Positions 1 through 64,000 of a DNA stretch of 64,000 nt are shown piece by piece. The translations under genes were made by a program, and so were the position numbers. Position 1 is the stretch's first letter, and each line of letters starts with the position of its first letter. The stretch comes from Lingula anatina (Eukaryota; Animalia; Brachiopoda): positions 3,534,001 to 3,598,000 of the forward strand of contig CM120643.1 of NCBI GenBank assembly GCA_051362555.1, given 5' to 3'. The notes beneath the pieces were generated by a model. That model had not been told where the DNA came from. It saw only the letters and a program-made list of their open reading frames with translations, and did not search any database.

Positions 1-653
1 CGAACCCCAACCCCACGCTACCACTGAGCAATATAGCCATCAGTAAAAACGCTAAGACATTTTGTATATTCAATAAGTTTTTTTATTAAGAGCAATAAGC
101 AATACAAATTGCTTTTATGTATTCAATTATTTATAAAACATATATCTGTAAAATATCATCGTCTTCAGTCTTTTTATTACTTCAAGTTAAAAAGCGTTTA
201 GTATCTTAAAGAATATTATGATATTATAGTATAATATTGATGTCTGCATTTAAATTCACTTACAGGTGTAAAAATATAACATTCATATATATTCGACTTG
301 ACGAATAAACTATCTACCACATTAATGGTCTTATGTTTGTTCTTAATGACAAAAACAATATATTTCAACTTCTTCATTGAAATTAAAAAAAAAAACAATG
401 GTGGATCTAGTCTCCGCCCTCCCCGAGGAGAGAGACCCATTCTGGACTCACATGATCAAGTTCTCAAAATACTCCATCTCATCCTAAATGTCAACATCTG
501 ACCCCTTTAAAATGTCCTGGATCCGCCATTGTTTTTCTCTATATAACAATGAAAATTATGAGCTATTTATTAAATGTTATGTTTAGAATAGCACGCTTTT
601 TAAGTCGGACACGTATCGTTAGGAAGACAAAACGGACGTACTTTCGTTGTTAA

Positions 654-876
654 AACCCCCTTTACACTGGACAGCGTCTTTTCTGCGTCCTTTGTGCGAC
701 CATGAAACTGGCATCGCTGTGGTCGTAGAAAGGACGGACAAGCATCACTTTGGTTGCAGAATGAATACTCAATGACAACTCGGCCAGTTGTCGGCACGTA
801 AAGTCTTTCTTTTTCACTATCGAACAGGGCCGTACTACGGGACGCAGAAAGGACGCCGTCCAGTGTAGAGGGGGCT
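654..876. mobile_element. PIF/Harbinger-type MITE (~223 bp), copy A only
   Basis: Imperfect TIR of ~35 bp: aaccccctttacactggacagcgtc... / ...gacgccgtccagtgtagagggggct. Flanked by TAA at 651-653 and 877-879. Absent at the paralogous site near 24735. Confidence 0.85.
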
Positions 877-1020
877 TAAGCAAAAAAAGTGTCAAAATAC
901 GTAAAAAACAAATACAGTGTTTACCCAGCTTTTGACAAAATTGAAATAGTAATGAACATTAGATTATAAAAGAAATATGAAATTGAAAATAAATCCTTAC
1001 AAAAACTATTTAGAAAACAA

Positions 1021-1195
1021 ACTACATGTTCACATATGAAATCTGGGTTAAAATCCAAGGGACAGATCACGATATTTCTCATATTTCCTACATCCATTTT
1101 CAATTAGATAACATACTACATTTACATGAAATCTGGGTTAAAATCCAAGGAACAGATCATGACATTTCTCATATTTCCTACATCCATTTTCAATG
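1021..1195. repeat. Two-copy tandem repeat of ~90 bp (also at ~24890-25075)
   Basis: atgaaatctgggttaaaatccaagg(g/a)acagatca...tacatccattttcaa occurs twice in tandem. This explains the repeated peptide in ORF 1026-1247. Confidence 0.9.
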
Positions 1196-4100
1196 TCAAA
1201 AATCTTGTAAGAAATGTTTTCAACCTTATGAACATAAAATGTTCTAAATACGAGAAAATATCCCTAACTTCTGTATCATCTGGTCAATAGAAGGAAAGGT
1301 GCTGGTTAAAAAGAATTGCCGAAAACAGTTAAATTTGGAAAATAAAACAATTTTCAATCACATAAATGGTCCCATCATCTCTACCCAGAACCTGTATTTG
1401 TTCAACAGATTAATGGCAAAAATATCAGTAATTTTTCATGATAAAACGTGTTATATTTAACAGTGAAAGAACTATGTTCAGAGATAAGTAAAACACGAAA
1501 GTAGTTTCTTTTCCATCACATGAATGGTATTTTCATGTACAAAATCAGTTTTTCAAGAAGGGATTTTTCTCAAATGGAAATGAAATTTCTTAATTCTACA
1601 TACTTCACTTTTGACACAAAATAATCGATCTTGATTCGTAAAATGACATCTCTTACTCAACAAGACAGCAAATTTCAAGAGACGATAATCCTTTTTCTCA
1701 TCTGAACATTAAAAGAAAGGCACACAATGAGTATAAGTCGTTTCGTTTTTGATTTCAGTACATTAGAGAATGAGACTGAAGAATATACTCACACCGGTAA
1801 AAACAGAAATTAAGAAATAAACACTTGGCTTGTAGAATTTAACAGCGGTTTCGATTTCGATACCCAATATTACATAATTCTGAATATTGTAGAAAAACAT
1901 GTTACTTTAAACCTAAGATCTAATAAACGGATATATTAGATCTTAGTTTAAACCGACATTAACTTTGTGTATTTTTGCGTACTTAATTCCTACTGAACTA
2001 GAATGTCACCTCCTGCTGTCTTGCTGAAGAATACCACAAATAGTACCATTTCACATGTGACAATCTTGAAAGTACGATTGTATAGAACATATTTCAGTAC
2101 AATAAAGCAAGTTTTTAACTGATGACCATGCATTCTGATATATCATTACGTTTTAAATATGTTACATTTAATTCGTAAAAGGTCTCAATTTCGTGATGTT
2201 ATATTGAAAAAAAAAAAAAAAACGTAAAAGACACCTTTGGATAGAGCCTTTTCGAATCCGTTCCAAACAGCATTTCGGGCTTTCAGCTTGCCCCCAATGT
2301 CTTGAAAGGTTGATCTTATAATATGTCACCCAGAAATCAATATAACTTCAATTTAGCTTACACATTTTAATGAAATGAAATATTAAATATTAATTTATGA
2401 AATCTTACCAATATTCGAAATGGAAGTGTATTACTATACCTCCTTAGTAGCCTACTTGAATTATGTTCTTTACTTCGGAAATGGAAGTTTGTTACTTTAC
2501 CTACGTCATATTCTTTAATTCCACTACCAACCGTTCACTACATGTAAATATCAACATGCCAATAGCCAAACCCTCACAAGTCATTTCACAGCATTTTCCC
2601 CTCCTTGGCCATTTCTCACGGTAAACTTCCACTGACACTACTATTTCTACCGAAGAAGGTCAAAATACTGAACATGAAGTGCAACTGCATCTTCCTTTGT
2701 TTTATGAGACGTGATGAGATGAAGTGAAGGAGGAAATAAATGGTACGTGGGGGAAAAATATTGGGAAATGATCAAAACCACTCTTAAGCTTTTCAAAAAT
2801 AAACCACAATTAACTTATCACCAAATGCCTAACATTGATTTCTTCAAACGTTATATTGATATGGCTGAAATTACGATATTCGTATACTTAATATCTAGGC
2901 CGCCTTCGCTCCACTTCCTGATCACTCAGCAATGAGGCAGTGATGTCTCCTTGCAGGCTGTCCATCCCATTACATTTATGGTAGGGGAGGTGGCAGGTTG
3001 AAGTGACCGCCTTTCCTTTTCAACTTTCACCAATATTTTACGGATCGAACTTCATTTGTACTTTACAACATTTAAAATACATTGGACGAGTTTGTGATCA
3101 GTACATTTCAAAAATGCCAGACGAAAACTAACTTCAGATCCTTATCAACCCCAAATTGAAACGACATTATGTAGGTCACTAGCTATCTTGATATGACTCA
3201 ATAAGGTCCACTGATTTGAATATCTGAGCAGTTTTTGCTATGTTTGACCAAATAGACTTTACGATAGAGATTGCAGTGTTTTGATTCTGATGCCGTCTCA
3301 GCCATGATTGTGACGGACTCCACAAAATATCACCCCATTGTGTTAGTGAAGACATAATCGAGGCACAGAGGGGGGGATAAAATGTTCATAACGAAATTAA
3401 CTAATAACCCATTGGAAATGACATTATGATATTTTAGTTTAAATTAGATGTCGACGAACCATTCAATAGAGAAAGTTGGATAAAATGGAAATATGTTGAA
3501 ATAAAACGGCACAAATATTATGGGGGGAGGGTATGATGATGGTATAAAAGATTTGGGAGAGTCGGGGAAATAAAGTTTTGAGTGCGTTCGGGTGTTTACC
3601 GGTGTCCTTTAACTTTAACACACCAGGTTATACAAACTTTTACAACTTTTGTCTCTAAAAAAACTGTTCATATTTATTTATTTTTCTTATATAGTTCTAA
3701 CTAAGGTATGTTTCATTTATAGTAATTCACAAAGATGGACTTTGAATTCAAAGATGACGTCTATTTAGAAAGAGCGCCATTACTAAAATCGCAACACTAG
3801 AAAATTAACTGGCAAAGCGTCAACGCTACGAAAGGAACTAAAATTAAAATAAGTTCCAGCAAATGTTATGCTGTTGTTATGCTAGAAAATCATCGTGACG
3901 TTATAATTTAGCGCTGATTAGCGCTTTACTCAATCAAATTCTTCCTCTGAAATGTTGCTCCAATGACTAAAAATGAAGCTTACACACTCGTCTATCATGC
4001 TTGAAATTGAAATTTCACAAAATTAAAAGAGAAAAAAATTATCGGCATTTTTCATTGAAATTAGCGTTTTTACACACAACTAACGCGACGCAACGTAATG

Positions 4101-4882
4101 GCGCGTGAAAAAACGACTTAAAATGTGACAGTGTGTGCCCTACTGTCAGTTACATATAGAACAGAATTTACGACAGAATTTACGTGAAGTCAAAGTTTGC
4201 TATTTTTGAACTACACAAACTGTCGGCGATTATTACATCAAGTATGTTTGCCGACTTGCACGAAATGTTGCACATTTTCATATATGCACTAGGGCCTATT
4301 TGTGCAATTATCCAGAATACATCAGAAAACATAAGACAGAAGTGCTAATGAATGAGATTTAGTGCTTCTGCCGAACTATCCCCATAGGTAATGGGATAAA
4401 AAGAACCGTACAGATTGCGGTTTGAAGGACAGAATGATAAGTTTTTTAATTAAAAAATGATTTTTTTTTTCGAAATGAGATATTTGGGACTTCACAAAGA
4501 AATCTCAACAATATTTCAAAAATGTTCCAGTAACATAGAAAGTTGGGCTAAGGACGTGAGTGTCACCTCTACCTGAGGTGTGCAAAAAGCCGAATACTCG
4601 ATAAAAGCCACATAACGGAGAACGAAGACTGAAATATCGGAGCGCATATATTAACTTGTTTTAATTATTGATAAAAACAGGCTGTTAGTATGACCAATTT
4701 GTAAAACAGCCGATTAAATTCTTGAAACATTGAAAGACTTGAATTGGAATATAATAAAGTTCTTGATTTGCCGGTTTGATTTTTCTATATCATTAAATGT
4801 ATAGTCAAACTATTTTCTTAGCAAACTGCTAACAACACATTTCTAACCGAGGCGTTACTTTCCAAAGTATAAAAAAAAAAAA

Positions 4883-4918
<36 letters not shown>

Positions 4919-5494
4919 GGGGTGGGAGACCTACATGTAGGTCATGCGCGGGAATCTTTCTCTCTGGCAGTTGTCAATGTTGACAGGTATGTAATGGTCC
5001 GGGAGAATAGAGGAAGTTGACTTACAACAGTTTTAATGCTACAGTATTTGACCTCTATCTCAACATGATTGTGACGGTGTCCATGAATTTCATCATATTG
5101 TGCTAGTGAAGACAGCGATAAATGACAGGACGCTGATATGATCATTTATCTTATAATTTCTCCGGTGTGTCATTATAAAATGTTTCTAATGCTCGAAACA
5201 TTTTGTCCTGAATGCACCTATTTCAAAAGTGTCCAAATGTCATGAATTTCATTTATATGAAAAAAGAGTACTATATAACAGTGATAACCGTACTTGAGGC
5301 CCTGCAGGCGATATATTTTTTCTCTGGGAATTCACGTCGAGACGTTGTCCAGGATCGAGAAGCTATTTCTTTCTAAGAAGCTAATTCCTTGTAAAATTTT
5401 ACATATATATAATAACACGCTTTATATTAATGATCATGGGCCTATTTGATCAATACTTTCATCAAGCTTTATTATTTTCTTGCCTTAAAAATTC

Positions 5495-5912
5495 CAGTCC
5501 TGGGGGAATTTTTCCAGTGCGGACGGCTCCTACAATTTCTCTGTAGAATAAAAGAACTCTAACATCTTGTGATTGATAGATATCAATCAAAGCTGTCAAA
5601 TTTGACAGTTTGAGTAAACATACGTCAATCACATCCATACCGCCAAAGAACTTTTATCCCCTGTGATTGATTGGTGTCAATCAAAGCTATCAAATTTGAC
5701 AGTTTGATTGACGGTTAGTTAAACAAACGTCAATCACAATCATCCTGCAACGGAGCTTTTACTTCCTGTGATTGAGAGGTGCCAATCAAAGCTATTAAAA
5801 GTGGATGGCTTGATTGGCAGTTATATAAACAAACGTCAATCATCATACTGGTGATCAAGTATAGCTGTCGAACAATGAATACGCCGTAGAGAGCGCAATG
5901 TCCCCAGGATTA
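5495..5912. mobile_element. Short TIR element with an internal array of three ~100-bp palindrome-containing repeats (paralogue at 29663-30080)
   Basis: Ends are cagtcctgggg / ccccaggatta. Three internal units read gtgattga..gtcaatcaaagct(g)tcaaatttgacag...aaacgtcaatca, and include the palindrome ctgtcaaatttgacag. Confidence 0.6.
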
Positions 5913-6780
5913 TTTAAATAAGTAAATTAAAATATAGGCGAGAGGAGGTAAAAGAACTATTCCGACGTCAGCTTGTTGAGTGATTTAAGGTATACAATAT
6001 ATAAGAAACTAAAGACTTAATATGTTCATCATATTTTAGTCACATTCTGTTTATAATAATTGACTTTTGTGAAATTGCAGGTAGGAAATAATTTTCACCC
6101 TATTTGCAGTATTTTTCTTTTCATTATTTTCTTTTCTTATCTTTCTTTCATTCTTTTTTATTTATATATCTCCGCTTATTATTTATACATTTATTTAGTT
6201 TGTTAAATTTTTGTTTACTTGTTTGCTTGTTTCCAGAAATATGGTTTATATAATTAAGCACTACCAGATTTTTAATTACATTATTTCCCTTAGTCGTGCC
6301 ATGAGTTCCGCACACCGCTGTGGTGAGACTGTGTGGAGTTGGTTGAGTTAGTGGCGTACACGATCACCAAGAACCTCTTCCCTGAAATTCTTGTGGAATT
6401 CGACATGCCAAGTGATCAGCTCGAGGCCGAGGTTAAATATGGCAAAATGGGTCGCTGCACTTGTACACAGCAACTCTATGGCATGGTGTGTGTTCACCCG
6501 TAAGAAAGAATAAGGGAATAAGGCACAGGATAATTACCCACAAGAGGAAAATAGATAAATAATAAATAAATTCACGATAATAAATTATGTTCGCAGTAAT
6601 ACATATGTTAAATCCCAGGTCAAAATAGATAATAATTAGAAGTATTAAAAACCACTTTTAAGATAATGTATTGGCCGTTTTTATACACACTTTGCTTTTC
6701 TGTGACAATATTTAATGGTTTCGTTTGTTGCGTCATTTCAGCTTTGTGCTTTGTGTAGTTGCTTAAAGTAAAAAGACATA

Positions 6781-8071
6781 GGGGAGACCGGGGCTAGTTG
6801 GACCCCGGGGTAAGTTGGCCCCCCGTCAATTTATGAAAAAGTAACTACGAGGTAAAAAAAATTGGCCACATACTCTTGCAAAGTGACCGTAGCCTACAAT
6901 GCTAAGGAAGTGTCGGACGTTAAAAAATTTTACTTAAGCGGTGAGTCGAAATAAACGATTTTTGCACCTAAAAGTAATTTTGTTTTAGAGATTTAAAAAT
7001 CTATTTTCATAGGCTTTTGATCAAATATAAGATATGTATAGGGCATCAAACTGAAGCTCATTGTTTCAAGATCCGCAGAGATGTATCATCTTTGCTCATT
7101 CTAGCACCATAAATGGCTACCATCCTTTAAAATAAATAATGTGCACCCGGGGCTAGTTGGCCCCCTTGACTCGGGGCAAGTTGGACCCTCATATTACCCA
7201 CAAACCCTTGCGCGCAACGCTGTTTGAAATAAACAAGTTGGTGAAATTGACAAAGCTTGCCGGTGTCTATTACCGTCTGATTGATTTTTTAAATTTTCTC
7301 TCTGGTGTCTTTTTGAAAATTTATATTAGAAATATTCTGTTGATTGTAAGTTTTAAAAAGCAAATCCATTGGACTTTCCTTAGAAAAACATTTATTTTGC
7401 CTTAATTCATTGTAAGGGGATTCCCTTTGTATTTATAGTGTTACATGTGGCCCCAAGGGGATTTTCTACCCCTCCCTAGCTAGAGACCATTGTTGAAACA
7501 AAATCAATGGTTTAAAACTGAATTTGTCACTTTCTTTTAAAAAGTAAATTTATTATTCGTTTTTCATTCATTAAAAACATTCTTTATACCATTATTTATT
7601 TATTCTTAATTAAAACAAAACACATTTATTGATAGATATTTTGGTTCTTGCAACACATACCCCCCCCCCCCCCACAACAACGTGACGTACGGAAACCTCA
7701 ATAAATCTGCCTCATTTGAACTGTTTATTCATCAAAGACTCTCAAAAATCAATTAAATAAATTAAAAATTTATAAAAATGTATTCCAAGGCGTTTACATG
7801 GGATATATACTTCATTTTCGTATAGGGGGGCCAACTTGCCCCGACCCTGGGGCCAACTTGCCCCATGGCGGGGCAAGTTGGCCCCCCTGACGTCAACTGC
7901 GTTTTTTGTCAAATTGTGAGCCACCTGGCATTATATTTGAAAAATAATGACGTTGCATACGTAGCTTAGTTCATGGGGCTTACTTTGAAACCGGTTTTGT
8001 TACTAACCCACTCCTAGTTGGCTCTACAAGGCCAAAAGTGTCTAACTGGGCCAACTAGCCCCGGTCTCCCC
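6781..8071. mobile_element. Non-autonomous TA-target DNA transposon (Tc1/mariner-pogo-like), 1291 bp, copy A only
   Basis: Perfect terminal IR ggggagaccggggctagttgg / ccaactagccccggtctcccc. TA duplicated at 6779-6780 and 8072-8073. Copy B has the empty site aaaacaTActcag at ~30766. Multiple subterminal copies of ggggcaagttggcccc point inward from both ends. No transposase ORF. Confidence 0.93.
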
Positions 8072-8164
8072 TACTCAGTTTCTACTCTATATTCGCATAT
8101 TAGGATAACACAAATTTATGTTCACATTAAATGTCTTCATGTCTACCTTTTTTTTAATCATCAG

Positions 8165-8325
8165 CCTGTGATGTAAACAACGAAATTTAGAGAAAGCAGA
8201 CGCGTTTATTATGAGTATCTCCATTCTTATGATTTCGGTTTAGAGATATTCTGTAAGTTATCATTCTTGCATAAGAAAGCACTCTTTCAGTCTGACCTTA
8301 AAAGTTTCCAAAACTAATAAATATA

Positions 8326-8356
<31 letters not shown>

Positions 8357-9017
8357 AATAAAAAAAAAATAAATAAAAGTCATTTCCATTTACATCACAC
8401 ATACCTGACACTGTATTTCTTTATTTCTATATGATAAGGACAGTAGGCTGAGAAAAATATTTGCAGGGGCGGGGGGGGGGGGGATAGGAGTTTATTCCCC
8501 TCCCCACCCCGCCCTTACATTTTCAGCCACGTCAGTTCTTAGCGGAGAAGAGGATGATGGGCCCTGTTCATTTCTTTACGCCTTACATATTTATAAACAA
8601 GTTCTTGATATATTGCATCGAGGATCGAGACCCCAGTCAGTCGATGGCCAACTTCAAGTGAGTGATTTTTTCGTTTCCCCCAACCCCTTCTCCTACTCGG
8701 CGATTCAATGTTTGCACTGATGTCATATTTGCCTGCAGCTTGACAGACGAGACACTTACTTGGCATGGAACACCCCCTGACGTATTTTACTGATAAGGTT
8801 GGACCTAGAGAAGTGGTCAGGAACCCATTACAGAGAACGACTTCTCACTGTCCTTGTTCATCCCCTAGCACCAGGTTAAACATACTATATCTCATAACAT
8901 TGGTTTATAGTCATGTTATTCAATTGATGTTTTCATTCTTACAAAATCATTTGAATGTGGACAGAAATTTGGCTATTTTACAGAAAGAGCTTATATTGTT
9001 ATTATGGTGACGATGTG
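8165..9017 (+). pseudogene. Candidate decayed spliced gene fragment (exons ~8165-8252, 8527-8657, 8739-~8874, ~8945-9017); paralogue at 30859-31691
   Basis: Canonical acceptors (catcag, ttttcag, cctgcag) and donors (gtaagt, gtgagt, gtaagt) occur in both copies. Exons 1 and 2 join in phase. Stops or frameshifts are present in both copies and the product is not recognised. Confidence 0.35.
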
Positions 9018-10016
9018 GTAAGTGTGCTTCTAAATGAAATTAGCTAGAGGATTACGTGGGCTTCATTGCGGCAGTTGCCCCTCTCCCAAAATCTGGGCTT
9101 CATGAATATTTGAAGACAATGCACAAAATGATGATTTAGACTAAAACGAATGACGGGAAAAGGACAACAATAAGCAGAAATTTCGGTATCTTTTATTATT
9201 ACTTTTAGTGTTGGTGTTTTATTGTAGAAAGTGCCCTCACCAATCTTTTATTGCTTTATTCGTTTTTTTATCAACGTATTATGATGGGCCCGGGAATGTT
9301 CAAGTTGGAGCATTGATACAAGATCTGTAAAAGAAAATGGCATGAAGAAGTTCTAGAAAAAAAGGTGTCTGGCGACACCAGTACGCACTTTACATTTTTC
9401 TGTGGGAACAATTCATATTTTTTTCACGAGGAGGGCGCCGTCATCCATCAAGAGAAGACCGGGTGAGGATGATACAGCACTGTTGGACCTATTCATCTGT
9501 TCTGGTTTACCTCTTGCCTGTAGTAAAACGATTTAGTTAAAGCATGGGCAAAATTATTAATTATGACCAAGGTTAAAGCTCAAGTTAGGATTTATGAATT
9601 AATTAAAATTAATTAATTAAAATTTCTTTATCCGCGTCAATATAACCGTCGTCTCCAGTATTGATTTCGCCAGCAATGAAATCCGGTAGAATAATACCGA
9701 GAGCTCAGTCTCATGTAAAAGTAATGATAAATAAAACAATCGCCATTTTATTCTATTAAATAATCTATTTTTGAGAAAGTCTGATACATGCATTATTGTT
9801 TTATATTTACTTCGTCTCTGTGTAACAGCAGCAGAAGTCTTTAAAGAAGTCCTTAAAGCATTGTGTACCCATTGGCTGATTTGTAGCTACCTACAGGGCT
9901 GTCTACTTGTTGTATACCAGTAGTATTAACCTTTTTCATCTTTTGCGGAAATACAAAGTGCGCATGACAGGAACCGCGCGCCACAGGGGTCATGGTGGTC
10001 CTCTGCTGTTTCCAGC

Positions 10017-10175
10017 ATGGCAATGCTAGGTGAAGATGATGTACAAGGTGCGCATATAAAAAGGTCGTATGAAGCGTGCATTGCTTTCTGTCAAACTAAA
10101 AAGGTGGCTGAAGCGCAGAAATGCGTAAACTGTAGGCAAAAAACAGCTATTTGGACGGAGAATCAAGCAATTAAA
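10017..10175 (+). pseudogene. N-terminal remnant of a YqaJ-exonuclease-type accessory gene of the transposon
   Basis: MAMLGEDDVQGAHIKRSYEAC, then after a frameshift QLKRWLKRRNA*TVGKKQ. This resembles the LxEDDIPGA...QLKRWLxCR...GKK N-terminus I associate with ISL2EU exonuclease proteins (recognised from memory, not searched). Confidence 0.5.
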
Positions 10176-11769
10176 TATTTTCTTTCTCAGTTTAAATACG
10201 ATGCGCTTTACAACTAGACTTCACCTAAGCGTCCGAGCCTTGGCTGTACTTTCAATAGTGATGACGAACTAAAGCTTCGGAGTTCTTTTAAATGCTTCCA
10301 ATAATAAAGATATGCGAAAGAGATTTTTTTTTTTTTTATATAAAATCAAAATAGCCAGTAGACTCGTACACAGCTTTCAAGAGTGTGGACAGGTGCGCAG
10401 GCCTACGTCTTCACAATTTTGTACATGTATATATGCAAGCTGTGGCGATATAACCTCATGTACCGGCAGTGTCAATTCATTACGATTTTTATGTCTTGTT
10501 TGAAGGATATCTTAGGAGATTTTTAAAGTGATAAAATGAAAAGATTTCCTGCATTGTTTGACTCGTAGCTACTGTGTGTACAGGTAAAACTGACACGCAG
10601 ATCGTTCGTCGGTGAACTGATTAAATCGATTGGTACCTGATAAGGCATCAGGTGTTACTTGTTCAATTGTTCGGTAAGGCGGGCGGCCACAACTACGACC
10701 TTTCCTCTGTAATTAAAACCTTTTAAGTGTTAAATAGGTGAGACAGGAATTCTCGACTCTTTCCCAGACGATAATTAAAGTTTACCGTGTCTTACTCTAG
10801 TATATGTACAAAATTTACGACAGGTAAAAAATGTCAGCCTTTCGGTCTGACAAGTATGAAAATTTTTTCAAACTGAAACAAAAACAAAATTATAGCAAGA
10901 GGCCAAATTATTTGATTTTTAAATGTTTTCATGCGTATTTTCATCGTTTTCAATCACAGACAATTCAATCATTCAAATAAAGTGTTTCCCACACATTTCA
11001 TACTTTTCAACTATCTAAGACAGTTAAATATACGTAGGCCTACTTTAATACTAAGCATATTTGTATTACTTTACAAATACGTTGTTGGATTATGTTTATT
11101 ATCCATTTTGTCTTTACCATACATGTATTATGTACGTGTAGCTTACAGAAAGGCTTTTCTGCATTTTTTTGTATTTTCCAATTCTCTTGTCATTGAGTTC
11201 AGAAATAAATAACTTTTTATTTCGCCGATAACGCGTTCAACAAGAGCCGATGTACTTTCTTCTTCGTATGTCTCTGTTGATCTTGATAATATGAGCCCCG
11301 TTTGTACAAATCAGTCATACGTATGCGGGACTGAATACATAATAATAAAAATTTTATTAACGTCTCACGTTAAAAAAAATAGAACCCACCCTGCTAAGGG
11401 TTATTAGAGACTAAAACCTGTGATGGGCCTACAACATTTAAAATGATCACTTATCAATAAAACACACACAAAAAGGATATAACATACAAAACTTTTCAAA
11501 CCTTCTCTTTGTTGTTACACAAAAAGTCGTGAAAGTTCTTGAATTTTTTGTTAGTAGAATCTCCGTGTTAAACTTCACAGCTTTTACTTTCTTTTTCCAT
11601 AATCTCATGCTTGAAGTCTTTTCTTAATTTTTAGGCCCCGGCCTATTCTTCAATTTTTTCTTCAAATCTTTATAATGTTTTTTTTTTCTCGCATTTTTCA
11701 CCCCCGAGTTCTATTTGCCGATAGTTCGTTATATCCGTTGTTTAACTAAGCATTTCTGTTTTTTATAAA

Positions 11770-11988
11770 AGCACCGTTGATCTCCTAATATTATAGTTTT
11801 TCTTCCCGCTTTCGAAATGTTCAGCGCAAACGCGGTGCCCTGCTTTTGATCCAAACCTACTATATTTTCCTTTCTTTCTACCATATTTTTCATTCTAACG
11901 GGTTTGTTGGGAACTTATTAAACCTCATGTGTCGATCTTGCTTACTGTTATTGTAGTAGCGTGATAAAAAGCACGTAAACCCAGCCAT
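11770..11988 (-). pseudogene. THAP zinc-finger remnant (transposase N-terminus)
   Basis: MAGFTC..YNNSKQDRHMRFNKFPTNPLE*KIW, then after a frameshift GHRVCAEHFESGKKNY. The THAP signature C...FP...W...C..HF is recognisable despite stops. Confidence 0.8.
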
Positions 11989-14961
11989 GGTTTTTAGCAC
12001 CGCTGTAAGTGTTTCGACGTAGCAGGGCTCCCCTTCCCACAATGCAATTTCAATTTCCGGAAAAGATGAAAAAGGCTAATTCTTTTGTCATTAATGAGCA
12101 GATATGAAGTACAATGGTTGGACCAGCTCAAGATTCAATTCCTTATTATCTGTATAAAAAGTAACACTGTTTCGTAATAAAATAAATATTTTTGGATTGA
12201 TTAACATTAACCCGCCCGTAATGTAAACGTATTCGCCGTAGCCCGTAGCCACTTACGATGCAAAACAAAATTAAAAAAAAAAAACGCACGAAAAATCGTT
12301 TACGATTTCATCGCACAGTACGCTTTTCAAATGTAATCTAGGCATGAGAATTAAAAATGTGTAACCTAATAACAGAAATAAAATGAAAATACACTACTCC
12401 GGTGGATATGAGTTATAACTTTTTTGGTGTTTTTGATATGATGATTCTGCTGCTGCATCTAGCGTATTTCGATACAAAAACAGTTACGGATGCCTTCAGT
12501 GTAGTATAGATATACCGCCTCGTATCAAATCCTGTCGAAAGAAACAGCAAAAGTTTTGGAGTGATATATCAATCATATTTGTTTCTTTTTGTGTTAACTT
12601 ATTTTTGCGTAGTATTCTACTAGTTTTTTTTTCGAACATTCATAATTTTAATGATTTAAAAATCATGCTTACATTTTTACAGGGCTATCACAAAGTACAC
12701 ATAGACAGAAACACTTATAAAATAAAAGTCATCAAGGGGTGTTTCGTCAAGTCTTACGTGTAGCCGAAATATCGAAAAGACCTTCTTCCTCTACATGTAG
12801 ATTACCTGTATCTAGACAAGCACATATACACCTGTATTTAAATAAATAAACATATTCTGTACATCAGCGAGTTTCCTAGACAGAGAAATTTAAGTAGAGC
12901 AGACAGGTTTATAAAGTATATATATGTATGGAATATGATATTTGTTTGTTTAATCATAGACAACGTAACAACTTGACTTTGTTTAAAAAATTAAGTAGGT
13001 AAAAAATCCAAATGTTGTGAGAATAATGACTCAAGACTTCACTTGTTGCTTATATTAAACTTTATTTACAACAAACAGGCCTGTTTTCCGCACTTAAACA
13101 GTAAGAGAAGACTAAAAAACACATTTTGACACAATCCAAAAATTTAATTGTCTAATGTAAAATGTAATTTTGACACAAGTCAAGGCGGTTTTGAGGGTGA
13201 TTTACATGTGTATCACGAACATAATTAAAAAGCGCGTAGTCGGATGATTATCAATTTATACAAATGTAAGTTGTCTGAAAATTTCCCCGTGAACCACCAC
13301 GACGAGTGACCAAGAAGATTTGAAACTTTGAAATCTTTTTACTTCTGAATATTTTGATTTTTATGCCTTGTTTTCGCTTAAAAAAAAAGAGAAAGAAAAT
13401 ATCCCAATAAAAGCCACTCTTGTCGAACCAGATAAATAGAAATGCAGTCAAAATTTTAATGGAAGCCTTAGACACGCATATTTTTACATCATAATCATAA
13501 CCTAATATCTTAAGTGTGCGATTTTCACCCATAAGCTGGGACGTCTGCAGTGCATCTCTGAGGCGCGTTTACTATCTATTTTTCACTTGTGGAATGATTG
13601 TGTTAGTGCAGAAAATTTCTTTCACACCAGATGACAACTGAAAACTTTAATAAGATTTTTTAAGCATCATTAATTATCATTAAGATCATCATCATTACAA
13701 ATCTCTGATATGAACATTACTTCCGGCCAGTCTTATATTACTTCAAGGAACCTAATTTGCATATAAGAGAAAAAATGATTTTTTTTCTGATTTTGGCTTG
13801 TTTCCAATTTTTTCATTACTTTCAAAAAGTAATGTCCCCTTAAGCTCACAAATCGGAACACTTTTGAGTCATATGCACTGATCGTAAATTGTGTAATTAG
13901 AAATAAATTTTTTTATATCACTGACGTGTATCACGTTTTCACTCCACAGCCATAAAACTCGTTGATTGCTGCATGGGTATAAAAGTAGGTCAATTGCCTG
14001 TATAAAATTGCCATACGATTATTGAATTTTTAGTATGGACCGTTTTACGGGGGAGACAGAAGTGGAAAATGTATCAAGATGCCAGCAAAATATTTCGGTT
14101 GCATAGGGTTGGTGAAAGGCAGAGTATATTGAGAACTTTTAAAGAAAAGAGTTAAACTAGCCCACATCTCCAGCTTCAACACGTAGAACTTTATACATGC
14201 CACGGTCCCTCTCTATTTCATCTGACTCTCCCTAAAATTTTTCAGACCGCGTTAACTGTTCAGCTCCCGGGAACCGCGAAGCATCCAGCGTGGTGGCAGA
14301 CGCTGAGCTCTGCAGACGGCACATTGCATTCACACAAATGGGGGTAAAGGTTTTCTGGGGAAATGCTGTATTTTATTACATCTGACGAATTACATGAAAC
14401 TTGACTTTTTTAAATTTTATATTGACTAAGTGTAATACAAGACACTGATATTTCTTCTCAAAATTGACAGAATAAAGAAACGCAAAAGGACATAACCTAT
14501 CTCCCCTTACATGGCATATCCTATCCGTGAACTTGATTTACTTTAGTTTTCACACTCCTACACACGCTGAGTTTGTATGGTATCAGTAGATATTGTATTG
14601 TGTGTGTGTGTGTGGGGGGGGGGGGGGGGAAGAATTTTGATTATACTATAGTGTTATGGTCTTACTCATGTTATATTTTATACAATAGATCATTTTATTT
14701 TAAAGGATAGACCTGAACTGAGAGCGTTGGTAAAGTTTTTGGGACGAGAAAAGTAAAGAAATGTAGCTACTTCGAGCACATATTTCAAAGCATACTGTGT
14801 GTAAAAGAGATAAAAATATCGTACCGCAGCAGGGTGTTTTAAAAGATTTTAAATCCTTTAATCATTTTGAAAAATGACAGAAAAGGAATTGTGTTAAAAA
14901 AAGAAAAGTTGCCGCTATTTACAGTGTGATAATACATGTAACATGGCTATAGCAATAGTAC

Positions 14962-15480
14962 AACTAAGATAAGATAAAGTAAGAATTTATTCAGCCAATA
15001 AAAATATTTAGATATAAATATCGGCAATTGTTATCCTTTGAGAGATAAAACTAAGATAAAACACTGGACAATAAAAAAAAATATGAACTAGGCCTAAAAG
15101 TGGAATTAAAGAGAGACAAAGTCAGAAGTCTACTATTGCTGGATAAAAAATTAAAAAAGAGAACTTCCTGGGTGGGTGGGATCCCCACAATTCATTTTGT
15201 TGTTTTGTCCATTCTGTCTTTCAAGATATCATCCAGTTGGGAGAGATCTCTCTCAATTATTTTACCGGTGGCGCTAATAACGTTGGGGTGTTTTCCCCGT
15301 TCCTCTACCGTAGCTACCAGATGCATTAAACATAAAATACTCTCAATATTACACGTATTTAAAAGTTAATTAAAACGGGCTCATTATCTGTAAAAGTTGC
15401 AAGTGATCTAGAAAGCCGTTTTTGTCTAAAGCAAGTTTACTTTTCAAGTGAATTCCTAGGAGTTTTAACTATAGGCCTAT
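14962..15480 (-). mobile_element. Old 5'-truncated Rex1/Babar-like LINE 3' fragment (paralogue ~36676-37350)
   Basis: The minus strand, combining both copies, gives FKLLGLHI...RSLATF..EPVLINFYTCNIESILTF...ATGKIIERDLSQLDDI..R..K..IV/DPTHP..LF. It ends in aataaa plus a (tctta)n tail. It is present in both copies, so it predates the duplication. Confidence 0.75.
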
Positions 15481-16487
15481 ATCTATTGTATTAAAAAATG
15501 AAAATACTGGAATATAAAACCGAAAGTGTTGTCCCTAATTGAACCGTATGGTAGGGTGCATGTGTGCGAGTATGAGTGTTTTTGTATGTATTTGAATAAA
15601 GTTAAAAGTTTGTACCATGTATTGTTTATTTCTTTGGTTTAATAGAAAAATATTGAAAAAAGAATTTGATAAAAAAATTAATTAAAAGAGTCCCACTGGG
15701 TATTTTGTGACCAGTTAAAGCCACTTTTTATTTCCCTGAGATGCGTGAAATGTCCATATTATTTAGCATGATCCATGAAGCACCTCATTCCTGTGGCTCG
15801 TAAATGCGGCTTTTTGTTCTTTGCCCTTCGTGAAATAAAGTCTTGTAATTTTCAGGATTTTCAACTAGCATTGTCAGTGGGGTTATGCATAAAGTTTTGT
15901 TTACTGTGATTTGTAAATTAATGATTTTATTTCCCGTCAATTGTGATCACCCCACCCTAGTGGTACCCTCAATTAAGAAAAGAAAGAAAAACAAAACTCA
16001 TTTGATTACAAAAATTTAATATCTTATTGAAAAATTAAGAGAATGACATTTTGCAGGTTTTAACTGGCTTCTACAGAGGCAATGATAGTTCTGCATTGAC
16101 GACCCTGAAAAATAAAAGTTGAAAATATTAAAATATTATTCAGTTAAAATGTGTATTCAGTTACATGTAGTGTAAATAGATGTTGACAGTAACTCTACAA
16201 CAACCAGCTCCTGGCTGCTATGATATAATTACTGCTTTCATGTACAGTTTTACCAGCTGTTTGATATAGTTTTCCTCTTAAAAAACTGAAAGCTTACTTA
16301 GTTATGATACATCAAAACAAAGAGACAAACAAAAAGATCTTCTCTGTAAATGTATAATAAATCCATTCTAAACTAAAAATACTGTTGACTTTTCTTCATT
16401 TCTTAATGTCTGAAGTGTTTAGAATTATTTAATAATAATAATAATAATAATAATAATGATAATTATTATAATAATAATAATAACCAT

Positions 16488-17935
16488 TTATGTTCGTGCC
16501 CTCCGTCTGAAGCAAGACGTGAACAGATTCAATACCCTCCTCCACCTAGATGGGCGGCTATTCTTTGGAGCTAAAATGTATAATACAATATTACTTACTA
16601 AGAGGCAAAAGTATAAAATGTTCAATAAGTCAGTGCAACATCATATTTCATGTATGAAGCTTCAATGAAACACTTTTACCAGTATTTGGAATAAACAAAA
16701 TTGCCAAGTATCATTTTAATCTGGCCAAAAGCACAAACTGTGTTGGCACAACATAAGGAGTGTGTGTGTGTTTGTGTGTGTGTGTGTGCGTGCGTGTACA
16801 TGCACAAGCACATTCCATCAGTGTAATAAATATTGACCCTACTATTCTATTGACCCAACTGTCTTACCTCTCTCCTTCACGTCTGCTTTCACAGTTGTTG
16901 TGTCATTGATACTGACTGAAGAAAAACAGGAAAACAAATTAAACATTTCATACCTGTGCACAACAAGAATTCAATACATTATTTAACATAGTCGAAAACC
17001 CATTCAAAGATTTAGATCACTGAACAGTGAATTTGAACTCAGTGTTTGTGCATGAGAGTCTCCCCCCTAAAGTCCATCTGTGTGTGTTTACATTTTTAAG
17101 TGTATTAAATGAATTCCCATTAAATTGTCCTAAACTTATTGTCTTACCTTTTTCTTTGATGCCCTCAGCATCTGACACACTCTTTGTGTCTTTGATATTG
17201 GCTAAAGAAAAAATGATATCAAATAAAAACTTAACATTCCATATCTGTGCATGTTCAGATAGGATTCAGTATTACAATTTATGGAAGACACATTCAAATA
17301 TTTAAATGACTTAAAAATAAATGATCTTCTTAAGTATGCTAAAGATTTTGCTGGAGCAACATGCTTGTGGTGTGTATGTGCGTGTATGTGTGTTTGTTAG
17401 AGTATGTGTGTGTGCATGCATGTTTCATAAGTATATTAAAAGTCATAACTATTTTACTGAGATTCCTGTCTTACCTATCTGCTTAATACTTAGGGTCTTT
17501 ACAAGTGTTACTTTGTTCTTGTCTTTCAGTATGGTATCAAGTGAAAGGACAGAATTGAATTTTCAAACAACACTATGGGTGTATTCCCAGAGATTTAGAT
17601 CAATCCAGGGATTAAAATTTAGATCAACCTAACTCCCTGGGGGTTCATGATAAATTGCAGTCAGACGAGCGTGCACCAAAGTTAATTAACCCCTTACAGC
17701 TTTTAGTAGGCGGGGCAGTCAGACGCTTAAGCCAGCCAAGCTGACAGTAATCTAGTGAGACTCCCCACAGGGATAGATCGATCTAAAAATCTATGGAAAT
17801 GGGGTGTATGTGTTCAATCTTTACACAGCAAAAGCATTAATTTTTCAGAAGATAAAGTATCTCCTTAAGTCTGTCAAAGGCCAGACTTTGCTTGTGCAAC
17901 ATGCATGCAAGTACAGTACCTTTTGGTGTGTGTGA

Positions 17936-17971
<36 letters not shown>

Positions 17972-19995
17972 ATGCACAATCACATGTCATCAGTGTCATA
18001 AATTGATACCTGTTCTATTGACCTATTCTATTCTATCTTACCTCTCTCCTTCACGAGCTCTGTCACAGTAGTTGTTGTGTCTTTGACATCAACTGAAGGA
18101 AAAAATGGAACACAAATTCAACATTCCATGCCCATGCACAACAAGGATTCAATACCATAGTCAAAGATGTATTCAAAGATTTAGATCACTGAACAGGGAA
18201 TAAAAACACAATGTTTGTAAGGGGCGGGTCTTGAGAGATTTTCTGACAGTCTTGCAAATTATATTTGTTGATCCATCCTCCATTGTGGACTGTCTTCTGA
18301 CAAAAAATTAAATCCCCATCAATGTAAACTTCTAACCATCTTGCGGAAGACCCAGAAGACAGCCTCAATTTGCCCCTGTTTGTGTCTGAAAGCCTGTTTG
18401 TGTGTGTGTAAATTTTTTAAGTGTGTTAAATGAACACCTGTTAAATTGACCTTACTGTCTTACCTCTCTCCTCGCTGCCCTCAGCATCTGACACACTCTT
18501 TGTGTCTTTGATATCAGCTAAAGAAAAAAATGATATTTTAATAATATTTTATAATTTAAAAATACAAACTTAACATTCCATATCTGTGCATGTTCAAAAA
18601 GGATTCAGTAGGCCCATTACACTTTGATGAAGACACATTCAAAGATTTAACTAACTTAAAAATAAATAAATTATCTTCATAAGTATGCTAAAAAATAGAC
18701 TTTGCATAAGCAACATGCTTGTGGTGTGTAAGTGCATGTGTATGTGTGTTTGTTAGTGTATGTGTGTGTGCAAGTATATTAAAATTCATAATGTTATTAT
18801 TGGACAAAGAAAAAGAGGAAGGCCAGTCAAACGATTGAATAAAGCAATGGTGTGGACTTACCACTTGTGTGGACTTCAGGCTTGTACATGTAGTCCCACT
18901 CTGGAATAAGATGGCACATTTATTTATTATTTACAAGTTATGATATACACTAAAATAAAGTCTTTAATGTATTTGACAATATTAAAGGACCATTTCATCA
19001 TTTTTCTACAGTTTTTTTTATAGGATAGTGAGATCAAGTAATCTTTTATTTCCAAATGTTGTACATGACAGATTTAAAAGGTTACGAGAATTACGAGTTC
19101 AAGCACCTTTTATTTCATGTCCAGTTCTCCCCAAGTACAGGTCACTTCCATGCTGTCCTTAGTGGTCACCTGGAGGCACCTGTTCCTAAAGGGTTCAGGC
19201 TCCCATGTCCAGCCAGACCCAGTGTGGTAAGGCTGAATAAATTTAAAGAATGAATGAATGAATGAAAAAACAAACAAATAAATAACTTAAAGATATGTTA
19301 ATGTCTAAACTGAAAAATAAAATGTTTACTAATATATGCAATCACTGATAAATCAAATACACTAGAAGAAAGGAATGAAAGTTTTAATAAGTACTTAAAT
19401 GTATCAGACTTTAAATTTTCTTTTTCAATTTTAAAGAAAATCATTTTTACCTGAGATCATTATTTTTGTAAAAAAAAAAAAAAGTCTCATACTTACATTT
19501 TGTGGCTTAATGAATTTCCATTCTATATTTGAGCCCTTGGGCAGGAGAAACTCTGCCCTGAGGGATGGGACCCCCATATCAGTGAACCTTGACAGGTTCA
19601 CACCTTTCTGGGGGTCCCATCCCCCGAGGGCAGTTCCCCTGCCCACCACTTTGGCCTTTAAATAGTTGTTTGTTAAGAAAACTCTTACAGTGGCCTTTGC
19701 TGTTCAAAGTAAAATAGAAAGAAATACTATCAATATATAGTTTTTGATATTAACATTACAGACATTCAAACTGATCACTTAATTAATGTAAATAAAGAAT
19801 AGGATATCTTACTTTCTTATTATGAACAAAATAAATTTTTTTTATCTATATAACAACAAAAAATTGCAAGAGTAGTTTTAGGCCTGTTGTACTATAAAAT
19901 ACATACAGTCTGATTATACAAACAGTGAAACACGCACACAACTTACGAGCACACTGTTCTTCTTTATTTATTTCATTTTCCATATCAGCTATCAT
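16488..19995 (-). CDS. CBM20 (starch/glycogen-binding domain) gene with micro-exon repeats, copy A; a frameshift ends the frame right after CBM20 (124 aa), so it is a truncated gene or a pseudogene
   Basis: Exons: 19995-19947 (MIADMENEINKEEQCA); 19699-19497 (PKATVRVFLTNNYLKAKVVGRGTALGGWDPQKGVNLSRFTDMGVPSLRAEFLLPKGSNIEWKFIKPQN); 19232-19107 (PYHTGSGWTWEPEPFRNRCLQVTTKDSMEVTCTWGELDMK*, TAA at 19110-19112). Phase-1 micro-exons follow at 18517-18464, 18092-18042, 17540-17475 (acceptor mutated), 17201-17148 and 16915-16868. Last exon 16570-16488 (APKNSRPSRWRRVLNLFTSCFRRRART*). GT-AG sites and phases are consistent. Confidence 0.8.
17577..17806. mobile_element. ~230-bp MITE in an intron of the CBM20 gene; same family as 34719-34933 in opposite orientation
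   Basis: Imperfect TIR tattcccagagattt / aaatctatggaaatg. The interior is a diverged reverse complement of 34719-34933. Confidence 0.75.
19107..19699 (-). CDS. CBM20 domain-coding exons (copy A)
   Basis: Motifs VVG...LGGWDPQKG, LP.G..IEWKF, WEP...NR and V...W match the CBM20 consensus (LGxWD, YK(F/Y), WE...NR). Confidence 0.85.
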
Positions 19996-20856
19996 CTGCA
20001 ATATAAATTAAAGTAAATTAAAGTAATTTAAATAATTTTTTATGTTGCTTTTTCCAGCAGGAGAATATTTGCTCATAAAGAAGTGAGAAGATAATCCCAG
20101 CCGCCCAAAGGTCTGAACGCGTTATTCCGTCTTAAACAAAGCAAGTCGACAAAGCAGGTAACTACTGGTACATTCTCAGCTCCCAATGGGTGCCTTTTTT
20201 ATGACAGCGGCTTGTACACATGTATCCTGTTTATTAAAGTTATCTGACAAGAAACAAGTGGTTTTTAAGAGAACTAACCCCGACCAGGAAAGAAAATGTA
20301 TATTTGCTAGGCACTGTCGACCTCCCTTGACTTCAATTTTCCTGATTGCAATTTCGATTACATACCGTCCTTGATATTATAATCTGAAATAAAATGCTCG
20401 CATAAAGTATTTGATTTTAAAAAGTTGATCTAAAGTGTTAGCATTCGGATTACAAAATTATTTAAGTGTGGATGCATTGGAATAAAGAAATTGGTAGAAT
20501 CATCCTCAAGAGGTTTTTAATAAGCACATGTAGCAATTAAATCCTGAATTTATATCACATACCTACAAAATACGCAAAATAATGTATAACTTAGAAAGTA
20601 AAAAACCGATCAAGATTATTATTAATATTATGTATTTCACTTTGTCAATTCCTTAGATATTATTATGAATTTAGTTTAATTTATTTCATTTTACATTTAA
20701 TTTCAGTGCCTCGTAACAACCGTCTACGATGAAATTGGACGCACTCCCAGCAAAGACATCAGATTCGTGAACGCCAGCGCCCGCACCCATGTCAACGTTG
20801 TCTTGCGTGTCGAAGTTTGTCGTATAGTTTTAACTTGCAGTTTAAGTTAAAACTTG

Positions 20857-21009
20857 CAGGGTTGACATTTGATTTGGTTGGAAATGTAATATTTGTTTTG
20901 GTTTGCAATATTCTGCATTAAAACATGTATCGAATGAAGTACAGCGTGCAACAAATGTTTTATTCATGAACCTTCTGATAAAAGGGACCAAATCCAAGCG
21001 TCAACCCTG
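20857..21009. mobile_element. ~150-bp inverted-repeat element (hAT-like CAGGGTTG ends)
   Basis: cagggttgacatttgatttggt ... accaaatccaagcgtcaaccctg. No target-site duplication is recognisable. Confidence 0.5.
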
Positions 21010-21610
21010 CACGTCGCTGGTTTATTATTATACATATGTAAATAAGTTGTAGTACAGCACTCTATCCGCACACGATGTTTTTATTGTGATTTAATTTTTT
21101 GTTCATACCCACCAGTTCTCGAACCGGAAACGACACTTTTTAAGTTATCTTAAAACAAAAATGTGCCTTGCTTAAGTGTTCTATGAAAATAAAATTAATA
21201 GTTGTAAAATTATCATAAAGTGATGTGCAGGTAGAGCACTGAGACAGTACGACCGGTTTAATGTTTGATTGTCAAATTTTGTGTGTGGGCAAATATGTAA
21301 TAAGATACGAAAATGCATGTTTATCCATATTAAATCGGTTACAAACATTGATTTTAATGAAGTTAGCTTTAGAAATAAATAGGTAGCAACTTCATTACGT
21401 AAAATGCCTACAGGAATTTTATTGTGGGTTCAATGGAAGAAATGAACGAGATGTAAATTTACAATAAACTGTAAACGCTGAAATCCAATTATGACACTTA
21501 AGAATTAACGGCAAAATGAAATTGTAAAAAGTGCTCAAGTTATTGCAGAATTGCCCACACGTATTAAAACGGTTCTTTCTAAAATTGTGAATATGCGGTT
21601 ATGGCGCATG

Positions 21611-22037
21611 GTAAGAATAAACTTCCTTTGGTTCCCGGTGTTTTGATATACTAGTAGTATGTCTGATCAGTGATAGACCCATAGTTTTATTGCGGGGAGG
21701 GGGTAGAAATGTTCGTTTTCAGAATATCAAACCACGGGTTGGGTTAGTTTTTTCTGCAATTAATAAGTTTTTGTTATTAAAGAAGGGAAATTAACATTAT
21801 ACCTTCCTTACAAAGCGTAAATACTCACAAAAGAAACTGTGATTAGTAGAAAGTGTTTCCTTTTGGGTCAATTGAAATGTACATGTAGAACTGGCATTTA
21901 TCGCATCTTTTACAAGTTGAAATTTTGAAAAATCCGAAACTTAAGTTATCGCAAAGCTCTGATTTGGGGGTAATGGGTATTTCCTAGTAATTAAAGAAAC
22001 TTGGTCAGTTAATCGCCTAAAAAAACTTTTTCTTTTG

Positions 22038-22082
<45 letters not shown>

Positions 22083-22701
22083 TCTAATCAAACATGAAAA
22101 AACAAAAAAAATATAAGAAAAAAGACACTTTGGTAAAAGTAGAAGATAATGTTATATAGAGATATTCACGGAAATATTAATGTTCGGAGCCGAGATTTAA
22201 TTACTGTACCCCGCAGGGACGACGTGTGGGGAGGTAAGAATAAACTTCCTTGGGTTCCCGGTATTTTGATATACTAGTAGTATGTCTGATCAGTGATAGA
22301 CCCATAGTTTTATTGCTGGGAGGGGGTAGAAATGTTCGTTTTCAGAAAATCAAGTCAGGGGTTGGGTTAGTTTTTTTGGCAATTAATAAGTTTTTGTTAT
22401 TAAAGAAGGGAAATTAACTTTATACCTTCATTACAAAGCGGAAATACTCACAAAGAGAAACTGTGATTAGCAGAAAGTGTTTCCTTATGCGTCAATTAAA
22501 ATGTACATGTAGAACTGGCATCTATCGAATCTTTTACAAGTTGAAATTTTGACAAATCTGAAACTAAAGTTGTCGCAAAGTTCTGATTTGGGGGAAATAG
22601 GTATTTCCTAGTAATTAAAGAAGCTTGGTCAGTTAATCGCCTAATTTTTTTTCTAATCAAACATGAAAAAACAAAAAAAAAAATTTAAAAAATGACACTT
22701 T
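21611..22701. repeat. Local tandem duplication, period ~623 bp
   Basis: gtaagaataaacttcctt... starts at 21611 and 22234. The units stay similar through to gacacttt. The first unit has an expanded poly-T at 22040-22081. Confidence 0.92.
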
Positions 22702-23930
22702 GATTGATTAGAGTAAAAGATTTCCACAAAATTGGAAGGTCAGTGTTTGACTTAATGTTGATCTTGTACTTGGTACTTTCTTAATTCTATATTTCGATCG
22801 GGATCAAGGAGTGATTGAGAACAAAAGGCCTGATTAGGTGCCAGTCCTGCACGTGCTGTTGGGTTATTTTTGCTGAGTGTTTCTGAATCACTGAACACAA
22901 GTGACCGTAGAGTTATTTTAAGTAAACTTGTTTTTGCACAACCTTTTTAATTTTGTTTACATAATATTGTTCTTAAAATGACTATTGACTGGGATAAGGT
23001 TGTAAACTGACCATGTCTTCATGCTGTTCTTGATTCGCACGGCGCATAAATTTGTTCCTATTTTAAGATTTAAAGAGAAGAAAAACATATTTATTTATCT
23101 ATGAGAAAGCATTCATTAAATTTACAGAACTGAATAATGTTTGACTGCTGTTTGGTGTTTTGTGTAATCATCAGCATGGGGACATACAGTTAGCTGTGGG
23201 GTCATGAGTGTGTTCCCGCGTGCGGGGAGAACGCTTACATGAGATCGTAATCATTCTGAATTTTCTATACTGTTACCACCCTTGAATTTGGATAAAAATG
23301 TCCCTCGGTGAAATATTGGATCAGTCACAAGACAAATACTCCAATTTCAACTTTGAACGATTGCTGTAAAATACATCGTCAAATCTTCAACTTTCTCTTT
23401 TAACTCTGGACAAAAACCTGAGAATTTCATGTTCTGGTCAGTATTATGTCGTCTTGTATGCAGTGTTCTTGAACACTTTAGAACCAAAATGATTGATCTT
23501 GAGCGACAATATTCAAAATGCATAGAATCTCCCACACATTTAGTTGTAGATAGTTGTATTTAAGATTAATTTATATCTCAAATTGCGCAGTCGTTATGAA
23601 AATTACTTTTTATGTAAAGCCAAAACGTAATGTTCGGATTTTGAATACATCTGTATGGTGTAGTTGTTTGTATTTGTTATAATGAATGTACATAAAAGTT
23701 GTAGTAGATGATGTGCAAAATGTCACATGTTTATTCTTGACTTTCTTTTCTTCAGCTCGACTTGAACCTTAGGTTTTCAACTCCTAGCTCACCCTTTTCT
23801 ACTTCTTAGTCTGTCGCCTTACCTACTGAGCCACCGTCTCAGTTCGCGTTTTTCCTCATTCGTATGATCCTCTTATAGTAGTTTGAATTGTTTATTTGGG
23901 TTTATTTTTGCAAAAGGTAATTTGCTGGGA

Positions 23931-24000
23931 CCTAGAAGCGCCAGGAATCGAACTGGGGACCTTCTGTCTCAGAGGCAAGCGCATTACCTACTCCTCTAAG
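23931..24000 (-). repeat. tRNA-derived (SINE-head-like) sequence, with degenerate neighbours at ~23755 and ~24090
   Basis: The minus strand reads tagaggagtaggtaatgcg (A-box-like) ... ccagttcgattcctgg (B-box/T-arm). It has no intact acceptor stem, so it is not a functional tRNA. Confidence 0.55.
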
Positions 24001-26681
24001 TGTTCCCACCCACCCTCCCCGTGTAGACTTTCTTCTTATAGTAAGCAAAGAAAAATTCTAATAGCACCCCTTTGTAATTCCAAAGTGCCCGAGCCAGAAA
24101 TCGAACCCCAACCCCAGGCTTTCACTGAGCCATGTAGCCATCAGTAAAACACTAAGACATTTTGTATATTCAATAAGTGTTTTATTAAGAGCAATACAAA
24201 TTGCTTTTATGTATTCAAATATTTATGAAACATATATCTGTAAAATATCATCGTCTTCAGTCTTTTTATTACGACAAGTTAAAAAGCGTTTAGTATTTAA
24301 AAGAATATCATGATATTATAGTATAATATTATGATGTCTGCATTTAAATTCACTTGCAGGTGTAAAAAATATATTCGACTTGACAAATAAACTATTTACC
24401 ACACTAATGGTCTTATGTTTGTTCTTAATGACAAAAACAAAATATTTCAACTTCTTCAATAAAAAAAAACACAGTGGTGGATCTAGTCTCCGCCCTCCCC
24501 GAGGAGAGAGACCCATTCTGGACTCGCATGATCAAGTTCTCAAAATACTCCATCTCGCTCCAAATGTCAACATCTGACCCCTTTAAAATGTCCTGCATCT
24601 GCCATTGTGTTTTTTTTTCTATATAATAATGACAATTATGAGATTTTTATTAAATGCTCTGTTTAAAATTGCACGCTTTTTTCAGTCAAACTCTTATTGT
24701 TGGGAGCTTAAAAACGGATACGCACTCTCGTTATGTTTGGCAAAAAAAATGTCAAAAGTCCTACATAAAAAATATATATATACAACGTTTATACTAACAG
24801 CTATTGACAAACTGGAAAGACTAATGAACATTAGATAGAAAATGAATATGAAATAAAAAAAATTCCTTGCAAAAACTACTTAGAGAACAAACTACATGTT
24901 CACTTATGAAATTTGGGTTAAAATCCAATGGACAGATCACGGTATTTCTCATATTTCCTATAGTCTACTACATCCATTTTCAATTAGAAAACAAACTACA
25001 TTTACATAAAATCTGGGTTAAAATCCAAGGGACAGATCACGATTTTTCTCATATTTCCTACATCTATCTTCAATTCGAAAAAAACCCTTCTGAACATAAA
25101 TTCGAATATACATCAATAATTTCTGCTTCATCTGGTCGATAGAATGATGCTGTTAAGACAGAATTGCCGAAAACAGTTAAATTTGGAAAATAAAGCAATT
25201 TTCATTCCCATAAATGTATTTGTTCAACAGATTAATGGCAAAAACATATATTTCAGGATAAAACGTGTACATATTTTACATTGTACGGACTACGTTCAGA
25301 GATAAGTAAAACACGAAAATAGTGTCTTTTCCATCATATGATGGTATTTACATGTACGAAATCAGCTTTTCAAGAAGGGATTTTTCTCAAATAGAAATGA
25401 AATTTCTTAATTCTACATACTTCACCTGAGACACAAAATAATCTATCTTGATTCGTAAAATGGCATCTCTTACTCAACAAGACAGCAAATACTCAAATTT
25501 CAAGAGACGATAATCCTTTTTTCCCTTCTGAACATTGAAAGAAAGACACACAATGAGCGTAAGTCGTCTCATTTTTGATTTCAGTACATTTGGAGAATGA
25601 GACCGAAGTTTACTAAAAATAGAAATTAAGAAGTAGACACCGGACTTGTAGAATTTATAAATGGATTCGATAATGTGTTCATTGGTGATTTAGGTGAAAT
25701 TGTTGAATATTACAAAAAAATATTTGGCTTTAAACCGACATAAAATTTGTGTATTTTTGCGTACTTTATTCCCATTCAAACTAGAAAGTCGCTCCCTGCT
25801 GTCTTGCTGAAGAATACCACATGTACTACCATTTCACAAATGTCACGTGTGACAATCTTGACACTACGATAGTATACAACATACATCAATACAATAAAGC
25901 AAGTTTTTAACTGATGACCATGCTTTCTGATATATCATTACGTTTTAAATATGTTACATTTAATTCGTAAAAGACTTCAAATTCGTGATGTTATACTAAG
26001 AAAAAACACGTAAAAGACAGACACCTTTGGACAAAGCCTTTCCAAATGAGCATTTCGCCCCTTATGTCTTGAAAGATTGATCTTATAATATGTCACGCAG
26101 AAATCAATACAACTTCAATTTAGCTCTCACATTTTAATGAAATGAAATCTTATATATTAATTTATGAAATCTTGCCAATATTCGAAATGGAAGTATTGCT
26201 GTATACTGCTATAACTCCTTAATACTTGAATTATGTTCTTTACTTCGGAAATGGACGTTTGTTACTATACTTTGATCAAAGTCTATAATTCCACTACCAA
26301 CCGCTCACTACCGGGTACGTGTAAATATCAATATGTCAATAGCCAGACTCTCACAAGTCATTTCACAGCATTTTCCCCTCCTTGGCCATTTCTCACGCTA
26401 AACTTCGACTGCCACGACTATTTCTACCGACGAAGTTCAAAATACTGAACATGAAGTGCAAATGCATTTTCCTTTGTTTTATGAGACGTGATGAGATGAA
26501 GTGAAGGAGGAAATAAATGGTACGTGGGGAAAATGTTGGGAAATGTTCAAAACCACTTTTAAGCAAACGGGCGTCAAAAAACTTTTCAAAAATAAATCAC
26601 AATTAAATAATCACCATATACCTAACATTGATTTCTTCAAACATTATTCTGATATGGCTGAAATTACGATATTCGTATACT

Positions 26682-27022
26682 CAGGGGGTGGAAACGCGCT
26701 ACTTATATGATTATGACGAGCCTAACCGTCAGCACCGGATATTAGTTTGTGACCTTGAGGGGCTATTAGGCTTGGTCTTTGCGGCACGCACGAACAGTAG
26801 TCGATCTACCACACCTGGGTCTTTTGTTTTTGACAACTGTTCACTCGTCAAGGAGGTGCTTGTTCAAGACTACAGACTGATATCTACTAGTACTACCAGT
26901 GGCTTCATTAGTAACGTTCCCACAATACATGGTTTTCTGTCTGTGCGTACATACCCTGAATTTGGTTAGCCTCACTGACGAGAACAATGGACGTTTCTTA
27001 CCCCTCTCTAGGATTACCCCTG
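26682..27022. mobile_element. hAT-like non-autonomous element (341 bp), copy B only
   Basis: Ends cagggg / cccctg, flanked by a direct repeat gtatact. Copy A has the empty site ttcgtatacttaat at ~2880. Confidence 0.8.
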
Positions 27023-29052
27023 GTATACTTAATATCTAAGCCGCCTTCGGTCCACTTCCTGATCACTCAGCACTGAGGCAGTGACGTCTCCTTCCAGGCT
27101 GTCCATCCCATTACATTCATGGTAGGGGGAGGTGGCAGGCTGAAGTGACCGCCTTTCCTTTTCAACTCTCACCAATATTTTACGGATGGAACTTCATTTG
27201 TACTTTACAACATTAAAAATACATTGGACAACGTTTGTGTTCAGTATATTTTAAAAAATGCCAGACGAAAATAACTTCAGATCCCTATCAACCCCAAATT
27301 GAAACGACATTATGTGGGTCACTGGCTTTCTTGATATGACTAAATATGGTTCACTGATTTGAATATCTGAGCAGTTTTTGCTATGTTTGACCAAATAGAC
27401 CTTACGATAGAGACTGCAGTGTTTTGATTCTGATGCTGTCTCAACCATGATTGTGACGGATTCCACAAAATATCATCTCATTGTGTTAGTGAAGACATAA
27501 CGCGAGGCGGAAAGGGGGGGATAAAAAGTTCATAAAGAAATTACCTAGTAAGCTATTGAAAATGACAATATGATATTTTAGTTTAAATTAGATGTCGACG
27601 AACCATTCAGTAGAGATAGTTGGATTAAAAAGAAATATGTTGAAATAAAACGGCACAAATATTATGGGGGGAGGGTATGATGATTTTTTTTTTTTTCTTT
27701 TTTTTTTTTATTGCAATAGAAAAAAAGCAAGTACATAAATTTGAGGGTATGATGATGGTATAAAAGGTTTGGGAGAGTCGGGGAAATTGAGTTTTGAGTG
27801 CGTTCGGGTGTTTACCGGTGTCCTTTAACTTTAACACACCAGGTTATACAAACTTTTACAACTTTTGTCTCTAAAAAAACATGTTCAAATTTATATTTTT
27901 CTACTTATATAACTACCGTATTTTTCAACTATAATAATTCACAAAGGTGGACTTCGAATTCCAAGATGACGTCTATTGAGAAAGAGCGCCATTACTAAAA
28001 ACGCAGCACTAGAAAATTAACTGGCAAAGCGTCAACGCTACGAAAGGAACTAAAATTGAAATAAGTTCCAGCAAATGTTATGCTGACGTTATGCGAGAAA
28101 ATCATCGTGACGTTATAATTTAGCGCTGATTTACTCTATCAAATTCTTCCTCTGAAATGTTGCCCCAATGACTAAAAATGAAGCTTACATACTCGTCATC
28201 TCTTGAAATTGAAATTTCAAAAAATTAAAAGAGAAAGAAATTATCGACATTTTTCATTTAAATTAGCGTTTTTACACACAACGAACACGACGCAACGTAA
28301 TGGCGCGTGAAAAAACGACTTAAAATCCCTACGCCGTGACAGTATGTGTCCTACTGTCAGTTACAGATGGAACATTAAGTGCCGACAGAATTTACATGAA
28401 GTCAAAGTTTGCTATTTTTGAACTACACAAAATGTCGGCGATTATCACATCAAGTATGTTTGCCGACTTGCACGAAATATTGCACATTTTCATATATGCA
28501 CTGGGGCCTATTTGTGCAATTATCCAGAAAAACATCAGAAAACATAAGACAGAAGTGCTAATGAATGAGATTTAGTGCTTTTGCTGAACTGTCCCCATAG
28601 GCAATGGGCTAAACAAGACTAGTACAATTTGCGGTTTGAAGGACAAAATGATAGTTTGTTTTTTAAATTCAAAAAATGATTTTTTTTTCGAAGTGAGATA
28701 TTTGGGACTTCATAAAGAAATCTCAACAATATTTCAAAAAATGTCCCAGTAACAAAGCTAGGCTAACGACGTGAGTGTCACCTCTACCTGAGGTGTGCAA
28801 AAAGCTGAATCCCGATGAGAGCCACCTAACGGAGACTGAAATATCGGAGCTAAAAAATGACTTGTTTTAATTATTGATTAAAACAGGCTGTTAGTATGAC
28901 TAAGTTGTAAAACAGCCGATGGATTTCTTGGAACATTGAATGACTTGAATTGGAATATAATAAAGTTCTTAATTGCAAATTTGTTCTACTATAGCAAACT
29001 GCTAACAACACATTTCTAACCGAGGCGTTGCTTTCCTAAGCATAAAAATTAG

Positions 29053-29087
<35 letters not shown>

Positions 29088-32000
29088 GGAGTTGGGGACG
29101 TAGGTCGTGCGCGGGAATCTTCCTCTCTGGCAATTGTCATTGTTGACAGGTATGTAATGGTCGGGGAGAATAGAGGAAGTTGAGTTACAACAAGGTTAAT
29201 GCTACAGTATTTGACCTCAGAAACTTTCTCAACATGATTGTGACGTTGTCCATGAATTTCATCATATTGTGCTAGTGAAGACAGTGATAAATGATAGAGG
29301 ACGCTGATATGATCATTTTTCTTATAATATCTTCGGAGTCTCATAATAATTTTTAAAAATACTCGGAACTTTTTGTACTGAATTCACTTATTTCAAAAGT
29401 TTCCAAATGTCATGAATTTCATTTATATGAAAAAAGAGAACCATGTAACAGTGGTAACCGTACTTGAGGCCCCTGCAGGCGATGTATGTTTTTTCTCTGG
29501 GAATCCACGTCGAGACGTTGTCCAGGATCGAGAAGCTATCTCTATCTAAGAAGCTAATTCCTTGTAAAATTTTACCAATATATAGTAACACGCTTTATAT
29601 TAATGAACATGGGCCTATTTGATCAATACTTTCATCAAGCTTTATTATTTTCTTAAAAATTCCAGTCCTGGGGGAATCTGTCCAGTGCGGACGGCTCCTA
29701 CAATTTCTTTGTAGAATAAAAGAACTCTAACATCTCGTGATTGATAGATATCAATCAAAGCTGTCAAATTTGACAGTTTGAGTAAACATACGTCAATCAC
29801 ATCCATACCGCCAAAGAACTTTTATCTCCTGTGATTGATAGGTGTCAATCAAAGCTGTCAAATTTGACAGCTTGATTGACGGTTAGTTAAGCAAACGTCA
29901 ATCACAATCATCCTGCAAAGGAGCTTTTACTTCCTGTGATTTAGAGGTGCCAATCAAAGCCATTAAAAGTGGATGGCTTGATTGGCAGTTATATAAACAA
30001 ACGTCAATCATCATACTGGTGATCAAGTATAGCTGTCGAACAATGAAAACGCCGTAGAGAGCGGACTGTCCCCAGGATTATTTAAATAAGTAAATTAAAA
30101 TTAGGCGTCATTAATGAGTAAATACAGTGTATAGGCATGTGCAAAAAACAGATATCTTTTACAGTTTAGGGTGCCTGTGTTTAAATTAAAAAGTCTCGGT
30201 CTTACATTTCTATACAAGCAGGCATTTTTAGTTATGTTAAAAATAAGTCCAAGCTACGCTTGCGGTTGGAGATTGTCGGCAGGAGGACTGTTCAGTTTAG
30301 ATGTTTAGAAGATTGGGAGCAAAGGAAAGAATTTGAAATCCAAAAGAAATTGCAAGTCTGTTCTGCGCCAGTATAGCTCTGTAGTCCCACCTTGCTGAGG
30401 GACACATTTTACTTTGTATTGGAGACTCCAAAGGCTATCCTTCAGTTACACGTACACATCAACTCTATGGCATGGAGTGTGTTGACCCGGATTGAAAGAA
30501 AAAGGGAATAGGGCACAGGATAATTACCCACAAGAGGAAAATAGATAAAATAATAAATAAATACACGATAATAAATTAAGTTTGCAGTTATACATATGTT
30601 AACTCCCAGGTCAAAATAGATAATAATTACAAATATTAAAAGCTTTATTAAAGATACTGTATTAGCCGTTTTTATACACACATTAGTTTTCTGTGACAAT
30701 ATTCAATGGTTTCGTTTGGTGTGTCATTTCAGCTTTGACTCTGTAGTTGCTTCCAGTAAAAAAACATACTCAGTTTCTACTCTATATTCGCATATTAGTA
30801 CAACACAAATTCATGTTCGCGATAAATGTCTTCATGTCTACCTTTTTTTAATCATCAGCCTGCTATGCAAATAACGAAATTCAGAGAAAGCAGACGCGTT
30901 CATTATGAGTATCTCCATTCTTATGATTTCGGTTTAGAGATATTCTGTAAGTTATCATTCTTGCATAAGAAAGCACTCTTTCAGTCTGACCTTAAAAGTT
31001 TCCAAAACAAATAAATAAATAAATAGAATAAAAGTAATTTCCAGCGCCCTGATTACATCACACATACCTAACACCGTATTTATTTATTTCTATATGATAA
31101 GGATAGTAGGCTGAGAAAAATGTTTGCAGGGGCGGGGGGGGGGGGGTGTGGATAGGAGCTTATCCCCCCCCCCCCTTTACCCCGCCCTTACATTTTCAGC
31201 CACGTCAGTTCTTAGCGGAGAAGAGGATGATGGGCCCTGTTCATTTCTTTACCACTTTACATATTTATAAACGAGTACTTGATATATTGCATCGAGGGCC
31301 GATACCCCAGTCAGTAGATGGCCAACTTCAAGTGAGTGATTTTTTCGCTGCCCCCAACCCCTTCTCCTACTCGGCGATTCAATGTTTGCACTGATGTCAT
31401 ATTTGCCTGCAGCTTGACAGACGAGACACTTACTTGGCATGGAACACCCCCTGACGTATTTTACTGATAAGGTTGGACCTAGAGGAGTGGTCAGGGACCC
31501 ATTACAGAGAACGACTTCTCACTGTACTTGTTCATCCCCTAGCTTCAGGTTAAACATACCATATCTCATAACATTGGTTTATAGTCATGTTATTCAATTG
31601 ATGATTTTATTCTTACAAAATCATTTGAATGTGGACAGAAATTTTGCTATTTTACAGAAAGAGCTTAAATTGTTATTATGGAGACGATGTGGTAAGTTTG
31701 CTTGTAAATGAAATGAGCAAGAAGATTATGTAGACTTCATTGCGGCAGTTGCCCCTCTTCCCAAAGTTTGGCTTCATGAATATTTGAAGACAATGCACAA
31801 AATGATGATTTAGACTAAAACGAATGACGGGAAAAAGACAACAATAAGCAGAAATTTCGGTATCTTTTATTATTACTTTTGGTGTTGGTGTTTTATTGTA
31901 GAAAAACAATCATAATTATTTGTTTCTTTTTGTGTTAACTTTTTTTGCGTAGTATTCTACTAGTTTTTTTTTTTTTTTCCGAAAATTCATGATAAAACCA

Positions 32001-32138
32001 TGCTAACATTTTTTACAGGGCTATCACAAAGTACACATAGACAGAAAATCTTATAAAATAAAAGTCATCAAGGGGTGTTTCGTCAAGGCTTACGTGTAGC
32101 CGAAATATCGAAAAGACCTTCTTCTTCCTCTACATGTA

Positions 32139-33631
32139 AAGCTGTTTTGTTGCTTCGTGGACTATAAACAATGTTTCGATACTATAGATAGAGCCAAGCT
32201 ATGGCATAAGTTAGCCAAGTTAGGAACCGGTGGCAAATGTCTCTCTGTTATTAAGTCCTTGTATAATAATATCAAAACTGGTATTTTGTTAAATGGAAAG
32301 ATCTCAGATTTTTTCAAAAATAACAATGGAGTTCTTCAGGGAGAGGTTTTGTCCCCGATTCTGTTTTCCCTTTTTGTCAATGACTGTGAATTAGAATTTC
32401 TAAAAAGTGATACCCAGCCAGTTATGATGAATGATTTGTCACTTTTTCTACTCATGTATGCGGACGACATGGTTTTATTCGCTGATTCTGATGAGGGGCT
32501 ACAGAGTATGTTGAACTCCCTATCAACATATACTGATAAATGGTCTTTAACTGTAAATGTTAGAAAAACAAAAATACTGGTATTTAGAAAAGGTGGTGCT
32601 TTAAAAACTGATGAAGTATGGCTATATAAGGGTCACAAACTGGAAGCAGTTAATGAATTCTGTTACCTGGGTGTCACAATGAATTACAATGGTAAATATT
32701 ATAAAACCCAGAAACAACTTGCATTACAATGTCGCAAAGCCATGTTCAGTTTGTTTAGAAAGTGTAGTGATATGAGCTTGAACCATACTACCGCTTTATC
32801 TTTGTTTGACACTTATATATCTAGTATCGCTAATTATGGATGTGAAATATGGGGTCACCATCCTGCCCCTGATATTGAAAATGTGCATTTGGACTTTGGG
32901 AAATTTATTTTGGGGGTTAAACGTTCAACCCCTGACTCAATGATTTATGCAGAGTTAGGAAGATTCCCTTTGGTAACCAATAGGAAATTAAAAATGGTTA
33001 AATACTGGCTTAAACTGAGAAACACAAATAATTGCATTCTAAAAGAATGCCTTAAATATTTTGAGTATGAATTCCGGACTAAACCATCCTGTGGCAATTG
33101 GCTCTCTAAGATTCATGATGTTTTTACAGAAACTGGTCTCAATGATTTTTTTCACTATCCAAGTAATTATGATGAAAAATTTATTGTACCTCTAGTATAT
33201 CAAAAACTAATGGATATTAAACAACAAGCTATATTGTCAGAGATTAACGATTCTAGAAAGTGCTGGCTCTATAGACATGTCATCGACCGTGTTACTATTC
33301 AAACTTATCTTACAAAATCAATCCCGCTCCAGTTTAAGAAAATGATTAGTAAAATAAGATTATCATCCCATAAACTTGCAATTGAAACGGGCAGATACAG
33401 TAAAATCCCTATTTCACAAAGAAAATGTTCCTACTGCAATGATGTGGAGGACGAATTCCACTTTATACTGGGTTGCTCTAGTATTTAGATTTAAGAAAAA
33501 GGTTCATCAAACCTTTCTACTGCAATAGACCCTCGGTGTTCAAATTGGTTCTCCTGCTGAATTCTTCCAGAAAGAAAGTATTATGTAACCTGGCACGATA
33601 TCTTAGCCAAGCAGGAAGGCTTCGGCAATGA
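32139..33631 (+). pseudogene. LINE ORF2 fragment: reverse transcriptase plus C-terminal CCHC zinc finger
   Basis: RT motifs FVDYKQCFD, GVLQGEVLSPILF, YADD and YLG, then C-x2-C...H...C (RKCSYCNDVEDEFHFILGC). The tracked ORF 32157-33488 ends by a frameshift. The shifted frame continues YLDLRKRFIKPFYCNRPSVFKLVLLLNS...RLRQ* to 33631. Confidence 0.95.
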
Positions 33632-33929
33632 GATCTAATCTAATTTGATCTAATTTGATCCAATTTGATCTCATTTGATTCAATTTGATCTCATTTGATT
33701 CAATTTGATTTAATTTGATTTATTTAAGTAGTTTATTTATTTAAGTACTCATGTATTTAATTTATTACAGGTACTATTATTATTGTTATGATGATTATGA
33801 TTGCGATTATTTCTATTATAATTATTCTTTGTAATAACCCTATAGTTGTTGTAACTATATAGTCGTTGTAACATTTGTACCAGTACTAGACTGATGGTCC
33901 TCAAGAGACCAAGGTAATAAATAAATGAA
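32139..33929 (+). mobile_element. 5'-truncated non-LTR retrotransposon (LINE), copy B only
   Basis: Inserted at tacatgta|gattacc, which is uninterrupted in copy A at ~12800. It begins inside the RT domain. The 3' UTR has a 10-bp tandem repeat (33632-33725), a short stem-loop ggtc-ctcaaga-gacc and an aataaataaatgaa tail. No clear TSD. Confidence 0.95.
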
Positions 33930-34718
33930 GATTACCTGTATCTAGACAAGCACATGTACACCTGTATTTGAATAAGTACACATATTCTTTACATCAGCGA
34001 GTTTCCTAGACAGAGAAATTTAAGTAGTGGCAGCTGCAGACAGGTTTATAAAGTATATCTATGTATGGAATATGATATTTGTTAGTTTGATCATAGACAA
34101 CGCAATAACTTGACTTTGTTCAAAAAAATTAAGTAGGTAAAAAATCCAAATGCTGTGAGAAACGACTCAAGACTTTACTTGTTGCTTATATTAAACTTTA
34201 TTTACAACAAACAGGCCTGTTTTCCGCACTTAAACAGTAGGAAAAGACTAAAAAACACATTTTGACACAATCCAACAATTTAATTGTCTAATAAAAAATG
34301 TAATTTTGACACAAGTCAAGGCGGTTTTAAGTTTGAGCGTAATTTACTTGTGTATCACGAACATAATTAAAAAGCGCGTAATAGGATGGTTAGCAATTTA
34401 TACAATTGTAAGATGTCTTAAAGTTTCCCCGTGAACCATCACGACGAGAGACCAAGAAGATTTTAAACTTTGAAATCTTTTTACTTCTGAATATTTTGAC
34501 TTTTATGCCTAGTTTTCGCTTAAAAAAAGAGAAAGAAAATATCCCAATAAAAGTCACCCTAGTCGAACCAGATAAATAGAAGTGCAGTCAAAATCCTAAT
34601 GGAAGACTTAGACACGTACGCATATTTTTACATCATGCGATTTTCACCCAAAAGCTGGGACGAATGCAGTGCATCTCTGAGGCGCGTTTACTATCTATTT
34701 TTCACTTGTGGAATGATT

Positions 34719-34933
34719 GGCTCTATTCCCATAGATTTTAGATCGATCTATCCCCGCGGGGAATCTCACTAGATTACTTTCAGATAATCCGACTTAAATG
34801 TCCGTCCCGCCTACTACAAGCTGTAAGAGGGTAATTAACTTTCGTGTCCGCCCGGCTGACAGCTATTTAGCGTGAACCCCCAGAGAGTTAGGTCGATCTT
34901 AAGTAGGTCGATCTAATCTATGGAAATGGGGTG
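34719..34933. mobile_element. ~215-bp MITE, copy B only
   Basis: TIR tattcccatagatt / aatctatggaaatg with a short duplication of (tg)attg. Copy A has the empty site ggaatgattgtgttag at ~13595. Confidence 0.85.
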
Positions 34934-36036
34934 ATTGTGTTAGTGCAGAAAATTTCTTTCACACCAGATGACAAGTGAAAACTTTAATAAGATTTGTTAA
35001 GCATCATTAATTATCATTAAGATCATCATCATTACAAATCTCTGATATGAGCATCACTTCCGGTCAGTCATATATTACTTCAGGAGACCTTATTTGCATA
35101 TAAGAGAAAAAATGATTTTTGTCTGATTTTGGCTTGTTTCCAATTTTTTCATTACTTTCAAAAAGTAATGTCCCCTTAGGCTCACAAATCGGAACACTTT
35201 TGAGTCATATGCACTGATTGTAAATTGTGTAATTAGAATTTTTTTTAATATCACAGACGTGTATCACGTTTTCACTCCACAGCCATAAAACTCATTGATA
35301 GCTGCATGGGTATAAAAGTAGGTCAATTGCCTGTATAAAATTACGATTATTGAATTTTTAGTCTGGACCGTTTTAGGGGGGAGACAGAAGTGGAAAATGT
35401 ATCAAGATGCCAGCAAAATATTTTGGATGCACGGGGCTACTGAAAAACAAAGTATGTTGCAAAATTTTACAGAAAAGAGTAAAACTAGTCCATATCTCCA
35501 GATTCACCATGTAGAACTTTATAGATGCCAAGGTCCCTCTCTATTTCATCTGACTCTCCCTAAAATGTTTTAGACCGCGTTAACTGTGGTGGCAGACGCT
35601 GATGCTCTGAAGACGACTCATTGCATTCACACAAGGGGGTAAAGGTTTTCTAATGAAATGCTGTATTTTATTACATATGACGAATTGCGTGATAAAGGAA
35701 GGAAAATTGGCTTTTTTAAAATTTATGTTGACTAAGTGTAATACAAGACACTGATATTTCTTCTCATAATTGACAGAATAAAGAAACGCAGAAGGACATA
35801 ACCTATCTCCCCTTACATGGCATATCCTATCTGTGAACTTGATCTACTTTAGCATTCACTCCTACAAACGCTGTGTGGTATCAGTAGAAAGGGGGCGTAT
35901 TTTTTTTTTTGGGGGGGGGAATAATTTTACTACAGCGTTATGTTTTTACTCATATTTTACTCATTTTATATATTATATAATAAAACATTTTTTAAAGAAA
36001 TTCATAGACCTGAATTAAGAGCGTTGGCGACGGTTT

Positions 36037-36207
36037 TGTATCCAAGCCCACAGCTGTTAATTATGCTGGTCTGCACATTCCGTACTTTATTACAATTTTG
36101 ATCTGATTTGTTTCTTTGATGATGATTTAGCTAGGACAACAGTTTACCGACGCACAACTTTAAGCATTGGATTTGCCGCCCGCCCCCCCATCCCCTTCGT
36201 GCCTGGC

Positions 36208-36246
<39 letters not shown>

Positions 36247-36377
36247 GTGCGGGCACACTCACGTGCGTTGTATAGAAAAATAATTCTAACATTTTTCCTC
36301 TCTCTTTGTTTTAGTAAGTCTTTCGATGAACACGAAAATCGAGTCAACACCTGTGCTTATCATACTTAATGGGTACA
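36037..36377. mobile_element. ~340-bp insertion with short IR and (TG)n, copy B only
   Basis: Absent in copy A (gtttttgggacgag at ~14735). Ends are tgtatcca / tgggtaca. Confidence 0.55.
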
Positions 36378-37092
36378 ATTGGGACGAGAAAAGTAAAGAG
36401 ATGTAGCTACTCCGAGCACATATTTTTAAGCGTAAGTTGTGTGTGTAAAAGAGAGAAAAAAATATCGTATCGTAACCGCAAATATTTCACAGCGTAGTGG
36501 ATGTAAAAGAGAGAAAAAAATCGTACCGCAGCAGGGTGTTGTAAAAGATTTTAAATCCTTTAATCATTTTGAAAAATGACAGAAAAGGAATTGTGTTAAA
36601 AAAAGAACCTGTCGCCGCTATTTACAGCACCTTTTTTTATGATAATACATGTAACATGGCTATAGCAATAGTACAAGTAAGATAAGATAAAGTAAGAATT
36701 TATTCAGCCTATAAAAATATTTAAATATAAATATCGGCAATCGTTATCCTTTGAGAGATAAAACTAAGATAAAACACTGGACAATAAAAAAATTATGAAC
36801 TAGGCCTAAAAGTGGAATTAATAAGATTTAAAAAAACTTCTTAAAACCGTTACTGCCCTTAAAAGTCGGAAGTCTACTATTGCTGGATAAAAATTTGAAA
36901 AGAGAACATCCTGGGTGGGTGGGATCCCCATAATTCATTTTGTTGTTTTCTCCATTCTGTCTTTAGTGATACCATCCAGTTGGGGGAGATCTCTTCCAAT
37001 TATTTTACTGGTAATGTTAATAACGTTGGGGTGTTTTCCCCGTTCCTCCACTGTAGCCACCAGATGCATTAAATGTTAAATACTCTCAATAT

Positions 37093-37211
37093 AGAAGTAT
37101 ATATATTGAAGCTCGGATTGCATTTAACAACTATAAAGTAGATCTTTCAAGGTTCATCAATATATATATATACTCCTATTTTTATCAATATCTATACGGT
37201 GGATCAACATG
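37093..37211. other. 119-bp insertion flanked by a 14-bp direct duplication, inside the Rex1-like fragment of copy B
   Basis: aatactctcaatat occurs at 37079-37092 and 37212-37225. It is single-copy in copy A (~15337). Confidence 0.75.
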
Positions 37212-38333
37212 AATACTCTCAATATTACACGTATAAAAGTTAATTAAAACGGGCTCATTATCTGTAAAAGTTGCAAGTGATCTAGAAAGCCGTTGTCGTC
37301 TAAAGCAATACTTCACTTTTAATGTGAAGTCCTAGAAGTTTGAACTATATATCTATTGTATATAAACATGAACATAATTGAATATTAATGCAAAACTGAA
37401 GTTGTCAGTAATTGAGCCGTGAAATGTCCATATAATTTAGCGTGATCTGTGAAGCACCTCATTCCCGTGGCTCGTAAATGCGGCTTTTTATTCTTTGTCC
37501 TTCGTGAAACAAAGCCTTATACCCGGCAATTCGTTACCCGCTACTAGGGCCGCAGTTATTATTGTCGACTTTTTTGCTGACTGAGAGCCAAAATGACTGT
37601 CTATATTTATCTAGAGACATATCTGTGAATATCTGTGGAAAATCTATCTGTTGCCCTGGTAGAGGGTAGAAATTCTCAGGATTTGCAGGATTCAATTCTC
37701 AGATAATTTTCAGGATTTTCAACTGGTATTGTCAGTGTTATATGCATAAAGTTTTGTTTCCTGTGATTTGTAAATTAATGATTTTCTTTCCCATGAACTA
37801 TGATCACCCCTCCCTAATGGTACCCTCAATTAAGAAAAGAAAGAAAAACAAAACTCATTTGATTACAAAAAATTAATATATTATCATAAAATTAAGAGAA
37901 TGACATTTTGCAGTTTTTAACTGGCTTCTTCAGAGGCAATGATAGTTCTGCACTGACGACCCTGAAAAATAAAAGATGAAAATATTACAATGTAATTCAG
38001 TTAAAATGTGTATTCATTTAGGTGTAATTGGATGTTGACAGTAACTCTACAACAACCAGCTCCTGGCTGCTATTATATAATTACTGCTTTCATGTACAGT
38101 TTTACCAGCTGTTTGACATAATTTTCCTCTAAAAAAACTGAAAGCTTACTTAGTTATGATACCATCAAAACAAAGAGACAAACAAAAAGAACTTCTCTGT
38201 AAATGTATAATTAATGTATTCTTTTAAAAATACTGTTGACTTTTCTTCATTTCTTAATGTCTGAAGAGTTAAGAATTTAATTAATAATAATAACAACAAC
38301 AACAACAACAAAAACAATAATAATAATAACCAT

Positions 38334-38629
38334 TTATGTCCTTGGCCTGCGTCTGAAGCAAGACGTGAACAGATTCAATAGCCTCCTCCACCTAGATTGG
38401 CGGCGATTCTTTGGAGCTGAAATGTATAATACAATATTCCTTACTAAGAATATATAAGAATATAATGTTCAATAAATAGTCAATGCAATATCATATTTCG
38501 TGTATGAAGCTCAAATGAACACTTTTACCAGTATTTGGAATAAACAAAATTGCCAAGTATCATTTTAAACTTGCCAAAAGCACAAACTGTGTTGGCACAA
38601 CATAAGGAGAGAGAGAGAGAGAGAGAGAG

Positions 38630-38660
<31 letters not shown>

Positions 38661-39399
38661 ACATGCACAATCACATTCCATCAGTGTAATAAATAGACCC
38701 CTATTCTATTGACCCTACTGTCTTACCTCTCTCCTTCACATCCACTGTCACAGGTTTTGTGTCTTTGATATTGACTGAAGAAAGACAGGAAAACAAATGA
38801 AACATTTCATACCTGTGCACAACAAGAATTCAATACATTACTTTACAAAGACATCGATTCATTCAAAGATTTAGATCACTGAACAGAGAATTTAAACTCA
38901 GTGTTTGTGCATGAAAGTCTCCCCCCTAAAGTCCATCTGTGTGTGTTTACATTTTTAAGTGTGTTAAATGAATTCCCATTAAATTGTCCTAAGCTTATTG
39001 CCTTACCTTTTTCTTTGATGCCCTCAGCATCTGACACACTCTTTGTGTCTTTGATATTGGCTAAAGAAAAAATGATATCAAATAAAAACTAAACATTCCA
39101 TATCTGTGCATGTTCAAATAGGATTCAGTATTACAATTTATGGAAGACACATTCAAATCTTTAAATGACTTAAAAATAAATCATCTTCTTAAGTATGCTA
39201 AAGACTTTGCTTGAGCAGCATGCTTGTGGTGTGTATGTGCATACGTATGTGTGTTTGTTAGTGTATGTGTGTGTGCATGCATGTTTCATAAGTATATTAA
39301 AAGTCATAACTATTTTACTGAGATTCCTGTCTTACCTATCTCCTCAATACTTAGGGTCTTTACAAGTGTTACATTGTTTTTGTCTTTCAGTTTGGTATC

Positions 39400-39439
<40 letters not shown>

Positions 39440-42148
39440 ATGAACATGCACTATTACATGTCATCAATGTAATAAATAGATCCCTATTCTATTGACCCTG
39501 CTGTCTTACCTCTCTCCTTCACGTCCTCTGTCACAGTAATTGTTGTGTCTTTGACATCAACTGAAGGAAAAAAAGAACACAAATTCAACATTCCATGCCC
39601 ATGCACAACAAGGATTCAATACCATAGTCAAAGATGTATTCAAGGATTTAGATCACTGAACAGGGAATAAAAACACAATGTTTGTAAGGGCTGGATCTCG
39701 TGAGATTTTCTGACAGTCTTGCAAATTATGTTTGTTGATCCATCCTCCATTGTGGACTGTCTTCTGACAAAAAAATTAAATCCCCATCAATGTAAACTTC
39801 TAACCATCTTGCAGAAGACCCAGAAGATGGCCTCAATTTGCCCCTGTTTGTGTCTGAGAGCCTGTTTGTGTGTGTATAATTTTTTAAGTGTGTTAAATAA
39901 ACACCTGTTAAATTGACCTTACTGTCTTACCTCTCTTCTCGCTGCCCTCAGCATCTGACACACTCTTTGAGTCTTTGAAATCCACTAAAGAAAAAATGAT
40001 ATTTTAATAATATTTTAATATTTAAAAATACAAACTTAACATTCCATATCTGTGCATGTTCAAAAAGGATTCTGTAGGCCCATTACACTTTGATGAAGAC
40101 ACATTCAATGATTTAACTGACTTGAAAATAAATAAATAATCTTCATAAGTATGCTAAAAAATGCTTGCAGTGTGTATGTACATGTGTATGTGTGTTTGTT
40201 AGTGTATGTGTGTGTGCAAGTGTATAAAAATTCATTATTATTTTACTAAGATTCCAGCCTTACCTAGTTCCTCAATGCTTAGGGTCTTAACAATTGCTAC
40301 ATTATTCTCTTCTTTGGTATCACTTGAAAGAACAGAATTGAATTTTAAGTAATACCATTTATGTATGTTGGAGTATGTTGGAGACAAAGAGAAGCGTGTT
40401 AGTCTGTTAATCTGATTGTATTCAGTGAGAGTTTCCATGGAGTTAGTGCACATTAGCTAGGTCTCCAAATTCATTGCCAACAGCCCCTGAGGATCCAGAC
40501 TTGCACCCTGAGAGTCAGGGTGTTGTTGTAATTTTATTTCATGAATCCTTCCTAAAAGATAAAAAATGCATCAAGTTGATTGAATAGAGCAATGGTGTGG
40601 ACTTACCACTTGTGTGGACTTCAGGCTTGTACATGTAGTCCCACTCTGGAATAAGATGAGACATTTATTTATTATTTACAAGTTATGATATACACTAAAA
40701 TAAAGTCTTAAATGTATTTGACAATATTAAAGGACCATTTCATCATTTTTCTACAGTTTTTTATGGGATAGTGAGATTTCCAAATGTTGTACATGACAGA
40801 TTTAAAAGGTTACGAGAATTATGAGTTCAAGCACCTTTTATTTCCATGTCCAGTTCTTCCCAAGTACAGGTCACTTCCATGCTGTCCTTAGTGGTCACCT
40901 GGAGGCACCTGTTCCTAAAGGGTTCAGGCTCCCATGTCCAGCCAGACCCACGGTGGTAAGGCTGAATAAATTTAAAGAATGAATGAATGAATGAATGAAT
41001 GAATAAATGAACGAATGAACAAACAAACAAACAAATAAATTACTTGATGATATGTTAATGTCTAAAATGAAAAGTAAAATGTTAATATATACAATAAATG
41101 ATAGATCAAATACACCAGAAGAAATGAATGAAGGTATGAATAAATAAATACTTAAACGTATAGGATTTTAATTTTTCTTTTCAATTTGAAAGATTATCAT
41201 TTTTACCTCAGATCATTATTTTTGTAAAAAAAAAAAAAGTTTCATACTTACATTTGTGGCTTAATGAATTTCCATACCATATTTGAGCCCTTGGGCAGGA
41301 GAAACTCTGCCCTGAGAGATGGGACTCCCATATCAGTGAACCTTGACAGGTTCACTCCTCACTGGGGGTCCCATCCCCCGAGGGCAGTTCCCCTGCTCAC
41401 CACTTTTGCTTTCAATAAATTGTGTTTTAAAACAATTCTGACTGTGGCCATGGCTGCTAAAAATAAAAAGAAGAAATAAAATAAAACAGAAAGAAATCCT
41501 ATCAATATATCTTTTTGATATTTACACTACAGACATTCAAATTGATCACTGGGATAATAACTGTTCGTCTTGGCCAAAAAATGAATTTTCCTGAAGTAAA
41601 CAAATTTCCCATACTTACCAATGGTTAATGAATCCATTTTTACATTCAAAGTTAGTCCCTGTTTTTTTTCCTAAAAAGTTTTTTTTTGTTATAATTTCAT
41701 ATTACAGAGTAAAGCCATCTATGGAGTTCACGTGGTCCGCTGACAAGCTCAGATATCAGAATAATAGCTATAGCTGCTGTTTTTGAGGTAAAACGGATTA
41801 TATTATATTATATTATATTATATTATATTATATTATATTATAATTTATTATATTATATACGAGTTGTTCACAATGTATTTATTGTAAAATATAGATCTCA
41901 TACAAAGAGTTAATTATTATCCCTTTAATTAATGTGAATAAAGAAAGATATATATCTATCTTATTTTCATATTATGAGCAAATAAAATGTTTTTTTTATT
42001 ATTTTAAGTAACAAAAAAATAATTGCAAGAGTAGTTTTAGGCCCATATTGTATTATAAAACACATACAGTCTGATTATACAAACACACACACAACTCACG
42101 AGCACACTGTTCTTCTTTATTAATTTCAATTCCCATATCTGCTGTCAT
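38334..42148 (-). pseudogene. CBM20 micro-exon gene, copy B (nonsense codon plus frameshift in the CBM20 exon)
   Basis: Exons: 42148-42100; 41456-41252 (in-frame TGA at 41359-41361 and a 1-nt loss at the exon end); 40961-40835 (…TWEELDMEIK, phase 1). Micro-exons at 40323-40264 (acceptor altered), 39984-39931, 39560-39510, 39401-39336, 39060-39007 and 38774-38727. Last exon 38416-38334 (APKNRRQSRWRRLLNLFTSCFRRRPRT*). Confidence 0.82.
41551..41923. mobile_element. ~370-bp TIR element with (TATTA)n microsatellite, copy B only
   Basis: Ends gggataataa / ttattatccc. Copy A reads gatcacttaattaatg with no insert at ~19778. Confidence 0.7.
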
Positions 42149-42199
42149 CTGCAATATGTACAATAAATAAATGAAATCATGTTAAACAAGATACAAATC

Positions 42200-45100
42200 A
42201 TGGAGTTCTGTATCTTAATTTGGTAGTTTGTGATGTATGCATTTGTACCATTATCAGAATGATCAGCAAAACGTGTGACATGAATTTTTTAAGAATAAAA
42301 ATCAACCACATAAAAAATCATGAACAGGTAAAAAGGCGCTGTGTGGGCTTACATTGAACTTGCTACAGAATTTCAGTATTGAATAAAAAATAAAACTCAC
42401 CAGCGACTGTGTAGACATTGTCTCTTTGCTTTGTTTACTAAAACAATAAACAGGAATAATTATTGTATAAAAGAATTTCATTGGACGGTTCCTGTATTGT
42501 TTCCTTAACTTTAAACCAATCAGATTGACACTTCCTTGAAGCTCTCGACCTTGAGTCTTTCTACTAAATATCGCAATATATATCACCCTGGTCATATCTA
42601 TTGCGGTTCCAGAACTCTCTCCCTCCTCGCACGAGTTTCTTAGAAAGCAGGCGGTGAACCTGTTGCTGATACTGGCCGCAGTCCTTTACAAATCCTAAGT
42701 CTCACCTCTTGCATAGCGCCATCTATACTAAACAATTTTTATATGGCGTAGACTAGGCAAGGGGTGACGCTGAAAAGTCGGAATTTTCATCAAACGTTCT
42801 GCACACTGAGTTTCACCATACATCAGGACACTTTTCTTAGATGGTTTTGTTATAGATTCTATTGACAAACTTAATCGGTGAATTCAGGATGAGACATCTA
42901 AAGTGACGGACACATATGGTATCGGCTGTGTCAGTTGTTCACTGTTCACATCACGATGCAATGTGCTGGTGAAGATTTTACAAAATGCTTCAGAATGTTG
43001 ACGCTGCAGATTAAAACGCTCTTGGAGATCTAGCAAGATTGCACGCAGTCATCTAGTTCAGTTTTGTCATTTCCTTTTCATCTGCAATTACCCAATGCCT
43101 TATGAAGGTGAGGAAATAAAATGAAGAACTAACGTTATTCCTTCTTATATAATTTTTAAGTGGGCCTTTTTTTGTTTCTTTTGAGTCATCAGTCGAAATA
43201 GTAATATATATGAACTTAACTATGAATAACTAAAACTTCCCATGGCGTGTCCACTTACGTGAACTAGCACTACCATCCTGAGTTTCAGAAAGCACCATAA
43301 ACCCACCTCTTTAATATCACTACTGGTACAGTGTATGCTTGAGCGTTGACTTACAACAACACTTTTTTTGGAAAATTTATTTTTATAAAGTATTTCTTTG
43401 CAGTTTATTTGATACTTGGACATAATAAGAGAAGGACATGAAACGCTGAGCAAGATCAAAGGATAATCAGCTTTAAGAGAGCTCTTTGCAAAACCATGTG
43501 CATTCGGATCACATGACCTCCTGTACAGGAAGCGAGCATATTGCAGTTGTCAATGACCTTTTGTGTCATTGGGGCAGGTAGTTGGCGATAACTTGAGTCA
43601 ATCCTTCGGGTGGATAAAGACAATAAACTTAAAGAGATTTACTTAAAAGTATAAATACAATTTGTTCTGTCAATTTGGAAGCTGTGTGAGAATTTGATAT
43701 GTTTGTTCATGAAGGAATTCAAAATGCCCTTTGTGGTAAAGGCAATCTTGTTTTGAGCTATCAAAACAGCTTATCTGAGACAATGGGCAAATGTTTACCC
43801 GAACGCACATAGCTTCAAAGGAAGATGCCGCGTTTCACGTCCTTTCCTTTTTATGTCCAAGTTTGATGTAAGTCTAATATTCTGGATCTTGAGGAAAAAC
43901 CCTGGTCATTGACTATTTTTTCTTTTCCAGTTCATCATCTGACTCCACACTACACTGTACTACACTGTACTATGAGGCACAGGACTATACTGCCACAATG
44001 GAACACAATGACTCCAGACTACTACACTGTACTAGGAAGCAGAGGACTATACTGCCACAATGGAACACAATGACTCCAGACTACTACACTGTACTAGGAA
44101 GCAGAGGACTATACTGCCACAATGGAACACAATGACTCCAGACTACTACACTGTACTAGGAGGCACAGGACTATACTGCCACAATAGAACACAATGACTG
44201 CAGACTACTACACCGTACTAGGAGGCATAGGACTATAATGCCACAATGGAACACAATGACTCCAGACTACTACACTGAACTAGGAGGAACAGGACTATAT
44301 TAAAATAAAAATAATAAAACACAATGACCGCAGGCATATTTTCAAGATGGTCAGATAACAATATGAGTTTCATAAATCTTCATAAGTAGATCCCATTGTC
44401 TTCTGGATCTTTACATATTTCAGTGAATTTTTGAATCTGTAATGCTGCTTAATCACAGCCTTTCAGCAAGTTTTTCATCTTGTTCAATGTAATGCCTGAT
44501 ATTTAGGTGAATTTGTGCTGCTAATGATGTAAGAATTTTGATGTAAATTACCCAGGTATTTTAATGCTTTGTCAAAGAAAGTGAAGGAACAGTTTTAAGA
44601 CACTTGAAAATAAAGTAGATTGTTTTAAAGATGTATTTTTTATTCTCTTCCTGTGGATCACACATGTCCTCCATATATGTTTGTATGTGGTAATATTGTT
44701 GCTGTATCAACTTAACTTGGAGATGTTACCACAGCAATGACTGTAGTAATGACAGTAATGAGGAAGGGTGTAGTAAGTATTGCTTAGAATGAAGATGGAT
44801 ATCAAAGAAATGGGTTGTCAAGTAGTGGGTAACGACCTTACTGAAGCTGTAAATATTGTCAATTTAGTAAACTCGGGGAATTTAGAGATGAGTAATGGGT
44901 GCATTTGACCAGAAAATATCAACTTCTTTGTTTGACAACATGATATAAAATTATGTTCCAGCTTTAAAGTACAGATATTGGTCCATTTCTAAAACTGTTG
45001 CAAAGCTGATTCATATACTGCTATTGAAAAAGTTGTATGTAGTCACCTGTTATCAATTCCAGCATTCCCAACTTGTCCACATAGGGTGCCATTCACTCTC

Positions 45101-45250
45101 AGCAGGTTGGCTGTCATGGATCACATTTGGCATTGATAGCAAGAAGAAGTCTTGTATGTACAGTATAGGTAATTTGCAATCTCCTACACAAACAAACTCA
45201 AATCATTACATTTGCTGTTTTCTTTGAGAGTAAATAGTACATTGCAATAT
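42200..45250 (-). pseudogene. Decayed coding-like region of unidentified family
   Basis: It lacks the homopolymer and microsatellite texture of the neighbouring introns. Minus-strand frames give protein-like stretches broken by stops and frameshifts (e.g. LRVNGTLCGQVGNAGIDNR*LHTTFSIAVYESALQQF). No motif is confidently recognised. Confidence 0.3.
43940..44300. repeat. 62-bp minisatellite, ~5.5 copies
   Basis: Unit tgactccagactactacactgtactaggaagcagaggactatactgccacaatggaacacaa, with starts at 44009 and 44071 (62 bp apart). Confidence 0.95.
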
Positions 45251-45319
45251 TGAAATATTTCTTTTCAAATTGATTAATTCTCTCTTTTCTGATTATCAAT
45301 TTCCAATAAACTTGACACT

Positions 45320-48300
45320 TAAAAAAAGACAGACAACTGATCAGCTTATCACAGATTTTCATTGTTGTTAATCGTCATTTGTACAGATTTCAGAAACATT
45401 GGACAAGATTTTTTCAAAATTATTAAAGTTTAACTGTTTTGAGTCATGGGATTTGCCAGTGATTTAGGCACAAACAGCTGATCAGCTTATCATAGATTTT
45501 TATTGTTGTTAAACATCAGTTGAACAGATTTCAGAAACAAAGGACAGGGTTTGTTAAAGTTATTAATATTTAACTAATATTTAACTGGAATTTGTCAGTG
45601 TTTTCAGTGTAATTTTCAGCTTTCTCAAATCTTGCAAAATTATTAACATTTAACTATTTTAAGCCATGGAATTTGGCAGTGTTTTCAGTGTAATTTTCAG
45701 TTTTTTCAAAGATATTGTTGCAAGAAAATACTTTTAATTAGACACAGTCAAGAGATGATCTTATCACAGGTTTCTATTGTTGTTCAGCATCATTTGTACA
45801 AATTTCGGAAATATTGGACAACATTTGACAAAGTTATTAACGTTTAACTATTTTAATTTCCTGTGTTTTGCCAGTCTTCTCAATGTAAATTTCAGTTGTC
45901 CCAAATTTGTTGTCTTAAAAATCACTTTTCATTAGATACAGTCAACTGAGCATCTTATCACAGATTTCTATTGTTGTTAAGCATCATTTGTACAAATTTC
46001 AGAAATATTGGACAAGATTTGACAAAATTATTATCGATTAACTATTTTAAGTCATTGCATTTGCCAGTCTTTTCAATGTAATTTTCAGTTTTTTCAGTTA
46101 TATTGTTCTTTTTCCAGAGTACCCTTACCATGAAAAAGCAGACAGTGAAAGACAGCACCAAGAGCAGCATTTTGTCTTATCCATGTGTACAATACATGAT
46201 ATGTGGCAAGATTTAGGACATTGTCAAATGTTGTGATAACAGCAACCTATTCCAGAAACCCATTGTAAGGAGTAATCTGCATCTGTCATTGATAGTAAGG
46301 AGAAGTCTTGTATGGGTATATATTGTTTTCCAGATAACAGTTATAGGTAATTTGCAACCTCTTACACACACAACCTCAAGTCATCACATTTGCTATTTTA
46401 TTTTATATTCACATTGCAAAATTATAAACATTTAACTATTTTAAGCCATGGAATTTGGCATTGTTTTCAGTGTAATTTTCAGTTTTTTCAAAGATATTGT
46501 CGCAAGAAGATACTTTTTATTAGACACAGTCATTTGATCAGCTTATCACAGATTTTTATTGTTGTAAAGCATCATTTGTATAATTTTCAGAAACACTGTA
46601 CAAGATTTGACAAAATTATTAACGTTTAACCATTTTAAGTCATGGAATTGCCAGTCTTTTCAATGTAAATTTCAGTTTTCCCAAATCCGTTGTCCCAAAA
46701 AACACTTTTCACTAGATGCAGTCAACAGATCATCTAATCACAGATTTTTATTGTTGTTAAGCATCATTAGTACAAATTTCAGAAACACTGTACAAGATTT
46801 GACAAAATTATTAACGTTTAACCATTTTAAGTCATGGGATTTGCCAGTCTTTTCAATGTAAATTTCAGTTTTCCCCAAATACGTTGTCCCAGAAAACACT
46901 TTTCATTAGATACAGTCAACAGATCATCTAATCACAGATTTTTATTGTTGTTAAGCATCATTTGTACAAATTTCAGAAACACTGTACAAGATTTGACAAA
47001 ATTTTTAACGTTTAACTATTTTCAGTCGTGGGATTTGTCAGTCTTTTCAATGTAAATTTCAGTTTCCCCAAATATATTGTCTCTAAAAGACACTTTTCAA
47101 TAGACACAGTCAACTGATCAGCTTATCACAGATTTTTATTGTTGTTAAGCATCATTTGTAAAAATTTCAGAAATATTGGACAAGATTTGACAAAATTATT
47201 AACGTTTAACTATTTTAAGTCGTGGAATTTGGCAGTGTTTTTAGAGTAATTTTCAGTTTTCTCAAATATGTCATCTGAAGAAAATACTTTTCAATAGATA
47301 AAGGCAACTAATCAACTTATCACAGATTTTTATTGTTGTTAAGCATCATTTGTACAAATTTCAGAAATATTGGACTAGATTTGACAAAATTATTATCGTT
47401 TAACTATTTTAAGTCATGAGATTTGCCAGTCTTTTCAATGATATTTTCAGTTTTTTCAGTTATATTGTTCTTTTTCCAGAGTACCCTTACCATGGAAAAG
47501 CAGGTAGTGAAAGACAGCACCAAGAGCAGCACTATGTCTTATCCATGTGTACAATACATGATATGTGGCAAGATTTAGGACATTGTCAAATATTGTGATA
47601 ACAACAACCCATTCCAGAAACCCATTGTAAGGAGTAATCTGCTTCTGGCATTGATAGTAAGGAGAAGTCTTGTATGGGTATATATTGTTTTCCAGATAAC
47701 AGTTATGGGTAATTTGCAACCTCTTACACAAACAACCTCAAATCATCACATTTTCAATTTAATTTATAATCACATTGCAAAATTATAAACATTTAACTAT
47801 TTTAAGCCATGGAATTTGCCATTGTTTTCAGTGTAATTTACAATTTTTTCAAAGATATTGTCCCAAAAAACACTTTTCATTAGACACAGTCATATGATCA
47901 GCTTATCACAGATTTTTATTGTTGTTAAGCATCATTTGTATAATTTTCAGAAACACTGGACGAGATTTGACAAAATTATTAATGTTTAACTATTTTAAGT
48001 CCTGGAATTTGCCAGTCTTTTCAATGTAAATTTCAGTTTTCCAAAATACTTTGTCCCAAAAAACACTTTTCATTAGATATGGTCAACAGATCATCTTATC
48101 ACAGATTTTTAATGTTGTTAACCAGCATTTGTACAAATTTCAGAAACACTGTACAAGATTTGACAAAATTATTAACGTTTAACTATTTTAAGTCGTGGGA
48201 TTTGTCAGTCTTTTCAATGTAAATTTCAGTTTCTCTAAATATATTGTCTCTAAAAGACACTTTTCATTAAACACAGTCATCTGATCAGCTTATCACAGAT

Positions 48301-51300
48301 TTTTATTGTTGTTAAGCATCATTTGTACAAATTTCAGAAATATTGGACTAGATTTGACAAAATTATTATCGTTTAACTATTTTAAGTCATGAGATTTGCC
48401 AGTCTTTTCAATGAAATTTTCAGTTTTTTCAGTTATATTGTTCTTTTTCCAGAGTACCCTTACCATGAAAAGGCAGGCAGTGAAAGACAGCATCAAGAGC
48501 AGCAATATGTCTTATCCATGTGTACAATACATGATATGTAACAAGATTTAGGACATTGTCAAATATTGTGATAACAACAACCCATTCCAGAAACCCATTG
48601 TAAGGAGTAATCTGCATCTGGCATTGATAGTAAGGAGAAGTCTTGTATGGGTATATATTGTTTTCCAGATAACAGTTATAGGTAATTTGCAACCTCTTAC
48701 ACACACAACCTCAAGTCATCACATTTGCTATTTTATTTTATATTCACATTGCAAAATTATAAACATTTAACTATTTTAAGCCATGGAATTTGGCATTGTT
48801 TTCAGTGTAATTTTCAGTTTTTTCAAAGATATTGTCGCAAGAAGATACTTTTTATTAGACACAGTCATTTGATCAGCTTATCACAGATTTTTATTGTTGT
48901 AAAGCATCATTTGTATAATTTTCAGAAACACTGTACAAGATTTGACAAAATTATTAACGTTTAACCATTTTAAGTCATGGAATTGCCAGTCTTTTCAATG
49001 TAAATTTCAGTTTTCCCAAATCCGTTGTCCCAAAAAACACTTTTCACTAGATGCAGTCAACAGATCATCTAATCACAGATTTTTATTGTTGTTAAGCATC
49101 ATTAGTACAAATTTCAGAAACACTGTACAAGATTTGACAAAATTATTAACGTTTAACCATTTTAAGTCATGGGATTTGTCAGTCTTTTCAATGTAAATTT
49201 CAGTTTCCCCAAATATATTGTCTCTAAAAGACACTTTTCAATAGACACAGTCAACTGATCAGCTTATCACAGATTTTTATTGTTGTTAAGCATCATTTGT
49301 AAAAATTTCAGAAATATTGGACAAGATTTGACAAAATTATTAACGTTTAACTATTTTAAGTCGTGGAATTTGGCAGTGTTTTTAGAGTAATTTTCAGTTT
49401 TCTCAAATATGTCATCTGAAGAAAATACTTTTCAATAGATAAAGGCAACTAATCAACTTATCACAGATTTTTATTGTTGTTAAGCATCATTTGTACAAAT
49501 TTCAGAAATATTGGACTAGATTTGACAAAATTATTATCGTTTAACTATTTTAAGTCATGAGATTTGCCAGTCTTTTCAATGATATTTTCAGTTTTTTCAG
49601 TTATATTGTTCTTTTTCCAGAGTACCCTTACCATGGAAAAGCAGGTAGTGAAAGACAGCACCAAGAGCAGCACTATGTCTTATCCATGTGTACAATACAT
49701 GATATGTGGCAAGATTTAGGACATTGTCAAATATTGTGATAACAACAACCCATTCCAGAAACCCATTGTAAGGAGTAATCTGCTTCTGGCATTGATAGTA
49801 AGGAGAAGTCTTGTATGGGTATATATTGTTTTCCAGATAACAGTTATGGGTAATTTGCAACCTCTTACACAAACAACCTCAAATCATCACATTTTCAATT
49901 TAATTTATAATCACATTGCAAAATTATAAACATTTAACTATTTTAAGCCATGGAATTTGCCATTGTTTTCAGTGTAATTTACAATTTTTTCAAAGATATT
50001 GTCCCAAAAAACACTTTTCATTAGACACAGTCATATGATCAGCTTATCACAGATTTTTATTGTTGTTAAGCATCATTTGTATAATTTTCAGAAACACTGG
50101 ACGAGATTTGACAAAATTATTAATGTTTAACTATTTTAAGTCCTGGAATTTGCCAGTCTTTTCAATGTAAATTTCAGTTTTCCAAAATACTTTGTCCCAA
50201 AAAACACTTTTCATTAGATATGGTCAACAGATCATCTTATCACAGATTTTTAATGTTGTTAACCAGCATTTGTACAAATTTCAGAAACACTGTACAAGAT
50301 TTGACAAAATTATTAACGTTTAACTATTTTAAGTCGTGGGATTTGTCAGTCTTTTCAATGTAAATTTCAGTTTCTCTAAATATATTGTCTCTAAAAGACA
50401 CTTTTCATTAAACACAGTCATCTGATCAGCTTATCACAGATTTTTATTGTTGTTAAGCATCATTTGTACAAATTTCAGAAATATTGGACTAGATTTGACA
50501 AAATTATTATCGTTTAACTATTTTAAGTCATGAGATTTGCCAGTCTTTTCAATGAAATTTTCAGTTTTTTCAGTTATATTGTTCTTTTTCCAGAGTACCC
50601 TTACCATGAAAAGGCAGGCAGTGAAAGACAGCATCAAGAGCAGCAATATGTCTTATCCATGTGTACAATACATGATATGTAACAAGATTTAGGACATTGT
50701 CAAATATTGTGATAACAACAACCCATTCCAGAAACCCATTGTAAGGAGTAATCTGCATCTGGCATTGATAGTAAGGAGAAGTCTTGTATGGGTATATATT
50801 GTTTTCCAGATAATAGTTATAGGTAATTTGCAACCTCTTACACACACAACCTCAAGTCATCACATTTGCTACTTTATTTTATATTCACATTGCAAAATTA
50901 TTAACATTTAACTATTTTAAGCCATGGAATTTGGCAGTGTTTTCAGTGTAATTTTCAGTTTTTTCAAAGATATTGTCGCAAGAAGATACTTTTTATTAGA
51001 CACAGTCATTTGATCAGCTTATCACAGATTTTTATTGTTGTAAAGCATCATTTGTATAATTTTCAGAAACACTGTACAAGATTTGACAAAATTATTAACG
51101 TTTAACCATTTTAAGTCATGGAATTGCCAGTCTTTTCAATGTAAATTTCAGTTTTCCCAAATCCGTTGTCCCAAAAAACACTTTTCACTAGATGCAGTCA
51201 ACAGATAATCTAATCACAGATTTTTATTGTTGTTAAGCATCATTAGTACAAATTTCAGAAACACTGTACAAGATTTGACAAAATTATTAACGTTTCACCA

Positions 51301-52645
51301 TTTTAAGTCATGGGATTTGCCAGTCTTTTCAATATAAATTTCAGTTTTCCCCAAATACGTTGTCCCAGAAAACACTTTTCATTAGATACAGTCAACCGAT
51401 CATCTAATCACAGATTTTTATTGTTGTTAAGCATCATTTGTACAAATTTCAGAAACACTGTACAAGATTTGACAAAATTTTTAACGTTTAACTATTTTCA
51501 GTCGTGGGATTTGTCAGTCTTTTCAATGTAAATTTCAGTTTCCCCAAATATATTGTCTCTAAAAGACACTTTTCAATAGACATAGTCAACTGATCAGCTT
51601 ATCACAGATTTTTATTGTTGTTAAGCATCATTTGTACAAATTTCAGAAATATTGGACTAGATTTGACAAAATTATTATCGTTTAACTATTTTAAGTCATG
51701 AGATTTGTCAGTCTTTTCATTGTAAATTTCAGTTTTTTCAGTTGTATTGTTCTTTTTCCAGAGTACCCTTACCATTAAAAGGCAGGCAGTGAAAGACAGC
51801 ATCAAGAGCAGCAATATGTCTTATCCATGTGTACAATACATGATATGTAACAAGATTTAGGACATTGTCAAATATTGTGATAACAACAACCCATTCCAGA
51901 AACCCATTGTAAGGAGTAATCTGCTTCTGGCATTGATAGTAAGGAGAAGTCTTGTATGGGTATATATCGTTTTCCAGATAACAGTTACAGGTAATTTGCA
52001 ACCTCTTACACACACAACCTCAAGTCATCACATTTGCTATTTTATTTTATATTCACATTGCAAAATTATAAACATTTAACTATTTTAAGCCATGGAATTT
52101 GGCAGTGTTTTCAGTGTAATTTTCAGTTTTTTCAAAGATATTGTCGCAAGAAGATACTTTTTATTAGACACAGTCATTTGATCAGCTTATCACAGATTTT
52201 TATTGTTGTAAAGCATCATTAGTACAAATTTCAGAAACACTGTACAAGATTTGACAAAATTATTAACGTTTCACCATTTTAAGTCATGGATTTGCCAGTC
52301 TTTTCAATGTAAATTTCAGTTTTAAACATTTTTTCATTAGATACAGTCAACAGATCATCTAATCACAGATTTTTATTGTTGTTAAGCATCATTTGTACAA
52401 ATTTCAGAAACACTGTACAAGATTTGACAAAATTATTAACGTTTCACTATTTTCAGTCGTGGGATTTGTCAGTCTTTTCAGTCTAAATTTCAGTTTCCCC
52501 AAATATATTGTCTCTAAAAGACACTTTTCAATAGACACAGTCAACTGATCAGCTTTTTCACAGATTTTTATTGTTGTTAAGCATCATTTGAACAAATTTC
52601 AGAAATATTGGACAAGATTTGACAAAATTATTAACGTTTAACTAT
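45320..52645. repeat. ~194-bp satellite with higher-order repeat, left part
   Basis: The anchor cacagattttt recurs at 46547, 46739, 46933, 47127, 47321, 47907, 48100, 48294 and onward. The ~300-bp non-satellite block occurs 6 times. Monomers degenerate toward the left edge. Confidence 0.97.
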
Positions 52646-55600
52646 TAGGCCAGTCAATAAACAACTTAGGTTGGAAAAAATTGGTGACAAAGGTTTCTCA
52701 ACTGATTCTGGTCCGTTGAAGGCCCAATATAGCCCAAAAAATTTCCCCCATGAATCCCCCCATGGCAAAGTCTCATTTTCCACAAAAATCCAAAATGGCC
52801 GCTATTGAATGGAGTGGGTGGACTTGAAATCCATAACTTGGGATCCCAATGTCACAGAAACATGTTTTAAGTATCAAATCCTACTAAGTGAGGGATCCCC
52901 AATCTTTTGCAACTAGTCTCAAGGTCACTGGAGGTCAAGGTCATGACCTTATTACAAGATCAAGGCATTTTTGGAGAAAAAAACCCATAATGTCTATATG
53001 ACAGTTTCCCAGTGTCACAGAAACATGTTTTAAGTACCAACTCCTACTAAGTGAGTGATCCCCAATCTTTTGCAACTAGTCTCAAGGTACTGGATGTCAA
53101 GGTCATGACCTTATTACAAGGTCAAAGCATTTTTGGAGGAAAAAAACCCTGTAATGTCTATGTGACAGTTTCCCAATGTCACAGAAACATGTTTTAAGTA
53201 TCAACTCCTACTAAGTGAGTGATCCCCAATCTTTTGCAACTAGTCTCAAGGTTACTGAGGTCAAGGTCATGACCTTATTACAAGGTCAAAGCATTTTTGG
53301 AGCAAAAAAACCCATAATGTCTATATGACAGTTCCCCTGTTGTCATAGAAACATGTTATAAGAAACAGTATCAACCAAGTGGGACACTGCCAAACACTTG
53401 CAACTATTTTCAAGGTCACCAGAGACCAAGATTATGAAAAAATTTCAAGGGCATAGTATTTTCCAAGTGAATTATATCATATTATCTATAACTTGGTAAC
53501 CGTACGTCACTAAAGCATGCATGTTTAATGTATCAATTCCTACTAAATGAGAAGTCAACAATCAATTGGAACTAATTTAAAGGTCACCAGAGGTTAAGGT
53601 TATGACCGCTAATTACAAGATCGTAAGATTTTCAAGCGAAATTCCATAATTTCTCAATTACCAAATGTTACAGAAAAGTGTTTAGCATGCCAATAATGCC
53701 TTGTAAATGGGGTCCTGTTTATCATTTGCAACTATTTCCAAAATCTAGGAGGTACAGGATTGACCTTATTGCAAGGTCATCATGAAATTTAACGAAAATT
53801 TGATTCTAGGGTGATCTAAGTACAACACATAAGATTGTTTAAGAGCAAAATATGCATCTCCATTTTTCATGACAAATGTTACATTTTATAGAGCGACCTG
53901 AGCCCATTGTTGTTTGATGTAAATACTTCATTTTAATACCGGTACTATTGGCATAAGCTCTCTTCTTGTCTGCCCAATGATTGACCTAAAGCCTTCTTGT
54001 CCCACCTTTGTATGTATGGTCTAATTTGAAGTATCTGTGTGCCATTGTAGAGAGGAGATAGTGGATACAGCACATTTATTTGCCCATTTAATCAGTATCT
54101 GTATTTGGTTGCTTTTATGACAACCAAAGGCTAGCCATTACTGAATTGCCAATGGTAAAATGTGTTGATTCTTAATGGTTGATTCAATACCTATAGCTCC
54201 GACTCTGCTCCATCATGGATGGGTGAGGTCTAAAAGCTATACCCTCTCCCAAGCCTACTGAGCATGCTGTCGCAAGTCGATACTTGGGTTAATTGGGTAA
54301 TTTTAGGCTTCGTTCACATGCAATGTCTATTTTCTATTTTCTATTTTCTATTTTCGGTATGTCTTATGATCACGGTCTGTGCACTGAATATCCCGCCGCG
54401 TAATTACTGGCAGCGCGAGCCAGTTACTTATAGTAACTTATAGTAACTGGCTCGCGCTGCCAGTAATTACGCCGCGGGATATTCAGTGCACAGACCGTGA
54501 TCATAAGACATACCGAAAATAGAAAATAGAAAATAGAAAATAGACATTGCATGTGAACGAAGCCTTAATGTGCTGAGTGGGAAATTAGTAACTTGTCTTG
54601 TGTGAAGACAAACTTGTAGATGGTGCCCTTTGAGCGTCATTTCAGCATCTGTTTTCCTAAATATCCCAATTATTGGTCCTGCAGTGGGATTCTGAAATAA
54701 GCAGCAGGCCACTTGCTGGGGAGAACTTGTTCACTACAAGTGAACTCTCTATTAGAAAGTGTAATGTTTTGGTCGACAAACTTTAAAGCTGCTGTTTTTT
54801 GGTGTGCTCATCTGTGTCAAAAGTAGTTATATGTTTTCATATCATGCCAGCTCCTGTCAGATTGGAGAACTAGTACTGAGACATGATCGCAAACTGGAAG
54901 TTTTTATCAGGTCTGTTAGGATAGGAAACTGGCTACAGGCTCTCACCACCATCCCTCGTTTACTTTGCTGCATCTCATTCAACAGTCATTATGACAAGCT
55001 AGCAGTCTCAAAAGGGGGGAGGGGGGCTTTTTTTCTGAAAAAAGTGGACCTAGAAATATTTGTGTACCAAGATAAAATTTTACCCAGAATGCCACTGGCT
55101 ACAGGCCTGTATTTGATGGTCAAAGCACCAAGGACAAGGGACGTACAAACAGTTGTAGCTGTGGGCGAGGATCTAACACGTACGTAAAGGACTTTGTATC
55201 CTTCAGTTTGAAGCTCATCATGTAACTAGTCTTATGTAACTAGCCTTCTAACAAATATCAGTTGATCAGGTGGTAATAAATGCTTATTAATTGTTGTGCA
55301 TTAATGCAGACTGCCTTATCCTCAAGTTGCATTGAAGTAAATAGTCCAACTTATCTGCAGAGGACACATTTGCCTTTTAACCACTGTCCATCATGCAGTC
55401 AAATTGTTCCTTGAATTTGTCCAGGAAAATGTATTTCACCTCTGAAAGGGACTCTTTTATTTGACCCATATCCCACAACTACATGTAGACCTACTGTTAG
55501 TATAGAGACCCACAGCTAGCAATTGTGATAAACTTGTGGCTAGTAAGTTTGAAGATTTGAGAGAAGCACTGGAAGTGTATATCAATGAGAAATCAAGATT

Positions 55601-57307
55601 TGATGGTTTTTAAAAGCTGGAGAGATGTTCAAAGTGTGTAGCAACCTGTCTTCTGGGCAAAAAGGTAAATACCATAAAAAGGTGCCATTCCACCTGGTTA
55701 TATTTCCCCCCAGCCTGTGGCCAATATAAAACGTCCTCATTTCTAATTCCATAATATTTTATCTAAATGTTTATGTACCCAAAATGAATTAATTCCCCCA
55801 TTGCAGTATTATAGAATGCTGTAATATTCCAATTTTTTACATGTCTTATATGAGGCTATGTACAATGGTTATTGTGTAAAAGGCTGTCTTTGCCCAGTAT
55901 GAAACAAGTTTATGTCATGTTATTAAGCTTTAAAGGTCTCCCACATGTATCTGAAGTTTTTGAAGAAATGTAATTGCTCGACTCCTCCCTGCAATAGAAT
56001 AGGAAGTTTTGAACAATGTAGTTCTGACATATAGTGGAATATTCACACAAGGTTCAGGTACTTCAATACTTGATGTTTTTTTTTTCACTTTTAGTTCCTG
56101 TATAATGTAAAATACAGCTTTATTTAAACATATATCTGTGTAACACTTAGTGATTTTGAAATGGGTACAGTATACCCTTAAGCCTTGTAAACCGAATGTC
56201 ATTGATTTAAATGAGTACCATGCAGTAGTGCCGATGCCTTTTCTGTAATGAAATATTCTTTAAACAATCACCTGTGTTGTTTTTGATTAGTGTAAAATCA
56301 ATTTTTCTTAAATGTTATAACAACCTTGTTATAAGGATATGACCCTGACCGCTGGTGATCCTAGAAATAGTTTCAAATGATCGGCAATATGTTACTTAGT
56401 ATGAATCGATACTTTCAACATGTTTCTGTGAAATAGGGTTATCAAAATATAGACATGATGGCATTTTGTTCAAGCTTAAAATGCCATGACCTTGAAAATA
56501 AGGTCATGACATTGACCTCTGGTGGCCTAGAAAGCATTTACAAATTATTCGCAGAACCTCACTTAGTAGGAAATGATATTTAAACATGCTTCTGTGACAT
56601 CCAATTACAAAGGTTTAGATAATATGGGAATTTTCTGCTCGCAAAATGCAGTGTCCTTGAAATTACGGGCATGACCTTGACCTCTAATGACTCTGAATAA
56701 ATTTGCAAAAGATTGGTGGTGCACTATTCAATAATAGTTAAGACTAAAATATGTTTTTGTGACATTAGGTTACCAATATATGGACATCACGTCATTTTTT
56801 TGCTCGCAAAATGTATAGATCTTGTGATTAGGTCATGACCTTGACCTCCTGTGACCTTGAAAGTGGTTGCAAAAGATTGGGGATCCCTCACTTAGTAGGA
56901 GTTGATACTTTAAACGTGTTTCTGTGACATTGGGAAACTGTCATATAGACATTATGGGTTTTTTTTCTCCAAAAATGCCTTGATCTTGTAATAAGGTCAT
57001 GACCTTGACCTCCAGTGACCTTGAGACTAGTTGCAAAAGATTGGGGATCCCTCACTTAGTAGGAGTTGATACTTAAAACATGTTTCTGTCACATTGGGTT
57101 CCCAAGTTATGGATTTCAAGTCCACCCACCCCATTCAATAGCGGCCATTTTGGATTTTTGTGGAAAACGAGACTTTGCCATGGGGGGATTCATGGGGGAA
57201 ATTTTTTGGGTTATATTGGGCCTTCAACGGACCAGAATCAGTTGAGAAACCTTTGTCACCAATTTTTTCCAACCTCAATGGGGAAAATATGCTCGTTTAC
57301 TGGCCTA
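52646..57307. mobile_element. Academ-like non-autonomous DNA transposon (4662 bp) with ~1-kb inverted arms
   Basis: Termini TAGGCCAGT...ACTGGCCTA with a 3-bp TSD TAT (52643-52645 and 57308-57310). Removing the element restores the satellite sequence aactattttaagtcgtgg. The arms are near-identical over the outer ~400 bp and are built of ~164-bp subrepeats. TAG..CTA ends with a 3-bp TSD fit the Academ superfamily. Confidence 0.8.
54306..54564. mobile_element. Near-perfect hairpin PIF/Harbinger MITE (259 bp) nested in the Academ-like element
   Basis: ggcttcgttcacatg...catgtgaacgaagcc with a TTA TSD (54303-54305 and 54565-54567). The arms are ~120 bp, with one mismatch that I could see. Confidence 0.9.
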
Positions 57308-60300
57308 TATTTTAAGTCGTGGAATTTGGCAGTGTTTTTAGAGTAATTTTCAGTTTTCTCAAATATGTCATCTGAAGAAAATACTTTTCAATAGATAAAG
57401 GCAACTAATCAACTTATCACAGATTTTTATTGTTGTTAAGCATCATTTGTACAAATTTCAGAAATATTGGACTAGATTTGACAAAATTATTATCGTTTAA
57501 CTATTTTAAGTCATGAGATTTGCCAGTCTTTTCAATGATATTTTCAGTTTTTTCAGTTATATTGTTCTTTTTCCAGAGTACCCTTACCATGGAAAAGCAG
57601 GTAGTGAAAGACAGCACCAAGAGCAGCACTATGTCTTATCCATGTGTACAATACATGATATGTGGCAAGATTTAGGACATTGTCAAATATTGTGATAACA
57701 ACAACCCATTCCAGAAACCCATTGTAAGGAGTAATCTGCTTCTGGCATTGATAGTAAGGAGAAGTCTTGTATGGGTATATATTGTTTTCCAGATAACAGT
57801 TATGGGTAATTTGCAACCTCTTACACAAACAACCTCAAATCATCACATTTTCAATTTAATTTATAATCACATTGCAAAATTATAAACATTTAACTATTTT
57901 AAGCCATGGAATTTGCCATTGTTTTCAGTGTAATTTACAATTTTTTCAAAGATATTGTCCCAAAAAACACTTTTCATTAGACACAGTCATATGATCAGCT
58001 TATCACAGATTTTTATTGTTGTTAAGCATCATTTGTATAATTTTCAGAAACACTGGACGAGATTTGACAAAATTATTAATGTTTAACTATTTTAAGTCCT
58101 GGAATTTGCCAGTCTTTTCAATGTAAATTTCAGTTTTCCCAAATACTTTGTCCCAAAAAACACTTTTCATTAGATATGGTCAACAGATCATCTTATCACA
58201 GATTTTTAATGTTGTTAACCAGCATTTGTACAAATTTCAGAAACACTGTACAAGATTTGACAAAATTATTAACGTTTAACTATTTTAAGTCGTGGGATTT
58301 GTCAGTCTTTTCAATGTAAATTTCAGTTTCTCTAAATATATTGTCTCTAAAAGACACTTTTCATTAAACACAGTCATCTGATCAGCTTATCACAGATTTT
58401 TATTGTTGTTAAGCATCATTTGTACAAATTTCAGAAATATTGGACTAGATTTGACAAAATTATTATCGTTTAACTATTTTAAGTCATGAGATTTGCCAGT
58501 CTTTTCAATGATATTTTCAGTTTTTTCAGTTATATTGTTCTTTTTCCAGAGTACCCTTACCATGGAAAAGCAGGTAGTGAAAGACAGCACCAAGAGCAGC
58601 ACTATGTCTTATCCATGTGTACAATACATGATATGTGGCAAGATTTAGGACATTGTCAAATATTGTGATAGCAACAACCCATTCCAGAAACCCATTGTAA
58701 GGAGTAATCTGCTTCTGGCATTGATAGTAAGGAGAAGTCTTGTATGGGTATATATTGTTTTCCAGATAACAGTTATGGGTAATTTGCAACCTCTTACACA
58801 AACAACCTCAAATCATCACATTTTCAATTTAATTTATAATCACATTGCAAAATTATAAACATTTAACTATTTTAAGCCATGGAATTTGCCATTGTTTTCA
58901 GTGTAATTTACAATATTTTTTCAAAGATATTGTCCCAAAAAACACTTTTCATTAGACACAGTCATATGATCAGCTTATCACAGATTTTTATTGTTGTTAA
59001 GCATCATTTGTATAATTTTTAGAAACACTGGACGAGATTTGACAAAATTATTAATGTTTAACTATTTTAAGTCCTGGAATTTGCCAGTCTTTTCAATGTA
59101 AATTTCAGTTTTCCAAAATACTTTGTCCCAAAAAACACTTTTCATTAGATATGGTCAACAGATCATCTTATCACAGATTTTTAATGTTGTTAACCAGCAT
59201 TTGTACAAATTTCAGAAACACTGTACAAGATTTGACAAAATTATTAACGTTTAACTATTTTAAGTCGTGGGATTTGTCAGTCTTTTCAATGTAAATTTCA
59301 GTTTCTCTAAATATATTGTCTCTAAAAGACACTTTTCATTAAACACAGTCATCTGATCAGCTTATCACAGATTTTTATTGTTGTTAAGCATCATTTGTAC
59401 AAATTTCAGAAATATTGGACTAGATTTGACAAAATTATTATCGTTTAACTATTTTAAGTCATGAGATTTGCCAGTCTTTTCAATGAAATTTTCAGTTTTT
59501 TCAGTTATATTGTTCTTTTTCCAGAGTACCCTTACCATGAAAAGGCAGGCAGTGAAAGACAGCATCAAGAGCAGCAATATGTCTTATCCATGTGTACAGT
59601 ACATGATATGTAACAAGATTTAGGACATTGTCAAATATTGTGATAACAACAACCCATTCCAGAAACCCATTGTAAGGAGTAATCTGCATCTGGCATTGAT
59701 AGTAAGGAGAAGTCTTGTATGGGTATATATCGTTTTCCAGATAACAGTTATAGGTAATTTGCAACCTCTTACACACACAACCTCAAGTCATCACATTTGC
59801 TATTTTATTTTATATTCACATTGCAAAATTATTAACATTTAACTATTTTAAGCCATGGAATTTGGCAGTGTTTTCAGTGTAATTTTCAGTTTTTTCAAAG
59901 ATATTGTCGCAAGAAGATACTTTTTATTAGACACAGTCATTTGATCAGCTTATCACAGATTTTTATTGTTGTAAAGCATCATTTGTATAATTTTCAGAAA
60001 CACTGTACAAGATTTGACAAAATTATTAACGTTTAACCATTTTAAGTCATGGAATTGCCAGTCTTTTCAATGTAAATTTCAGTTTTCCCAAATCCGTTGT
60101 CCCAAAAAACACTTTTCACTAGATGCAGTCAACAGATCATCTAATCACAGATTTTTATTGTTGTTAAGCATCATTAGTACAAATTTCAGAAACACTGTAC
60201 AAGATTTGACAAAATTATTAACGTTTCACCATTTTAAGTCATGGGATTTGCCAGTCTTTTCAATATAAATTTCAGTTTTCCCCAAATACGTTGTCCCAGA

Positions 60301-63300
60301 AAACACTTTTCATTAGATACAGTCAACCGATCATCTAATCACAGATTTTTATTGTTGTTAAGCATCATTTGTACAAATTTCAGAAACACTGTACAAGATT
60401 TGACAAAATTATTAACGTTTAACTATTTTCAGTCGTGGGATTTGTCAGTCTTTTCAATGTAAATTTCAGTTTCCCCAAATATATTGTCTCTAAAAGACAC
60501 TTTTCAATAGACATAGTCAACTGATCAGCTTATCACAGATTTTTATTGTTGTTAAGCATCATTTGTACAAATTTCAGAAATATTGGACTAGATTTGACAA
60601 AATTATTATCGTTTAACTATTTTAAGTCATGAGATTTGCCAGTCTTTTCAATGTAATTTTCAGTTTTTTCAGTTATATTATTCTTTTTCCAGAGTACCCT
60701 TACCATGAAAAAGCAGGCAGTGAAAGACAGCACCAAGAGCAGCATTTTGTCTTATCCATGTGTACAATACATGATATGTGGCAAGATTTAGGACATTGTC
60801 AAATATTGTGATAACAACAACCCATTCCAGAAACCCATTGTAAGGAGTAATCTGCATCTGTCATTGATAGTAAGGAGAAGTCTTGTATGGGTATATATTG
60901 TTTTCCAGATAATAGTTATAGGTAATTTGCAACCTCTTACACACACAACCTCGAGTCATCACATTTGCTATTTTATTTTATATTCACATTGCAAAATTAT
61001 AAACATTTAACTATTTTAAGCCATGGAATTTGGCAGTGTTTTCAGTGTAATTTTCAGTTTTTTCAAAGATATTGTCGCAAGAAGATACTTTTTATTAGAC
61101 ACAGTCATTTGATCAGCTTATCACAGATTTTTATTGTTGTAAAGCATCATTTGTATAATTTTCAGAAACACTGTACAAGATTTGACAAAATTATTAACGT
61201 TTAACCATTTTAAGTCATGGAATTGCCAGTCTTTTCAATGTAAATTTCAGTTTTCCCAAATCCGTTGTCCCAAAAAACACTTTTCACTAGATGCAGTCAA
61301 CAGATCATCTAATCACAGATTTTTATTGTTGTTAAGCATCATTAGTACAAATTTCAGAAACACTGTACAAGATTTGACAAAATTATTAACGTTTAACCAT
61401 TTTAAGTCATGGGATTTGCCAGTCTTTTCAATGTAAATTTCAGTTTTCCCCAAATACGTTGTCCCAGAAAACACTTTTCATTAGATACAGTCAACAGATC
61501 ATCTAATCACAGATTTTTATTGTTGTTAAGCATCATTTGTACAAATTTCAGAAACACTGTACAAGATTTGACAAAATTTTTAACGTTTAACTATTTTCAG
61601 TCGTGGGATTTGTCAGTCTTTTCAATGTAAATTTCAGTTTCCCCAAATATATTGTCTCTAAAAGACACTTTTCAATAGACACAGTCAACTGATCAGCTTA
61701 TCACAGATTTTTATTGTTGTTAAGCATCATTTGTAAAAATTTCAGAAATATTGGACAAGATTTGACAAAATTATTAACGTTTAACTATTTTAAGTCGTGG
61801 AATTTGGCAGTGTTTTTAGAGTAATTTTCAGTTTTCTCAAATATGTCATCTGAAGAAAATACTTTTCAATAGATAAAGGCAATTAATCAACTTATCACAG
61901 ATTTTTATTGTTGTTAAGCATCATTTGTACAAATTTCAGAAATATTGGACTAGATTTGACAAAATTATTATCGTTTAACTATTTTAAGTCATGAGATTTG
62001 CCAGTCTTTTCAATGATATTTTCAGTTTTTTCAGTTATATTGTTCTTTTTCCAGAGTACCCTTACCATGGAAAAGCAGGTAGTGAAAGACAGCACCAAGA
62101 GCAGCACTATGTCTTATCCATGTGTACAATACATGATATGTGGCAAGATTTAGGACATTGTCAAATATTGTGATAACAACAACCCATTCCAGAAACCCAT
62201 TGTAAGGAGTAATCTGCTTCTGGCATTGATAGTAAGGAGAAGTCTTGTATGGGTATATATTGTTTTCCAGATAACAGTTATGGGTAATTTGCAACCTCTT
62301 ACACAAACAACCTCAAATCATCACATTTTCAATTTAATTTATAATCACATTGCAAAATTATAAACATTTAACTATTTTAAGCCATGGAATTTGCCATTGT
62401 TTTCAGTGTAATTTACAATATTTTTTCAAAGATATTGTCCCAAAAAACACTTTTCATTAGACACAGTCATATGATCAGCTTATCACAGATTTTTATTGTT
62501 GTTAAGCATCATTTGTATAATTTTCAGAAACACTGGACGAGATTTGACAAAATTATTAATGTTTAACTATTTTAAGTCCTGGAATTTGCCAGTCTTTTCA
62601 ATGTAAATTTCAGTTTTCCAAAATACTTTGTCCCAAAAAACACTTTTCATTAGATATGGTCAACAGATCATCTTATCACAGATTTTTAATGTTGTTAACC
62701 AGCATTTGTACAAATTTCAGAAACACTGTACAAGATTTGACAAAATTATTAACGTTTAACTATTTTAAGTCGTGGGATTTGTCAGTCTTTTCAATGTAAA
62801 TTTCAGTTTCTCTAAATATATTGTCTCTAAAAGACACTTTTCATTAAACACAGTCATCTGATCAGCTTATCACAGATTTTTATTGTTGTTAAGCATCATT
62901 TGTACAAATTTAAGAAATATTGGACTAGATTTGACAAAATTATTATCGTTTAACTATTTTAAGTCATGAGATTTGCCAGTCTTTTCAATGAAATTTTCAG
63001 TTTTTTCAGTTATATTGTTCTTTTTCCAGAGTACCCTTACCATGAAAAGGCAGGCAGTGAAAGACAGCATCAAGAGCAGCAATATGTCTTATCCATGTGT
63101 ACAATACATGATATGTAACAAGATTTAGGACATTGTCAAATATTGTGATAACAACAACCCATTCCAGAAACCCATTGTAAGGAGTAATCTGCATCTGGCA
63201 TTGATAGTAAGGAGAAGTCTTGTATGGGTATATATCGTTTTCCAGATAACAGTTATAGGTAATTTGCAACCTCTTACACACACAACCTCAAGTCATCACA

Positions 63301-64000
63301 TTTGCTATTTTATTTTATATTCACATTGCAAAATTATTAACATTTAACTATTTTAAGCCATGGAATTTGGCAGTGTTTTCAGTGTAATTTTCAGTTTTTT
63401 CAAAGATATTGTCGCAAGAAGATACTTTTTATTAGACACAGTCATTTGATCAGCTTATCACAGATTTTTATTGTTGTAAAGCATCATTTGTATAATTTTC
63501 AGAAACACTGTACAAGATTTGACAAAATTATTAACGTTTAACCATTTTAAGTCATGGAATTGCCAGTCTTTTCAATGTAAATTTCAGTTTTCCCAAATCC
63601 GTTGTCCCAAAAAACACTTTTCACTAGATGCAGTCAACAGATCATCTAATCACAGATTTTTATTGTTGTTAAGCATCATTAGTACAAATTTCAGAAACAC
63701 TGTACAAGATTTGACAAAATTATTAACGTTTCACCATTTTAAGTCATGGGATTTGCCAGTCTTTTCAATATAAATTTCAGTTTTCCCCAAATACGTTGTC
63801 CCAGAAAACACTTTTCATTAGATACAGTCAACCGATCATCTAATCACAGATTTTTATTGTTGTTAAGCATCATTTGTACAAATTTCAGAAACACTGTACA
63901 AGATTTGACAAAATTATTAACGTTTAACTATTTTCAGTCGTGGGATTTGTCAGTCTTTTCAATGTAAATTTCAGTTTCCCCAAATATATTGTCTCTAAAA
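57308..64000. repeat. ~194-bp satellite with higher-order repeat, right part (continues beyond the window)
   Basis: Same monomer variants as the left part, with 6 more copies of the ~300-bp block. Confidence 0.97.

Follow-up and report, generated by a model that had tools for sequence, protein, structure and literature searches.

The intact members of a small Lingula anatina protein family are, at a rough probability of 0.52, non-catalytic peripheral adaptors between glycogen and membranes, which combine an N-terminal CBM20 with a predicted membrane-gripping helix in the layout of yeast Atg45. Within the window, the 64,000-nt stretch of DNA analysed here, the family is represented by a broken tandem: both copies are disrupted and, as assembled, the locus itself encodes no tether.

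Exon chain and state of the two tandem copies

Sequence analysis resolved the first copy into a real chain of 10 exons (16488–19995), all on the minus strand like every other exon described here. The chain runs from a leader through the CBM20 and six in-phase micro-exons to a basic tail that contains a Cys. Identities are given to P0002 (XP_023933041), one of five L. anatina RefSeq models that carry the working labels P0001–P0004 and P0009. The acidic leader is encoded by e1 (19947–19995; 11/16 residues identical), the initial two thirds of the CBM20 by e2 (19497–19699; 47/67), and the end of the domain by e3 (19107–19232; 36/39). These are followed by the micro-exon e4 (18862–18900, 39 nt; 8/12) and by the spacer micro-exons A1 (18464–18517, 54 nt), B1 (18042–18092, 51 nt), C1 (17475–17540, 66 nt), A2 (17148–17201, 54 nt), and B2 (16868–16915, 48 nt), of which A2 and B2 repeat A1 and B1 together with the flanking intron. 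The last coding exon (16488–16570; 21/26) encodes the basic amphipathic helix with its Cys and then the stop codon. Each of the six spacer exons has a length that is a multiple of 3 and all open in one phase; for the four unit types, a shuffle estimate puts the chance of such a pattern at ~1.4e-4, with frame and exons picked after looking. The resulting spacer comprises 90–110 low-complexity residues rich in Asp, Glu, Lys, Thr, and Val. All nine donors start with GT and nine of the ten acceptors end in AG, while the acceptor of C1 is dead (CAC instead of AG), so that this exon is likely skipped.

The second copy follows the same plan. An upstream coding exon found in two RefSeq relatives was matched only here (e0, matched part 42706–42729, ending in a phase-0 GT donor, with 7/8 residues identical to P0002 residues 5–12). 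Exons e1 and e2 span 41252–42148 (e1, 42148–42100; e2, 41453–41252), e3 (40835–40961) is open through its donor, and the spacer micro-exons e4, C0, A1, B1, C1, A2, and B2 lie within 38727–40645, with C0 having 59 nt as bounded here, which is not a multiple of 3. The last coding exon (38334–38416) encodes the same amphipathic tail (22/26 identical to P0002). Two lesions, both inside the CBM20, interrupt this copy, namely a TGA stop (41361–41359) in e2 and a frameshift, e2 being one base short. In the first copy as assembled, an in-frame TAA (19112–19110) is reached after 124 residues, at the CBM20 end, because e3 is one base shorter than its counterpart in the second copy (1-nt deletion). Furthermore, the position of e1 in the first copy, directly after an AG acceptor, calls for a further exon upstream, and none was matched in the 4 kb available. 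The initial annotation had spliced these exons into a protein of ~265 aa; its exon chain and layout hold and recur in P0002, but as assembled no intact product is encoded here, and that sequence combines parts of both copies.

The one-base loss in the first copy could be an assembly error, in which case the locus would make the full protein in the animal with C1 skipped. The loss of a single base in a short run is a common long-read error, the frame of this copy is otherwise unbroken once C1 is skipped, and contigs with a depth of 2258/3586 in the DNA run X1 have the longer form of e3. However, the X1 contigs at position 19223 all differ from the first copy and may come from other paralogues, its acceptor lesion and missing upstream exon are separate defects, and the neighbouring copy is broken twice, which makes an intact first copy unlikely. 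This question concerns the locus only and either answer is compatible with the preferred explanation for the family. Both window copies probably arose as duplicates of an expressed paralogue and are in decay. The pN/pS values between them (0.37 for the CBM20, p = 0.018; 0.43 for the tail; 1.34 for the spacer) suggest past selection on the CBM20 and the tail.

The CBM20 domain and the relatives in Lingula

Exon e2 of the first copy alone matches Pfam CBM_20 (PF00686) with 31.4 bits (E = 1.7e-7), and P0001 does so with 33.3 bits, both above the cut-off of 23.3. The AlphaFold model of P0001 has a pLDDT of 79–92 per block over residues 21–130 and matched the STBD1 CBM20 8x8k (Z 12.1, rmsd 2.0, 93 aligned), GPCPD1 2z0b (Z 12.4), and glucoamylase 2vn4 (Z 12.7) in a fold search. 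This confident model covers the CBM20 part only, P0001 being a relative that lacks the tail. For P0002, an Atlas model of residues 25–140 gave TM values of 0.75–0.84 to CBM20 clusters, and the full-length AlphaFold model, based on a four-row alignment, reached a pLDDT of 34.5. The domain is a CBM20, with a modelled immunoglobulin-like beta-sandwich that matches solved CBM20 structures. Pfam searches of P0001–P0003 returned CBM_20 only and no phosphatase or GDPD catalytic domain. Among the 55 other open frames in the window, a reverse transcriptase was the only Pfam match above the cut-off.

In human STBD1, W293, K322, W334, and N339 bind the sugar at site 1 (PMC11406230). An alignment to 1ac0 shows the site-1 residues W, K, W-E, and N-R conserved; they are also present in the window exons, and all eight rows of the CBM20 alignment share W, K, W, and N at these positions. 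The middle Trp of Aspergillus glucoamylase, which belongs to the fungal-type site 2, aligns with a Leu (against 1ac0). The position of the STBD1 site-2 Arg (R333), mapped by motif position, holds a Thr or Ile before the site-1 Trp, and the last Trp (W355) is kept. Site 2 is, judging from these residues, degenerate. As reported for CBM20 domains, site 2 varies among them and is hence no requirement for membership (PMC11406230).

XP_023933041 (LOC106177204) is an uncharacterized protein of 257 aa, open from start to stop, which has the CBM20, the spacer, and the tail together in a single RefSeq model. Together with XP_023932861, XP_023930636, LOC106180838, and XP_013391095, all uncharacterized as well, it forms the L. 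anatina family in RefSeq. These relatives share the exon-by-exon layout of the window copies (64–92% identity per exon group to P0002), and the tail of P0002 and P0009 is that of the window copies. In contrast to the intact P0002, the window copies are broken, differ in their set of spacer units, and are missing the Tyr of a YATV motif. Apart from the five L. anatina proteins, protein searches matched three distant ones with a CBM20, including one from an alga and one from an actinomycete; proteins of other animals, including mollusc or vertebrate STBD1, were not among these matches. For longer proteins the search was weak, covering only 24 candidates. The family thus appears Lingula-restricted in the protein searches made. 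Human STBD1 was also absent from the PDB sequence-search matches at E values up to 1 or 5, while the fold search did list STBD1.

Several claims of the initial annotation are borne out by these results. The profile search and the structure prediction both support the CBM20 (e2 above the cut-off; Z 12.1–12.7 on the P0001 model), and site 1 is kept and the middle Trp replaced by Leu as it had stated. That the CBM20 exons and the micro-exon and tail exons belong to one gene is confirmed by the intact paralogue XP_023933041, and four RefSeq models (P0001, P0002, P0003, and P0009) continue past the weak donor that links the CBM20 to the micro-exons.

Two claims failed. The tether is not encoded by the locus as assembled, both window copies being broken. 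In addition, the layout had been placed outside the known animal CBM20 classes, but proteins with an N-terminal, non-catalytic CBM20, which reverse the STBD1 order, are on record for lophotrochozoans as STBD1alpha. This is in part the prior annotation that, by its own terms, would count against the initial reading. Ren et al. 2026 counted three L. anatina STBD1alpha genes with a single N-terminal CBM20, and their alignment includes three close relatives of the window copies, XP_023933041 and two paralogues (P0001–P0003; PMC12913940). We infer that P0001–P0003 are the three genes counted.

Tail, spacer motifs and transcription

The predicted tail helix has a hydrophobic moment of 0.60–0.63 over 18 residues (p = 0.012–0.013, 5000 shuffles) in all three tails tested, a net charge of +9 to +10, and a HeliQuest-type discriminant of 2.55–2.57, and contains the best 11-residue window in the whole of P0002. 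Cys250 sits on the hydrophobic face of the helix, and the core W-R-R-x-x-N-L-F-T-S-C-F-R is identical in four of four tails (the two window copies and the RefSeq models P0002 and P0009). The basic amphipathic Cys tail of the initial annotation thus reads as it had been described. Relative to P0002, tail and spacer do not differ significantly in conservation (p = 0.16 and 0.09), and three of the five RefSeq models (P0001, P0003, and P0004) lack the tail. We found no prior description of such an amphipathic Cys tail in the main texts searched, so that the architecture is published in part, through STBD1alpha. Main-text searches on CBM20 or starch binding in Lingula and on invertebrate counterparts of Atg45 and STBD1 gave no paper; gene and protein identifiers of the family occur in a supplement of PMC12913940. 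A CaaX box or PTS1 signal at the C-terminus was rejected from the last residues.

These features bear on a possible but unlikely alternative, in which the family consists of ordinary soluble STBD1alpha glycophagy receptors, with a spacer motif that binds an Atg8 protein and a tail that is incidental or a protein-binding helix. The three L. anatina genes counted by Ren et al. and the alignment of P0001, P0002, and P0003 speak for it, as does oyster STBD1, which lacks a hydrophobic anchor and, as reported, binds glycogen in the free state (PMC12913940). An AIM-like motif, YATV, is present in three RefSeq models (P0002, P0003, and P0009). However, YATV arises in 51% of shuffles and is thus at chance level, a scan of 13 spacer exons from the window copies gave no canonical AIM, and the tail is amphipathic beyond its composition, with a core unchanged in all four copies. 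At the end of the CBM20, W-G-E-L and W-E-E-L also resemble an AIM; this candidate was rejected, the Trp being the last conserved Trp of the domain.

Membranes are not the only partners of basic amphipathic helices; calmodulin, nucleic acids, and import receptors are others. A tail of this kind would couple glycogen to a signalling partner or the nucleus instead of the bilayer, and the Trp-anchored basic helix with hydrophobic residues at positions 1, 5, 8, and 12 indeed resembles calmodulin targets, as the Arg clusters resemble import signals. Less probable still than a soluble receptor, this reading is opposed by the discriminant given above and by the place of the helix at the extreme C-terminus, where a Cys beside basic residues on the hydrophobic face fits lipidated membrane anchors.

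The RNA signal was low and present in one of three RNA runs (X12; X15 and X18 were near zero). In X12, minus-strand-oriented reads were found in every exon-bearing bin, at 3–19x if the depth sits on exons, which speaks for expression of the family. Introns of the gene were absent from the best 15 of 75 rows of RNA junctions; the exon junctions given here are supported by RefSeq models and by arithmetic on read depth rather than by junction reads. That the first copy works as a gene for a CBM20-only protein of 124 residues ending at the TAA in e3, with non-coding exons downstream, is very improbable: the stop lies just past the last CBM20 Trp and leaves the domain whole, and the relative P0004 (136 aa) is modelled as little beyond the CBM20, but the X12 reads at 19223 are unlike the first copy in 14/14 cases, so that the transcripts seen come from another copy or allele, the depth in the bin 18908–19191 fits reads ending at the donor, the upstream exon is absent, and a stop at least six junctions before the end would be a target for decay in animals with junction-dependent NMD.

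For the intact family members, we thus favour a glycogen-to-membrane adaptor, a plausible mechanism for which yeast Atg45 provides an experimental precedent (PMC11145338). The CBM20 would bind alpha-glucan through the W, K, W, and N of site 1; with other residues in place of the site-2 Trp of fungi and the site-2 Arg of STBD1, its binding is probably weaker than that of two-site domains. The spacer of 90–110 residues would serve as a flexible leash, the length of which may shift as in-phase micro-exons are duplicated or lost. The tail would rest lengthwise on an anionic bilayer, its Arg residues at the head groups and W, L, F, F, C, and F inserted, and its Cys may be palmitoylated. Most tentatively, the protein might bring glycogen to autophagic membranes, as do Atg45 and oyster STBD1alpha.

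Comparison with known glycogen-binding systems

Laforin and GPCPD1 share an N-terminal CBM20 that has site 1 only; each also contains a catalytic domain, whereas Pfam shows CBM_20 alone in P0001–P0003. Vertebrate STBD1 (STBD1beta, genethonin-1) shares the CBM20 fold, site 1, and the idea of membrane-held glycogen. However, its parts stand in the opposite order, and it has an N-terminal transmembrane helix, a W-x-x-V LIR, and, with R333, a second sugar site. The Lingula family shows no such features, and an acidic leader precedes its CBM20 instead of a transmembrane helix with a C-terminal CBM20. In the fold search, STBD1, GPCPD1, and glucoamylase score within 1 Z of one another, and no mollusc or vertebrate STBD1 is among the protein matches, so that orthology to the experimentally studied STBD1 proteins is at most putative.

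STBD1alpha, represented by oyster LOC105333128, is closer in organization and shares the single N-terminal CBM20, the site-1 residues W, K, W, and N, and the absence of a catalytic domain. P0001–P0003 carry PF00686 only and the window exons have the same order; the lophotrochozoan host of the class also fits the close relatives, all of which are from L. anatina. The oyster protein with its N-terminal CBM20 binds glycogen and GABARAPL2 (PMC12913940). In contrast to the Lingula family, the available text on STBD1alpha mentions no amphipathic tail with a Cys at the C-terminus and regards the oyster protein as having no anchor (PMC12913940). In addition, no mollusc protein was reached by sequence search and the site-2 Arg is replaced in the Lingula family. 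Thus, STBD1alpha, as a class defined mostly by domain order, may mix proteins of different anchors and origins. How invertebrates deliver glycogen to autophagic or other membranes is of interest here, as oyster STBD1alpha is reported without the vertebrate anchor (PMC12913940). The weight of the present case is limited by the prior publication of the class, the presence of an intact relative in RefSeq, the occurrence of the family only in Lingula in the searches made, and the broken state of both window copies.

Yeast Atg45 combines an N-terminal glycogen-binding half with an AIM and with a C-terminal amphipathic membrane-binding helix that is needed for full glycophagy; the AIM is a proven YVNL, and the authors' BLAST restricted the protein to Saccharomycetaceae and Candida (PMC11145338). 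The order of parts (sugar-binding half, linker, C-terminal amphipathic helix) is the same in the Lingula family, where the helix is a computed one. In contrast, the Atg45 domain is CBM48-like and that of the Lingula family a CBM20, and the available description of Atg45 mentions no Cys or polybasic cluster (PMC11145338). Atg45 is therefore an analogue and not a homologue. Its authors suggest that Atg45-like soluble receptors may exist in animals (PMC11145338). A bolder and doubtful extension of the adaptor reading would be that Lingula has its own Atg45-style glycophagy receptor, with a CBM20 not orthologous to that of STBD1, a leash built from duplicating micro-exons, and a palmitoylated amphipathic helix. 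If true, this would be the first animal peripheral-membrane glycogen receptor found in the searches made, and a third, convergent route of glycogen to membranes, after the transmembrane helix of STBD1 and the CBM48-plus-helix design of yeast.

Exon chain and tandem duplication

The window has AT-rich, animal-type base composition and contains a tandem segmental duplication of ~20 kb, in which positions 1-20035 recur at 24102-42189 with 79-92% identity and which encloses both gene copies. Copy 1, in the first unit, has ten exons on the minus strand (19995 to 16488), with GT at the start of all nine donors and AG at the end of nine of ten acceptors, the sole exception being spacer exon C1 (CAC). 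The six spacer exons (39, 54, 51, 66, 54, and 48 nt) all have lengths divisible by 3 and share one open phase. Shuffling of the four distinct unit types gave 0.011 for openness and ~1.4e-4 for openness plus lengths, rough figures as exons and frame were picked post hoc. Exons A and B are each repeated along with the adjoining introns, so the spacer was enlarged by local duplication.

A stretch private to the second unit holds a 462-codon open frame (32100-33488, plus strand) matching the reverse transcriptase domain RVT_1 (E=3.9e-25) and is a LINE-type insertion. One intron of copy 1 carries a short, high-copy, MITE-like element with inverted ends (17618-17800), which has an inverted copy at 34725-34902 and reaches very high depth in both DNA and RNA runs. 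A 194-bp satellite showing higher-order periods forms two arrays (45635-52646 and 57308-64000); between them lie two arrays of a 164-bp repeat, inverted relative to each other (52668-53603 vs. 57275-56339). A 62-bp tandem repeat at 43958-44299 has 5.5 copies of 94% identity.

CBM20 domain, spacer, and tail of the Lingula family

Protein searches for relatives returned five L. anatina proteins, all computational RefSeq models, and none from other animals. P0002 (XP_023933041, 257 aa) has the full layout of leader, CBM20, spacer, and tail, with identities to the copy 1 exons of 47/67 (exon 2), 36/39 (exon 3), and 21/26 residues (last exon). P0009 (121 aa) begins at the end of exon 3 and contains spacer and tail. 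P0001 and P0003 terminate prematurely, in sequence matching intron read-through. The distant paralogue P0004 (XP_013391095, 44% identity) is mostly CBM20, scoring 21.3 bits, slightly below the Pfam cut-off of 23.3. Four of these models run on beyond the exon 3 donor that the initial annotation called weak, in support of the proposed link between CBM20 and spacer.

The CBM20 domain proposed in the initial annotation is confirmed by profile and predicted structure alike. Exon 2 by itself matches Pfam CBM_20 above the cut-off (31.4 bits, E=1.7e-7), and a model of P0001, built from an 8-row alignment (pLDDT 79-92 per block, residues 21-130), matches glucoamylase 2vn4 (Z 12.7), human GPCPD1 2z0b (Z 12.4), and human STBD1 8x8k (Z 12.1, rmsd 2.0, 93 aligned), scores that tie within 1 Z. 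For P0002, the Atlas model (residues 25-140) reaches TM values of 0.75-0.84 against CBM20 clusters in all ten rows. When P0001 is aligned to 1ac0, an Aspergillus glucoamylase (E=0.0044), the W of LGxW, the K, W-E, and N-R are retained and Leu takes the place of the middle Trp, in agreement with the initial annotation. In human STBD1, site 1 consists of W293, K322, W334, and N339, while R333 and W355 belong to site 2 (PMC11406230). Mapped by motif position, the Lingula proteins retain site 1 and the last Trp and have Thr or Ile at the R333 position; on these residues, the family would bind glycogen, likely through one site.

The P0002 spacer (93 residues, net charge -6) is rich in D/E/K/T/V; its lone AIM-like word, YATV, arises in 51% of shuffles and is missing from the window copies. 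The tail has a net charge of +9 to +10, and its core is identical in four of four tails. The best 18-residue windows of three tails have hydrophobic moments of 0.60-0.63, matched by 1.2-1.3% of 5000 shuffles; the best 11-residue window in the whole of P0002 falls within the tail, and W240, L243, F244, F247, C250, and F251 lie together on its hydrophobic face. Against P0002, tail conservation does not significantly exceed that of the spacer (p=0.16, 0.09). Of the polybasic, possibly palmitoylated membrane helix suggested earlier, the amphipathic character stands, and membrane binding and palmitoylation are putative.

Lesions, selection, and expression

Exon 3 of copy 1 is one nucleotide shorter than that of copy 2 (126 vs. 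127 nt), resulting in an in-frame TAA (19112-19110) after 124 residues. Copy 2 has an exon 2 one base short, a TGA at 41361-41359, and an additional C-type exon (59 nt as bounded here). As assembled, neither copy is intact, and the ~265-aa protein first described is therefore a composite, its layout being that of P0002. Two RefSeq relatives have an upstream coding exon, which finds a match adjoining copy 2 (42729-42706, 7/8 residues, GT donor) and none anywhere beside copy 1. Another candidate upstream exon of copy 2, supported by none of the relatives (42401-42437, minus strand), has an AG acceptor, ATG plus five codons, and a phase-0 GTGAGT donor in frame with the leader exon.

Exons and introns are 92.4% and 93.2% identical between copies. 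pN/pS is lowest in the leader (0.27), followed by CBM20 (0.37) and the tail (0.43), and reaches 1.34 in the spacer; 13 of 23 CBM20 changes are non-synonymous (p=0.018), and the skew for leader, CBM20, and tail combined has p=0.004. These values indicate purifying selection on the CBM20 domain and tail during part of the time since duplication, and a drifting spacer. The locus is most likely a decaying duplicate. An assembly error in copy 1 is unlikely. The DNA run X1 has the longer, open form at 19115 in one contig (depth 2258/3586); at 19223 both X1 contigs differ from copy 1 and may represent other paralogues. That copy 1, with its 124 residues before the stop, works as a CBM20-only gene is very improbable.

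Among three RNA runs, X12 covers every exon-bearing bin with first-mate-plus reads, as most stranded libraries would give for a minus-strand mRNA; in X15 and X18 these bins are at zero or near zero. Assuming all reads lie on exons, X12 depths are 8.9x (e1), 4.2x (e2), 16.4-18.7x (e3), 19.2x (A2), 10.7x (B2), and 3.4x (last), consistent with the 14 reads at 19223, and past the exon 3 donor the bin has less depth than read-through would give. This pattern indirectly supports splicing; the 15 junctions listed include no intron of this gene. As all 14 reads at 19223 differ from copy 1, the family is expressed, at a low level and in this one run, but not necessarily copy 1. At 20044-23735, the place in which copy 1 should have its upstream exon, X12 has reads of plus-strand orientation (depth up to 73), head-to-head with the gene, that differ from the window and may derive from a related locus. 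This region contains a 412-bp direct repeat (21610-22020/22233-22644) and a 41-base T run, and its open frames of at least 62 codons have no Pfam matches.

Relation to known glycogen receptors

The initial annotation considered the reverse STBD1 layout new to animals, a claim that fails because P0001, P0002, and P0003 are among the five L. anatina sequences aligned by Ren et al. (PMC12913940), whose STBD1alpha class already has this layout. Since Ren et al. count three STBD1alpha genes in L. anatina, P0001, P0002, and P0003 are most likely those genes, and domain order places the family in that class. P0004 is absent from the alignment. The consulted portions of that paper treat oyster STBD1 as unanchored and contain no description of an amphipathic tail.

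Established here are the exon chain, the CBM20 fold, the site 1 residues, the amphipathic tail, an intact relative, and the lesions in both window copies. Intact family members may act as glycogen-to-membrane adaptors (probability about 0.5), in which CBM20 would hold glycogen and the tail the membrane, and might participate in glycophagy. A plain soluble STBD1alpha receptor, in line with the unanchored oyster protein, is unlikely, and it is less likely still that the basic, amphipathic tail serves in calmodulin binding or in the nucleus. Yeast Atg45 (PMC11145338) offers the closest working model for the adaptor: it combines an N-terminal glycogen-binding half and an AIM with an amphipathic helix at the C-terminus that by itself brings GFP to membranes and is required for full glycophagy. 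The likeness to the Lingula layout is by prediction, and Atg45, with a CBM48-like domain in contrast to the CBM20 of Lingula, is not a homologue.
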